Part shown: positions 1 through 64,000 of the stretch, in pieces | Position numbering within the stretch: position 1 is the stretch's first letter | Layout of the letters: each line of letters opens with the position of its first letter | Assembly: GCA_039621445.1 (NCBI GenBank) | Contig: CP154954.1 | Location: 21,340,954-21,404,953, forward strand | Source of the DNA: Euglena gracilis | Taxonomy: Eukaryota | Direction: 5' to 3' | Length of the DNA: 64,000 bases | The notes under the pieces: model-generated | Database searches by the model: none | What the model was told of the DNA's origin: nothing | The model's input: only the letters and a program-made list of their open reading frames with translations | Program-made: the position numbers and the translations under genes

Positions 1-802
1 GGGAGCTCTGGCACCCCATTTTTAAATCAATTTTGAGCTTGACGAGGGCAGGACCACAAGAGCTGCGCTCCTGCAATGTGCGGGGGAGTGTATGCTTTGT
101 TTTCGGCCCGAGGCCATGGGCTCAGAAGAGCAAAACCCCCTCTCAATATAAGCTCCCCCAATATATACACCGTCCAAATATAAGTCCCCCCTCCGATGTG
201 CAAGCAGATGATGGTGCCATTCAGGAAATTTGGGGTGTATACCACATTTTTTTCCTCCAGAAATGCTCCCTTCTGGATAAAATTGCACATTTTTGTTGAA
301 AATAGGAGGTGCACAACGAAAATTTGGCATAAAGTTGGTATTTGGCTGCAGTTGAAGACCGCCAATTTTTATAGTCCACCCAGAACGTTTGATTCCCCTC
401 CCCCCCCCCAATTATATTGCCCTCCCCAGAGGGTATTGAAATTGGATCACATAGGGCTTGTTGATTGCGACGATAAAGCAGGGAGCATCCGAACGGGGGG
501 GGGGGGCATCCAATTGAATCGCCCGGACCACGGCTGGACGGAATCCCCAAACCCCTGTGGATGGTGGGTGGCCTTTCCGCCTTTTCCGGGGGGTGCCAAT
601 TTTTAGCCCAGAATTTTCCGTCGGCGCCACCGGGCAGTGCAGTGCTGTGATGGGGGGTCGCCCCCCCCCCACCTCCCGGCTGGGGAGGTCGACCGCCCTC
701 CCGCCCGGCCATCCAGTGCCGCCCTGCCCCCCCCCCATTTCTTTCAGTCGTGTGGCAGTGGGGGGGGGGGGGCTGCTGGCCCCGGCCTGTCCCCCTGCGG
801 CC

Positions 803-941
803 GGCCCACCCGCTGATCGGCAAGGTGGCCCGCCAGGCGGCGGTCCACTTCGTGGTCTTCACCCATGCGGACCTCCTGCCCCCCGCGGAGCTGCAGCGCG
901 TCACCCGCTGGGCACTGCAGGAGGCCCGTGAACCGGACCCA

Positions 942-1015
<74 letters not shown>

Positions 1016-1421
1016 TATCACAGCAAGACCAGGAGGAGAGAGCTTCAAACACAGAAAAATCAGGATCATCCCCTCTGTCTTGCCAGGCACAACAGAAAAT
1101 TATCAAAATTGGTCGATAAATTCGACTTTGAATAACAACTCAGCAAGCATGACCAGATGAAACACAAAAAATTGGAATGTTGGCTGGAGGCTTGAATAAC
1201 ATCAGAAACATACCCTCTCTGTGTCTTTTTTTAGAAAAACCAGGCTGCTCAGGTGCAGATGCACAAATTCAAACACAAGCTGCGGGGGAAAATGTGCTGG
1301 ACGCACTATGGCCACCCACCCACCCACCCACCCACCCACCCACCCACGCGTACGCGTGCACACACACACCCACCCACCACACACACACACACACCCCCCC
1401 ACACACACACACCCCCACACA

Positions 1422-1494
<73 letters not shown>

Positions 1495-4400
1495 GCACAC
1501 ACCCACACACACACACTGAGCTGAGATTTGCAAATCTACTTTTCTTCCACTCGGGTTTTCTGTTATCAGCCTGTTGTTGCATTAATTATTCTTATTCTCT
1601 CGAATCACTGGGCAAGCCATCGCTTGCTTGTGCAATCCTAGGACCCACGTCCACCCGGGTATGAAGAGGATATCAAATGTAATGTACGGAATGCGAATAG
1701 AGCATGAGGAGTCATGTTCACCGTTGTAAGACAAAAGCGGCGGATGTACTGTGGTGGGGAAGGTCTGGGGAATGGAAATGCAGGCCCGGGTACTGGGGAG
1801 CAGCGCTGCAGCAACCAAACCGCATAAATCCACCTGATACAACAGAAACAGAGTGCGCCGGATCAAAATTATGTCGCCAGACTCCCAAACAGCAGATCAC
1901 ACAAGAGTGAAACGGAGGACCAATCTGATATGATATAATAGATTTGGAAGATTGAAATAGACAAAAAAGGGGGAGATGGAACAATGCATGAGAATCAATG
2001 GCAACTGATAGAAAATTTTGTGTGGAAAGTCTAATAAATTTGACAATGTAACTTTGCGGGTGGAGTTACCTTAGGCCCTGGTGTTCGGCCCTGGGTGCAT
2101 AAATGAGTGGGTGGGTAGGTGGGTGTGTGGGTGTGGGTGGGTGTGGTGTGTGGGTGTGGGTGTGGGTGTGTGGGTGTGGGTGTGGGTGTGGGTGTGTGGG
2201 TGTGGGTGTGGGTGTGGGTGTGGGTGTGGGTGTGGGTGTGGGTGTGGGTGTGGGTGTGGGTGTGGGTGTGGGTGTGGGTGTGGGTGTGGGTGTGGGTGGG
2301 GGTGTGGGTGTGGGTGTGGGTGTGGGTGTGGGTGTGGGTGTGGGTGTGTGGGTGTGGGTGTGGGTGGGTGTGTGTGTGTGTGTGTGTGTGAGTGGGTGGG
2401 TGGGTGTGTGGGTGCATGTGTGGGTGGGTGGGTGGGTGGGTGGGTGTCTCTGCACCAGCCCCAGAACATGCCACCAGTGGGTTGTCCTCCCCTCCGTCCC
2501 CCTTCAGCGGCAGCACGCCACCTCCGTGTGGTTCGTCAACACAAAGGACGCCCTCACCCTGCCTCAGCGGGAGACGCAGCGCGCCTTCGGCCGCCTGTAC
2601 GAGGCGCTGGTGGAGGCGTGCCGGCCGGGCCCCCATCGCTGCGATGGAACCGAAGCCGTTCACGGCGGCAACCTTTGCCTGGCAGCCCACTGCTTTGTGG
2701 TGATCCCCCATGGGCTGACTGTTTGGTTTGGTGTTGGCTTTTCGGGCTGGCTGATTTTTTTTGGAGTGACTGATTTGGTTCCGGCCCCCGCCCCCCCCCC
2801 CCCCGAGAGGGTCGAAGGAGTGGCAGAAGGTGATACACCAGGTGTTGAAGGCGCCAGAGGTGTTTTTTGGGGGGGGAAATGGTCAAATCAATTAATTTTA
2901 GGATGGATTGGCTGCCCCCCCCCAAGTAGGGAGGTCGGACGTGAGTGAGTGGTTTTCAAGTGAAGGGACTTTTCCTCTGGGTCGGTGAGTAGGTGAGGGC
3001 CCTGTGCCGATCGCCTTTTCAGTCATTTCGGGTTGGGACAGCGAGTTTTCCAGAAAACACGTTGGAAGAAATCAAGCCAATCATCGCCAATAGATGTAAA
3101 AAAAAAACTAATTTCTCAGCAGAGAGGGAAAGGAGGAACCATCAGAGAGGGGGGGGGTGCACGCGGCGAGGGGAGGGTAAGGGCCTTGGAGGAGTGACAC
3201 CTGGTGCCCACTGTGTCGAGACAGGAGGAAGTGGTCCCGTGGTCCCAATTGAATTGCCAACCATCTCTCTTAAAAAAAAAATGACCAAAACTTGCACCAA
3301 ATGCGCCATAAAAAAGGAGGATTTTTTTTGAGGGGCTAAAAAGGCCATTGTTTGGCCTCAATTTTTTTATCTGTCTTGGGGAGGGGTCATTAGGGGGGAG
3401 GCCTTTAAAAATTGTCATCTGCACAGGGGGGGAGGGGTGGTCCCCAAAGAAACACCAACTGTACTACCAACGCTCCCCTGGGCATACTGTGTCAACTCCC
3501 CTGAGAACCTGTGTCAAAAAAATAGAAAAAAATAAAAGAAAAAGAAAATTGAAGGAAAAAACATCGAACCAATAAAGAATTAAGAGAAATTATCAAAATG
3601 GTGACGACCTGCTTTCAGAAAGCAACTTTGTGGTGGGGCTCAGAGGTCCCGGAAAAAAACAGCCCATTTGGGGCATTTTTTTGACCCACGGCCAGACAGG
3701 TGGGAGGGGGGGCTGCCCGGTCAGACATTCCAGGGCACTCCACCCCCTCCACCTCCCCCCCCCCCGGGTTGGTCAAATTCAGCCGGATGGGGGCCCCGGA
3801 GCGGCGCACGGCGACCGGGATGGTGCTGGTGGCCGGCACGCCCAACGTCGGGAAGAGCAGCCTCGTGGCGATGCTGACGAAGGAGCTGACCGCCAAGCGG
3901 CGCAAGAAGGTCCGCCGGGCCCTCTCTCGGTTGGGGGGGGGGGGCGGCCTCGACTGCCCCCCCCCAGAGCTGTTTGGGAATCCCCGAAACCCTATGGGTG
4001 GCGGGTGGTGGGTGGTGAGGGAGTCAACCCCCCCCCACCAGGCCCCACCAGGCCGCATCGCCCTGCCCGCCCCAACCGAACGGCCGCCAGGGGTGGGGTG
4101 GAGGCGGCAGAGCGGACGACTGCACTCAACCCCGTGCACGTTTGGCACTCAAACCGGGTGTTGTGGAGCCAAGTATTCCGCCGACACGGGATATTTGGCT
4201 CCACAGAAACCCGAGTTTGGGGCTGTGGGCTAAGTGTCAATGGAATTTCACCGGAATTGAAAAGTGGTCATTCACTGACGGAATATATGTTGACTTAAAA
4301 GAAGAATGAAGGAGCTGTGCAGCTTCCCACTGTATGTTCTTTTTTTGTTCTCTGGCTTTTCAAGCTTGTGCTTTGACAATCACATTTTGCAATTTCTGTG

Positions 4401-7400
4401 TGTACGGTGAATTTTAGATTTTCGCCCATTTTGCATGTGTTAAACTTGGCATTTGTGAGACAGTTTTTTTGCTCGTTGTCAAAAATCGCCTTTTACTTTT
4501 GACCCTTCCGCAGGAAGGCTTTTTTTCGGTTCAATTTTTCAGCAAAATAATAATGGAGACCCCAAAATATGACCCTTGGGATTTTAGCAACTTACCCCAA
4601 AAGGATATTTGGGTCTTATTTATTTAGGGGGACTGCGTGACACATGCTATTTTCCCATTTCCCAATCACGTTAGAACACAGAAGATCCCGAACATTTCGG
4701 GGCATGCCCGCAGTCATTGGCCTTCCATGCTAGCCTCCGCCCCCGCCTTCAATCGGCCCGCCCCTGCGCAGGGGAAGCACCATGTGCCGCGGATCGTCAA
4801 CGCAGCGGGCACCACCCAGGGCAACACGAAGCACTGCTTCATGGAGGACCCACTGCTGTACATGGTGGACACCCCCGGCCAGGACGGCGGGGGGGAGGGG
4901 GGCGGTATGGGGGCCAGGCAGGTATTAGGTGAGCGTTGGCTTTGTACAAGGGGCGGGGGGTCCAACCGCCCCCCCGGGGGGTGCGGACCATCCCTCTCTC
5001 CAGCAGGCCGGGGGGGGGGGGCTGGGGAACCCCATAGAACCAAAATAATTTTTTTCTCGGCGTTTTGCACCCTAAAACTTGTGTTTTTTATCACCCAATC
5101 TCCCCCACCCTGCAGCCGGCCTCATGCTGCCACAGGAGGTGTTCCACACCAATGCGGAGCTGTACTTTATGTTGCGGATGATGAACAACTGCCCGGAGTT
5201 CCCCGGGCACGACCCTTATGTATGGCGCTGCGTGCGATGGCTCCTGAACTGGTCAGCTTGAGCATCAGGGCCAAGGTTTTTTTCAGCCTTTTCGCCTTTG
5301 ACTCTTTAGAGAGGACCCCAACCATACCGATGGTTCCTACCTGTTCCTCCGACCTGTTCCTGATTCCTGATTTTATTAATTTTTCACTCTCGAAAAAAGA
5401 TGTCTATTTTGTTGCCTGGTGAATTTTTTTGAATTGAAAAAAACACTCAACGATGTTTTACAAAGAGTTCAGTCTCAATTGGACTCAAGATTTTTCTTTG
5501 GCTACAGTATTTTAAACTCCATTTCCAGAAATGTTGGGCTAAAATGTGACATCTCAAAACAGCATGTTCTGAACAGATTAACCGTTTGATCTCTGGAACC
5601 CTTAAAATGGGAATTCGGCTTGGAAATTCATTTCGTGCATTTTTTTTTTGCCTTTCTGCGGCTTCGTGCCAAGGATTGGGATGGCAGAGTGGACCTGCAA
5701 CGGCCCCCAAAACGGGCCCCTCGAACCCCCACTCCCAGATCAGTGGATACCACGGCTGGGGTAACATTTGCACCTGCGGAATGCGCCTTCTTTCAACGCT
5801 CCACCTAATCATTCCCCTTAATTTGTCCATCCAGCCAGCCGTTTTTTTATTTACAACAATCTCCCGTCCGTCGCGCCTCCGCCACGCCGGCACACGCACG
5901 TCACAGGTGTTCTGCGAGTACCTCATCTGGAAGTGCCGGCGCCTCCGCTTCACGTCTTGGCTGGCCGACCTCCGCCTGCCGGACACCGCCACGGACGTCA
6001 ACCTCATCCTGGACCGCCTGGACCCGGACCCCGTCCCCGAGAGGCGGCCAGGGCTGCAGCTGGAACTGGGCAGCAAAGGGTTGGTTGCTGTGGTGGGGTG
6101 GTGGGAACCACAATGTGAGTTAAGAATCTGCACCACACAATGTGGGGCATCCGACACACAGCCTGACACCCATTATGACCACCGGGGTTGTAGGATCCTG
6201 TTTGGTACTCCCTGGGGCTTCTAAATGTTTGCAAAAAGATTTTTATTGTTTAAAGAAAAACGAGATAGTGTCGAAAATTTTGAGCTTTTTCAACAAAAAA
6301 AAATGATGGTGTGTAAGCCATATGCACCTATTTTTCAGCACGAGATATGAAATTAGTGTGTTTGCCCTGCTGTTTTATTCCCACTGGATATTCTAAATTG
6401 AGTTTCAGTGATTGGGGAAACGAAGGGGGGACCTGAAGATTAGATGGGAAGATTTATTATGAAAAAGTTCTGCACAAAATATCTGCCAGATTTTTCCTGC
6501 CATGTTAAGGATACATCCAGAATTTCCCTGCTTTTTTTGCAAAAAAAACACGCTTTGTGCCAACTTTTGATATTTGGTATTCCACTCTTCTTATTCACAA
6601 GTCTCTTGATTTTTTATTTGTGAAAAGGCAAATTTTTTGTATTGCATTGTTTTGCTTGCTTTTTTTGCAAAATTTAGGTTTGTTTTCGAAATTCTGGAGG
6701 GAAAAAAACTTGTTATCACATGTTTCAAGGATTTCCATGAGGATTCAAACGATATTTTCCTGAATGAAGATTCAGAAAATTGCAAAAAAAAAAATGTCAA
6801 GGTCATTTAACATTTGGTGGTTTCTCAGATGCATGATTAATTTTTTTATTTATCTTGGTGTTTGCGCTAAAAAATAATACCAGACTCCTGACCCCGTTTC
6901 CAGTAGCCCAGTGCAATGCAAAAAAGAAACACATAGCAAACAGCAGAAAACAATTAACATTTTTGCTCTTTAAACATGGGTAAGTTTTGTTGTGCTTTTT
7001 GGGGGTTATTTCATTTGTTGTTTTCCCTGTATTTTGGACCCATTTCGCATTTTGGAAGCTCTTTCCCCTCGAAGTTTGCGTTTGTTTCAATTCGACATTG
7101 TGCAGCTTTCGTTCATTCCGAGCAAATTTTCCCATGTTTTTTTGGAGAATGTACCAAAGATGGCATTGCATTTTGTTTGTTATTTGTTTGAATATTGTCA
7201 TCAAAATATTGATATTTGAACCACGGGGATAGGTTTGGCCGTCCGGGGCACACAATCACTTAGTCACTGGCCTACCCCCCTCCCCAGTGGAGTTATGTAT
7301 CTGGTATCTCTGCTGTTGCCCTTTCAAAAGGGGGAAGAGTCTCTCAGCCCAGCCCTGGGACGGAGCAACCACCGCCCGCCGCTTCCATGAAATGCTGCTG

Positions 7401-7981
7401 GGGAAGGGCCTGGCCGGGCTCGTGTGCGACGACCTGCCTGCCCTTCCCTCCGAGGCCAGCTCCGCTCTGGCGCCGTACGAAGGGATACTTGCAAAGTGCA
7501 CTTCAAACAGACAGTTGTTTTGCCCTTCATGTGTGTGTGTGTGTGTGTGCCAGCAGGCAGGTGAGTCTGTGCTCACCCAACTCACCTGCCTGCACGCACA
7601 TGCACACGCGCATGCACAGGCATGCACACGCACGCCTGCACAGGCATGCACACGTAGAGAAATTTTCAATCTTCTTTCTTTAAAATCAAATTGTCTTTCA
7701 TCAATCGTCTTTCCATTAAAACAGCTGCGCTTCAATCAGGGCGGTTAGCCCCTCAGAATGATCACAAATGAGTCACGGGGAGGGGGGGTTGGTTGCTGGT
7801 CGGGGGCATTCCCCGCCCTTCCCCCCGCTTTACCGCCGGCCCCAGCCCCGCCGCCCCGCTGCCCGTCTTCCCCGACCGGCTCGTCCTCGCCACCGACTAC
7901 GAGCCGGGCCACTTCCGCGCCATCCAGCCCGTGGACCTGCCGCAGCCCACCGGGAAGGTGCCGAAGAAGCTGCAGCGCTGA
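803..7981 (+). CDS. MTG1: Multi-exon circularly permuted GTPase of the RbgA/YlqF/MTG1 family (ribosome-assembly GTPase, probably organellar). 5' exons lie upstream of the window. Inferred exons: 803-923, 2508-2623, 3783-3909, 4772-4876, 5118-5219, 5907-6045, 7363-7474, 7846-7981
   Basis: The joined exons give motifs in cpGTPase order: HPL...VVFTHADLL (G4-like), GTPNVGKSSL (G1), GTTQG (G2), DTPG-LMLP (G3), then a C-terminal helical region and TGA at 7979-7981. Splice phases are compatible at every junction. The symbol is a family-level assignment, and the exon 6/7 and 7/8 junctions have alternative solutions. Confidence 0.8.
946..1013. repeat. (GT)n microsatellite in a GTPase intron
   Basis: Directly visible dinucleotide run. 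Confidence 0.95.
1313..1516. repeat. (CCCA)n/(CA)n compound microsatellite
   Basis: Directly visible. Confidence 0.95.
2106..2446. repeat. (GGGTGT)n/(GT)n/(GGGT)n compound microsatellite
   Basis: Directly visible. Confidence 0.95.
4877..5117 (+). other. Euglenid-type nonconventional intron (241 nt)
   Basis: CCC|GGCCAGG...CCCTGCAGCC|GGC has Y|R at both junctions, CAG at +4..+6 and CTG at -8..-6. Removing it restores DTPG exactly, whereas the GC-AG alternative gives DTPAG. Confidence 0.75.
6046..7362 (+). other. Probable nonconventional intron
   Basis: Starts GGCCAGGGCTG and ends CAGCCCTGGGACG. CCAGGGCTG/CAGCCCTGG is a perfect 9-bp terminal stem, with CAG at +4..+6 and CTG at -8..-6. The join is in frame (ERRATTARRF). 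A GT-AG alternative also exists. Confidence 0.55.
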
Positions 7982-8696
7982 CGGGACTGTGACAGTTCCG
8001 CGGGTGTTCGATGCAACCACACGGTCCGTGTGTCGGTTTGCGTGGCGCACGGGGTGGAAGGACCCCAGCCTGACTTCGCATCGACGGTGTTCGAGCTGCT
8101 GGGTTGCGGAATTCAGGGTTGCAAGAACCACAGGCACCATCCAACTGCTCCGCCTTTTCCTCGTGGAAGTGACCGGTTGTTGTTCATTCCCAACATGTTG
8201 GGGAAGCGGGAGTCAGAATTCCTGAACTGAGCCAAGGTGATCCTGATCAGGGAACTGATTGGCTGGTAAGCACAATGAAGAAGAAAGTGGATACCCCAAC
8301 CCAACAGTCATCATGTAATGGCCTCTGTGATTTTTCCATTGTGCTGACGTGAGGAGAAGCCCACATTTGTGTATTTTCATTCCCAAGTCATTTGATAAAG
8401 CTGGGTTTAGGAGAGAGCTTGGATCCAAGGTGTATGATGGGAAATGCTATTGTTTACACACATCTGATGCTGTCCGTATGTTTGTTTGGGGAAACAGAAG
8501 AATGGTTTTTTGGCTCACGGGCAATCCACCCATCCATAATAAAAACCCTAATGTCACACTGTGCCCCATACATCATTGGGCAGCCGAGAAACCCGTTTCT
8601 TGCTGGAGCGCACCACCCCAACCCCATCAAACCCACCGACCCGATAAAAATCCCCACCCACCCATCTCCTTCCGCAGTTCCCGCTCTCCTTGCGTA

Positions 8697-11230
8697 ATGG
8701 TGTCCAGTGAGGCAATGTCTCCCCACGAGCTGGCGACCCTGTTGGACCTGGTCAAGGCGAAACGGTCCGCCCCAGCCAGCCAGGGAGGGGTTGGGGCGGT
8801 CTCGGGAGACCCCGGCCGGTGCGCGTGCACATGTGCGCGTGCACATGCGACACATTCTGGTTTAGAGTTGTGGCGCATGTGCCCGGGGCTTCGGTCCGCA
8901 TTTGCGTTGCATGCGTCGGCGTTGGTGTGTTGGCGTGGAGGTTGCGCTCGACTTGACTTGAAACGGGGGTGGATTGTTTCAAAGCAGACAGTCGTCCCAC
9001 GTAGATGTTGGGAGGGGGGTCCAGACACCCCACTTCCCCTCCTCGGCTGGTTCCAAAAATAGCAAAAAGTTTTCTTCCGGTGCACAGCGCCGGAAAATGA
9101 GCAAACAACGCTCATTTTTGAGCATATTGCCCATTTTTTGAATGTTTTGGTGTTTTCTCCGTAGAATATGTGCAAAAAAATTCAAGAAATCAGCACTTTT
9201 GGAATCATTTTCAAAAAAAAAAAGCGATCAGGGATTTTTCGCCAATTTTGGCTTGGTTTCCGGGCCTTTGCCGGTCCATAAAACCAAAAATTTTCACGGT
9301 CCCCTTCAGTTTCGAGGGGGGAGTCCGACCCCCCCCCCCACTACCTCCTTGTTGAGAGGGGGGTCCGGACCCCCCCCAGTGCACATTTTGGCGACGACTG
9401 CTCGAACATCCCTCACTGCCCCCCTCCCCCCACCACGGCCCAACCCTGGGGCCAGTCTGACGGCGGAGGAGGCGACCCAGCACTGGCTGGACATGGCGGT
9501 GGAGGAGGTGAACACGCAGGCCCTCGCCGCGGAGGCCGGGCTGAATTTGAGACGAGGCTGACCCTGAGGCGGGGGGGGGGGGGCTGCCGGCGTGTAATGG
9601 AATTACCCCAGAGTTGCTCACCTGGCCCAAAATCAGCAACACAAGAGCGCGGGTGTAAGGGGTCCCTGGCCACGCACCACACAAACTGGGCCAAGAAGCG
9701 AAGTTAGTGCCGGCCATAAACAGACAAGAACCCTTAGTGCAACCAAGGGGGGGGGGGTGCCTGCGTGCCTTGGGTATGCCAAGTCACCCAATCGACCCCC
9801 CTTGAGGGCAGGGGGGGGGTTGGGCACATTCCAGCGCCAAAGGCACTGGAAGCCCAGAAATGGTCTGTTTCGGGCACCTTTTTCCGGCCCACGCCCAGGC
9901 AGACACGACCCCCTGGGGGGGGGTGCCTGCCTGCCCAGGCCCCCCCCCCTGGTTGGCCAAATCCAGCCTGTCGGAGGCGGAGGTGGAGAGGCTGCGGAAG
10001 GAGCTCGCAGCGACAGCAACAAACTGGGGCCGATGTGGCGGCCAACCTGAGTGTGAGGCGGCACCAACCCCACAGGGGGGGGGGGGGCTGCCTCGGCGTG
10101 GGCCGGAAGTGGCCCAAAAAAAAATGGTTTTTTCCCGAGTTCAAGGCACTTGTGGCCATGTGCCCAACCCGAGGTGCTATTGAGTGCCTGCCCCCCCCCC
10201 AGTTTGGAGTTTGGGTGGACTCCAGGGCACTCCAAGACCCCCTCCAGGTGGCAGTATTGGTCGGAGCCCCCCTCTTGTGTGGGAAGCATTCTGTTGACTG
10301 AAAGAGGTGTATATATTTGGTTTGAGCTTCCATTTTCTGCAAGTGCATATTTTTGTTCTCAACCACGTTGGATTGGAAAGCAATGAAACAGATAAATTCT
10401 CGAGACGTGCTGTTCCATCAATGGGCTGAAACTGTGGGAGTGTGTAATGTAAATCAGCTTCCCGTTTGATCATTTTGTCATCTCAGACCCTTCACCGAAT
10501 GTGAGAGGAAATCACACAATACTGACACACAGTATTGAAAGGAAGTTGTTGTGAGCGTTCCTGGGTTGCTGTCTTTTCTTCGCATTTTTTGTGTTTTTTT
10601 CTCAATTAGTTTTTGTCATTGCGTAGACAACGCCTTGGTCACAGACTCATCGCATCACATCATCACACCTCTGCCGGGGGCTTTTATGGGACGAAGTCAG
10701 CTGCGCATCGCAGCAACGACAAAAGAGGGAGGGACCGGGAATGGATCGCCTACCTTGTTGCCCTGAACGAGGTCCAAGGCACTCCATACCTCTGATTGGC
10801 TGACCCTCGGCCAAGGCAGCGGCTTCCAACGTTTTTGCCTATTTTTGTTTCGCTTGACAAAAGCGCCTTTCTCTTCAGCACATCCCCACTCGATAAGATA
10901 AATTGCAACACGATAAATTGCAGCGCAGTCTTGAAGCAAAACAGGCCGGATACCCATTTTCTTTCAATCCAATCAATGAAGATTCCGGATCAGCTTGCGA
11001 TTGCTCTTGTAACAAACCAACGGTTTACATTTGATGGGTGGGTTTATGTCTGGCCAGGACAGCCGCCAGGCCGGAAACGAGGAGCTCCTTGCCAGATGAC
11101 ATGGCACAGCATGTGGAGCGGCGGCGCACCGAAATTCTGGAGTTGGAGGAGGAGGTTGCGGAGCTGGAAGCGAATATCAACCATCCTGTCGCTCTGAAAC
11201 CACCAGATGATGACCAAAGGAGCTCGGGAA
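8697..11230 (+). CDS. Probable multi-exon gene for an uncharacterised coiled-coil protein (exons ~8697-8764, 9456-9539, 9967-~10030, 10701-10771, ~11060-11230)
   Basis: Pyrimidine tract plus AG (8676-8677) precedes ATG 8697. GC-rich exon-like blocks encode MVSSEAMSPHELATLLDLVKAKR / LTAEEATQHWLDMAVEEVNTQ / LSEAEVERLRKELA / DREWIAYLVALNE / HVERRRTEILELEEEVAELE, with compatible GT/GC-AG phases for the first junctions. The frame of the last exon is unresolved. Confidence 0.55.
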
Positions 11231-14200
11231 TTCCGATAATTGCGCCGGATTCTTTTCCAATCGGTCAAGACGTCCAAACTCACAGATGGCAGAACCCGCA
11301 TGAGGGTAGAGAGGGTAGGGCAGGAAGGCGGTGTGAAAGGGGGATTCTCCAATTTGGGGGCATGGGTGCAGAATAAGGTTTAGGTTTGGTTTTAGGGTCA
11401 GCATCCGGGCTTGGGTTATGAACAGATTTTGTCCATGAAACCAGCAAACAAAGCACAACACCTGAATTGAGCTTGAGTCCGCTTTGTTGTTTTATTTTTT
11501 TTCGTTCAAAGTTGTGTGTCAAAACTCCATCAGAAAACAATGTTTTCAGTGAACCCCCCCCCCGTCTCATTCGTGGCTGGAGCTCTAGTAGGTTGGTTGC
11601 CCCTTCTCATCCGTGGCTGCAGCCCAGACCTTGACCCCTCCACCTCGGAGTTGGGGGTGATGGGCTTTTTGCCCCAACCCCCACCCTATGCGTCCAATTC
11701 CCATTAAATTGAGCACATTGCCGAAACTCAACAAGAGGTTGAAATGCAAGAACGGGAAACAGGCCACGAGACCCCCACCTTGGGGTCATTCATGGGGGAG
11801 TACACCGGCCACACAAGCCAAAGGAAAAAACCCTAGGGTGTGGGTGACCCACAGGTGAGGCGTACCCCCAAGGGGAAGCTGGGAAAAGGTACCAGTACCA
11901 AGTCGATGCACACCTCATATCGGAGCCACTCACTCAAACTTGAGTGAAGCATCCAGCAAGGGAAGGGGGAGTGCACGCCAACTCCTGTTGCTTCAGAAAA
12001 ATGTGGGTTGAGTTTAAAATGTGGGTTAGGTCGGAAGTTGCATTTGCATCATGTGCCTCGTGGGAGGGACCATGGGAAAAAAAACTTGGCAAAAGGGAGA
12101 GTTTTGGCTCTGATTGTTGTTCTGGACCTTTGAGTTTAACAGACACACTGTACAACACAGCATAAGTGCAGAACTTGGTTGTGAATTTTTTTGTTTTGCA
12201 TTTGTTTATTCATTTGTTTTTGATGCTTGTGTGGACAATTCAAGTGCAATGCTTTGAATGTCCATACCATGGACCCAGGCACGCATGGTGAACCCCACAC
12301 ACACCAAAGGTATTTGGCACATGCAAAAAAAGTGCGGGGTTTTTCGACTCATTTTATTACAATGCATTCATTCTTCATTTTGGTTGGATTTTGGTTGCGC
12401 ATGATTCAGCTTAGTTCCACAATGGAAATGTCTGGAAACGTCTAGAGAAAAGGTGACAAAAGTTGTTTTTGAGACATTTGGGACACTCTCAAACAACTCC
12501 TCTCCCAAATGACATGCGACATGGACAAAATGGCATTTGAGTTTTAGAGAAGCCATTTTCTACACTTTCGACAGGAGGGCAGAAAGATCTTGAGGGCATT
12601 TCGGGGGGATTAAGGTTGATGAGAAGGTGGAATGTTTTCTGTTACCCTCGGGTTGGGCCCGCAGGATGGCATGGGCTCCCAGGGCTGAGGGTGGCTCGGG
12701 GGGCTGCTCGTTGCTGCCAACCCGCTCCGCACTCCCCGCACCCTCACCAGAAGCTGCTCAGAAGCGTTTTGTCCAAACCATTGTTGAGTGTGTGTTCCAG
12801 CCCACCACCCCCAGGGGAGGGGGTGACTGCTTTTTTTTCCTTCGAAAGTGACCCCCCCCCCAGACCGACCGGGGGTGGCACTCAGGATCCCACAAAGGGT
12901 TTCCTCCCGGCACCAAATTTTTTGGCGTTTTTTTGAAGAGTTTTTGCGACGTGCCATTTTGGGTCGATGGAGGTCTGGGGACTCCGGACCAAAATCGGTA
13001 ATTTTGTCTTTCCGCTGTTCAGGGGGTCAGACCCCCCAGGTGACCTGGGGTCCCCTATCACTGGGCCATCCATGCATCCATGCAGCCCTTTTGGAACCAA
13101 TTTGGTTCAGACGTTCATCCCGGCCTTGTTGTTTGCGATGGTAAACCCCCAAGATTTTATTTGGCAAAGGCCTCTCGGGGGGGATTTGCTGAGCACATAT
13201 TTTGCGTATATTTTGCATATTTAGTGCATATATCAGGGCACATTCTGAGGGTTTCGGGATTTTCCCACTGCATATTTTGCTCGTTCCCGCTTATTTTTTT
13301 TGAATGTTTTCTTCATCTTATTCGGGCCGTCATGAATTGCTTCCAACCATTTCAGGCCATTTACTTCCATTTCGGGGACGGATTTTTGGCCTTTTTTTTG
13401 CGATTCCGGACCTTTTTTTTGCCATTTTGGCCAAAAAGTAGTCAAAAACTGGCCTCAAAATGGCGAAAATGGTGGCAAATGGTCCGAAAACGGCTGATCG
13501 TGGCTGGGTTTGGGCTGGAATGGCCCTAAATGGCTTGAAATGCCATTTCGGTCACCTGAATAGTTCCAGTTCCGGATGTATTGCATACTTTCTGCATATT
13601 TAGCGCACATTCCCACATATCTAAACGCGTATTTGGGGGGCTTTTGGCACATATCTCCCCTGCCCTGTTATTTGTCGCAGAAGGCTGTCAGCTTTGCTCT
13701 CAGCCTTTCGAACCGGATTTCCTTTTCCTTTTTTTTGCATTTGCAACCTACACCATGCAGAAGATCAGTGGGGACACAGTTATGTGTGCCCATGAACCAA
13801 TTCGGCGTGCAGAAAAAAATTATGGCAAGTTCTATTTGTGTGCGGTTTCAACGTGGCGAACCGTGCCCCCATCCAAAAAAAAATTTCAGCAGCAAGCAAC
13901 CAAACCCATTGAAGGCCCAGCAGTGGGGAAGAAGCCAGACGACAGCAGAATACCATTCCGTTGTCATCTTCCAAAGTCCCAATAAATTTTGTTTGGGTAT
14001 TAAAAAAAAAAGCACGGCAAGCCCAGCCCGCAAGGCGAAGGCCGCTTGCATGTCCAGATGGAATCAGTGGCAAGGGCCAGCAGAAAACAGGCATTGGAAA
14101 GCCACTTCCAGGGGCCAGGACAGCACTTCCAGGGCCACGTCGGACGGGGGGAGAATGGCACCAGGCCAGGAGGGCACAAGAAGACTCAGGCGGTGCGAGT

Positions 14201-14351
14201 TGCCCAAAAACCTTGACTCCTGGCCGGGCAAAAGAGACAAAATTGCACAGCGAAAAGGAATGTTTTCCTCAAGAGAAATTGGCCAGATCTTTCCTGTCGC
14301 TTTTTTAAGAAGCATGCGGTAATCAAAAAGATGCTTACTACCACCCAGGCG

Positions 14352-14830
14352 ACACCTCCGCACTTTGCCCGTGCGAGGCCATGTCTTGCCGGCGGTGTTT
14401 TTTTGGACTGCGATGCGCTTGGTTAGGAGTCCCTGCTTAATGCCTTTTTCGCCAGAGTTTGGCTGATTTCTAGTTCGCCCTTCGACGACCAGAAGAGAGG
14501 AACCAAATTGAACATCGAAGAAGTTTTCACAGGAGCAATAAATATCACATCAATATCCACAACGAGACGCGCCAGACGAGCATCAATTGAAAACCCATTA
14601 TCGAAATTAATTTGGACTTCAATGAGCAATGAATTACCAAAGAAATTGGAGTCACGCGGTCGGCCTGAAGGAGCAGAAGCGGCCGCGGCAGCTGGAGGAC
14701 CTGAAGGTGCGGACGAGACGTGGCAAACCGTAGCCCCCCCTCCCCCCACCCTTTCGACAGAAACTTTGTCCAATAAATCACCCAGTGACGGCCACTGTCT
14801 CTGGGCCCTTGTGGCCCGAAAGCCCAGCGA
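14352..14830 (+). mobile_element. Truncated 5' fragment of a DIRS-like element (terminal-repeat motif plus start of a gag-like ORF)
   Basis: CTCCGCACTTTGCC..GAGGCCATG..GCCGGCGGTG resembles the terminal motif at 36168-36215 and, inverted, at 40545-40595. The following peptide (LIWTSMSNEL..EAAAAA..WQTVA) resembles the gag-like ORF at 35438-36175 (HNWTSMKNEL..AAAAEA..RQSVA). Confidence 0.45.
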
Positions 14831-15219
14831 TCAGAATCGGTCTCCCACGACACAGGAAGGGGGAGGAAGGGACCAAGAGTGCGAAGCACAAGAAGATGGT
14901 GAGGTCCTGCTTTCCTTGCCGGCTGTTCGGATCTGGTGTGGTGTGTGTGTGCGGGGGGTGCTTCTTGCTGCGCTCTCGTTGCCGGAGTTGGCGATGATGC
15001 TGAGGCCTCCTCCGACACCTTGGCGAAGCTGAACCGTCGTGCCCCCCCCCCCCCTATACATGGTCGCTTGGTGGCCCCCCCCCCCGGTGGTGGGGAATGC
15101 TGTCTCTTTCTGGTGTGTTTCTGGGTGGGTGGTTTGTTTGGGTTGTTTGGCTGGTGGTCCCCTTTCTGGCTGGGATGTCTTTCTTTTGCTGCTGATTATT
15201 CGGGTGGGGGGGGTTTGGC

Positions 15220-16100
15220 TCACCATCTTCTTCTGATTCGCCCTGTTGGTCCCTTCCTCCCCCTTCCTGTGTCGTGGGAGTCTGAGACCATTCGAGCTCT
15301 GCACTGCGAGATGGTGAGGTGCTGTGCACCCCCCTTTGGGCCATATTTTTTTTGAATTTTTGATACGACTCCCAGCCTCAAATAATGGGCCTGAAAAGCT
15401 CCAAAATTTTTCCACTGTCCCAGTTTCTGGACTTCTTCCACTTGCAAGCCCGCATTCTTCCACCATAAAACCCCAGCCCCTCTGGTGCTGTGGGGTTTCC
15501 AGTTGGTGGTGTCCACCCCCCCCCTCTTGCAGAATTTATCTGGTAAGGGAATTCACTCTTTCTGAAGTCAAAGGTCTTTTACCATCCAAAGACCATAACA
15601 TTTTTGTGCCCAACCATGTGGGCTGTCCTTTCCACATACTCTTTCAATAAATGCCAGGGGCTTATGGGGGGGGGTGGCAAACTCAAAATCTCCTCCCACC
15701 TTGGGTACTGCCACCCTTTCCTTTGCAACAAAAAGAAAATTTTTCCTCCGTCAAGACTTATTTTTCGCTGTGTCCTGGCTAGGTCAACCCCCCTGTGGAG
15801 TGCCAAAAGCCTCCAACAAAGGATGAGTCTGCTTCTGAGCTCTTTCACAGATAGTTCTGAGAGGGGTTTTGAATTCCTGATGATGTTCTCCAGGAGTTCA
15901 GTGGGGTCTCAAAAATGGGGGTACTTGCAGACATTGGAATTCCATTTTTTTTTCAATGCAGCCAAAAGGGTGGAAAACCTCAATGACCAAAACCCTGGGA
16001 GTGACAAGGCTGCTGCATATGCATTTCGTGCAGTGTTGCGGCTGTGAACAGCGAGATCAAGGATGGCCTCAGCCATCCTGTGGACTGTGCAACCCTCCTT
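15220..16100 (-). pseudogene. DIRS A tyrosine recombinase (fragmented)
   Basis: LALHRGVDLAR (first Arg box), HSTR, GQW and AHY catalytic Tyr region across several frames. Confidence 0.75.
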
Positions 16101-16299
16101 TGTACAACAATTGGCCCACTAATGTCCTGAATGCTGAGTCATATCTTTTGACATTTCCCAATTTTTTTATGTAAGTTTTGATACTTCTTGGACATCGAAA
16201 CTTCCTGGGATTTGTAATATTTGCCTGACACAATCACATCGGCCAAATTCCACCTTGGGGGTGGGGGGCATCTCCTCCCCCCAGCAGTTGGTGAACAGA

Positions 16300-16603
16300 C
16301 CCCACTGGGGGGGTACCAGCAAAACTTTGTTGCCTGGCTGCCTGATTGACATTAATTGGCGCCATGATGTTGACGCCAGTGGGGTACGATCAATAGACAA
16401 ATCAGGTCTTGATTTAACATTATTCTCTGAACCCACTGGGGAGTGACGCTCCAGGGAGGGTTTGCATAAACTGGGGGGAGTCCCCTTGAATCTGCCTTCA
16501 AGGCATCCACCAGCAAAGCCCCTTGGTGGGGGTATCGACAAATGAACTTGGGGAAGTTTTTGTTACTGGGTGTGCAAAAAATGTCTACCTCTTGGGTTAC
16601 CAC
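16300..16603 (-). pseudogene. DIRS A DNA N6-adenine methyltransferase-like domain
   Basis: EVDIFCTPSNKNFPKF..VDAL..YANPPW..LIVPHW, the MT domain typical of DIRS1 elements. Confidence 0.75.
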
Positions 16604-16763
16604 TCCCCCCCCCTATTTGAGCACACCAACGGCCAAAGGACCCCCAAATGCTTAAATAAGGAAGGTCAAATAAGGGGGGGGGGATTTTGCCTATGAGAGA
16701 GGGCAAAAAAAAAATTTCGGCGCCTTCGACGCCTCAAAAATTTTCTTCACCGGACCCAAATGC

Positions 16764-18089
16764 TCAATTAGCGGGGGGGGGCAAATAAGGGGGGAGTGGT
16801 ATGTCTTTTCCGAAAAATTGAACAATTTGGTGAAAGATGTTCAGGTTTAGGGTATAATCCCCTGGGTCCCTTTGTTCCATGGTAAGGGATTCTGCCAATT
16901 GCTCTTTTGTGGGAACCCAAACCACCTGCACATTGATTTGCTTTTCTTGGCAATGATACAGCAGGGGTTTTAAGACGGAATTTAGGTAGGGCTTTTTGCC
17001 TCCCCATTTTGAAAAAAAACTTACAGCACATGAAGAATGATTGTTTGTTTTGGGTTGGCCAGCCTTTTCACTGTTTCCACTGCTGACATCAACTCTTTTT
17101 GGTTGATGTGAAGGATGTGCAGGTCCTTCCAAAAGTCTTGCACTTTTTGGCATGATTTTTTGTCCAGCCCCCCCCCACTGCCAGGTGCTGCTGTCTGAGA
17201 ACATTTTTTGAGAGGCCTGTGATTGAAATGTCCTGCCAACACCTGGATTTAAAAATGTGTTTAACTCCATAATTTGATCTTTGACCCCCTGTGGAATGGT
17301 TAGGGTGTGGTCCCAACCCCACTTTGTGTGCAAATCCACCATTTTGCAAAGTTGGTCTGTCAGAATTCTGAGAAATGGCACTGATGCTAAAAATATTCCG
17401 ACTTGCCCCACAATAGAACTGAGTTTTCTACAGCTCATTTTTTGTGCAGTCAGCACCTTGCCTAGTTCCTTTCTTAAAGGTTTTAGTTTTTCTTGAGGAA
17501 TTTCCAGTTGGTCCTTTTTCAAATTGACCCACTGGCCCAGATGCCTTATCTCCTGTGTGGGCTCCAGACAGGATTTGGGGAGGTTTAATCTGAACCTGCC
17601 AGTAAAATGTCCTGTTTTATTTCTGCCAAATTCTGGGCTGCTGTCTTCCTGCTGGGGGCTAACAGCAAAATGTCGTCCAGGTAGATGAAAACTACCTTTC
17701 CCTCCTTTCTCCATTTTCTTTCCCAGACTCTCGTTAGAATCATAAGTTTTTGTGGCAAGCTGCTGATGCCAAAGCATGCAGCTTGAAACTGCCAGGTTTC
17801 TTCCCCCACCTGCATGCAAACATATTTTTCTAAGCTGCTGTGCAGCTGTAGATGGAAATAAGCATCTTTCAGATCGATTTTCGGACAAAAGCCAACCTTT
17901 TCTTAAATGTGGGAAGAGTTTCCCATGTGCTCCAGTCTGAACTTCTGGGGGGTGAAGTGGAGATTTAACCGTCGACAATCTGATATTAGTCTTTCCTTTG
18001 TCTTTTCCCCTTATTTGTTGGAAATGATCAAATAAGGGACAAGATGTTTTGCCTCCTCTGGGGGGATTTGCCTGGTTGGCCCTGCACAT
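16764..18089 (-). pseudogene. DIRS A reverse transcriptase / RNase H (frameshifted)
   Basis: YLDD motif in an overlapping frame; LNLPKSCLEPTQEIRHLG; RNase H-like motifs. Confidence 0.8.
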
Positions 18090-18425
18090 TTGTATTATGT
18101 CAGAATGTTCTGGTCATTTGTTATTTCTTGGGGGGTTTTGAAGGGAACTTTTAAGGACACTTGAGGGAGGAGGGGAAGATCTGCCACAACCCCTTCGCTT
18201 ATCAGGTTTAATACCTCTCTTCTGACTTGACCTAACGGGGAATGCTGGCCTGCAGGGCTCTGTAAGGGGACACCCCTGTGTGTAATTTGTCTGGGGATTC
18301 CACAAGCCCCATCACTGGGGTCCTTCCCCCTGGCCTCCCCATCACCGGGGTCGTCTCTCCTCTGGCCCTGCCATAGGGCTGCTCAAATACAGGCTTTCCC
18401 CCTGTCCTTGAAAGATAGGGGAAGG

Positions 18426-18853
18426 AGTGTACGTCCAAAGCTTTTCCTTTTTCCCTTTTTTGGACTTTCTGTAAAAGCCTTTCGCTTTCGCCTTGGTGCG
18501 CAGCCTACTTATGGTAGGGAAAAGTCTTTGGAGTAACGAAAAGTGGTTTTCGCCTTTTCTTCCCAATTCCCCAAGAAGCAAAGCACAAAGCAAAGACTCA
18601 GAAGTTTCTTCTGAGATCAAGTTCGACTGTTCCGAGGGTTTTTCCCTCTGACAAAACCAATGGTCAAACTTTGGAAGAATGACAGTGAAGAATACCACCT
18701 GTGGGGGAAGGAGAGAAAAGTGCTGACGTGTCCAGGGGCAGATCCCAGAAAGGTCCGCCACGATCCTACCAGCTGTGGTTTTTCACAGTGGTGCGACCGT
18801 CACAGAACCCACTCTGCAGATATCCTACAGAGCTGGGACGTGCCTGGTACACA
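18426..18853 (-). repeat. 3' LTR (428 bp)
   Basis: Direct repeat of 34702-35113, differing by about 7 substitutions and one 16-bp indel (counted by eye). Confidence 0.93.
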
Positions 18854-18863
18854 TCCCCCTCCC
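18854..18863 (-). promoter_or_regulatory. Polypurine tract (GGGAGGGGGA)
   Basis: Purine run immediately 5' of the 3' LTR on the element strand. Confidence 0.85.
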
Positions 18864-19759
18864 AGGGCTACGCCCGATTTCCTTCACGGACCAGGGTTTC
18901 CCAGTCCAGTCAGGATATCTGACGCTGCCCCAGGTGGGGTTCACTTCTCCATTCGGTGTCTCTCCTTTCCGCACAGTGGCATCCACCCAAAGCCCAAAAA
19001 CGCGCAAAAGGTTAGCCGCGTTTCGCGGTTACCTATTAGCCGTTTCGGCTTAGGTGGGGTGTGAAAAAAGCCCACTGTGGGAAACGGGGCTTGGCAGTTT
19101 TCCTGACAAAGTGTCCCATCCACCCACTTTGGGTGTGCCAAAGGCACGCGGGGTTGGTCAAGCGATTCGCTGAAAACCCGAGGGGAGAGGTGTGGAAGGG
19201 AGGGGCAGGCTCCTATCCTGGTCATACCCGGATAGGGGTCCTAGGCGGTCATATCCGCACTAGGAAACAAAAGCGTACTTACAAAACCGACTGCCGGCGA
19301 CAGCTTTGCGGGGGTGGGGGGAACGTAGGGAGGAGAGGGGGGGCTGGCTTAGGCCAGAACAGAATTTTTGCTGTCTGGCAGCCTTAGGCGGCCTTATTGG
19401 CCGAAAAGTGACAAGTTGGCCTATTATTACGGCGTGCGCGCTGTGTGCTGTGTGTCACTTAGCGGCTTGCCAGGTTTCCCGGCCGCCAAGGTCTTCACAG
19501 CAGTAGCTCCTTCACGACGCAATAAGAGGCGATTACCTCTTGCAGACAGTTTCCGTCCGCGTGGCCATTGATAGAGGGGTGGTGGCGGGGGGGGGGGGGG
19601 CTCTTGGATGCATCCATCCAGAGCGCAGAGTGTGTGACACAGACCCAGGTTCATCCCAGGGCTGTTTAGCGATTTCCGATATATATATGTATAGTATATG
19701 GATGTCCAGGCTCCATGAAGGCACTTACCTTACATGAGCCTGGTAATGCCGTTTCGGCA

Positions 19760-22700
19760 TTACATCCGTTCCAGCCGCCAATAATCATGGCGGAAGTCCA
19801 AGGGATCTTCCACAAGGACCATCTGGAATTGTGGTGGTGGTGGCCTATCTACGAGCCAGGTTTCTGGCGATTCGTATTCGAAATCAGGCGCCACCCAGTC
19901 CCGAACCCATCCTTCGGGGACTGTGTGCTTGGTTGCACTCGCTCTTTCCGCGAGGAACCATTGCAGCTTCTCCCAGAATTTCCTGGGCAGAGTGGCTGGC
20001 CAGATGAAGTGATTCATCAGTGGGTGATTGACTGACACCTGCGGGGCATTCCCCGGGTGGAAGTCAATCGGCATGTGATACGCACATTCTGCGCGGACTG
20101 TATGGGGTCGTAATACGGCCCCAAGCCAGTCTTTCCAGGTCATCCCGTGGTCTTTGGGTGGCCATTGTGGCAGACACCAGCGACCGTTTTGGTCCTGGGT
20201 TGTGAACAGGCGGAAAAATATCTTTTCCCTGTCCGCTGTCTCCCAGAGGTCAGGTAATCTTACCTCTGCCTCCTCGGCAGCAAGGCGTATCGCCCAACTG
20301 TCGATCTGCCACCCACGGGCCATTCCCGTGTGGCGGTAGTCGTCAAGCTTGAGGTTGGAGTACTTGAAAAAATCTTGTACTTTTTGTGCAAGGTGGAGTC
20401 TTCCTCCAGTGGCTTCTGGGCACTTGGCACGATTGTGCGAACTGCGCCTTCCGCAGTTTGCCAGAAGGTACCTCGAAGGCAATTGACGCAGAGTATCGGT
20501 ACATTCGTACCGTCTCGCTCGGTGTAGCTAAAATTGTGCTTGTGGGTCCAACTGTCCACGCACTTGGCGCATACCAAGGCGGCACAGTTGGGGATGTATG
20601 CATCCTTGTGGAACGATTTTCGATCCACAGGGTTGCACACATGGACGAGGGGTAATCCCAGGTCAGGTGCACTGTTATACATCTTGTGGCATACAGTTCA
20701 AAGCCACACAAAACGGTTTTCCGTTGTTTTGTCGATGAGGAATTCCTCACCGAAGTATCGGGCCAAAACACGGGGGGATCTGGAATTATAATAATTCCAG
20801 GTCACGTTCTGATCAAAGGACCATTTTCGGCCCTGACAGAACAGTGGCTCAATCCACCGGTTGAGGCATTGCTGTGTCCTCGGTTTGTGGTCGATCATCA
20901 TGTACCTGTTTTTCAGGTCATGAATCTCAGGATCATCCTGATTGACCGCGTTCCAGTCGATGATAACTTCGTCTTCCGAAGGTGTCTCGGCTGGTGAGGA
21001 TTTTCCCTGCCCCTTTGACGAAGGTTTCGGCTGTGAGGTTTTCCCATAGCCGGATGATGTGACGTGCGTGAATCCTTGTCCCGAGGTTGATCCCCGAGAA
21101 GAGGATGCAGCACTCTGGCCGCCAGCACCACCACCGCCTTTCGGTGGGGGCTGATCACCAGATTTCGGTGTGGGCTTACAAGGTGCGGCGCCCGGCTTTG
21201 ATTTTGCCGGGGCCTTAGGACTTCCGGTTTCCGGAGCATCCGAGGGCCGCCGATCGGCGTCACGCTTGCTTGCCCAGGTGCGTGGTGACGCTTGGGACGG
21301 GGGTCTTCTCCCCGACACCGAGCGTCGTTGACCTTCGGCAGGGGTTTCCCGAGCTGAGGGTCGTCCTACGCGTTCCTTCGCGGCTTCCGTGGGTTTCCCA
21401 GGGGCAGCCGTGGGGGATGGTGTGGGTGTAGGCTTGGCTGGCGCACTTCGCGCTGGTTGAGCTTGTGGTGGGGGCATGGACGTCCGCTCAGCCTGTTTTT
21501 CAGGCGCCGGTGTCCGTGTACCCGGGTGCTTTGGTGCAGTGGCTGTGGATGTGCGCTGAGGTGCGGGTTCATCCCGTGCCTCGGCTGGCGCTACCGGTGC
21601 TGATATAGGTTTATCCTGTACTGGCACGGCTGCTGTTGTCTCCACGGCCATTGCTGTCTGTTCGCCCTCCGTCCGTGTCGATTCCGACACCGGCGGTGGC
21701 GCGCCGCTGGGGGACGTTCATCCTCCACCATGGCTGTTGTGTCAGGTGTGTATCCCGCCGGCTGTGCAGTTTCCGCCGCAGCTGTGGAAGAACTGGCCGC
21801 AGTGCCACGTGGGGTGACAACTGCGATGAGTGACCGCAAACCACCGAGTACGCGTCCGCCCAGCGAGGTGCGTCGCTCCTCACCTGAAGTGGGCTCCTAG
21901 GCTGGCTCCTCTGTTAACGGGGTTTCCCCGGGAACAGGGAGGTTGAGGCGTAATACCTCAGGCGTGTGGGGCACCGTCTCCGGCGGGTTCTCCCGCGGAG
22001 GGGTCGGTCTCCCCGGCGTACCCAGTGAGGATGGTGACGGTGGGACGGGTGTCATTTCGCCTGTCGGCGATCCTGGGCGCTGGGCAGTTTCTGCCACAGT
22101 GTCCAGCATCACGACCGATGGGCTACGGGTTTCCCGTGCCGGAGGTTCTGCTGGCTGAGGTTCATCCTCGGCCATAGGGACCTCTTCCTCCTCCTCCTCC
22201 GCTTCCGAGGGGAGTCCTCTGTGTGGAGTTGTGCTGCAGTACGCGGGTCTTTTCCGCTTCTGTAGCACCCTTGTGCATCTGACAGGCGGTAAAAGCTTAT
22301 ACTTTCACTTCTGTCAGTCTGGGGTATGGGGGCGGCCACGACGCTCTCACCCAGCTTCCGGGTGGAGGCTGCGGCTCGTCGTCGTCGATCAGGCAGAGGT
22401 CTTCCCACTGCTGTCGACAATTCTCAGTCACGCCGTAATCTCCTAGTTCTTCCAGGAAAGCGGGCAGCGGCAACGCATAACGAGGTACTTTTCCCTCGTG
22501 TGCGGCGAAAAACATCTGGAAATCTTCCCATATCAGGATATTCCCGAATTGGGTATCCAGGTGCTCCTGGAGGCCAATTTCGGCCTCTTCCCAGTCCGGT
22601 CGCAGGTTCATCCTGCGCTGGTCAGGGTCATTGGGTCTGGGCGCCACCTCGGTGTATCCCCGAGGTAACCGCCCTTCTGTGGACATCCACATCGGTGTTC

Positions 22701-25158
22701 ATGTATTCCAATATGTAGACCTCCAGGACGTAGGTAATCCACGCCCTGTGCCAGTACTGCTGCAGCAGAAATATTTTCTGCCGGTGCTGTTTCAGCACAT
22801 TTCGGTCTTGCGTTCCGAGATTGGGATTCCGGCACTGATGCAGGAGGAATCTCCTGGTCGGCTGGCTGCCGGCACTTTCGGCAGTCGGAGGCGGTTTTCC
22901 GCGTTCTCCGAAACCCCAGAAGTCAACAATGTGAACTTCTTTGCAAAACTGGCATTCCAGTTTGAACCGCTGGGGGTACGCGAGGTCCACGTCCAGTACC
23001 TTGAACAGCATGCCATACATGCTGTCCAAGAATACTTGGAGGTTGCTTGTGAACATTACCGCAGCCTGCGCCTGGAGTTTCTCCGGCAGGGGGTAGTACT
23101 TCCACTGGATTCCCAGTGCTCCCACGGAATACATGTGAGTGAAGATTTCCTTCAACTGTGCGACGAACGTTTCTCGTCTTCACAAGTATTCATACAATCA
23201 ATATACGTCAGACCGTTTCGGTCAGTAAAAATGCCGAAATTCTGGCAGGGGTATCCCAACCAGAACCAGAGCTCCCAGAAACCGGGCATCCGGTCCAGGA
23301 CAACTTCATTCGAATGAGGTTATCCCTCAAACGCATGAAGTTCGGCACCGTAGAAAAAACGTTTGCAGTGATCGTTCATACGATTCTGCACCACTTCGAG
23401 CACCGCATCCGGTGGTCGGTGGATCACGTTGCCTGCCCTTGTGAACGTTTGGAGATCCTTGTCGGTTTTCGGCCAGATCTCCTCAAGGTATTTGAACACT
23501 GAGGCAACGTCATAATCCTTCGTTTTGGAAGGTTCGGCGGCTTTTCCGCCTTTTCCTACTGGAGGTCCGGCAGATTTTCCGCCTTTGCCTGGAGTTGGCC
23601 AAGCGGCTTTTCCGCCTTTGCCAGGTGGGGCTTTTCCACCTTTCTCCTGGCCTTTTCCTTTACCCTTACCCTTGCCCTTACCTTTACCCTTACCCTTTGT
23701 GTTAGACAGCCATTCGAATGTCGCCCAGTAATCCCAGTATTCTGGGTCTTCTGGCGTAAACACAGGGTAAGTCACGGATTCTGTGCTTGGCGCTCGAGCA
23801 AATTCCTGCTCAGCGTCACCACGATTCGAGTAAACCGGTGCAACTGGGGATGGTCGGGTTTCCCGACGTGCCCGTTCTGCCGTCACGTCTGGCGCTGGCG
23901 GAGCTTCCTCCTCAGCGTCGACGTGCATCGCCGCGGGCGGTTTTTCCGACCTCGGCGAGCGGCGCTGTGGCTGCGGCGTCAGGTTTTCCGGGCCGCGGTC
24001 ACGCTTGCCGGCGGCAGAGCTTGTGGGCCGTGCTGGAGGCGCTTCCGCCACATCAACGTCCTGCTGTCGCGCTGGTTGACTTGATCGTGATGGAGCTGGG
24101 ACTCCTGTGAGAGCCGACACAGCAGCATCATACTGCTGGCGCTCTTCTCGTGTCATTTCCGCCCGGACAGGGTATCCCTGGCCGGCGGAAACAGGGGGAC
24201 GACGTGCTATTTGTCGTTGGATTGTCACAGCATATTCATACTGTTGACGCTCCTCCGAAGTCTCGAACGGCCGGCCAGTCCACGGGTTAACGGGTTCATC
24301 CCGTACCGTGGGAACTGGTGCCGCACGAGGCGCTGCCGGGGCTTCCTGTGGACGAGCGCTTCGGGCAGAGTCAGACGCCGGGGGAGGGTTTCCCTCCGCA
24401 GGACGTCTTGGGATAGGGTCAGGTATGGTTGGGTGGGGTTGAGGTGGATACACGTACTGATCCCGTGGCATTGGCGCCTCCTGGGGGTAATCCCCAGAGA
24501 CGGTGTACTGAGACACATGCTCCTGCGCAGGATAATCCCGCCGGGGCATGCGCTCAGGGGATCGAAAAATACTTTCTTTCACACGTGGGTGTTCACTCCG
24601 GACAGGTGCTTCTACTGTCTCTTCCACGAGTAATCCGGGGGAGTGAGCACGAAAATGTGCAGTGTAAGTGCCAACTGGTGGTACCTGCCGTGCTACCTGT
24701 GGCGGGACTTCCACGCCCAGGTCACGCATGGTAATGTCCGCCGCGAATCCCGACGTGTCCGGGTCGGTGTAGTACACCAGACCGGTCATCGTCGCCTGGG
24801 CGCACATACACCACAGGGCTGGAGGGGTATTCGCGATGGTCAAAACTTTACGGCAGTGGTCATCCCACAATGCCTGGGTGAGGTGGTCTGGTGCCGGGTT
24901 TGCGCTCATACGCATAACCCGGTTCATCGTCTCCGCCGTGCGGTGGATCATCACACCCGCAAACGGTGGGAGGCGACGGGAGCCTGATGGCTGGGATGGC
25001 CGCGCTTCCGCGGGCATCGAGGTCCTCCTGCTACTGCTGCTGGCTTCAGGGTTTCCCTGAGCCGCAGTCCGTGCAGGTGGCTGTGTACCGTATCGGTACG
25101 CATACTGGTCAGGTTGAGGGTGAGTGGTGGGGCGGTCCTCCGCCTGGCTCCCTTCCAC
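19760..25158 (-). pseudogene. Large accessory coding region of the LTR element (ORF pieces 23320-25158, 22628-23155, 22297-22692, 21897-22268, 20698-21690, 20260-20682, 19760-20482); function unknown
   Basis: A near-continuous chain of same-strand ORFs with protein-like composition. Trp/Tyr/Cys-rich globular blocks alternate with P/A/S/K-rich linkers. No recognised domain. Confidence 0.7.
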
Positions 25159-25330
25159 CGGGCAGCATGATACAGCCCGGGGTCGGTACGGTGGGATGTT
25201 TGGGTTGTTGGTTGTAAGGTGTGTAAGGGTAACCGCTTGAGTATTATTTGCTAAAAAGTCTGCGGAAAGAAAGAATGATAAGAATCAATGATAAAAAGAA
25301 GAGAAAACAACATGGGTTTCCCATGCGTTC

Positions 25331-25615
25331 TCAAAAACTTGTCATGGAAACATCAATGTTATGTTTCTTGTTCCACAGCTTCCGATACTGCTGGACATAC
25401 CCAACAAAACTGGTTGCTGGCTCCCAAGTGTCCTCCTCGGGCCCACACCCTTTCCAGCGGACCTTCCAAAGGTGCATACCTTTGTCGATTTTGTGATCGA
25501 TGATTTTATCGACTACAAAGTCGTCCGTCTCAGGTAATCTGGAACGGGGTTTGAAGTGCAAACACGGGATGGGTTTCCCATCCGGTGGCGACAGGTATGG
25601 TTTGAAGTCGTCCAT
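25331..25615 (-). pseudogene. Chromodomain at the integrase C-terminus
   Basis: FVVDKIIDHK...WKVRWKGCGPEEDTWEP is a classic chromodomain signature. Confidence 0.9.
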
Positions 25616-25919
25616 ATGAACGTCCTCAAAACCATTCGGTAATGCAACCTTGTAACGCCCGCTGGTACCTAGTCTTTCTAGGATTTCGCAGGGGCCGAGC
25701 CAGAGGGGGTCCAGCTTGGAAGATGCATGCGAGTACGGCTATTCCGCACCCACACGCGGTCACCGGGACTATACACAGGTGTCTTGAAATTCTACAAAGC
25801 CGATTTCCGTTTGGTTGCATGAATATCAGTCACGCGCTTCTGGACTGCAGAACGTAGATTTTCTACTTCCGCAAACCAGCTGACACTTGTTCGGTCGGGT
25901 CTCTCCGAACGGACATCCC

Positions 25920-28200
25920 CTATGGCCGGAGGGTCCCGTCCGAAACTAATTTATAGGGGGAGTGTGGTAAAACCAACCCTGGTAGGGTATTGATATAAAA
26001 CAAAGACCATGGTAGAACTGATATCCAGTTGCTGCGTGGGTCAGCCAGTGAAAGGCGAAGCATATTCACGACGGATTTCACGGCTGCCTCGGCTCTACCA
26101 TTGCCTTTGGGTCGGTATATAATGGAAAAATGTTGCTCGATTCCGAGAAAACCGCATAAAGTGGTGAAAAACCTTGAAGAAATCAAATGGTCTTGATGAC
26201 TCACGATTTCATTCGGTAAACCCATTAAGCAAATGCATTTCTCCAAAAATATAGTTGCCAAACTTTGGGCAGTCAACCCTGACTTCTGGCATGGAATGGC
26301 TACAATGTACCCACTCAGCCTGCAGACGACCACAAAAACGTAATCGTAAATTTTGTCGTCCGTTCCTTTGCACGGTTCTAATTCTAGTAAATCCATGCAG
26401 AGGGATGTAAAAATGTCAGGGGGTACGGGGAAAAAGTCCATCGTACCAGGGGGGGTACCTCTGCTGGGTTTTACCACTTGACAAATTTGACACCGTTGCG
26501 CTATTCGCAAACAGCGTGAGTAAAGCTCTTTCTCGCTCAGGGTTGTGCAATACCTGCGGCCCACCAACGAAAGAAGTTTGGGGGCCCCAGGGTGACCATG
26601 GTTGTGATAACACAAAATCACATCATCAACCAGGTCCTGGGGGATACAATATTTGTAACCCGACTCATTGCGAAAAACCAACCGTAAAGGTGAAAGAGTG
26701 TAATTGTCCAGCACTTCGCCATTACGAAGTCTGGTGACAATGGTGTCATACACCGGGTCACGACTATAATCCCATTCGCGAAAGAACAGTGGGGAAGGGG
26801 ACTCCGTGCGTGTGATACGCCGTGGTCCGGACGTGCTTCCACGTCGGCGCCTTCCGCGCACTGGTGCGATCAGGAATATTTGTGAAACGGGAAAGGAATC
26901 CAAAAGATTATCCGCAGCGTCGTTTCGACGTGCGTACTCGTCAGCTTCCTGACTTCCATGAAAAGTCGCGTCTCCTTCATCCGGGTTCCCAGGGTAATAC
27001 CAAGGGACCCGACTGAGCGGATCCGCTACTTTTTGTGTGTGACCAGGGGTATAAATAACCACAAGGTTGAATTGACTCAAGAACTCATGCCATCTGCATC
27101 GCCTTCCGACCGATGACATGGCCTTCTCATGGTCGGTCTTGACGAGGATCTGGACGAGGCTGCTGGCTACCCAGCTTCGGAATTTCTGGAGTATAAGCAC
27201 GATTGCGTAGGTTTCCTTCTCGCGTATACTCCACTTGACGTGACCTTTTCCATCATCGCCCTGTAACTTTCTGCTGAAGAAAGCCACAGGTCGGAGCTCA
27301 TTCGCCGCGTTATGCTGGCTAAGAACTCCGCCAACAGCGTAATCGCTGCTGTCGACTTCCAGGACATATGGTTTGTACGGGTCCGCGATTTCGAGGACAA
27401 CATTCTCCAAAAGCAAAACCTTGATTTTCTCAAGGGCCTCGCGCATTTGGTCATCCCAAATGACTTTGGTGTTGTCAACAGCCCGGTTTTTGAGCTGTTT
27501 GGTGAGGGGCACCGTGATTTTCGCGAAGTCCTTCATATATATCGCGTAGTATTGGGCTAATCCCAAAAATCCTTTGAGGTGAGTAATCGTTTTGATTACC
27601 TCAGGGGTCCATTTCTTAATGGCTTCGAGTTTACTGGGAGCGGCTTTCCGCTGTCCATTGCTGAGGATGTGACCGCAAAATTTTATGAGTATCCGAAACA
27701 AATGCATTTTCGCGCCTTTCGCGAAAAGCACATGTTTTTGAAAAGCGGTTAATACCGTGCAAACATGGTGGAAATGTGTGACGAGGATATCCTCGCTCGA
27801 TTTTGCGGATGGAGGTGGCGTTCCCACCAGCACATCATCAATGTACACAATGGCAAACGGTAAATCGCGTAGAACCCATTGTATCATGCGCTGAAACATG
27901 GCTGAGCCATTCTTAACACCCATGGGGAGTACCGTCCATTGGTACACACCCTTGGATGTCACGAATGCCGTGTATGGTTGTGAGTCAGGGTGCAAGTGCA
28001 TTTGGTGAAAACCGTCCTCCAGAAAATTGACCACAACCGTTTTTCCGATTGTTTGGTGATCAAGTCCTCGATCAGGGGGAGCGGGAAGGGATCATCCCTT
28101 GTTTGGGAGTTCAGGTACCGGTAATCCAGCACCAGTCTCCATTTCTTCTGACCTGAGGGGTCTGGGGGTTTAGGAACAGCAAATGCTTGGGATGTCTACT
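25920..28200 (-). pseudogene. pol: Pol: reverse transcriptase, RNase H, integrase
   Basis: WRLVLDYRYLN, LPMGVKNG, YIDD; DSSDYAVGGVL..PVAFFSRKL..EKETYAI; HHCC (HNHGHPG..CQICQ); integrase MD..(H in place of the second D)..GRAE. In-frame stop at 28196-28198 and a frameshift near 28030. Confidence 0.93.
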
Positions 28201-29965
28201 CACTTTTCGAGGGTACGATCCAATTGCGCTGAATAAGCTTCTCAATCATTTCATTGAGAGCTTGTTCGCGTTCTCCCGAACATCGAAAAAATTTTCGGTG
28301 CATTGGTTTAGCTCCTTCCTTAACCTCGATCTTACAAACACCGAACGGACCGCGTATCGCGGGGTCGATGTCGCACGCGTATACTGCATTTTCCAGCACA
28401 CCGTGAAATTCGCGGGTAATCCGCGAACAGAATTCGGCTGACTTAGGATGCTGACCTGCACTCTCGATGACTGCGGAAACCACCAGGGTATCCCTGGGGC
28501 TACCGAGCTTCCTCGGCACCGCGAATTCAGACATTCCGAACGCATCGAAGAAACATACGCGAAAAATGATTTCTTGCAAGGGTGGTAATATTTTACCACA
28601 AAAATCCTCACAAATCGGTATATTGGTGGGTAAATCCCACCAATAAAAACATACATACGATAGTTGTGTGAACCATTCCGCTTCCGGAATGATGGGTATG
28701 AGAATAACTGCACGGGCTTCATCCCGCAGAATTTTCTCAACCGCACATCCGATAAGTTTTGGGGGAGGGTGCATCCATAACACCGTATCACCCCAAAATT
28801 TATCAAATGCGTTGGAGTGTTGTGACCAATGACGTGGCAAACGGGCATGTGCATTTGATGAAAAGGCATCGATTTCTAATGCCAAATCAAAAGAATCAGC
28901 CAATGTCGCGATTTTGGAAAACCATCGTTCCAAAATGCGATATTGACCAAAATTGAAAGCATTCCATACGCGTTTCGCGTATTCATGCACCCGATTTCCG
29001 GGTTGGAGTGAAGAAACACAATGAATGGATCCACAAACATGCGGGTTGTCTTCCACTACCTCAAGGGGTAATCCCAAGGGAGTTTGGACAGGTTGGGGGT
29101 TTCCCCATTCCGCATCGAATCCGTACAAAGTGTGATCGCGATTGTAATTAGGAATGACGCTTTTCGCGTTTCCGAACAACGAGGCGAATCCGCGTTTTTG
29201 GAGTACTCGGTGTATCTCCGCGCATTGCGGGCTACAAACAAGTCTATCCTGGGGTATGGATTCCGTTTTCGGAATTACGATTAGTGTCGGATTTTGAACT
29301 AAACATCCACAATCGAAATCCGATTGGGTGGAAATTCTCCTGTAGTGCACACATTGGAAGGAAGTGTAGTGGTGTGACGGATGTGCGTGTAAGTGGGTGT
29401 CGATGGCATTAGCCGGTGAGTCTTGTACAGGTGTGCCTGGATTCGGCACAACTGGTGGGAAACGGAGTGGTGGTGCGGCTGGGCGACTACTCGACACCGA
29501 TATATCTTCAGGCCTTTGGGCTTTCGTCTTGTAACCCAGTGAAACGGCGGGGGTACCGCTACTCGCTTGCCCTGCCTCATGTGGAACGCATGTTGGTGTG
29601 TCATTGGGCAGGGGGGAGGCTTTCTCCGTACCCCGGGTGTGGAAAACGGTTGTTGGTGTGGTGGATAACGGTGTTGCCATTGTGTGTAACGGTGTTGGAA
29701 AAGTGGTGGTCATCATGGCGGATGCCAACGGTGATGGTGGTTTGGGTGTCAATGAAGTGGTGGGTGCTGTGCGCAAACCGTGGAAGTGGCAATCCACAAC
29801 CAATCGGTACTGGCGTAAAAATGGGTATCCCAAAATTACGTCAGACCTGTGAATTCCGGACTCGTAACCCCAAATATTGGTGAAATGTTGTAATTGTTGG
29901 GGTTGTGAGTGATGCTTCGGAATGATGGGCAAGAGTATCTCGAGCACATCCCAAATCACCACCAC
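28196..29965 (-). CDS. Pol segment between protease and RT containing a Thr/Pro linker, a Cys/His-rich block and a Dam-like methyltransferase-like domain (~28540-28960)
   Basis: Starts with the protease C-terminus (DVILGYPFL) and ends in the RT N-terminus (CKIEVKEGAKP..WIVPSKSE). Contains EIDAFSSNAHARLPRHW..AFDKFWGDTVLWMHPPPKLI..VEKI..AVILIP..W. Confidence 0.8.
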   Translation of the reverse strand: MVVIWDVLEILLPIIPKHHSQPQQLQHFTNIWGYESGIHRSDVILGYPFLRQYRLVVDCHFHGLRTAPTTSLTPKPPSPLASAMMTTTFPTPLHTMATPLSTTPTTVFHTRGTEKASPLPNDTPTCVPHEAGQASSGTPAVSLGYKTKAQRPEDISVSSSRPAAPPLRFPPVVPNPGTPVQDSPANAIDTHLHAHPSHHYTSFQCVHYRRISTQSDFDCGCLVQNPTLIVIPKTESIPQDRLVCSPQCAEIHRVLQKRGFASLFGNAKSVIPNYNRDHTLYGFDAEWGNPQPVQTPLGLPLEVVEDNPHVCGSIHCVSSLQPGNRVHEYAKRVWNAFNFGQYRILERWFSKIATLADSFDLALEIDAFSSNAHARLPRHWSQHSNAFDKFWGDTVLWMHPPPKLIGCAVEKILRDEARAVILIPIIPEAEWFTQLSYVCFYWWDLPTNIPICEDFCGKILPPLQEIIFRVCFFDAFGMSEFAVPRKLGSPRDTLVVSAVIESAGQHPKSAEFCSRITREFHGVLENAVYACDIDPAIRGPFGVCKIEVKEGAKPMHRKFFRCSGEREQALNEMIEKLIQRNWIVPSKSE

Positions 29966-30335
29966 ACATGGGGGTGTTATCCGCGGTTGTAATTTTGATC
30001 GGTTTCTTGGCGCTTACCAAGAGCGAGGTTGGTATCAACCCCAACCGAAAGAGCAGTGCAATGCGACAACCAGTGTCAATGAGAATTTTAACTTTGGTGG
30101 AGATATTTTGGATGCGGATTTCCGCTTGGACAAGTAATTCCATTGGTGGTACGCAAAGTGAAGGGTCTGGCGGAAATACGTTTGCATGCCAGCTCTCCCA
30201 TGAACCCTTTCCTACTTTGCTCAGCATTCCGAGCGGAAATGTGGAGTGGGGGGTAGGGGACCTGAAATAATTCCGGGTACTGACCGTGAAGGCGGATGGG
30301 CAGGGGGGGTAAGGTTGATCAGGTCTTACCTCCAT
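29841..30335 (-). pseudogene. Retropepsin aspartic protease (frameshifted)
   Basis: KILIDTGC active-site motif followed by IKITTADN. Confidence 0.85.
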
Positions 30336-30599
30336 CTGTTCATCAGCCCAGAGGTCCGTGCCCTCGGACCTCGGGCTCCCCTACTCCAAGTCCGAACCGG
30401 CCGCATAGCCGGCAACGGACTTTTTGGTGGAATAGATGGAATTCAATGAGCGCACCGCCATTCGGGCCTCATTAAATTCCCCGTCCGAGGTCTCATCCCC
30501 CTCCCTGCCCGAAGCCGGGGTGTCCTCCTCCAAACAAGAAATCTTGAATCCGACCTTTTTCCGGTTGGAGGAGTAACCACGGTCATCGCGGCGCTTACC

Positions 30600-31780
30600 G
30601 CGATTTCCGTAGCCGGGCCGGGGGGAACGAGATCTGGGACATTTGGATGAGTGGTGGTCTTTGGAACCGCAAAGTGAACAACGGGATTTGTGGCGGGATT
30701 CCGCATAACGGGGGGAACGGTTTTCCGTTCTTCCATCAAACCGTCGTGGTGAACGGGTTTCTTGTCGACCATGACCGGTGTACCGGGGTTTCCCCGGTGA
30801 CTCGCGCGAAGAGGATGATCCACTTCGCGAACAAGATCATGAAGACTCGCGATTGAAATCCCGTTTTCGGGTAGGGGGTCCAGGTGACCGACCGCGAGGA
30901 GGACGGATTTCCCGACCATCACGCGATGGTGACTTGGGCCTACTACCGCTAAAGCGGTTCTCCGAAGAACGTGAAACTCCCGATTGTCGTGAAAACGCCG
31001 AGGAACCCGATCCCCGTGAGGAGGTCGAGCCCCTTGGGCTTCCAATACGCTTTCGCGCATCGGGATTCGGGCATTCCCGAGACATGTGACCAGATTTGTT
31101 GCACAAAAAACACAGTTTATCCGTGCCTTGGTCCGAAGAACGCTGATTCCGCGTTTTCGGTCCCGTGGTCGGTGATCTTGGTGACATGGGTGATTTTTGC
31201 AACGCATTAACCGCACCTGCAGGGATTCCCGCGGTGGGATGCGTTTGGAAAGCGGACTGTATTTGTCCCAAAACTTGTGTGAGCTTGAGTTGCTTTGACA
31301 CATAATTCCAACGTTGGACAAGAGTCATTTCATGCCCTGCCAACTCCTCGCGATGGATATCCTTCACGAGGGATGGTGAGAAATGCAACAAAACCGCATC
31401 GAATTGTTCGCGCATTTGCTTCTCGCTAAGTTCATGAACTTCGGAAGCAAGTGCTAACCATTTGGCATACCAAAGTCAATGGATTTCCATTTGCGATCGG
31501 ATGGCGCGGATTGTCGCCATTTCTTCTCCAGGGTAATCCTGGTGACCAGGCTTGAGTTGGTTGAAGCGTATTGCTCAACCAGGTCATCGAATGATACGCC
31601 ATTACGTATCACCAAATTGCGTGCGCGTTCTCGCTCCTCCCTCGGTAGGCAATCGATGAATTCCATCTTGACTACCTCGGGATTCGGGTCTTGGGTGGGT
31701 CCCTTTAGTGCCCAGTAGTACTCCCAGTCCCGAAAAAATTGTCTCCGTGTGGTTGGATCCCCGTCCCATTGGGGCTTCAC
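30600..31780 (-). pseudogene. gag: Gag with two CCHC zinc knuckles (split ORFs)
   Basis: PQWDGDP..FFRDWE capsid-like start; CFLCNKSGHMSREC (~31071-31112) and CSLCGSKDHHSSKC (~30639-30680); R/S/G-rich nucleocapsid region. Confidence 0.8.
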
Positions 31781-34491
31781 CTTATTCGCGATTGTGATGG
31801 TGCCCTTGAAGTCTCTCTGAGTAACCCGCTGACCCTCGGTGGTATTCCAGGGGTTTGGGTAATTCTTAACACCAACACGTTTTGCGGATTTTCCGCTCCA
31901 CGTGAACCACGTGCAGGATTTCCCGCACCAAGTGTAGGGGTGGCAGGATTTTCCTGCGGGAATTGCGAAAAATGCGGTGAAATTCTCCCGGTGGGGCGGG
32001 TTTCCCGCCGAAAACCCGACGGGTGGTCTGGTAATCCAGAACCCGTTGGTGGTTGGTATGATCGCGAATGCGACACATGACCAATACCAGGTGTGGGGTG
32101 TTGGCTCATTCCTCGTACAAGGTTGGAATGTTGAATTTCTTGGTGGAGACTGGAATTTTCGAGCGGGGGATCAATTTCCTCATCGGAAATGTGTTGTGAA
32201 AAGTTGGTTTGTGGTGTGGGCAAATGCAAAGGTGGTACAATTCGCGTTTTCGCAGGTGGTTGTACCAAATTCGCGGTGGATGTAGGGATTCCTACTCCAG
32301 AAAGGGTAATTTGAGAACGCGATTCCGGGACATTTGGAATACCAACCGCAGCGCTTACCGCGGTGGGTGGTGGCACAACCGGTATCGGAGTGGACATTTT
32401 ATCCAAACTCGCGGACAAGTCATGCACCGTTTCTTCCAAATGTTCCACCAACTGGAGCTGGCCGCAAATACGGTCAACCTCAGTCTCCAAATGCCTAACG
32501 TGTTTGCGGTAACGGGAAAAATCGTCCAAGTGTGGTAACTTTTCAGAAGCCAAGTGTAAATCTTGGACAAGTTGTCCCTGGGACTCCTCCACATTCCGGA
32601 GTTGACCCGCAAGCGCTTTTACTGCATTTGAGACAATTTGCAATTGGTGGGGTGAATTGGTGGGGGTTTCCGCGGTGGTGCGCGAATTTTCCGCGGTTGG
32701 CTTTTCCAACAACGCAGAAATTCGTCCATCCAACCGTGAAACCTCATCTTGCATGGATCGGGCATTCCGATTCACAGATTCCTCAAGTTGAATCAAACTC
32801 GTGCAAAATGCTTGCAAGGTTTCCTTGTTGTCACCAAACATTTTGTTATAAAATGAGCGCAATTCCGGTGACTCGGATATCCGAGCGTGCGAGATATTGG
32901 GAAGTGCGCGAATTTCCGCTACTGTGGTGGACAACAAGGTGCAACGGGTTTGTAATTCCCCAATAGCGGCTTGAATACCACTAATGTCGGGAATTCGCTT
33001 GGAAAGTGCGGAAACATGCTCCTGCAAACCGACAACGGTGGCATTAATACCGCCAATGTCCGTTTGTGATTGTTGTTGCGCAATCCAACTGTTGTGCGCA
33101 ATCCGCGATTTTCGCGTGCAGGGTGGTTAATCAATCCTGATTTGCGGCACAATGGCAGGATTTTTGCTCCAAGTGTAAAATTCGTTTCTCCAAAAGCTGA
33201 ATTTGCGTACGGGGAACAAAATTTTCTTGCACTTTCGCTTGAAATTGCTTCAAATGCTCGATTTCCGAGCAAAAATGCAAAATCCGTTGTTGGGCTTCTT
33301 GGAAAGAAGTAGTGAGTGTGGCAAAATGCTCAACCGCAACAAAGTTACCGATTTCCGGCATTTTGGGGGTGGCATTTTGCGCTTGTAACTGGTGCTGCAA
33401 TTGCAGTAGCATGGTTGAACATGCTTCCACTTTGGCAAAAAGATGGCTCATACCATCTTGCACCTGCAGAAACTTGGAATCATTCCGCGTTTCCGCTTCA
33501 TGCAGTGTTTCACTGATTAGTTGGAAGTTTTGTGGAAGTTGGATGCGCAAAATACTGTCAACACTTTCCCGAAAATGCTGAAGGTCTTTCCCCGCATTTT
33601 CAAAATTGTGTTGGCAATATTTGCCGATTTCCTGCAAATAATTCCAGCAATATTCCAGTTTGGTGTTGACAACCCTTTGATTGTCCTCATCAAACTGCAA
33701 AACATTGTTGAGCATGGTTGCGCATTCCGCAACACATTGGTGGACATGCAAAATTTGCTTGCTCAGCGGGTGATCCGCTGGGAGTTGACCGAGAATTCGG
33801 TAAACATCACCGGGGGTGAGGTTAACCCTCAAATCTTCCTCATAGTCCTCCACAATGGAAACGGCACCAGAGATTTCCGGCACCACCAGACGCATATCTG
33901 GGTTCCATGGCAAAGCAGGGAAAACCGCAGTTTCCGCGGGTAATCCCGGCAATGCGCGAAATGGTGTGGGGGGTGGAAATTGAGGGGGGGGTAGGAAAAA
34001 ACACGGTGTTTCCACCGAGTTGCACTCCAAAAGGCCCACCGGTGCTTCCACCGGGGATCTTTTGGGTGTGGACAGAGCAAAGGGCAAATATCCCTCACTT
34101 TGTTCATGGGTAACATGAGTAACCAAGTGTGAAGGTGCAAGGGGTTCATCCCTCGTCACATCAATGATGGGTGAACCGGGATGAAGGAAGGCATTTTGCC
34201 ACCTACATCCCGCACAATCAATGACAATGATGATGAAGAGGGATCATTACCCCCATGCAACAATAAAGGCGTTTCGCCTTTTGACAATGACAAATGAATC
34301 AAATTGCCTTCTTCTTGCTTGGGGGGTCGGGAATTGGAACTTGTTTCATTTGAACCGTTCCAATCCCCGCAATATTCATCAAAATTGTTCAATGAACTCA
34401 TCAACAAGTCATAATCAAATTTGGGGTTGGAGCTTGTGCTCTGCATCTTTTGAGATGGGTAAAAAGGCAAAAAACCCAAAAATTCACACAA
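31777..34491 (-). pseudogene. Coiled-coil-rich ORFs upstream of gag (31777-33027, 33131-34159, 34156-34491): extra ORF or long Gag N-terminal extension
   Basis: Long ORFs with heptad-like L/E/Q patterns on the element strand, between the PBS and gag. Confidence 0.65.
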
Positions 34492-34690
34492 ATAAGCAGA
34501 GAAACAGGGACCAGAAATGTTGTATCGGCGATTACCGAACAGAGCCTTCTGAGACCTGTATTCTTACTTAAAGGTTGGCTTGGGGCCAGGAACAGTACTT
34601 TCACCGTGTTTCACGGCTCAGTACGATCCTCACCACCAGTCAACCACAGATTTTCTCTGTGTGGAACGTCTGTGTGGGATCGTTGCCTAA

Positions 34691-34701
34691 CTCTGCTACC
34701 A
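34691..34701 (-). promoter_or_regulatory. Primer-binding site TGGTAGCAGAG (initiator tRNA-Met)
   Basis: Directly follows the 5' LTR and is complementary to the ...CUCUGCUACCA 3' end typical of eukaryotic tRNA-iMet. Confidence 0.85.
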
Positions 34702-35113
34702 AGTGTACGTCCAAAGCTTTCCCTTTTCCCCTTTTTTGGACTTTCTGTAAAAGCCTTTCGCTTTCGCCTTGGTGCACAGCCTACTTATGGTAGGGAAAAG
34801 TCTTTGGAGTAACGAAAAGTGGTTTTCCCCTTTTCTTCCCAATTCCCCAAGAAGCAAAGCACAAAGCAAAGACTCAGAAGTTTCTTCTGAGATCAAGTTC
34901 GACTGTTCCGAGGGTTTTTCCTGTCAAACTTTGGAAGAATGACAGTGAAGAATACCACCTGTGGGGGAAGGAGAGAAAAGTGCTGACGTGTCCAGGGGCA
35001 GATCCCAGAAGGGTCTGCCACGATCCTACCAGCTGTGGTTTTCCACAGTGGTGCGACCGTCACAGAACCCACTCTGCAGATATCCTACAGAGCTGGGACG
35101 TGCCTGGTACACA
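34702..35113 (-). repeat. 5' LTR (412 bp)
   Basis: Direct repeat of 18426-18853, adjacent to the PBS. Confidence 0.93.
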
Positions 35114-36160
35114 GAAGGTCTGTGTCTGCAGTTGGGAGGTACATACATGGCTGAGAGTGTGGGCTTATTACCTTCTGGCGGGGCCCTGTTGTAGCCAATC
35201 TTGGGCCTCCCCCCCAAGAGCAGATGTGGTCTTGAATGCACCCTCCACTTGCCTTTAAACTTTGAATCATACATTGGCCTCCAATGGCCTCCTGATTTGA
35301 TTGAAATGGCCTCCATTGGCCTTGATAGCTTGGTGCTTCCCCTGGCCTCCACTGGTTTTGAATATAATGGCCTCCGTTGGCCTTCTGTCCTTGAAGGGGG
35401 GGCTGCTTGCTGCGAGGATGGGCAGCTCCTGAGGGGTTTATGTTTGAGAGAGCTGTGGGGTAAGTTGGACATGCCTTTCCCCAGTGGGATACTTCCAGGC
35501 TGGGATACAGGCTGCCATAGCCTTGCACGTGGGCCCTCTGCCCTCCTGGATGATGGCTGTAATAGCTTTGATTCTGGGCCCCAGGCCCTGTTGAGTGATG
35601 GCTGCAATAGCCTTGATTTTGACTTGAATCCCTTGGATTTCCGATATTTCTTTAAAGGCTGCCATAGCCCTTGCTTTTTCCCCTGGAAGGGGGGAACTGA
35701 GAAAAAGGGGTGGAGTCTGTTGGACCTGTGATGGTACTCCCCCTCTGTCTTCTTGTCTTCCTGACCGCAGTTGTCCATGGTCCACGGCCATCATGTTGAG
35801 TGGGAGGGTTTGAAGTCTTTGATGTGGTGGCGGGTGGGGGGTTGCGACGGCCACGGACTGACGTGCTGCTGCCGCCCCATCAGCTTCTGCAGCTGCTGCT
35901 GTGCCTCCACCTTCCCCAGCTTCAGCTGCTTTCTTGGAAGTTCTTTGAAGTTCTTCTTGGCAGTCTGAATTTCTTCGAAGCTCATTCTTCATGGAAGTCC
36001 AGTTGTGACCTTTGTCTTTGTAATTGTAATACTTCTGGAATAATTCCAGTTGAACTCGAAGAGTTGAATTCCTCCTCCTTGAAGTCGAAGATGACCAAAA
36101 AAGTTTGATCCACCAGTTGATACAATTGACGGTCTTCGGTGAATGCAGTACACCTTGATA
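35114..36160 (-). mobile_element. DIRS element A, 5' part (gag-like, low-complexity ORF)
   Basis: Removing the LTR element and one TSD joins ORF 35026-35778 in frame to 18342-18425 (..CRHRPS|PIFQGQG..). Confidence 0.7.
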
Positions 36161-39100
36161 CCTCGTGCTCCGCACTTTGCCATTGTGAGGCCATGCCTTG
36201 TTCGCCGGCGGTGCTGTGTGATTTTACGTTGTGCTGGATTAGGCGCCTCCCCTTAGTGCCGCCTCGCCGGAGTTGGCTGCATTGTATCCGACGTGTCGAC
36301 CATGGTCCTGTCTCTTCCCCTGGGGGGGGGGGGTCCCCCCCTCCCCCCCCCTGGCCCCACTTGCTGACCGAGGGCGTTTGACGACAAATTTTTTTCAATG
36401 GGAGGGGGGGATCGGGCTCACAATGTCTTTGTGCCTTCGGTGTCCCTTCGCCCTCGGTGTCCCTTCCTCCCCTGTCGGTTTGCCTCGAGAGAGTACGAGA
36501 CACGTCGGGCTCCGCACTTTGCCATTGTGAGGCCAGATTGTGCAATGAAATTAGGGTGGCCAGGGCATTTTCCAAGGCACCTTGGGCACCAAGTCTTTGA
36601 TAATGGGCTGTAAAAGCCTCAACCCCTTTCCATTGACCAATTTCACAAACTTCCTGGGCTGAAACACCCAATTTTTTGATCAACCCAACCCCGGTGGAAT
36701 GGGGTCCCCACACCTGGGGGGTGCTCCTTGTTTGGTCAAATATTCTTTTGTAATAGAAGCAATTGTGTCAGCACTTATTGGTGCACAGGGGGGTTTTAAT
36801 GAAATCAGAAAGGGACCACCAGGAATTACATTAAAACACGGTGGCGGCCACATAAGCCATAATTAAATGAAAGGGATTTATTTGGGGACATTGGGGAGTT
36901 GAGACCACTCTTTCCTACTTGCCAAATCTTTGCCCTTTACGTTTGATTTGAATGTAGGGTGCCCCCCCAAACACACTTGTGGTTCTTTTGACTTGCGCCA
37001 AATCAGATGAACGATATAAACAGAGGATGCGCGAACAAAAAATGAGCTGTGTGCAGAATGTAGAAAGATCAGTGGGCACAGGCTGCCTTTCCAGCCACAG
37101 GAGGATTGGGATCCCAAAAAGAACCATATTTTTACAGGTTTTGGTTCTAAACCCTTTTATAAGGTGCTACTAAGGTATTAAACCTTAGGCCACCAAAACC
37201 AGGGAGCAAAAGCATAGCAGTGTATGCTTTACGTGCCTGGGCCTTTGAAAATTGAAAAGGTTGAATTAAAGTGTCAGCCACTTGGTCAGTGGTGGTTAAA
37301 AGGGGGGGGTGCACCTCCATTTTGTCCAGAATCCCCCATAAAAAAGTAAAGGCACTTTGGTACATTTTCAAACTGTGGATTCTTTCCAGGAAATCTTTAA
37401 TGGTTGAATTTTGTGTTTGTTTCCCCTACAAAATTTGCCTGAGCAAATCATGCAAAGGAGGGGCCACCTTGGGGGTGGCATTTTTTCTCCACTGCAATTG
37501 GTGAACATGCCCCTGTAGGGGGGTGATTTTTAGGCAGGGTGTCCCTGGAACTTTCATTTTTTTTAACTGGGGCCACCATGTGGCTGAATCCCAGTAGGGG
37601 GTGACCATCAAAACTTTGGTATTGGGAAACTTCTTAATCTGGGGAGAAAATGTTGAATCACTGACCGGGGGGGTTTGCAAAAAGTCTGCCCATGTTGTCC
37701 AGTGGACATTGTAAAGCGTCCACTGCTGTGGCTTCCCAGTGGGGCCCACCTGGCCACAAATTGTGGCAGTTTTCTGTTGCCTGGGGAGGAAAAAAGGCTT
37801 GTTTCCAATTTTATGCAATTTTTGAATTGCTGTTTTAGCCAGTGAAAAAGTTTGGGGTCCAGTGAGTAATCCCCCCTGTCCCTTTCCCACCTGCTTATAG
37901 GGTCTGCCAGGCATTCTATTGATGGGACCCAGTTTACTTGGACATTGACGTTTTTCTCCATGCACCATTTCAAAAATGGTCTTAGCATTGTGTTGAACGG
38001 GTCTTTCTTGCCCCCCCCCTTTTTGTTCAGTAATAATAAATTACTTGATTGTCCACTGACAGGGACACCGTTTCTCCTTCCTTGCTGAGACTTTTTACTG
38101 TGCCTGGGGAGGCAGACCCTTCCCCCAAAACGCAACAAGAGAGTTGCACTCAGGCAGCAGCACCCATGAATGGGGGGGGCTGGACATTCGAACTGGAAAA
38201 ATTGTCCAGAACCTTTGGAAAGAAAACTCCATTTTACACGTCAATGTAACGGAGTTAAGTGAATTTTCTATATCCCTTAATTGGGCCTTGATTCCTGAGA
38301 AATGGGGTGTGTTGATTCCCAGGGGGTTGCAGAGTTTGTAACTAAAAAAATTGCCAGGGCATCTGTAAATGCCCTTAGAAAGGGCAGGGCCATAAGATTG
38401 CACCTTATTTGGCCCAAAATGGCAGCAAATTGCCTTTTTGGCATGTAATCTTTTTTGACGATTTTCCCAGTTCCTTTTTTATTGTTTTGATCTTCTGGGG
38501 GGGGAACCTGCAGTTTTCCTTCTTGAAAGTTTAGTTGAAATCCCATATGATTTACCACTTGGGCGGCTGCAGGGTGGACTTTTTGGCATTTGTTTTTTTA
38601 AACCTGAGCTGATTAAATCCCTGACCACTGTGTTTAGGTTACTTTGCAAAAAATTTTGTGTTGGGTCCCCCAGCAAACTAAGAAGGGGCGAAAAAGGTTT
38701 GTACCAACCATCTTTTTCAAATTCAGCCCACAACCCCATTCCAGGGGGGAAGGGGGGGGCCCAGCAACAGGGCTCAGATTTCAATTGGGCATGGCAAGAA
38801 GCCAGAACTTACAGCCCCGGCCATGGAGACCGGAACAAATGGGGCTTGGTCCAAGGAGGCCAATCCAAGGGCTATGGCAGCCACACAAGGGGTGGACCTC
38901 CAGAGGCCCCCCAGAAGCTAAAGGGCAGCCCCACAGGGGCTTTGTATTTAACAAATGCCCAGCCCCAGGAGGAACAGGGGGAAGGGGAAGGACCCCCACA
39001 GGTATTTATTCATCAATCTTCAAATCCCTCAGTGAAATCAAGAAGTGGGGGACCCACAGAGGCCCCCCTATGGTATGGATACCAAAACTATCATCATAAA

Positions 39101-40600
39101 GGAGGCCTGCTAGGCAAAACAGGGGCAGTAAGCCCTATGGTATGCATTTCAACAACAAGGTCCTCCAGAGAGAGAGTTAGAAGAGAGGAGAGTGCATGCA
39201 CACACCCCCCCAGGAAAACTTTCCCTTACCAAGGGCTCGAGCCATAGGGGCCCTAAGGGTGCAATGTCCAACACCCCCAACCCAGCCCCCCCAAAATCAT
39301 CTCATTCAAGAATTAAATTCCATGGAGGAGAAATGGGGAGACACCCCATCAAGCCTGCATCAAAGGCTACAAAAAAGCCTAAAATGGTGGAAAAAACATG
39401 CCCCCCAGCAACATGTCAACTCATCAAGGATGGCATTCAACCCCCCTGGGTTCATCGCCCAGAATTATCCACAAAAAACCAGAGCAAATTTAGACCTGAA
39501 ACAGGCAGAAAAAATCCTGCAGGATTACGAAAAGTCTGGATCCGTAAAGAGGGTGGGGGATTCGAATTCACAACATTTAATCCCCTGGTTTCTAATTTCA
39601 AAGCCAGAGGGGGGACAGACAAAATGGAGGTTAATTAAGCGACTGCAGGGAACTAAATCAACAGTTCCAAGCAAAACCTTTCCAGGTTGGATCACATCCA
39701 GCACATTTCTCCAGTGCTGGAAAAAGGCCACTGGGCAGCCAAAATCGACTTGAAAGATGCCTGTTTTCACAAGGCCATTTCTGAGGCATCAGGTAGGGGG
39801 GCAAACATGGGAGTTTCAAGTAGGATGTTTTGGGCTAATTGTGATGCCCCAAATTTTCATGTCAGTAATGAAAACGTTCGAAAAGCTGTGGAGAAAAAGG
39901 GGGATCCAGGTTTTTATTTACCTGGACGACATTCCTGTGGGCATTCTGCTTCAGACTGGGCCATCTGCTTGCTTCCAAATGCTGTACTGGCCCCCTTGTC
40001 CCTTATTTCATCTTGATAGGTTGGGGGGATTTGCCCTCTGGGCTGGGGCTTTTGCTCCTTGGGCTGGATCTGCCAATCTTGAAGGTTTCTGGTGCCCCAA
40101 TTTGAAATATAATGGGTCTTGACCCTGGGTACCCAATGTATGCCGTTGTCGTCTGGGCTTTTTGCCCACTGTCTGCCAAGGTCCATGGCCATCACTGTGT
40201 GTGGTTGTCTGCTGCTGAAATTTTTCTGTTGAGATTTGTGGTGGGGGGAAGTGATGGCCACGGTTCGCCACGTTGAAGCCGCATCTCCAAGTTCTCCAGC
40301 TCGCGTTTCTTGTTTTGCAATGTGTCCAGGTTGTCGACTTGATAATTCCAATTTGTTCCCCATTTTATATTCTTTAGGTTCTAAAGTTTCTGAATATTGA
40401 TATTGTATTGTCTTGATCTCTTCCAACTCTGCTCTTCAAAAGTTTCTGTCTTCTTCCGTGTCAAAGGGCAAGGTTAGGAATCGGCCAACTCCGGCGAAGA
40501 AAGGCACAAAAGGGAGACGCCCAACCCAGCGCAACGAACAATCACACGGCACCGCCGTTGAGCAAGGCATGTCCTCACAATGGTCTGCCGAGGTAGGCCC
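36160..40600 (-). mobile_element. DIRS-type retrotransposon B, degenerate, with an internal inversion at 38682-39934
   Basis: YR (PHST..IGQWK..FTAHY, 35982-36713); MTase-like (ETSLFSSPGNRKLPQF..KPP..VTPYW..WW, ~37500-37830); RNase H/RT C-terminal part on minus; RT N-terminal part (KIDLKDA..FIYLDDI) on plus. Inverted terminal motifs at ~36160-36280 and ~40482-40595. Confidence 0.8.
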
Positions 40601-43600
40601 CCCCCGCCGGGGGGTCCTTAAGCAAATGCCTGGCTGGGGTTTCTTGCTGGGGGGGTCAGGTTTTTAATAGGTTTTTGGCTGATTTTGTTCCAAAAATTCC
40701 CAAAAATGGCCAAACACGGGCATTTTTGGGGGTCAAAAATAATTTTCGGCGCTTCACGCCGGACGCTGGAAAAAAAATTCCACTAGCTCGCCCTGCTAGC
40801 CGACCCCCCCCGGGGGGTCTTCAAGAAGTCCCACTAGCCCCCCGGGGGGGGTACCGCAATCCCGTAAGCACATTCCTGACCCCAGCAGCACCCCCCAGCT
40901 CCTCCCGGTGCTCACTGACACTTTGTTGACCAAAAAAATGATAAAAAAGTGACAAAATAAAAAGTCCCCCTCCACCCCTCAGACACAAAATTTTATCCCC
41001 CGACACCCAAAATTTTATCTCCCGAAAAAGGGGGGGAACCGCATTTTTTTCTGGTTTTTTTTGCATTTTTCCTTTTTGGCGAAAGTTGCAAATTGCTCTT
41101 TTGTGTTTTTTTCCCCAATGATTTTTGAATCTCTTGCTGGAAAAATTTTGGCTGAGAAAAATTCTGTTTTCTGGCCCCTATTTCAACAGGCTTACCATCT
41201 ATCCCCGACCGCATGCCTGCAAAGCAACAACAAAACCGTAGCACCCACTCACATCAAAGCCGATCCAGGATGACAAACAGACTGAATGACAGAATTTTGG
41301 AAGGGCGGGTGAGCCCATCACTGCGCAGTCAGACACGTCAGCAGGAGCCAAGCCCGAGCGACTTGTCTACAGCAGAAGGATGGCAGCCTCTGTCGTGTGT
41401 TTTGGTCCCAAAAAAACTCCGCTTTAAGAGAAGCGAGGGGTGCAGGCTGTTTTTTTACCAACCCTGGGGGGGAGGGGGGGTCCGGAGTGCCTATGAGTGC
41501 CTGTCCAGGCAGGCACTACGGGGGGGGGGGTCGGATTTCGGCCTGTGCCCAGGCAAATTCCTTTGAAAATAGGCCATTTTTGAATCCCCGGCCGGGTCTG
41601 TGCTAGGGCACTTTTGGCCGTGTGCCCTACCCCCCCCCCCCCCGGGGGGGGCGGATCGGGAGTGCCTGCCCAGGCAGGCACTCCCCCCGGGGTGGGGTCG
41701 GCACACAACTAAAATACGGCCTGGAGGGGTGTCCCCTTTTCCAACATATTTTTTGAACCCTCCCAACGAGTTTTTTTTTTAACACTGGGCGCTCCAGACC
41801 AACCACCACTGGTGCATCAACACCAGTGGTGCAGACCACCCACCCACCCCCGAGGGGGGGGGGGTTGGGGGGATCCACTTTTGGGGGTTTCAATTTTGGG
41901 GTCCAATTTTTTGGCACTTTCCACCAAAAATAGAGGAACCCCCCCCTGGGGCACCCACTCTGTCCCCCCCCCAGGGGGGAGGGCAGATCCATGCACCTCC
42001 TGGGGTCAAAAAAACCTGAAAAAAAAGCTCCAACACAAATGGGATTATTTTTACCAACCGGGGGGGCCTTGTGTCATGGGGTACCTGCCATACCTCCCCC
42101 CCCCCTTGTCTAAGAACCAGAAAAGATGGGTAAGAACCGGGGGGGGGGGGGGGTGCTTATTTTGCCAAAATATGGGTAAGAACCAGGGGGGTGGTGCTTA
42201 GACAAGGGGGAAAATTTTGACTGCAAAAAAAATCCGGCGCTTCGCGCCGAAAAGGAAAAATTCCCCTTATTTTGGACGTCCATTGTTGAACTTACACACA
42301 TTTGGATGCAGAAATAAACAATACCTCACCAAATCAGGTCTCAGAAATTGCAGAAATTTCGAAATGTTTGAGAAATTTCCCTTAAAAATGCAAAAAAAAT
42401 AAACCTCCCCATGACGATGACCTTTAAAAAGATGGGTAAGAACCGGGGGGGGGGTGCTTAGACAAGGGTGGTGCTTAGACAAGGGGGGGGGAGGTCAGTT
42501 TCCAGGCTCATCCCCCTCGGTCAGTTTGGGTCCCGGTGCCTAATAATACCCTTTTGGCCATTTTTCCACCTCCAGCGCCGAGGGATGTGGCATAGCACTG
42601 CCCCCCAAAACCTGGGGGGGGGGAGGTCGAAAATGCCCTCCTGCCCACAGCACCCACCTCCCGGAAGGGGGGGGCGACTTTCCTTAAAAAGACGCTGCAC
42701 ACCAAACAACCTGCCCACCCGAAACGCGTGTGTTAACCTAATGTCAGTAATTTGTTTGTGGATAAGGCAGGAATGCATGATGTGCAAACAATCAGAGGCC
42801 GGCATCGCCACAGAAACAAAGACACAGAGAAAAAGCAACTGGTGCAGCCAAGGAATGCCAGCCATGTAGGGGTTCAGCACTGCACCATTTCCAGACAAAA
42901 ACGAAAACAACGACGATGGGGTGGGGGGAACCACCCCTAAACCGACCACCCCACAGTCAGGGGTTGAAGGGGACCAAGGAAAAATACGGGGGTTGCAGGT
43001 CAGGCCCCAGGTTGTGGGGGGGGGGTTGGACCCCCCACCCAGGAGGCACCCAAAGACCAAAAAAAACTCCGAAGGCGTCAAAAAAAAACTTTGACCTAAA
43101 CATCGGCGACATCGGCGACCACCCATAGGGTTGCAGGGATCCCCGTACAGCCCTGCCATTGTCGGGGTTGCAGGACCCCCCCCCCCCGAACAAGAAATGC
43201 AAATTGCCAAGCCGGCCAAGGGGAAAGGAAGTGAAAGTTTCCAAACCCAGTTGGCGAAAAGACTGCCACGTGGAAAAAATTTTCCTGTGACCCCCCCGGA
43301 CCCCCCCCTGCGGGCCAGGAGGGGGGGGGGGTGGGGGGGACACCCCCCCCCACCTAAACAGTGGCGCGGTCAGGGTGACCGATTTTCGGCCCGGCGCAAA
43401 GCGCCGGGCCGAAAAATTTTGACCCCCCAAAACGACCAAAAGTGCCATTTTGGGCACTTTTTGGGCAAAAATTGGCCAAAAATGCAAAAAATTTTCGGCG
43501 CAAAGCGCCGGAGGAAAAAATTGACCCTTTTTGGGGGGGTCCCGGGTACCCCCCGAGGGTCGGTCCGGACCCCCCTTGCAGGTGGGGGGGGGGGCCGGAC

Positions 43601-44878
43601 CCCCCCCCCTGCGGGCCAGGAGGGGGGGGGGGGGGGGTGGGGGGGACACCCCCCCACCTAAACCATGTACGCCCTCCTTATATCGAACCCTGCCCCCACC
43701 TATTAACTCAAATGCCTCAAAAATGATTGGAGATGATACCTCCCCCCCTGTCCAAGGATCGGAAAAGATGGGTAAGAACAAGGGGGGTGGTGCTTAATTT
43801 GCCAAAACATGGGTAAGAAACAGCGCCCAAGAAAAATCCGTCACTTTGCGCCAAAGAAAAATCCACCTTATTTTGGATATCCACTGTAAGGCATGTGTCC
43901 AGGAATGTACAGGCATTTAACTCTCCGTTCAGAAATTTCTAAAATTTCGAAACTTTCAAGAAACTTTTTTTAAAGCACACACGTAAAATAAGCCTCCCCA
44001 AGAAGATGACCTTTTTTAATAAAAAAAAGAGGTGAGAACCAGGGGTGGTGCTTCGACGGGGGGGTATTTGCCTGACCCCCCCCCCTGCCCCCAGGGGGGA
44101 TGGTGACCAGGCTGTTTTTTACCAACCCCGGGGGGGAGGGGGGGTCCGGAGTGCCTGTGAGTGCCTGCCCAGGCCCCTGTGGGGGGGGTCGGATTTCGGC
44201 ATGTGCCTGGGGACATTCCTTTGAAAATAGGCCATTTTTGGCTCCCCGGCGCCGGGCACTTTTGGCCGTGTGCCCCCCGGGGGGGGGTCGGATTTGGAGT
44301 GCCTTGGGGTGCCTGCCCAGGCAGGGCCCCCCCCCCCCCCCCCGGGGTGGGGTCGGCACCCGACTAAAATACAGCCTGATGGTGACCCCTGACATGCAAC
44401 CCCTGACCAGGGGGTGGTCGTATTGGTCGTATTCCCAAATGCCAAAAAAAAATCCGACTTTCCAAGGCCACCAACAACCCCTGACCAGGAGGGGGGGGGG
44501 TCATGCACACCCCCTGACATGCAACCCCCGAATAGGTGGCAGTCGGGGAACACAGGGGGCAAGTGGTGGGGGCGGGTGACGTAATGCCATCCTATCCTTC
44601 AAAATCTGATGGTGATGGAGCAGTGCAAGGACGTTGTGCCGATTGGCAACCCGCATCACTCCACCGTCATCGGCAACGGTGCGGGCAGCGGATGCGCCGT
44701 GGCAAAGCCCTCAGACGCACCGGTCCATGCGCTGCATCATACGCATCGCAAGCCAACCAAGGCAGTGCCATACGTTGCCGGTAAACCCAGCCAGGGCTGC
44801 CGAGATGAACAATAGTCCTAAATGCACACTCCTCCATCGCAACGGTGAACGGGTTTGCAGCCCCCCATACGATTACAC

Positions 44879-45079
44879 CCAGGTTTTTTTTAAGACCGGG
44901 GGGGAGGGGGAAAGGGGGTCGGCACCCACCCACATTTGCCCGAAAATGGCCAAAAATGCTAAAAATAGCAGCTCTTTCAAATTTTCGGAGCCTTCGGCAC
45001 CGAAAAAGATATATATACCCACCGTCCCCTGCGCCCCCCCCCCCCGGGGGAGGGGGTCCAAGGCTAAAAAAAACCCCTG
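44879..45079. mobile_element. hAT-like MITE
   Basis: Termini CAGG(T)n.../...(A)nCCCCTG with 8-bp TSD GATTACAC (44871-44878 and 45080-45087). Confidence 0.7.
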
Positions 45080-46619
45080 GATTACACCCAACCTATTTGT
45101 TTTGAGCAGCACCTCCCCTCCTTGTGGCCGCCAAGAGCGGGAAATCCCGTGGGAATAATGTTTCTTTGATGTGTGCTTTCCTCATCCACTTCTGCCATTG
45201 ACGAGGCAGTGATTGGAAAACGTAAAACCTGCAAGGTCTTGGGCTGGATGATTTTGAGGTGCTTCTCCCAGCCTTGAACAATTGTTGGTTGTTGGCCAGA
45301 ATCCCAATTATGAATGCACTTCGCTTCGTGATAAAGAATTGAGAAACCCTGGTGGGAGCTTCTGGTTTGCCTTCCCTGTGACAACAGAGTAGAAATACCC
45401 CCCCAAAATCAGACCCCCCTGGGCCAATCGAGCAAACATCCAAAATAAGGCCCTTCCCATAAATGAGACCCCCCCATGCTTGTGCTTACCAACCGGGGGG
45501 GGGAGGGGGGGGTGGGTGCTATAGGGTGCCTGCCCCTAGCAGGCACACCCCCCCCGGGGGGGATAGGGGTCCGGGCCGGACCCAGAAAATTTTCATTGAA
45601 AATGGCCTTTTCCGGGCCCCGGCGCCTGGCCGAGCCCCCCAGGGGGGGGTCCCCCCAGAGGGGGGTGGGATATACTTTTCGGCGCCAAAGCGGCGAAAAT
45701 TTTGAAAAGGTGCTATTTTTAGCATTTTTCGCGATTTTTGGCCTTTTCGGGGAAAAGTGGGTTGGGTGTCCCAAGACCCGGGGGCCCCCGGTTCAAAAAA
45801 AAAAAACTGGTTGAAATTTCCAATGTTTTTGCACTTTTTGCACTTATGAAATTGGGGTTTTTTGGTGATTTTTTGGGTGAAAATTTTCACTGTCCCCGCC
45901 GCTTCGCGCCGTCAGGGGGGTCCAGGCTTGTGCTTAGTCGGGTGCCTACCCCACGGGGGGGGGGTGCTAGGGGCAGGCACCCCATAGCACCCGATCCGAC
46001 CCCCCCGGGGTGGGGGTAGGGTTTTGGGGGGTGCCTGCCCCTAGCAGGCACCCCCCTCCAACCCCGGCACCGAGGACCCACCCACCCCCCCCCGGTCCAA
46101 GGCTAAAAAAAAAACCCCTGATTTCAACACGTATCAATTTAAACATGGCACGAAGCACCAAAGGAAAATTTTTGCGGTTTTTGGGAACCTGAAAAATGAT
46201 GTTTTTTTTCAGGGCCCAAGTCTGTCAAGAAAAAATCCAAAAATAAACCCCCAAAATAAGACCCCTGCAGGTTTCCAACAACGGACCCAAAAACAAGACC
46301 CGGGTCTTATTTTGAGGGTGGGGTTCAGGGGCGAGTGTTAAGGATTGCTGCAGAGGGACCAGGAAAAAGCTGTGCGCAATTCCAATCTTTCATTCGGGGT
46401 CAGATTTTCCTTTAAAAGAAATGACACAAGAATCAAACTTCTCCATGTATTTATCAGAAGCCAAAAGCTCAAAATCTGCCGAAGAATGATGGGAGGGCAG
46501 GGTATTGGGCGGAAAGGTAGGAGATTGTTTCCCAGAACAGATCAGCTAGTGCAAAGCATGGAGGACAGCTTCACCGCGGAGGGTATCATGCGGTGTTTAA
46601 ACCCTGGCCCCCAAAAAAT

Positions 46620-49600
46620 ACGTCTGTGCAGCCCTGCACACCACCAGCACAGCCAGCATCACCCCAAATGGAACGTACCAGGAGGTGGACAGCCGCCACA
46701 CCCAGGCAATGCCGTTTGCCAGATTCATCAATGCCAAGGGGCAATTGGCTGGACCTCTGATGGGTCACTTCCATTCTTCCAAAACCACTCAACTCCAGGG
46801 TTCAATGAAGGGTCCAGACCCGCCCCCCTCCTTGCCCCCCGCCCTACCCCGCGCACCTTCCTTTCATCGAACCCGACTCCTGCGGGGCAGGGAATTTCTG
46901 AATGAAACACCTGGGGTTCCAGCTGGCCGGCTGGGAAAAGGTGTTGGCTGGAAAAAAAGATGGACCCTCTCCCCACCAGACTGCGGGGCTGGACCTGGCG
47001 GGGACCCGAAACGCCCAAATCCTGCGGGGTTGGATTTGTTCACCAAAACTTTCAAATTTTTTGAAAGAAAAAAACCCCCAAAAACCATAAAAACCACCGC
47101 TTCCAAACTGTTTTTGACCACCCAATTTCTCAAAATCTTTCGGTGCTCTGACTGAGAAAATATTTGCCCCCCGGGGCAAATATTTCATCGGGTATTGTAT
47201 CTCTCAGTTCCACTACAGCGGATTCCTACCAGTGGGGGGGGGGGCAGTGCCTGCCCGAGAGGCATGGGCCGTCTGCATGTCGATGAACCGGCTCAGGGCT
47301 TCCTCGAGGGCCGTGATGCGCGAGTCCACCACGGCCTGGAACCGCCGCTCCGCCGCCCCCACCCGGGCCTGGAGCTTGTCAAACATCCCCCCCTGGGCCG
47401 TGCCAGCGAGAGTCAGCTGAAAAGCAACCTGTTCACTGGGGGGGGGGGCAGTCATGATATGCCATGAACATGCAATTTTTTTTACCGACCCCCAGGAGGG
47501 AGGGGGGTCAAATTTTCCGCACCTTCAGCGCTTTACCTTCAGCACTTTAGTGGTTTTTTGCCGACCCCCCCCCCTGGGGTCCGGGCCAAAAAAACAGCCA
47601 GTCGCTCTGAAAAAAACCAGTCACCCACCCCCTCGGGGGGGGGGGGTCGGCCAGTGACTACGTGATTGTATGGCCATGAATATGAATGCGAAACCTTTGA
47701 AATTCCTCCCAACTGTAGTGTCTGGGCTTATTTGCAACATTTCTGGAGTTTATACCACCTCCTGATACAACACCCCCCAGAGGGGGGTCTGGCCAACATC
47801 TTTTTTCCAAAAATTGAAAACCTGACTTTCATCTCAGCTCACAGCGCCGGAGGAAACCCCCCCCTGGGGGGGTCCTAGCAGGTGGCTTTTTTGTGTCCTG
47901 CCGGCTGTCAGCACAGCTGCGATGACTTTCTTTCCACTCGACCCCGGAGGGGAGGGTCTGCAGCCTGGTTGGGAAACGGCCGGAGAAAAAAAGTGCTGGC
48001 TGGTCGGACCCCCTGGGTGTGTTGTTGGCCTCCCGGCTTCGGTAATTCCCTGTGTCAAACCCATCATTTACCAGTTTTCATTTAAGGCATGGATTGGTCA
48101 CAAAAAAACTTGTGTCGGAACCGCAAAGCCCAGAGCATGCCCTCAACGGTGGCCTCCAACACCCCCAAGCTTCCCTCCAGCTTGTGCCAGCTGTGGTGAG
48201 CAGGGCGGTCCACACAACGCAATCAAGTCACACTCCACAATAGCAGTGGGCTGAGCAACAAAAATACCTTGCAACACCTACCCTCAATTGTCTGGGAGGG
48301 CCAAGGGGGGGGGGCTTTTGGGTGTCGATTTTAGGTGCAAAAAAATATGTTGCTTCACACCAAAAAATCAAAAACCTCTTCCCTAAATTTGTTTTTTGCA
48401 TGATTATTTTAATTTGGGCTTTGGATTGGCTAATGGGCACCATCTTTGGCACCATCTTTACAAGTCATTGTAAACAGAAATGATGACTCATTATCCTCCC
48501 AGAGCCCCCTCCATTTCAATGATTTTGTGTGCGGGCTACCTCCTCCACCAAACCACTCCGTATCTCATTGTCGCACATTGTATCACGCAACCCGTTCCAT
48601 GCGATATTTTGCAGCTTTTCATGGCACCCATTCGCGTTTGGGTCGAATGGGTGCCCCCGGAGGGGAGCTTTGCTTGGACTTGGGATGAAGAGCAGCAAAA
48701 TATCGCATGGAACGGGTTGCGTGATACAATGTGCGACAGCCCGCACATGAAATCGGTAAAATGGAGGGGGCTCTGGGGAGGCTCCTCGGGTGACCAGCCT
48801 CCGAAGAGGCTCCCCATGCGGCCCCCCTGCGGGGTCGATGCAGTGGCAGTGCGCTCCAGAAGTTGGCGGTTCTCCTCCGCCAGCGCCCCGGAGTTCAGCC
48901 GCTGCAGGGCCGCGAGGCGGTGGTCGAGGTCCGCCTCCAGCATAGCGTGGAGGCGGTGCTCCAGGTGGTGGATCCACCGCACACCGCTTTGCTCCCTTGG
49001 CGACCAAGCACCAACCTCCCGGGCCGGGTTCAATATCTACATAAGCATAAGAATATAATAATATATATAGAATAATATTATAAGATTGTATTATTTCTTT
49101 TATATATTTATACATAAGAATATATAAATTCTTATATGTTATAAATTATGTATAAGAATGTAGGCAGGAGGGTTCGACCCCCCTGCAGATTGGACCCCCC
49201 TGCAGTCCTGCAGGGAATTGGGAGGACACCCCCAACTCCTGAACAGTGGCGCGGTCAGGGTGACCGAAATTCAGCCCGGAGCGAAGCACTGGGCCGAAAA
49301 AGTTTGCCCCCCAAAATCGGCCAAATCTGCCATTTGGGGCACTTTTGGGGCAAAAGAATTGCTTAAAATACCAAAAAATTTTCTGTGGAAAGTGCCGGCA
49401 GAAAAAAAAAAGACCTTTTGGGGGAGGGGTCGGGTATCCCTCCTGGGGTCGGACCTGGCAGGTGGGGCACGTGGGCAAGCACCTCTGGTCATCCATGCCC
49501 CTAGGCCCAGCATCGCCCAGCATCGCCCAGCATCGCCCAGCATCGCCCAGCATCGCCTTTGGAGCCCTTCAAGGTGTACCTTTTATGCCTGCTGCTTTTG

Positions 49601-52600
49601 CCGCTCTCGCCCACTTTTGGCTACTTTTAGCTATCTTTGGTTGCTTTTTGACCACTGTGACTGCTTTTTGAACACTTTTGCCCACATTTGCTGCCTTTTG
49701 ACCAATTTTGACTGCTTCTTGACCACTTTTACCGCTTTTTGCCCTCTTTTGCCCATTTCCAACCACCTTTGCGGCTTTTTGATCACTTTTGCTGCTTTTT
49801 GACCACTTTTGACCACTTTTGCCTGCTTTTTGACCACTTTTGACAACTTTTGCTGCTTTTTGGCCACTTTTGCCCACTTTGGCCATTGTTGCTGCTTTTT
49901 GATCGCTTTTGCTACTTTTTGACCACTTTTGTTGCTGTTTGACCACCTTTGCCCACTTTTGCCTGCTTCTTGACCATTTTTGCTGCTTTCTAACCACTTT
50001 TGCCCCACTTTTGTCTGCTTTTGACCACTTTTTGACCACTTTTGCTGCTTTTTGCCAGCACAAGATGTGGTGTGCAGGCCTGTGAGATGGCAACATCGAG
50101 TGCAAGTTGCAAGCCTCTTGCCGGTCAGACAAACGGAGACCAAAACAGTTGTTGTGCTGGAGGGTGGAGGGTGGCACCCCTGCAACAGCAACGGGGTGTC
50201 GACCCAACACCCCGCCCAGACCAGGCTGGATCTGCGGCGAGTGTAAGTGTTCAGAGGTTATACCAACAACAATCAAGGAAGGACACAGCAAAATGGCGTT
50301 GTTCAGCATCTGCACCTTGTCCACCATCTGCATCTTGTCCAGCATCTGCACCTTGTCCAGCATCGGCATGTTGTCCACCATCTACATCTTGTCCAGCATT
50401 GGCATCTTCTCAGTATCTGCAACATTGTCTGGTGTCTGCATCCACTTCATCTTGTCCAGTATCTGCTTCTTGTCCAGCATCTGCATCTTGTCCAGCATCT
50501 GCATGTTGTCCAGCATTTGCATCTTGTCCAGCATCTGCACCTTGTACAGCGTCGGCACCTTGTCCAGCATCGGCATCTTATCAGTATCTGCATCTTGTCC
50601 ACCATCTGCATGTTGTCCAGTATCTGCATCTTGTCCAGCGTCGGCATCTTGTCTGGTATGTGCATCTTGTCCAACGCCTGTCCGGCATCTGCATCTTGTC
50701 CAGAGTCTGTTCCAGTATTCATCCAATGGCACCCAACCTATCCAAAATAACCATAAAAGCCCAAAAATGACCACAAAAACCCAAAATTGACCACAAAAAG
50801 CCCCCCAAAAGCAACCAAAATGACCCAAAATGCTTCAAATGACCAAAAAAATGCCCAAAAACACCAAAAGATTGTGAAAAATGACCCAAAATCACCACAA
50901 AGGCACCAAATGGCCCAAAATGCCATAAAATGCGCTCACATTGACCTAAATTAGCCTAATATTTGCCAACACAGTGACAAATAACCCCCAAATTAGCAAA
51001 AATTGATCCATAATGGCCAAAATGGGTGTAAGACTGGAGAATTGTGGGGAAATTATCCCAGAAATAGGTTTAATTCTTCAAAATGTACAAAAAAATGCCA
51101 GCATCGCCCAGCATCGCCCTGCATCGCCCAGCATCGCCCAGCATCGGAACCCCACCTCTGGTCTCCAAAATTCCAGCATCGCCCAGCATCGCCCAGCATC
51201 ATCAGAGGTGCTTGCACGTGGGGGGGGGGGGGTCCGCAGGCCTTTTTTGAAGGTGCCTTAAAAAAAATCCTTAAACCTTAAACCGCCTCCAAATCCAGGA
51301 AGGAAAAAAAAATGGTTTCTGGCATCGCTGGATCATTGTCCATCCAACCAAAACTCCAAAAAATGCATTTTTGACTTTTTAAAATGCCTCAAAATTTGGG
51401 AAAAAAATTAGCCTGAAAAATAACAATCATGATCCCTGGTGGTCTGGACCCCTTCCGGTCCAGGAGGAACACCCTCCCCACTCTGACCCGTACACCGTCC
51501 ATGTATCAAATCCTGGGGTGAGGTTTGTTTTGAGATCTACAGAGCAACCCCCCCAGAAAACCTTCAAAAAACAACATTTTGTCCACGTTTGAGCCCTTTC
51601 TGCCAAAAGAATTTGTTGAGTCGTACCAATGTTTTTTTCAGCTCCCGATTGCACTGGGCTGGCCCAAACTTTATTCCAGCGGATCCTGGAGGGGGGGGGG
51701 GTCGGCAGTCTGGCTGGGAGCTGCTGATTGGGAAAAAAAGGTGCTGGGCTGACCCCACCCCTGTGGTCACCTCCGGATTAAGAAAACCCCTCGTTCTCGC
51801 TCTGGGGTAAAAAAAAGCCCAGAGAAAAAAATTGGAGGGCTTTTCAAAGACATGAAATTTTGGATATCCGTGGGACAAAAGCAGGAATTATGACTGTCAA
51901 ATTGAATTGGAAATCAAATCAGGAGGTGCCAACACAAGAATATGAGTTTTCAGGTCCCAAACGGAATCACCTCCAAAATGGCACCATTTTGCCAAATGAT
52001 GGAGAAAACGGTGAAATTTTTGGGGGGGAAATGTAGTGCTAATTTTGGAGGCCAATATTGAAAATACGGGGGGGGGGGTGGCGGAATTTCCTTTTGCCAA
52101 TTCGTTCACCCCAATTTTGTGCGCCTCTGATTTCCTCCCTACAGAGGGGGCTCCGGGGGAACCCACTTCAGGGGGGTCAATTTTCGGACCAAACCCCGAA
52201 AGTCGTAAAATCAGCCAGTCGGTGAAACAAAAAGAAAACCCCCACGGGGGGTTTGCATTTGACCCCCGAAGGGGGGTTGGGCCCAGGGCTGTATGGGAAG
52301 GCCGGGTGGGGGGTGGTTGACCCCCACCAGGGGTTTTTTTAAGCCCGGGGGGGAGAGGGGGTCCCCCCCACCCCCCCCCCCCCCGGGGGCCCCCCGGGGG
52401 GGGGGGGGCCCCGGGGGACCCAAAAAAAATGGCCGAAAATCGCGAAAAGTGACAAAAATAGCACTTTTTCAAGAATTTTCGGCACCTTCGGTGCCGAAAA
52501 GTATATATCCCACCCCCCTCGGGGGGACCCGGACCCCCCCAGGGGGGGGGGGCGGCTCGGCCGGACCCCCCCCCCCCACCCCCCCCCCCGGGGGTCCACG

Positions 52601-53340
52601 ACTAAAAAAAACCCCTGCCCCCCCACCCACAGGGTTGCGTGGATTCCCGTACAGCCAGGGGTTTTTTAAGACCGGGGGGCCACCCCCTGGGGGGGTCCCA
52701 GGGGACCCACAAAAAATGGCCGAAAAATCGCGAAAAGTGCTAAAAATAGCATTTTTCGGCGCCTTCTGCACCGAAAAGTATATCCCACCCCCTCCGGGGG
52801 ACCCCCCCCCCAGGGGGGCTCGGCCGGACCCACCCACCCTCCCCCCCCCCGGGGTCCACGACTAAAAAAAACCCCTGCATACAGCCCTGGTCAGGCCTCC
52901 GGGCAAACCGCGGAGCAAAAGTATGGTCCGTTGCCGGGAGACCCGCTCCTCCTGCTGCACCTCCGTCAACATCCGTCCCACCCAGGGAATGTCTCAAGCC
53001 CCCCCCCCCAGAGGGGAGGAACCCAGCCGGCTGGAAGGTCCTGGTCAGAAAAAAGGTGCTGGCTGGACCGCCCTAGGGGGGCGGGGGATCTGCCTGGGCT
53101 GGACCTGGAGGGAACCCCAAAAACCATCAAGAAAGCCTAAATCCAGCTGGGTTGGATCCTTTTCAGCCACATTTTGAGGATTCAAAAAACAACCAAACCT
53201 GGACATGTTTGGCCATTTCGGACCCCTTTTTTTTAAAATTTTCGGTTTTTTTTTCTTCGTCCAGCCTGGCTTTAGCAGCTGCGAAAACTTTACTACTGCT
53301 TGAACCTGGTGGTCCGCAGCGCGGCTGGGAGGTGCTGCCT
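46620..53340 (-). CDS. Probable multi-exon gene for a coiled-coil (possibly membrane-anchored) protein; candidate exons ~53270-53340, ~52905-52985, ~48800-48995, ~47270-47430, ~46620-46750
   Basis: GC-rich exon-like islands encode MLTEVQQEERVSRQRTILLLR, WIHHLEHRLHAMLEADLDHRLAALQRLN..LLER, MFDKLQARVGAAERRFQAVVDSRITALEEALSRF and a hydrophobic stretch WYVPFGVMLAVLVVC. Junctions are not resolved. Confidence 0.45.
47484..47670. mobile_element. MITE-like dispersed repeat (related copy at ~53925-54222)
   Basis: Shared core TCAG..GTGGTTTTTTGCCGACCCCC..GGTCCGGGCCAAA..CCAGTC..CTCTGAA.AAACCAGTCACCC..GGGGTCGGCCAGTGACT, with ACCGACCCC/GGGGTCGG inverted ends. Confidence 0.6.
48496..48780. repeat. Long inverted repeat (hairpin)
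   Basis: Perfect 44-bp arms at 48569-48612 and 48695-48738, plus imperfect ~42-bp outer arms. Confidence 0.9.
49505..51200. repeat. Composite tandem-repeat block: (GCATCGCCCA)n, ~10-bp GACCACTTTT/GCTGCTTTT array (~49590-50055), 18-bp CATCTGCATCTTGTCCAG array (~50300-50715), AAAATGACCC-like array
   Basis: Directly visible tandem units. Confidence 0.9.
52328..52617. mobile_element. hAT-like MITE (same family as 44879-45079)
   Basis: CAGGGG(T)n...(A)nCCCCTG termini with C-rich flanking duplication. Confidence 0.7.
52656..52877. mobile_element. hAT-like MITE (same family)
   Basis: CAGGGG(T)n...(A)nCCCCTG termini with 8-bp TSD CGTACAGC/CATACAGC. Confidence 0.75.
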
Positions 53341-56300
53341 GGAAAAAAAAAAGCTTGCTGGCTGGATCCCCGGGGGGGGGGGGGGTGGGGGGGCGAGATG
53401 GGGGGTCCAGCCTGAGAGATTCCCTGGCCCCACCTCCTCCTGGATTGGCCACGGGGCTTTGTTGTGACAAAAGGGTCGTCTAACGCTTCCCCAAAAAGTT
53501 TTTGGTGCTTTGCACCGGAACCAAAATCAACTTTCAGTAACCTTGGAAACCAAGGCCCCGCATCAATTTGACCAGAGATCAATTTGAAAAAAAAATGAAG
53601 ATTTCCATTCATCGGGACCAAACACCAATAGGAGCCATTTTTTCCATTCCACTCAACAAAGTCCCAAATCCAATGAAATGATGCTCCCAATGGTTGATGA
53701 GGCTTTGTTCTGGAGTCTCTGACGGAAAAAATCCACTGGAGTGCAAGAAAACACAACATTGAAAATCATTTGAGGGACAACAAACCAGAATTCTTTTTAA
53801 CAACCCGACAGGGGAGATTGTGCTATGAGGTGCCTGGACATTCACAGATGGGTATGTATTATTGAAAATAATAACAATAATAATAATAATAATCGGCCGT
53901 CCTTTCCATACTTTCTTACCGACCCCCCCCCCAGGGGGAGGGGGGTCACTCCACTCTTTGAAAAACCTTTTTGGGGGAAACCAGTCAGTCACTACCCCCG
54001 GGGTCGGCCATGGAATCCAAAGGAAATTTGACCAAGAACATGAAAAAAAAGACAAAAAATTCCGGCATCTTCGGCGCCGGATCACTTCAGTGGTTTTTTG
54101 CCGACCCCCCCCCCGCCCCGGGGGGGAGGGGGGAGGGGGTCCGGGCCAAAGACCAGTCAGTCACTCTGAAGAAACCAGTCACCCCCGGGGTGGGGGGGTC
54201 GGCCAGTGACTGAGTGATTGTATGGTCCTTTCTGTCGCATGACGGAAATCCCCAAAAATTGGAGAGGAGAGATCACACAGGGAAGAATTCACTCAACACC
54301 AATTTACAAAAATAAATTGGGTTGTGACCGTTGCATTTGCATTGCGAACACAATCCTGTCCTTGCAAAGAAGATATTTTCTTGAGATCCCATCATACACC
54401 AAGCCCCTCACCCCTCCCCAGGTCAACAACTTTTCCAAAATCTGTTGCACTATGGATATTTCCCACACAGGGGTTCATGCCCACGATGCAAAGTATGGAA
54501 AGGCCCCGCAGCATGCAAAAAATCATCTGCTGTGACCATGGCCACATCGTGCGTGTCCGCCTTCGGCCCAGAACAGGCCATTTCTGTATGAAACTTCATA
54601 TCAACTTCCAGCAAAAAAAAAGTCCAAAAAGAGTCCAGCTGATGGATTGAGGAACAGCCCGGTCCTGATATTGCCAGCAGCCCCACATGTGCAGCAGCCA
54701 GCCAACCCGCTGGCAGTGTGAAATCCTCATGTGTATGCACGAGGGCACAAGGCTGATACACACCCCGGCTCCAGGGGTCAACCTCTACAAGGGCGTGTTT
54801 CCAGGGCTGCCTTGGGCAATTGCAATTGGACTTGACAGTTGGCTGTTGCAATCGACCGGTGCAAAACTGGACCCCGACATTTGGGCACCTCGGGAGCAGA
54901 TTTTTGCTGAAGGACCTGGGGGGTCCACCGTCTAGACACTAGAGAAAAAAGCCACTGGCTTGGTCCAGGGGGCTCCCAACTGGATAAAAATTTCGGCCCT
55001 GCACGCCACGGTGGAAATGAGGTTTTACAACTGTTTTGGCTGATTTCGTTCCCAAAAAAAAATACCAAACATGGCCAAAAACGAGCATTGTGGCAGGCAT
55101 CAGGGCCCTCAAAAAAATTCGGCACTTCATGCTGGTCACTGGCAGGCTATTGCTCAAAGACCGGGGGGGGGAGGTGCACTGGCTCGCCAGTTTGCGTGAT
55201 AATGGATAAAAGGGACCAGCTTGACCCCCTCCCCAGAGCAGAACGGGAAGGCCTGGTGGGGGGGGTGGTCCCCCTCCCCCCATCAGGGTGTTGGGGTGGT
55301 GGGTCGACCCACCCCCCCACCCGCCACAGCATTTTCATCAATTTCGGCCAACGGGGACGTTGCCCGGGGGAAATTTTTGAATTTTTTTTTGAAAAACGAA
55401 CCCAAAATACATGATTTTTTTTATGGAAAACCACATTTTTCACAAAAAAAATCTCAAAATTTTCAGGTTGAAAATTGGTAGTTTTTAGGAGGGGGTTAAA
55501 AAAAAACAAAGCTCAAAAAAATGAACAAAATTTTGGCACAATCCAATTTTACTGAGATTTTTTCTCTTGGAATTTTTTTTGATTTTCAATGGCTTTTTTT
55601 GCATCAAAAACCGCTCACAAGGTTGGGTTTTGTTTTTGTATTTTTGGGGGGGTCCCAAAATCGACCCAAAAATTTTGGGGGGGTACACAAAAATCAAAAT
55701 TTTGGGTCTCCATTGACGATGAGAGAAAACCACGGGAAACAATGGTCAACATCCGCAAAGTCACAAAGGGGCTGTCGCTCAGAGTTGTCCTGAACACTCC
55801 CTGTCTGCTTGAAACAGTTTCTGGCGTTTTTTTCTTCCATAGTCAGACCTTCCCCCACCCAGTTAGTCCAGTTAGTTTAGTTAGTACAGTTTTGGATCCT
55901 GAAATTTTTTTGGGGCCACAAGGCAGGCCTTTCAAAATGCCCCAAAACGCAAATTTTCTGTTCAAGACATGTAAAAACCCCCCAAACTGAAAATAATAGT
56001 CTGGATTCCAACGATCACCCCTTATCAGAATCCACAATTTTGTTGTACTATCCCCCCCGGTGTATAAACACCGGCCTTGTATAAGCACTGCCCCCCCCCC
56101 CGGTGCGCTTCCATCCTTTTGGACGTGTTGGACAGGAATCCTGCATTGCACGTGGGGGTCGGTGGTTCGATTCCGGCTGCAGCCCCAGGGATTATTTAAG
56201 GCCGCACCCCCGGCGGGGGGGGGGGGTTGGGGTGGGTCCGGCCGGACCCCCCCCCCGGGGGCCCAGAGGGGGGGGGGGTGAGATATACTTTTTGGCGCCG

Positions 56301-57916
56301 CAGGCGCAGAAAATTTTTAAAAAATGGCTTTTCTTGGCCAAAATCAGCCTTTTTTTAGGTGGTTAAGGGTTAAGGGTTAAATTTTTCAAAGAGGGGGTCC
56401 CAAAAATACAAATTTTTGGTGTTTTTGGGGGGGTACCCAAAAAACAAAATTTTGGGGGGGGGACCCAAAACCCAAAACCCAACCTTGCCGCTCAAAATCA
56501 AAATTTTGAGAAAATGTTGATATTTTGGAAGGTGTGAAAAAAATGGGGTTTTGGGGGGACCTCGTGTATGGGTCCCAAAATGGGTCCCAAAAAAACACCC
56601 AGTGCCGAAGGCGCCGGGAAGAGGTGGTGGGGGGGGGCGACCCCCCCCCACCCACCATGCAGGGGGTGGGGGGGGGTGACCCCCCCACACACCACCCTAG
56701 CCGCGAGGACGTTTCCCGTGCTGCCCTGCCCCTCCCCCCCGGGGGGGTTGTATGGGAAGAGGAATGAAGGGGGGAGTCAGACCATTGACCCCCACCACCT
56801 GCCTCAATACAAACAGGCTTCCCAAAAAAAATACAAAAAAACACAAAAAAATGCAAGTAGCATGTGGAGAGGACTTGGAGAGGAGCTTTCAGCTCCATCA
56901 GGAAATTTTTTCATTTGCATAAAAATAAGCATTTTGTTGACCAAAAAATGCAAAAAAAAATGGCAAAGAATTGACAAAATTTTGATCTCATGGGAAATCA
57001 GGGCCAAAACGAGGAATTTTTCAAAGTGGAAATTTTTTCCAGCAAAAATCCAAAAATCGCCAGAAAAAAACGCATTAAGCCACCTGAGGCTATGCGCAGT
57101 TTGGATATTTATTTGAAGTCGGAATGATTTCCCAGCAGAAGTTGCCAAATTTTGTCAAAATTTTAAAATTGGCAAAATTTGGCAAATCTGCAACAAAAAA
57201 AACAAAAAGCACCTGGGCCCTTATGAACCGTTCAAGGAATGGCCGGAACTCATTTCGTCTTTCAGGTTCATGCGGAAAAATTGCAGAAAGGGAGGAAACT
57301 GTGGGGAAATTGCGGGAAACTCGCGGGAAAATTGCCGAATATTGCAGAAAATTGTGGAAAACGGAAAAGGCGGGAAAATTGCGCACATCAATTTCCCCCT
57401 GCAAATGTCCCCATGTATTTAGGGACATAAAAGCATCTGATAGGGTGGGGTGAGAAATATTTTTGCCACTGTGTGTTTAAAAATCACTCTCAAACAAGAT
57501 CCAATTAAGGCGTCGCTTAGCGACTCCTGGAGAGAAGTTCCAGCTCGAGGCTGGAAATTTTGCTCAAGCCAGCCCTGTGTGGGAGGCCAAGATGGCCAGC
57601 TTGACTGATGCCCACCGCACAACGTTGAATCCTTCTTGGTTGATAGCACGAATCAAAAACAGGTCATTGCTGTCATTCATGCCCCCCCCCCCCCCGACCC
57701 ATGAAACTTAGACCGCAAAAGACAATTTTGCTGAAAATCCCGTCTGGGAGAACTGATTGAAAAAAAAATCACAGTAAATGCTGAAATATGAAAAAAAATC
57801 TATTGGCAGGTACGCCACAGGCTGTGTGCAGTGGGAAGAAATGCAACATGGACCCCCAAAGCAAAAAAAAATTGAATGAAATTCTGGCTTTTGGAAGAAG
57901 TTCCAGAGACTTATGA

Positions 57917-58169
57917 GGCAGCCTCCAACTAAAGGGACCCCCCCCGGGGGGCCTTTAATTGGATCAGGGGGAGGCAATTTTTTTTGTGTTATTGAAGGAA
58001 TAGGGTTAGGGGTACGACTTAGGGTTAGGGTGAGGCCTAATTTACAGATTAGTGTACAAGTTAGGCCGAATTTGTAAACCTGACCTCACTCCATCAGTAA
58101 CGCAAAAAAAAATTGCCGCCCCCCTGATCCAACTAAAAGCCCCCCCGGGGGGTCCCTTTGGAGGCTGCC
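57917..58169. mobile_element. Foldback/MITE-like element with ~65-bp imperfect terminal inverted repeats
   Basis: GGCAGCCTCCAA..GGATCAGGGGG.GGCAATTTTTTT mirrored by AAAAAAATTGCC.CCCCCTGATCC..TTGGAGGCTGCC. Confidence 0.65.
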
Positions 58170-59958
58170 ACTTATGACTAGGTGCATTACTGCTCCAGAG
58201 CAGACCACCAGCGGGAAGAAGTTATAGCTAACCTTAAAATTTTCCGCCTCCCGGCCAGGAACCTTTCGCCACCCAATCCCGCGACTTTTCCATACATTTT
58301 TGCAACTTGACCTGGTTTACTTTGGCATTGATCCCCGTCATTTTCGCCACATCTGGCCGTCACTCCCGGGACCCTTGGCAGTTGAAAATGGGGCACACCT
58401 TAAAGGCACTGGTGCTGCAATTCATGGGGGGGGGACCCACTTCGGTTCTCCAAAAATGGTCAAAAATCGCGAAAATGCTAAAAATAGCACCCCTTTCAAA
58501 AATTTTCGGCGCCTTTGTGGCCGACAAGCACATCCCACCTCCCTCCCCCTGGGGGGGGGGGGGGCTGGGCCAGACCCACCCTACCCCGCCGGCGGTCCAA
58601 GACTTTAAAAAAAACCCTGGCATTCAGCAAATTGTGGTCACTCTCAACTAAGGTTGGACGACTGTTCGTTCAACCTCGTGAACGAATAAAACCGATTAAT
58701 CTCCCCTATCCGACGAATAGTCGACTATTTTCACCCTTCGAGTTTTCTCTGCTCCATTCCACTCTGTAAATAATACAACAAAAATGGTGAATAGATATAT
58801 TTGTTAAATTATATACCAGGTCGTATAACATTCATCGTTTACATTAAAACCTATTTTCTGGGCCCGACGCCTGTCTTGTTTGATTTTAGACACCTGTCCA
58901 AAATGATGGATCTATACCTATACCTATTTTACCTATTTTATTATAATACTACACCTAACGCCCGTTTCTTTCGCACTCCACACCGTATTTATTTGCACTT
59001 TTGGTCAATATTTTTGCACCTTATCTCAAAAATGTTTGCACCTGTTAAAAATTTGTTCGCACGTTATCTCAAAAATGTTTGCCACTTTATCTCAAAAATA
59101 TTTGCCTACGTTCCGAAAATTTTTGCACACGGATCGGGTGTTTTGCACTTTTGCCCTTAAGTCCGCGTCTTAGGTGCAGGGACTCAGGACAGGCTTTGCA
59201 TCTAAGACATCTAATGAGGTCTGTGTCTTGAGACGGAGACCATCCAAAGTGCTGCGTCTTGAATAATGATTTTGTTGGAACCCCCCAAAATCGACCAAAA
59301 TGGGTCAGAAAGCGTTTGATTTTATTACCCATTTTACTATATTCATTAACTAAGAATTATTTCATACAAAAATCGACTGCCACTGGGGTGAAAGGGTGCA
59401 TGCCCCTAGCAGGCACAACCCCGGGGGGGGGGGGTCCGGGGGGCCCAGAAAATTTTCATTGAAAATGGTCTTTTTCGGGCCCCCGGCGCCTTTGGCACCA
59501 GACCCCCCAAAAACCCGACCCCCCCCCCCCCCCGGCGGTGGGGGTTCGGATGGGGTGCTCTTGGGTGCCCGCCCCTCCGTGGGGTAGGCACCCGACTGAA
59601 GAAAAAAAAAGCCTGCCCCCCACAAAGTGTCCCCCCCCCCCGGCCACTTTGAGGGGGAGTGAGGGTATATGTGCACTTTTCTTTTCTTTTTGAGGACTGT
59701 CTTGAAACCCATTTATTTGGAACGGCGCCCATGCTAGAACCTGTTAATGTCAGTCGATTTGCAAGACAGGCGCCGGGCCCTGGAAATAGGGTTTAAGTTT
59801 TTTATTTAATAATTTTCATACATTAATGAAAATAGAATACCATACATTATTATTAGGACCAATTCTATGGTCTTTTTTATTACATATGAATTGTTAAGTT
59901 TTGTTACATATATATACATAGATATATTTATATATTTATAAAATACACACACATATAT

Positions 59959-60811
59959 GGGGGAGCACACGGCTGGCCGACGGCTGGCCGACGGCGTGAC
60001 GGAAGCCGAGTCATTTGTTCATCTGAATGAGGGTAGCAAATGCCTAATTTGGTGTGCCAATTTGGAAATTTGAGAGGCAAATTCCTAATTTAGTGTGCCA
60101 ACTCCTAATTTTGAGGTGCAAATTCCTGATTTTACGTCAAAATTCCTAATTTTGAGTGGCAAATGCCTCATTTCGGATGTAAAAACACTGAAATTTGAGT
60201 GGTAAGCGCTATTTTGGGTTGGCAAATGCCTGATTTTAGGTGTAAAATCCAATTTTCAGTGGAAAATTGGGTGGCATGAGTGGAAATGCACATCTCGGGG
60301 TGAAAATCAGTTGCAGCGGCTAATGCCTAAAGCAACATGCTTCATGTTGGGTTCAGGTGCCAAATCTTAATTTCGGATGTTCATTTTGAATTATCTTTCA
60401 AATTCTACAAGAGGGGCTACCTTGGGCAAGGCAATTTTTAGTCACTTGAAACCAATTCACACAAAATTTGAGCCTTTTGTCAGTTCGTTGAAAATGGGAC
60501 ACCAGTTGAGCAATTTTTAGTTATTCAAATACCTAATTTGCAGACGAAAATCCTTCACAGTGACTATAGAATGACCCAAAAATAGGCCGAAATGGTCAGA
60601 ATTGGCCAAAAAGAGTCCAAAATTAGCAAACTTGACAAAAGTTAGCGAAAAATGACTTAAAATGGGCAAAAATGCAGCCTCTACTAATGATGAACATGAC
60701 CTTGAAGGGAGATTGACGGCGAAATTGCTTCTTCATTGCAAGGCTGTGGCTCGGGACATTTTCCTGTGAGTCACACGGCTGGCCGACGGCTGGCCGACGG
60801 CGTGCTCCCCC
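59959..60811. mobile_element. Non-autonomous TIR element in AT-rich DNA
   Basis: 10-bp TIR GGGGGAGCAC/GTGCTCCCCC flanked by TAT on both sides; 33-bp subterminal direct repeats; internal GCAAATKCCTAATTT-like array. Confidence 0.65.
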
Positions 60812-60899
60812 TATGTAATATTTTTTTGGCAACCTCCAACTAAAAGGCCCCCCCAGGGGGCCCTTTTAGTTGGAGGTTGCCATAGGCTGCATAGGCTGC

Positions 60900-60901
<2 letters not shown>

Positions 60902-60944
<43 letters not shown>

Positions 60945-60950
60945 TATATA
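60902..60950. repeat. (TA)n microsatellite
   Basis: Directly visible. Confidence 0.9.
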
Positions 60951-63900
60951 ATTGAAGTAATGATCGAATAAAATAGATTATCTTATCAAATAATATATTT
61001 TATGTGTATCAATACCTTTGTATTAGTGGGTCTAAATCTATTAATCTACTATTATACTTATTTCTATTTATAGATATTTACTTCTATTATATCTGTACAA
61101 CCTCTATAAAACTATTATATCTGTACCAACTTCTATAAAATATTAATCGATACAATAATTATGTACCAGCTAATCCTATAGGTATTGATACAGTGGACCT
61201 AATCCAATACATGCTTTATTTGGGCTTCGGGTAGAGGTTTTAGAGGTAATATATAAAAGGTAAATCTGACATGTGTAGCAATTATAATATATATATATAT
61301 ATATGTAATATTGTTAAAATTAAAACATCTTCAAAAAACAAGAACTAAAAAAAACTTTTAAAAAAAATATTAAAAAATCCCTTGTGGCAGCCATTTTTTT
61401 GCATGTAATTTGGCTTCTGTGCACCCAAGAATGACCCCTGAATGTTGTGCACCAGTCCAATTTTGTAAGAGGCAAATTTGTTCACGACTATTCTTTTTGG
61501 GCATGAACAATTAATCCTGTTCAGGGGTCCCGAACGAATAATCGATCAATCATCAAAACATTGACCTGGGTATGGTACGGCAACTTCCTGCAACTGTAGT
61601 CAGCCCTGCTTCACTTCATTCATTTCAGTTTACCAGTCATTGATTTCGATGCTTGAGCCCTGGAAAGGTCGTTGTTGGCCGGCCCTTCGGCCTGAGGGCG
61701 GGCATTCCTTAGTCAAAAAAACCCTGACCCATAATTGGATTTGGAAAAGTCCAGCCCCCGGAAAGACAGGAAAGCCAGCGGCACCGAAACGCCGCTTTCA
61801 GAAAGTGGTGGCGAACGCCGGTTCTGTCGTGAACCCGGCGTTCCGTCCCAGACACCGGCTTCACGACAGAACCACGCCTCCCTTCTTGATATAGAGGTTC
61901 CATTGCGTCAAAAAAAAGCTGCCGCATTGGATTAAAATGCTGATGGTGTTTTCCCAGGCATGCAAAAGATGTAACACAAGGGATACTTCTATTTTGGGGC
62001 CCTCAGACAGCAAAAAAAAAAAATCATTGGATTGCCTAAAATCAATGGATTTGCCAAAACTCCCAAAAATTCTGGCGCCTTTGTCGGTTTTTGGCCCATC
62101 TGGAGCCAAAACCAGTCAGTCACGCCAAAAAAAAGGCAGTCAGTCACCCTGGGTCGGAACTTGAAACAAGCCTGTCCTTCACAACATCACTGCCTTGGTT
62201 GATGACAATGGTCACCTGATGTGCGTTGGACCCGTCCTCCACAGGCGAAAAGCTGACTCCCAGCCCAATGAAGTTGGACGTAAATCCAAAGTTGTCACCT
62301 GCTACGAAAAATGGGTTCCCTGTTGCCAGGGCTTGGGATGAAAATCAAATAAACCGCCATCACTAGCAGACAAAAAAGCACCTCAGTCTCCCAAGTTGTT
62401 CAAATGTTCAAATCAAACCCTGTTTGTCACCCACAATGAAAACACACCACTTGTCGAAGGTGCATCACCACTGATCCCACACCATGTGTTGCATTTTCAG
62501 CAGGACTGGGCTACCATGGTGTTTGGGTTTGCATTTGGGGGGGGGGGGCTTAATTAATTTGAGGAACAAAAAAGTACAGTGTCACCCAATCTCTCACAGC
62601 ACAACCTAAAATTGACCAAAAATTGGCTGGTGGAGGGAGGTGGAAGTGGAATTACCATTCTGAAGCTGCTTTTTTTTAACCTACCACAGGGGAGCCCCTT
62701 CGGGATTTCGGCCTAGCTCAGGAACTTTCCTCAGAAAACAGGCCATTTTCCTTGAAAACGGGCCTTTTTGAGCCTTCCAGCCCCAAAGGGACCGGGGGGC
62801 CAAGGTCCCCACCCTACCAGGCCCCCCCCCCCCCCGGGGTGGGGTCGGCACCCGACTTGAGAGGGCATGGTAGGATAACCGAAAGGGGGGTCTGCAAAAG
62901 ACAACAGACGGGGGGGGTTGGGGTCACAGGGGGGCTCGCGGGGGGGGGGAACAGGTTTTATATCATGGGGGTTGGGGACGCGGGGGACGCGGGGGCACCA
63001 CCATTCTGGGTACCGTGATCTGGCTCATTGTGGGAAGTTGGTGATGGATTTTTTGGTGGTCACCAGTGATTAGTCGCCAGCGAATGGTCGCCAGCCAGCA
63101 ACTGTTGGTGACAACAAATTGACCCCCAAATGTGGGTTTTCAAAGGCATTTGGGTGGGTCGAGCCATTTTCCTCCATGAAACGCATGGTCCTCAATGGTC
63201 GGCAGTAACATCTAAATGGGAAGAAATTTTCATCTATATTGGCATTGCACACAACCATCCATCTTCCTTGAAGAAGTGTTCCCAACTCCGGGACTCCTCC
63301 AGACCCCCAATTAGCCCATTGGAGGCCGCTCGGGGGGGGTCCGACCCCCCCCTCCCCCCCACCCTGCGCAGCCGCCCGCGCGGCCGCTCGCCCCCCCCCC
63401 CCCCTGGACCCCCCCCTCCCCACTGTGCCTAGCATAGCCAAGAAAAAAAATTTTGTGAAAAAATCGCGAGTTTTTTGAGGCCCAAAAATGACCAAAAGTG
63501 ACCATTTTCGGACATAAAATGGAAAATTTGGGGGCCGCGCGTTCTGCGCGCGGCCAAAAAAAGCACTTTTTTTTGGTCAAAAATGCCCAAAAATGGCAAA
63601 AAATGACCACTTTTTGGACCCGAAAATCACCGATTTCAGGATGCGCGCTGCCTGCGCGGCCGCCCTCGGACCCCCCTCCCCCCCCCCTCCCCCCCGCGCG
63701 GCCGCCCGCGCGGCCGCTCACCCCCCCCCTCAGCCCCCCCCCCCCCCCTTTTCCTGGCCCCCATTAGGGGTGGGGGGACAACTGGGTGGGGGAGGGAGTT
63801 TTTTCCAGCGAATTTTAAAATTTTTGAAACGGACGTTTTTGGAGGTTTCCTGAGCCCTTCGCGACCTTGCAGAAATTGGCCAGTCAAAAAGGTCTAAAAA

Positions 63901-64000
63901 TCCCTGTGTGGTTAAGTTCGGACCTCGACAGGGGGGTTCTGCTGTAGGGTTCTGCTGTTCCCGGTGCCTGGGCTTCCCAACAAAACTTTGTTAGTCCAGA

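Follow-up and report, generated by a model that had tools for sequence, protein, structure and literature searches.

The DNA analysed here, referred to as the window, is a 64-kb stretch of the Euglena gracilis genome, and within it w18426-35113 constitutes a single LTR retrotransposon that reads on the minus strand (w denotes positions within the window; Table 1). The direct repeats at either end are the two LTRs of the element and enclose an internal region of about 15.8 kb. They differ by 7 substitutions over 412 aligned bases (98.3% identity, K2P 0.017) and by one 16-nt indel, the blastn figure of 94.4% having the gap counted in. Reading from 5' to 3', the internal region contains coiled-coil ORFs, two CCHC knuckles, a LIDTG protease motif, a weak Dam match (PF05869), RVT_1 with YIDD, RNase H, the H2C2 and rve parts of an integrase, SH3_Tf2-1 and a chromodomain (Chromo), and then about 5.5 kb of sense-strand ORFs. 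The primer binding site TGGTAGCAGAG, which judging from the tRNA 3' end is presumably of the tRNA-iMet type, adjoins the 5' LTR; the window itself contains no tRNA gene.

Table 1 Features of the retrotransposon and its borders, listed in the reading direction of the element.
Feature	Position (w)	Strand	Details
Target-site duplication beside 5' LTR	35114..35118	.	GAAGG on +, CCTTC on -
5' LTR, 412 bp	34702..35113	-	TGTGTAC at start, GTACACT at end
Primer binding site TGGTAGCAGAG	34691..34701	-	adjoins 5' LTR directly
ORF1, 5' accessory region	31780..34563	-	three frame pieces: w34159-34563, w33134-34243, w31780-33126
gag-like region	30384..32170	-	capsid-like piece w31457-32170; CCHC knuckles w31071-31112, w30639-30680
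Protease (PR), N-terminal half	29844..30380	-	LIDTG w30069-30083
Dam-like domain (class I methyltransferase-like), flanked by PR and RT	28517..28969	-	DAFSS w28856-28870; motif IV position LWMHPPP w28760-28780
RT, RNase H, integrase (H2C2 + rve core)	25923..28313	-	YIDD w27834-27845
Integrase C-terminal part, SH3_Tf2-1, chromodomain	25334..25959	-	chromodomain w25415-25522
3' accessory region, first piece	23323..25284	-	654-codon open frame, first ATG w25017
3' accessory region, candidate middle pieces	21900..23179	-	three frames: 183, 133, 135 codons
3' accessory region, conserved C-terminal part	19763..21717	-	phmmer relatives, alignment
Polypurine tract GGGAGGGGGA	18854..18863	-	immediately upstream of 3' LTR
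3' LTR, 428 bp	18426..18853	-	direct-repeat comparison
Target-site duplication beside 3' LTR	18421..18425	.	GAAGG on +

The initial annotation had described the terminal GAAGG duplications, the primer binding site, the polypurine tract and closely similar LTRs, all of which were located, as well as the order of domains, which was recovered by the Pfam scan and the motif positions. It had also proposed that the entire cargo moved together, and this agrees with the one target duplication, the 98% identical LTRs and the lack of a nested LTR pair or inverted-repeat element: w18426-35113 inserted as one unit. A repeat search found no further direct repeat of at least 100 nt, palindromes inside the element amount to two short ones only, and a blastn search for a second copy elsewhere in the 64-kb window found none. 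A nested element inside w18426-35113 was considered and ruled out, as neither an inner LTR pair nor terminal inverted repeats are present. When the flanks are rejoined as an empty site, the longest frame has 251 codons, just 27 of them beyond the junction, which is uninformative on the target that was hit. A May 2026 preprint has described LTR retrotransposons of E. gracilis in which a methyltransferase domain of the Dam type and a chromodomain occur together (DAM-LTRs; bioRxiv 10.64898/2026.05.21.726589), and the stretch is very probably one decayed insertion of a high-copy, chromodomain-bearing Ty3/gypsy-type LTR retrotransposon of this 'DAM-LTR' kind, carrying two further conserved coding regions.

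Gag, pol and the decay of this copy

Pol follows the order PR-RT-RNase H-IN in the Pfam scan and is collinear with that of P0011, an intact relative of 1,677 residues encoded on an 11.6-kb contig. A profile search matched Ty3 RT structures (4ol8, E 6e-13; 7q5b, E 3e-12), and by its LTRs, cis elements, pol order and Ty3-like RT the element is assigned to the Ty3/gypsy (Metaviridae) type. The chromodomain follows SH3_Tf2-1 and scores 44.6 bits against a PF00385 cut-off of 25.1; the residue after WKG is Cys in the window copy and Tyr in P0011. The pol stop codon comes directly after the chromodomain, and intact P0011 likewise ends there. In intact members of the family, tRNA-primed reverse transcription would take place in Gag particles and would be followed by integration steered by the chromodomain.

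Lesions are found throughout this part of the element. The gag-like region contains two in-frame stops (TGA w30837-30839, TAG w30381-30383) and changes frame at about w31474, behind which other copies have an extra G. The protease is shifted at about w29945, with its remainder in another frame and an extra CA behind w29944 in other copies. In the RT-IN region a conserved W is replaced by TAG (w28196-28198), a frameshift lies at about w28022-28055 and RNase H has an 11-residue deletion, while the integrase C-terminal and chromodomain region shows frameshifts at about w25950 and w25710 together with one in-frame stop, and other copies have an extra A behind w25942 and an extra C behind w25723. 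Measured against its relatives, the copy has six frameshifts, three premature stops and the one 11-residue deletion, to which the two stops in gag are to be added; pol set against P0011 shows four frameshifts, two stops and the deletion. In other copies, one or two extra bases that would keep the frame occur at four of the breaks revealed by the relatives and at two additional sites, and they account for roughly one to two fifths of the contig depth. Because every gene is broken by frameshifts and stops, the copy is unable to move by itself, and w18426-35113 is a dead copy.

The family to which it belongs is very abundant and present in high copy number. In two DNA runs, 141,525 (run X1) and 116,551 (run X3) contigs fell on w17200-36400 at a likeness of at least 90%, and all 30 bins of this interval were covered in both runs alike; the contigs are short, and summing their depth gives no ranking of the element's parts by abundance. 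In an RNA-labelled run, a longer contig bridges the 5' LTR and ORF1 (w32703-34881) and another contig, from a different copy, joins the chromodomain to the 3' region (w25170-26100). Spliced-leader joints were not found among the loose ends of the RNA contigs listed.

A methyltransferase-like domain within pol

The Dam-like piece of the window matched PF05869 with an E of 2.4e-4 and 21.2 bits, below the cut-off of 28.1, and all five aligned members of the clade reached E values of 0.01 or better against it (best 1.9e-4), again below the curated cut-off. AlphaFold2 modelled the part with a pLDDT of 60-82. A fold search with this model reached a best Z of 8.6, in a range also reached by unrelated models, and nearly all of the 50 matches listed were class I methyltransferases, with many adenine-N6 enzymes among them. 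Foldseek against the PDB placed a cap adenosine methyltransferase and KsgA in its best rows, with a best E of 1e-3 and nothing at E up to 0.001. The domain is predicted to have a methyltransferase-like fold.

N6-adenine methyltransferases carry a catalytic tetrad of the form (Asp/Asn/Ser)-Pro-Pro-(Tyr/Phe/Trp). At this position the window reads HPPP, P0001 NPHY, P0002 and P0011 HPMF, P0003 and P0004 NPPV, and P0013 HPPV, so that in these seven clade members, some of which are decayed, the canonical tetrad does not occur and Asn-Pro-Pro is kept in two. By contrast, the preprint gives the pocket as Asn-Pro-Pro plus an aromatic residue and reports it as conserved over the whole eukaryotic DAM family (bioRxiv 10.64898/2026.05.21.726589). 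The PR-Dam part is moreover only 41% identical to P0011, compared to 69-71% for RT-IN, so that the former is under looser constraint. As the catalytic tetrad is not kept, the Dam-like domain of this clade may act through binding instead of methyl transfer.

The initial annotation had seen in this domain a putative DNA-modification writer, a label that becomes doubtful with the HPPP tetrad of the window and the non-canonical tetrads throughout the clade. An active adenine methyltransferase, placing 6mA on the cDNA or DNA of the element and thereby leading the host to maintain new copies in open chromatin, as in the model of the preprint, is nevertheless the alternative that survives best, although we consider it unlikely. 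It would fit the methyltransferase-like fold, the retention of the domain in the intact pol of P0011, and both the family-wide Asn-Pro-Pro pocket and the higher 6mA on DAM-LTR copies, including those of E. gracilis, that the preprint reports; the same preprint, however, describes no gain of 6mA in E. coli and domains that lack the first catalytic subdomain (bioRxiv 10.64898/2026.05.21.726589), and even intact P0011 has HPMF. Beyond this clade, a metagenome scan with the Dam-RT alignment returned one distant locus among 113 pattern matches, which belongs to a different kind of element, and a scan of viral contigs confirmed none of 245 pattern matches.

Coding regions outside gag and pol

ORF1, upstream of gag, comprises roughly 880 codons with two coiled-coil blocks and proline-rich linkers; its first ATG lies at w34446 and a frameshift near w33130. 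The relative P0014 runs unbroken over this frame break, with 55% and 61% identity to the two coiled-coil pieces. ORF1 gave a coiled-coil match to NPV_P10 (35.6 bits) and is without a Pfam family, and a language-model search with the first coiled-coil ORF reached a top score of 0.82, which provided no lead. One source labels the coiled-coil ORF 'chromosome segregation ATPase'. The protein could serve as an oligomerising scaffold or as an extension of Gag.

Downstream of pol, the 3' accessory region extends over as many as about 1,800 codons. Its 654-codon frame is proline/alanine-rich, contains a (KG)8 run (w23650-23697) and had no Pfam match at an E of 5 or below, bar one row at chance level (0.076). 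The candidate middle pieces are covered by contigs of both DNA runs. In the C-terminal part, a disordered stretch is followed by a module rich in cysteine and histidine (w20479-20700) and then by a C-terminal domain. A frameshift occurs near w20373, behind which other copies have an extra C, an otherwise invariant Cys of the module is replaced by TGA (w20698-20700), and the frame closes with a TAA stop (w19760-19762). Phmmer found five relatives of the module (E 1.6e-40 to 5e-4, identity 30-48%), one of which is an E. gracilis transcript, and P0007 and P0009 extend into the last frame of the 3' region in the window.

A Pfam family was found neither for the window piece with this module nor for P0006-P0010. 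The language-model look-alikes of P0009 were RING clusters at 0.84-0.85, below the 0.9 line, and a PDB profile search with the alignment of the 3' family yielded a single row, at chance level (E 0.26). The AlphaFold2 model of this family (P0009 and six further rows) had a mean pLDDT of 40.4, too poor for a fold search. When the last 255-codon frame was used in a word-index search for homologues, none of 578 candidates passed. None of 13 accessory and gag pieces has a 19-residue window with a mean Kyte-Doolittle hydropathy above 1.6. An env-like reading of the 3' region was also considered and was excluded, as hydrophobic segments are lacking. The 3' region may encode a soluble accessory factor, possibly one that binds zinc, translated from a separate message.

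That the two large accessory regions are coding, as initially proposed, is upheld by P0014 across ORF1 and by the five relatives of the 3' module, and judging from this conservation both are real conserved genes. The relatives are taken as single proteins from contigs of 1.1-2.1 kb, and they might represent host genes captured by the element. A composite, in which a Dam-bearing chromovirus-type core carries one or both accessory regions as mere cargo, either captured host fragments or remains of trapped elements, nonetheless seems improbable. Capture of ORFs downstream of pol is known for LTR retrotransposons (PMC6431247), nested insertions and chimeras are suspected in E. gracilis (bioRxiv 10.64898/2026.05.21.726589), the 3' module has its relatives in predicted proteins that stand alone on short contigs, and the middle of the 3' region (w21900-23179) is without a family. 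However, neither an internal LTR pair nor inverted repeats nor additional target duplications were found in the element, all of the long accessory frames listed in Table 1 lie on the pol strand (frames on the + strand are shorter, the longest with 278 codons), very many contig variants of the family cover both accessory regions, and in another copy the 3' region is linked to the chromodomain by the RNA-labelled contig. In addition, the protein identity of 30-61% kept across relatives indicates long selection on the accessory proteins, which also counts against a composite. Finally, a mis-assembly that joined separate elements in a repeat-rich region could be imagined in an extremely repetitive family and a genome of which more than half consists of repeats (PMC11252322), but is hardly credible with matching 5-bp duplications at both ends, correctly placed LTRs, primer site and polypurine tract, a gene order collinear with P0011 over pol, and independent contigs that span the junctions from LTR to ORF1 and from chromodomain to 3' region.

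Place among known elements

The preferred reading, a decayed DAM-LTR insertion with two accessory genes, makes the family less novel than the initial annotation had supposed when it called it possibly undescribed, since the core design of Dam domain and chromodomain in E. gracilis is already contained in the preprint. Like the DAM-LTRs described there, the element is of the Ty3/gypsy type, its integrase ends in a chromodomain and its pol includes a PF05869-like domain; the main text of the preprint mentions neither a coiled-coil gene before gag, nor a long gene after pol, nor the length of the elements (bioRxiv 10.64898/2026.05.21.726589). The internal region of 15.8 kb, together with the two accessory genes, may be new. 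A cytosine methyltransferase (PF00145) was found neither in 17 sense-strand ORFs (E up to 0.01) nor in 11 pieces (E up to 5), with frames of at least 100 codons considered, and the element is therefore not an 'EpiLTR', which would combine Dam, cytosine methyltransferase and chromodomain. The Dam-like domain family is shared with DIRS1-type retrotransposons, from which, according to the preprint, LTR elements obtained it (bioRxiv 10.64898/2026.05.21.726589). DIRS elements, however, rely on a tyrosine recombinase and their repeats are split or inverted, whereas the element in the window has LTRs and a DDE integrase and is flanked by a 5-bp duplication.

Among giant elements, Ogre and the Retand/Tat-type gypsy elements belong to non-chromovirus plant lineages and often have very long LTRs (1.9-6.5 kb in Ogre), compared to 0.4 kb in the window. 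The internal region of Ogre is quoted at 11-13 kb, against 15.8 kb here, and the extra ORFs can be set beside those of Ogre by description only. The planarian giant gypsy-like element Burro has extra coding capacity with Smc-like (coiled-coil) and RING-type zinc-finger motifs (PMC6431247), to which the coiled-coil ORF and the Cys/His module with its weak RING-like lead would be the counterparts, a likeness by kind of motif only. Burro has an internal region of up to 25 kb, encoding a single polyprotein of about 4,900 residues with an env-like part; unlike in Burro, the extras of the window element sit outside pol and are without a membrane segment.

In E. gracilis, whose genome measures 2.37 Gb, LTR elements reportedly account for between a fifth and a third of the total (PMC11252322). 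The insertion described here indicates that methyltransferase-bearing LTR elements can hold about 15.8 kb between short LTRs, and that two further conserved proteins travel with such an element. The pocket that is not kept in this clade bears directly on the proposal that these elements write 6mA for open chromatin. A far-reaching and rather speculative view, which we regard as a long shot, would be that euglenids harbour a lineage of retrovirus-like elements with three genes, including working coiled-coil and Cys/His-module accessory genes, the latter expressed from its own, perhaps spliced-leader trans-spliced message, in which the Dam-like domain is a non-catalytic binding module. If the domain is indeed non-catalytic, the advantage of 'DAM-LTR' elements in their host would not come from the writing of 6mA.

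Boundaries and unity of the element

The element is a minus-strand LTR retrotransposon of the Ty3/gypsy type, outlined by two direct repeats 16.3 kb apart that were detected in a direct-repeat scan of the window. These LTRs differ by 7 substitutions over 412 aligned bases (98.3% identity, K2P 0.017) and by one 16-nt indel, with identity at 94.4% by blastn once the gap is counted. In minus-strand sense, the 5' LTR passes without a gap into the primer site TGGTAGCAGAG, which we take to match the 3' end of initiator tRNA-Met, and the polypurine tract GGGAGGGGGA lies immediately upstream of the 3' LTR. Together with the target duplication GAAGG immediately outside each LTR, these signals bear out the bounded LTR element proposed in the initial annotation. 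A tRNA gene search found no tRNA gene within the window. The LTRs start with TG and end with CT rather than the usual CA, and their ends form an imperfect 7-nt terminal inverted repeat (TGTGTAC ... GTACACT).

No other direct repeat of at least 100 nt and no terminal inverted repeats occur inside the element; two short palindromes were the only such structures found. Longer contigs from RNA-labelled sequencing runs match the element with 90-99% likeness. One of them bridges the 5' LTR and ORF1 (the coiled-coil accessory region before gag), and another bridges the chromodomain and the 3' region (the accessory coding stretch after pol). As RNA libraries may contain DNA, such contigs are weak evidence of expression; for contiguity in other copies they are good evidence. 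Because inner repeats are absent, contigs bridge the parts and both extra regions are conserved, the best reading is a single family architecture that includes both accessory regions, and the earlier proposal that the whole cargo moved as one unit is supported. Less probably, the accessory genes are host genes that were captured at the origin of the family.

In the DNA runs a very large number of contig variants match both flanks, and the element therefore sits inside other repeats. Elsewhere in the window, blastn found no second copy of it. The long flank frames match no Pfam family. In w1-17000 and w36800-64000 no transposon or other Pfam family was matched at E up to 0.001, save one low-complexity proline-rich row, in a scan of 20 frames (17 of at least 220 codons and 3 flank frames).

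Coordinates of features in and around the element (w, window coordinate). Extra bases are those carried by other copies, given with their share of summed contig depth in DNA run X1; this depth cannot rank parts of the element or give copy numbers.
Feature	Position	Remark
Element	w18426-35113	minus strand
5' LTR	w35113-34702	minus-strand sense
3' LTR	w18426-18853	
Flanks	w17200-18420; w35119-36400	
Long flank frames	w16767-18113; w35029-36767	
Near-continuous coding-looking frames	w34563 to w19763	frame map
ORF1 break	near w33130	
Pol frameshifts against P0011	~w29945, w28040, w25950, w25710	
Pol stop TAG	w28196-28198	replaces conserved Trp
Chromodomain	w25415-25522	
Frameshift in 3' region	near w20373	
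Antisense frame	w22481-23317	plus strand, 278 codons
Bridging contig, 5' LTR to ORF1	w32703-34881	RNA-labelled
Bridging contig, chromodomain to 3' region	w25170-26100	RNA-labelled
Contig joint	w18854 to w34168	23 other letters between
Extra CA	w29944	108,633/401,987
Extra G	w31474	107,564/415,752
Extra A	w25942	133,160/590,275
Extra C	w25723	54,503/128,728
Extra C	w20373	57,616/149,842
Extra G	w22206	33,346/94,227

Decay of pol and the Dam-like domain

Coding-looking frames fill about 14.8 of the 15.8-kb internal region and are interrupted by about 15 frame changes or stops in the frame map. All long accessory and pol frames lie on the minus strand; plus-strand frames in the window reach 278 codons, and the longest lies antisense to the 3' accessory region and probably just reflects how the sense frame is composed. 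Pfam matches comprise two CCHC knuckles, a weak Dam match (PF05869), RVT_1, two RNase H models, integrase H2C2, rve, SH3_Tf2-1 and Chromo. The protease has no Pfam match; it carries an LIDTG motif and can be aligned with the protease of its relatives.

A word-index search with the protease-to-RT part matched five proteins, whose clusters yielded P0011, an intact polyprotein of 1,677 residues with the same domain order as the window: protease, Dam-like domain, RT, RNase H, integrase, SH3 and chromodomain. Identity to P0011 is 69-71% in the RT-integrase and chromodomain part and 41% in the protease and Dam-like part. Against this intact relative, the window's pol shows four frameshifts, two stops and a deletion of 11 residues in RNase H, and the window element is a dead copy, well bounded. 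Its chromodomain has Cys after WKG where P0011 has Tyr, a position that we presume to be part of the aromatic cage.

For the Dam-like domain, PF05869 is matched at E up to 0.01 in all five aligned clade members, each time below the curated cut-off; the window's own piece reaches 21.2 bits (cut-off 28.1). An AlphaFold2 model from a five-row alignment was poor overall (mean pLDDT 49), with values of 60-82 over residues 100-245, which are the Dam-like domain. In a fold scan of 48,161 PDB representatives, nearly all of the 50 rows listed were class I methyltransferases, led by a putative RNA methyltransferase (Z 8.6) and including a cap adenosine methyltransferase (7.9), METTL5 (7.2), T4 Dam (6.4), E. 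coli Dam (6.2), TaqI (6.2) and KsgA/Erm enzymes; Foldseek ranked the same kinds of enzymes at the top, at E 1e-3 and weaker. As Z scores of 7-8 are typical of models without a clear match, the weight of this model-based evidence lies in the uniform list of methyltransferases rather than in the score.

Where the catalytic tetrad is expected, the window reads HPPP and its relatives read NPHY (P0001), HPMF (P0002 and P0011), NPPV (P0003 and P0004) and HPPV (P0013). The canonical tetrad is found in none of the seven clade members and Asn-Pro-Pro is kept in two; P0004 and P0013 fall in the same 90% cluster, yet differ by Asn and His at the tetrad. Around it, DAFSS, YWSxHSxAF, EKIxR and PxWxxxxWF are well kept. 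From these few sequences (n = 7), we infer that selection may maintain the clade's Dam-like domain for a role distinct from methyl transfer. The label of a putative "writer" suggested initially is doubtful, as the tetrad is non-canonical in 7/7 members.

Two conserved accessory regions

ORF1 is split over three frames and amounts to about 880 codons, starting after the primer site and reaching to the capsid-like part of gag; its second and third pieces are coiled-coil. It matches NPV_P10 at 35.6 bits (cut-off 29.8), and many further coiled-coil families in Pfam match weakly. The sole homologue found, P0014, has 348 residues on a 1.2-kb contig, is labelled 'chromosome segregation ATPase' in one source and also matches NPV_P10, though less strongly, at the corresponding place. 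It aligns with the end of the first coiled-coil ORF (55% identity) and the start of the second (61%), and as it runs unbroken across both, ORF1 is one conserved gene that is broken in the window.

Pol stops a few residues past the chromodomain in both P0011 and the window, and the coding sequence downstream is therefore a separate gene and not an extension of pol. This 3' region opens with a 654-codon frame, rich in proline and alanine and with a (KG)8 run, continues through three shorter pieces and a 339-codon piece that passes via TGA into a cysteine/histidine-rich stretch, and closes with a frame of 255 codons. When the 250 residues surrounding this stretch were compared by phmmer with all 1.84 billion representatives, five relatives were found (E 1.6e-40, 8e-19, 1e-17, 5e-7 and 5e-4; 48-30% identity), the top one (P0006) being a Euglena gracilis transcript in EukProt. 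In all five, the position aligned with the window's TGA holds the leading Cys of a C-x2-C-H motif. Two of them, P0007 and P0009, extend into the window's last frame (pairwise E 1e-7 and 4e-5), which puts a frameshift at the place where other copies carry an extra C. Neither the pieces of the 3' region nor their relatives match a Pfam family, and a Pfam scan of the element's pieces gave no cytosine methyltransferase match. Language-model look-alikes of P0009 were RING-finger clusters at 0.84-0.85, under the 0.9 line, so that a RING-like nature of the stretch is a lead only. The 3' region is not an envelope gene, as a membrane-like segment is absent from all 13 pieces scanned from the accessory regions and gag.

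Abundance and relation to known elements

The pol stretch was found whole or in part in 20 of the 24 listed runs, with at least half of its sampled words in 14. Four runs were compared with w17200-36400 at 90% likeness; 141,525 contigs matched in X1 and 116,551 in X3, the two DNA runs, with 30 of 30 bins covered in both and tens of distinct contigs behind single variant sites. The family is very high-copy. At w29944, w25942, w25723 and w20373, where the window's frame breaks relative to its relatives, the number of extra bases in other copies is what the frame change needs; it also fits at w31474, a break seen in the frame map only. Part of the family therefore keeps these frames open, and since the window's shorter state is also common among copies, it cannot be put down to faulty assembly alone. 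Each of the two DNA runs has one contig that links the sequence just inside the 3' LTR to the leader, which suggests internally deleted derivatives consisting of LTRs, leader and little else. In X17, a leaf-litter metatranscriptome, 426 contigs matched w17200-36400; 56 of them are at least 99% alike, so that this library contains the organism itself or a very close one, or nucleic acid from it.

The initial annotation had considered the family possibly undescribed, which does not hold for its core. LTR retrotransposons that encode a Dam-type domain (DAM-LTRs) were described from across eukaryotes in May 2026, among them a chromodomain-bearing group of Euglena gracilis and a subset that additionally has a cytosine methyltransferase; the domain was proposed to help place 6mA and showed no activity in E. 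coli (bioRxiv 10.64898/2026.05.21.726589). A term search of the preprint's main text turned up neither additional genes nor an element length. The preprint was the sole match in a full-text search on Euglena chromodomain retrotransposons, and among the matches listed for Euglena gypsy elements or accessory ORFs it is, by title, the only one on Euglena elements. The Dam-RT alignment brought up a single metagenome locus, L001:1-4464 (+), which is a different element, with an open 1,488-codon gypsy-type pol, a C5 cytosine methyltransferase match between RNase H and integrase (PF00145, 22.5 bits, cut-off 22) and no Dam match.

In size, the 15.8-kb internal region falls between those given in PMC6431247 for Ogre (11-13 kb, with 1-2 extra ORFs) and Burro (up to 25 kb, with Smc-like and RING-type motifs). 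The window element belongs to a very abundant Euglena family, probably of the known DAM-LTR kind. Possibly new are its two conserved accessory genes, how large its internal region is, and the clade's non-canonical catalytic pocket.

Follow-up and report, generated by a model that had tools for sequence, protein, structure and literature searches.

What occupies the 5.4 kb that follow the chromodomain in this retrotransposon? In the window (the whole 64,000-nucleotide stretch analysed), the preliminary description had seen unrecognised same-strand coding sequence at this position and read it as accessory cargo of an unusually large chromovirus; the observation is confirmed and the interpretation is partly supported. 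Around it, a single complete Ty3/gypsy chromovirus takes up 16,688 bp of the minus strand (18426–35113); its LTRs, primer-binding site (PBS) and polypurine tract (PPT) are present, as is a target duplication of 5 bp. The identical 5 nt GAAGG borders it on both sides (18421–18425 and 35114–35118). The 3′ LTR (18426–18853, 428 nt, sense strand 5'-TGTGTACC...CGTACACT-3') was aligned with the 5′ LTR (34702–35113, 412 nt), giving 98% identity in two ungapped blocks and, with gaps allowed (one indel of 16 nt), 94.4% across 428 nt. Direct reading places the PPT (18854–18866, sense GGGAGGGGGA) next to the 3′ LTR and the PBS (34691–34701, TGGTAGCAGAG), putatively assigned to the 3′ terminus of initiator tRNA-Met, immediately 3′ of the 5′ LTR.

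The pol gene (25920–30380, minus strand) encodes a protease (DTG at 30077–30069), an insert, RT, RNase H and integrase. The insert, between protease and RT, carries a Dam-like block (about 28900–28660) whose match scores below the Pfam cut-off and whose N-P-P triplet is H-P-P in this copy. An SH3-like domain and a chromodomain (25331–25738; Pfam SH3_Tf2-1 E 2.4e-5, Chromo E 1.4e-11) form the end of pol, which stops at 25333–25331. The sequence in question, here called ORF3, lies further 3′ at 25168–19763 on the same strand. It had been thought to reach the 3′ LTR, but that LTR begins at 18853 and a 0.9 kb tail (18867–19759) intervenes between the ORF3 stop and the PPT. In this tail there was no long frame and no Pfam match, and codon-usage scores were weak or negative. 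A C-rich pyrimidine tract (19347–19308) is found within it.

The region is coding sequence of the element, on its sense strand. T makes up only 17% of that strand, so long frames are common and all three are open for 100–150 codons in places, and chance ORFs in T-poor, GC-rich non-coding DNA might be suspected. This explanation is barely credible, as the longest frame (654 codons) exceeds every one of 500 first-order Markov shuffles of the whole region (mean 178, maximum 408) and as there are matches to four outside proteins with conservative replacements. The top seven frames sum to 1878 codons; in the same shuffles this sum averages 904 and never exceeds 1282. When pieces were shuffled separately, the lengths of the 654-codon piece and of the 255-codon last piece were each reached in 0 of 1000. 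In the globular blocks, which show GC1 > GC2 periodicity, codon usage trained on gag-pol traces the same route through the frames; it also favours the 255-codon frame from about 20450 on. By segment, the chance reading is refuted for 25168–22113 and very unlikely for 20980–19763, and keeps some plausibility only for about 22113–20980.

All seven stop-to-stop pieces of the preliminary description were located on the minus strand, at 25284–23323 (654 aa), 23179–22631 (183), 22698–22300 (133), 22304–21900 (135), 21717–20701 (339), 20697–20263 (145) and 20527–19763 (255). Comparison with sister ORFs added a short eighth piece (22330–22211) and, where ORF3 begins, a ninth (25168 to about 25115). 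The likely start, ATG 25168–25166, opens frame 1 (MLPGG..., 25168–25106), and a frame change near 25115 leads into the main part of the 654-codon frame (25122–23323). Beyond an in-frame TAA (23322–23320) the same frame continues for 55 codons (23319–23155), with a frame change near 23170. The middle globular block follows, its first half in frame 1 (23179–22670) and its second half in frame 0 (22668–22321), and is succeeded by the short extra piece in frame 1 (22330–22211) and a frame-2 piece with an acidic run, EAEEEEEE... (22304–21900). The 339-codon piece (21717–20701) opens with a P/A/S/T/K-rich part that is candidate coding sequence (21717–20980) and then enters the C-terminal globular block (20979–20701). 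A directly read in-frame TGA (20700–20698) separates it from the 145-codon Cys/His-cluster piece (20697–20263), whose frame passes near 20420 to the last piece (20527–19763, 255 codons in frame hi mod 3 = 1), a W/H-rich globular C-terminal block with its stop at 19762–19760. Instead of the few interruptions first supposed, we counted about nine breaks in 5.4 kb, two of them stops and the others (about seven) changes of frame. This copy of ORF3 is dead, and the gag-pol of the same element is also broken.

An environmental sister protein, P0006, is a single ORF of 319 aa that is 88% identical to this copy, spans four of its frames and reads through three of its frame changes. Identities are 116 of 133 for the first half of the middle block (P0006 residues 1–135), 102 of 116 for the second half (132–247), 32 of 40 for the short extra piece (245–284) and 26 of 31 for 22205–22113 in the frame-2 piece (287–319). 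In a separate alignment, 38 replacements over 311 aligned residues had a mean BLOSUM62 score of +0.42, compared with -0.5 under random single-base changes; with kappa set to 1, 2 and 4, a mean this high arose in 0, 1 and 2 of 5000 simulations. These data show that the predicted ORF3 protein was under purifying selection while the element family was active. Since P0006 keeps the frame and shows constraint at the protein level, the codon-level conservation in a sister copy on which the preliminary description had staked its reading is present.

Three divergent environmental relatives of the N-terminal ~350 residues were found by HMMER among 1.84 billion representatives (E 9e-30, 45% identity; 1e-11, 34%; 2e-10, 51%). 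One of them, P0001, is colinear with the N-terminal part of ORF3 over about 360 residues; its residues 21–361 align to 25122–24172 (E 7e-59), and the long P/A/S/T linkers of this part are also conserved. By sequence comparison, the ORF3 protein is without relatives beyond four environmental sequences (P0001, P0002, P0003 and P0006), and its function is therefore still a guess. With a cut-off of E≤5, Pfam gave 0 matches to the ORF3 pieces scanned and likewise to P0006, P0001 and P0002 (three of the four outside relatives), in line with the earlier expectation that no known host gene would be matched. A PDB search returned nothing below E 0.3, and with the Cys/His-cluster piece (20263–20697) only RING/zinc-finger matches at chance level (E 0.5–1.7). 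The Atlas search gave only sub-threshold leads and no fitting family, and for the 255-codon last piece (19763–20527) no homologue was found.

With so many frame changes in this copy, one more would cost little, and ORF3 might instead prolong the Pol polyprotein at its C terminus, the stop at 25333–25331 and the later frame change then reflecting decay. This would parallel the DNMT joined to pol in some Dam-bearing LTR elements; a preprint reports methyltransferase modules attached at the 3′ end of pol (bioRxiv 10.64898/2026.05.21.726589). We regard this as improbable. The 165-nt spacer between the pol stop and the ORF3 ATG is T/C-rich and has poor codon scores. P0001 residues 1–20 (MLPGRGPGPGPP...), Met included, match the frame of ATG 25168 and run directly into the frame-0 match, although this start match is to short, low-complexity sequence (E 0.003 in a 1.4 kb target); nothing resembling pol precedes the Met in P0001. 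A HMMER search of the 1.84 billion representatives with no length limit recovered no fused pol-plus-domain protein. The spacer also contains a splice-acceptor-like pyrimidine tract ending in CCGCAG (25307–25260), one of only two tracts in the 16.7 kb sense strand that are ≥85% pyrimidine over 40 nt.

It is less clear that the whole of ORF3 is a single protein of ~1,800 aa, as had been proposed. Continuity is borne out over 319 codons by P0006 and over the first ~360 codons by P0001. For the ~1.1 kb linker and its joins to the last ~400 codons, the evidence that suggests continuity is frame openness and codon usage. As the P/A/S/T stretch at 22113–20980 (~1.1 kb) is only candidate coding sequence, there may be one protein or two. 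Two or more downstream genes, with ORF3 at about 25168–21900, an ORF4 formed by the last ~415 codons (about 20980–19763) and 1.1 kb of non-coding or partly coding sequence between them, are a tentative alternative that we consider somewhat unlikely. For 20980–22300, the open frames do not exceed chance, the length of the longest being reached by 99 of 1000 shuffles; T is only 12% here, so that all three frames are fairly open. Codon-usage scores single out no frame between about 22340 and 21170, and P0006 ends at a contig edge corresponding to 22113, which leaves the linker unbridged. However, we saw no gap between stops that is followed by a clear new start, and where the last block turns globular (EDEVIIDW, 20976) the sequence simply carries on the 339-codon open frame. 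Conservation in P0001 of the long P/A/S/T linkers of the N-terminal part indicates that such linkers are typical of the protein.

The motifs previously reported in the translations were all found. EERQQY occurs twice (24255–24238 and 24147–24130), and (KG)7 (23697–23656) belongs to a PxGKGGK repeat region spanning 23697–23542, with three exact copies of GKGGK and a fourth KGGK read by eye; the KG and GKGGK repeats were also picked up by repeat finders. The first Cys/His cluster consists of CQFCKEVH (22954–22931) and HQC (22840–22832), both unchanged in P0006, and the second, HVCNP..NC..VCAKC..H.H..CVNC, lies at 20643–20479. A conserved N-terminal domain (24975–24634) has the pattern LWDxxC..WCxC..H..R.HSP, and the 654-codon frame also contains conserved P/Y-rich motifs and the aromatic motif PEDPEYWDYWATFEWL; the middle globular block begins within it. 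No transmembrane-like segment was detected (highest 19-residue Kyte-Doolittle mean 1.16), and the product is thus not env-like, in agreement with the preliminary description. Two AlphaFold models (mean pLDDT 48.0 and 39.6) were too poor to use. The best reading of the predicted product is a mostly disordered, Cys/His-bearing protein with basic repeats.

The claim that ORF3 is the element's own cargo has held up: the region is in the sense orientation, is enclosed by a single LTR pair with its target-site duplication, PBS and PPT, and has no internal termini (longest inverted arms 18 nt; no long direct repeats). An independently nested element, such as a Kyakuja-Dileera-Zisupton-type DNA transposon encoding CxC cysteine-cluster proteins, is highly improbable. 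An Atlas feature search with P0006 residues 1–240 pointed to CxC5/CxC4-domain clusters (score 0.88, 140 shared features), a lead only, but Pfam, CxC and KDZ models included, was silent at E≤5 for any piece or P0006, and no terminal inverted or direct repeats surround the region. Strand, CpG content and level of decay are the same as in the chromovirus around it; CpG observed/expected is 0.88 in the region, 0.97 in pol and 0.54 and 0.48 in the flanks, and the density of breaks (about 9 in 5.4 kb) resembles that of gag-pol (5 in 6.1 kb).

GC3 is 0.60–0.68 in the ORF3 globular blocks, compared with 0.45–0.52 in gag, RT-RH-IN and the 5′ ORFs (0.59 in the chromodomain piece), and this excess over gag-pol hints at a different origin. 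The region may have begun as a captured (transduced) host gene with no role in the life cycle of the element, P0001 and P0002 being cellular genes. Both are stand-alone gene calls, and ORF capture is known for LTR elements (PMC5408684). We judge this origin unlikely, given that no known host family was matched and that the CpG content resembles the element and differs from the flanks. The 12% protein divergence from P0006, the conservative replacements and the intact P0006 frame are as expected if the element family has retained the gene. An origin by capture is compatible with subsequent domestication by the element.

We favour, with a probability of roughly 0.55, the explanation that 25168–19763 is a decayed accessory gene of ~1,800 codons, separate from pol, in a 16.7 kb chromovirus bearing a Dam-like block, and that its product would bind nucleic acid or chromatin. 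Translation would start at ATG 25168 on a subgenomic RNA for which the pyrimidine tract and CAG at 25307–25260 would be the acceptor, made, we conjecture, by cis-splicing or, if the host is a euglenid, by spliced-leader trans-splicing. The product may be a soluble, largely disordered scaffold that combines a small conserved helical Cys/His N-terminal domain, the (KG)n/PxGKGGK stretch, which is strongly basic, and two globular blocks (about 400 residues) in which the Cys/His clusters lie. Binding to nucleic acid or chromatin, which is probable on the features of the predicted protein, could aid the element RNA, particle or integration, or blunt host silencing. The spacing of Cys and His, the basic repeats and the neighbouring chromodomain and Dam-like block make it a candidate for a zinc-binding, chromatin or anti-silencing role.

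The env genes of errantiviruses, Athila-type elements and retroviruses lie after pol and before the 3′ LTR and are expressed from a spliced subgenomic RNA with the acceptor just 5′ of the start codon. ORF3 shares this position and, we conjecture, this mode of expression, but differs in having neither a signal peptide nor any segment that resembles a transmembrane helix or fusion peptide (hydropathy at most 1.16). The chromovirus-like element REM1 of Chlamydomonas has an extra ORF with recognisable chromatin domains in the opposite orientation. Both are chromodomain-bearing LTR elements that carry a further gene with a supposed action on chromatin; in ORF3 no such domain is detectable.

Bdelloid rotifer LTR elements carry non-envelope ORF3 genes, among them GDSL esterase and DEDDy exonuclease types (Rodriguez et al. 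2017, PMC5408684). The gene described here is likewise an extra sense-strand, non-membrane gene that travels as modular cargo between pol and the 3′ LTR, but unlike those recognisable enzyme families it has no family match, is about 1,800 codons long and resides in a chromovirus. Plant Retand/Tat elements have regions of several kb between POL and the 3′ LTR, encoding conserved proteins of unknown function that are possibly DNA-binding (Vicient 2025, PMC11963269). The size-inflating kilobases 3′ of pol and the tandem repeats are similar, whereas Retand elements are non-chromoviruses with antisense ORFs (TRP28 domain) and the coding strand here is the sense strand, as the P0006 match indicates; antisense frames of the region gave no Pfam match better than E 0.2.

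A parallel in modules is offered by the DAM-LTR or 'EpiLTR' elements, Ty3-like LTR elements that stack epigenetic modules and have Euglena gracilis among their hosts (Fernandez-Moreno et al., bioRxiv 10.64898/2026.05.21.726589, abstract and Results). They too combine a chromodomain with a Dam-like adenine-methyltransferase block in pol, some with a further epigenetic module 3′ of pol. That module is a cytosine DNMT, whereas Pfam detected no DNMT in the region studied here, and the abstract and Results of the preprint make no mention of a 5.4 kb ORF of unknown family. A euglenozoan origin of the window is compatible with the presence of Dam-bearing chromodomain LTR elements in E. gracilis described there.

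The LTRs were found in direct orientation on the minus strand, at 18426–18853 and 34702–35113, by repeat comparison. They are 98% identical in two ungapped blocks, and 94.4% identical over a gapped 428-nt alignment with one 16-nt indel. A target-site duplication, GAAGG, was read directly immediately outside both. The PBS, TGGTAGCAGAG (34701–34691, minus strand), directly follows the 5' LTR and presumably pairs with the 3' terminus of initiator tRNA-Met (the ...CTCTGCTACCA type), the agreement stopping after 11 nt, and a PPT, GGGAGGGGGA (18866–18854, minus strand), is located just before the 3' LTR. Between the LTRs, the Pfam matches follow the Ty3/gypsy order of CCHC, RT, RNase H, integrase zinc and core domains, SH3-like domain and chromodomain, with E-values of 1.2e-5 for zf-CCHC, 1.6e-15 for RVT_1, 8.5e-24 for RT_RNaseH_2, 2.6e-6 for Integrase_H2C2, 1e-7 for rve and 1.4e-11 for Chromo. 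A protease motif, DTG, is at 30077–30069. The LTRs with a duplication, the PBS and PPT, and the gag-pol order with a C-terminal chromodomain identify a single complete chromovirus insertion of 16,688 bp on the minus strand. The region under study, here called ORF3, is within this chromovirus, downstream of the pol stop codon at 25333–25331. No further copy of it was found elsewhere within the window using blastn or three-frame tblastn.

The interval from the PBS to gag contains two long ORFs, of 370 and 449 codons (31780–34243, minus strand). The second matches the coiled-coil family NPV_P10 with an E-value of 1.4e-8, above the cut-off of that family. Together they represent about 2.4 kb of extra coding sequence and add to the size of the element.

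The preliminary description had placed a possible accessory protein of about 1,800 aa, in seven ORF pieces, between the chromodomain and the 3' LTR. The seven stop-to-stop pieces were recovered exactly as described, and the motifs reported with them, including the KG and GKGGK repeats, were located in the sequence and by repeat finding. The location was also correct, except that the 3' LTR does not adjoin the region at about 19760. Because this LTR begins at 18853, about 0.9 kb (18867–19759) follows the last ORF piece, and no sign of coding was found in this tail using frames, codon usage or Pfam. Between the ORF3 stop and the PPT, the tail includes a C-rich pyrimidine tract (19347–19308), a short TA-rich patch and a patch rich in G/C homopolymers.

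The longest frame in the region is 654 codons, compared with a mean of 178 and a maximum of 408 in 500 Markov shuffles of the region, and the seven longest frames total 1878 codons (mean 904 and maximum 1282 in 500 Markov shuffles). When shuffling was local, the 654- and 255-codon pieces were reached in none of 1000 shuffles and the 183-codon piece was reached in 12 of 1000, while the longest frame of the P/A/S/T-rich stretch at 20980–22300 was reached in 99 of 1000. Openness alone therefore proves the coding of both ends but not that of the middle linker. With gag-pol of the same element as the training set, a codon-usage score selected the same frames as the preliminary description in all of the globular blocks, and was undecided between about 22340 and 21170.

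A close sister protein, P0006, was found in a word-based search with the 183-residue piece as query (E 1.4e-74), and is a 319-residue unbroken ORF on a 1,013-nt contig. It spans four frames of the window copy, in order, at 23056 to about 22670 (116 of 133 residues identical), 22668–22321 (102 of 116), 22330–22211 (32 of 40) and 22205–22113 (26 of 31). The sister therefore holds a single frame where the window copy shifts three times. P0006 also bridges a piece that is not among the original seven.

The amino-acid replacements between the window copy and P0006 were scored by BLOSUM62. Replacements were found at 38 of the 311 aligned residues, and a single base change in the window codon would account for 33 of the 38. 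The mean score of the replacements was +0.42, compared with about −0.5 (sd 0.27) for random single-base non-synonymous changes in those codons, and +0.42 was reached by 0, 1 and 2 of 5000 simulated sets at a transition bias of 1, 2 and 4, respectively; the end-trimming of local alignments slightly favours this outcome, and the P0006 alignments are almost full-length and nearly gapless. The replacements are thus conservative and the window and P0006 lineages therefore diverged under protein-level selection.

A HMMER search of 1.84 billion representative proteins using the 654-residue piece returned three matches only, all to the N-terminal part of this piece. These were P0001 (367 aa, E 9e-30, 45% identity), P0002 (269 aa, E 1e-11, 34% identity) and P0003 (77 aa, E 2e-10, 51% identity), all environmental gene calls without names, which leaves ORF3 with three relatives in this very large set plus the one closer copy. 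P0001 is colinear with the window copy over residues 104–352 (113 of 281 columns identical), and the colinear span covers proline-rich stretches that look like low-complexity sequence as well as the first TSEE(R/H)..Y motif. In a tblastn comparison of P0001 with the window, residues 21–361 matched frame 0 at 25122–24172 (E 7e-59), and the first 20 residues, from the Met onward, matched another frame running from the ATG at 25168 (MLPGG...) to 25106 (E 0.003 for a 1.4 kb target). This N-terminal match indicates that the start codon is likely the ATG at 25168, with an extra frame change near 25115.

The block Q.L.D..C...L..A....A.W.xC.Q....G..Y is found in the N-terminal domain of the window copy, P0001, P0002 and P0003, and the alignment of these four sequences (A2) includes twelve invariant columns. 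The domain would define a new family. A search with the A2 profile re-found P0002 and nothing further, and the last piece, of 255 codons, had no match among 578 candidates. Scans of metagenome, viral and genome contigs confirmed no DNA locus for the homologues.

Neither an inverted repeat longer than 18 nt nor a long direct repeat was found bounding any part of 18400–25800. The whole element has an observed/expected CpG ratio of 0.90, with 0.97 for pol and 0.88 for the region, compared with 0.54 and 0.48 in the flanks. The breaks in ORF3 are more than the "few" of the preliminary description, with about seven frame changes and two in-frame stops (TAA at 23322–23320 and TGA at 20700–20698) in 5.4 kb. 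Decay in gag-pol is comparable, as its 6.1 kb contain two stops and have undergone three frame changes. GC3 is 0.60–0.68 in the globular blocks of ORF3, 0.59 in the chromodomain piece and 0.45–0.52 in gag, RT-RH-IN and the 5' ORFs, which hints that ORF3 could have been acquired later from a GC3-richer source, different from that of the core genes. There was no internal duplication in ORF3 and no likeness to gag, pol, the 5' ORFs or a 449-aa ORF in the flank. We conclude that ORF3 is a genuine element-borne accessory gene, with a probability of about 0.8. The fuller statement, in which this gene is also separately expressed, is one that we favour by a small degree.

The layout of the predicted product, with block limits set by eye, includes first a conserved, probably helical N-terminal domain (24975–24634, minus strand) with invariant C, W, C, Q, G and Y residues and an H..R.HSP motif. 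P/Y-rich motifs and two EERQQY motifs come after this domain, and these are followed by an acidic, proline-rich linker. An aromatic motif then precedes (KG)7 and PxGKGGK repeats (23697–23542, minus strand). The next block is globular, spans about 400 residues (about 23520–22320, minus strand) and contains a C-x2-C-x4-H ... H-x-C cluster that is identical in P0006. It is separated by an acidic run, and by P/A/S/T/K-rich sequence over about 1.1 kb, from the last globular block, which is also about 400 residues (20979–19763, minus strand), is rich in Trp and His and has a Cys/His cluster.

As the preliminary description had stated, no transmembrane helix is visible, and in none of the ten pieces does a 19-residue Kyte-Doolittle mean exceed 1.16. 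The product is also not env-like, in agreement with that description, as it has neither the signal peptide nor the transmembrane anchor of a class I, II or III fusion glycoprotein and matches no env family in Pfam. At E ≤ 5, Pfam matched none of the scanned ORF3 pieces, neither of two read-throughs in which X replaced the in-frame stops, and none of P0001, P0002 and P0006. Sequence and profile searches of the PDB found nothing under E 0.3, and twelve antisense and tail ORFs gave a single Pfam match, with an E-value of 0.2. AlphaFold2 models had a mean pLDDT of 48.0 using A2 (four rows) and 39.6 using A3, a second alignment with three rows, values too low for a meaningful fold comparison.

Three specific identities were considered, and none was supported. 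In Atlas, the best score was 0.84 for the last piece, and residues 1–240 of P0006 scored 0.88 with 140 shared features in clusters with KDZ-transposase-associated CxC cysteine clusters, which was rated as a lead only. The KDZ/CxC identity was dropped because Pfam, which contains the CxC1–CxC6 and KDZ models, gave no match at E ≤ 5 for the scanned ORF3 pieces or P0006. A RING/PHD zinc finger at 20643–20479 was not supported, with no Pfam match and RING entries in the PDB at E 1.0–1.7. The spacing of this cluster, determined by eye, is C-x16-C-x4-C-x2-C-x5-H-x-H-x16-C-x2-C, which we take to differ from the RING/PHD cross-brace consensus. For a C5 cytosine DNMT as the 3' module, there was no Pfam DNA_methylase match at E ≤ 5 in the scanned ORF3 pieces or P0006, and a lone P-C-Q tripeptide in the 23319–23155 piece was seen, by eye, without other DNMT motifs. 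The DNMT identity was rejected for the middle block because P0006 spans the region where the later motifs would be expected and has no Pfam match.

The spacer between the pol stop and the ATG at 25168 is 165 nt. On the whole 16.7 kb sense strand, only two 40-nt tracts are at least 85% pyrimidine. One of them is in this spacer, and its end, CCGCAG, is at 25260, about 92 nt upstream of the ATG. The tract and its CAG look like a 3' splice site just ahead of a downstream gene, the arrangement used for the env mRNAs of retroviruses and errantiviruses. If the host trans-splices, a spliced leader joined at 25260 would generate a capped ORF3 message. A search with a euglenid spliced-leader motif gave no match within 3 mismatches. 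The product would be a soluble, largely disordered scaffold that may contact nucleic acid or chromatin via the basic repeats and the putative metal-binding clusters. Such a role is tentative and we consider it less likely than not. It fits an element that also bears a chromodomain and a Dam-like block.

The Dam-like block was found between the protease and RT at about 28660–28900 (minus strand), in the 30013–28199 piece of pol. Residues 371–450 of this piece match positions 22–105 of the 169 in PF05869, with an E-value of 5.4e-4 and a score of 20.1 bits, under the 28.1-bit cut-off. The catalytic N-P-P triplet of DAM-LTR elements, with a Val four residues upstream, was not found intact. In the V-L-W-M-H-P-P at 28783–28763, this decayed copy keeps the Val and Pro-Pro but has His for the Asn of the triplet. 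Downstream of the protease and ahead of the Dam-like block, pol also carries about 300 residues (29000–29850, minus strand) of P/T-rich and Cys-rich sequence with no Pfam match, and the total insert between PR and RT is about 450 residues.

A 2026 preprint (10.64898/2026.05.21.726589) reports LTR elements that encode a Dam-like adenine methyltransferase, many of them also a chromodomain, and some of which have a cytosine methyltransferase appended to pol at its 3' end; the hosts include Euglena gracilis. A euglenozoan host would be compatible with this preprint and with the CpG depletion of the flanks. The element may plausibly be a member of this DAM-LTR class. Its 3' gene is not a DNMT. No ORF3-like gene is described in the abstract or Results of the preprint. 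Literature searches found no paper on such an ORF, and the supplements of the preprint may list such elements.

With its Dam-like block, and with coiled-coil ORFs occupying about 2.4 kb upstream of gag, this is a candidate for the stacked "epigenetic toolkit" elements reported in 2026. In its strongest form, ORF3 would be a new retroelement-borne chromatin or epigenetic effector, and its two globular blocks of about 400 residues would be enzymes or readers with new folds. The ORF3 blocks, the Dam-like block and the chromodomain would then be three parts that choose or rewrite the chromatin state of the element's own insertions, and ORF3 would be expressed through (trans-)splicing at the site that resembles an acceptor (25260). 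We consider this combination improbable.

LTR retrotransposons are usually viewed as gag-pol machines, and extra genes are exceptions that reveal host adaptation. Genes for env follow pol in errantiviruses and Athila-type elements. Other cases described are the assorted enzymatic ORF3s found after pol in bdelloid rotifers (PMC5408684) and, in plant Retand elements, TRP28 ORFs that lie antisense within the long POL-3'LTR regions (PMC11963269). Here, one third of a 16.7 kb chromovirus is made up of a conserved gene (or two such genes) for which no relatives were detectable in Pfam or the PDB. If the domains of ORF3 do bind zinc and chromatin, or are enzymes, they would represent new protein families with a ready functional context. 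Otherwise, ORF3 is a clean example of an orphan retroelement gene maintained by selection.

Rfam and tRNA scans of the window gave no match. In the flanks (1–18425 and 35114–64000), 155 ORFs of at least 110 aa were searched against Pfam, 20 at E ≤ 1e-3 and 135 at E ≤ 1e-4, with no usable match; the only one, to PROL5-SMR, was among the 20 and had an E-value of 6e-4, under the cut-off for that family. An open frame of 449 codons, just outside the 3' LTR (16767–18113, minus strand), has no Pfam match and is unlike any part of the element. Overall, the element looks like a young insertion in old, probably methylated, repeat-like DNA.
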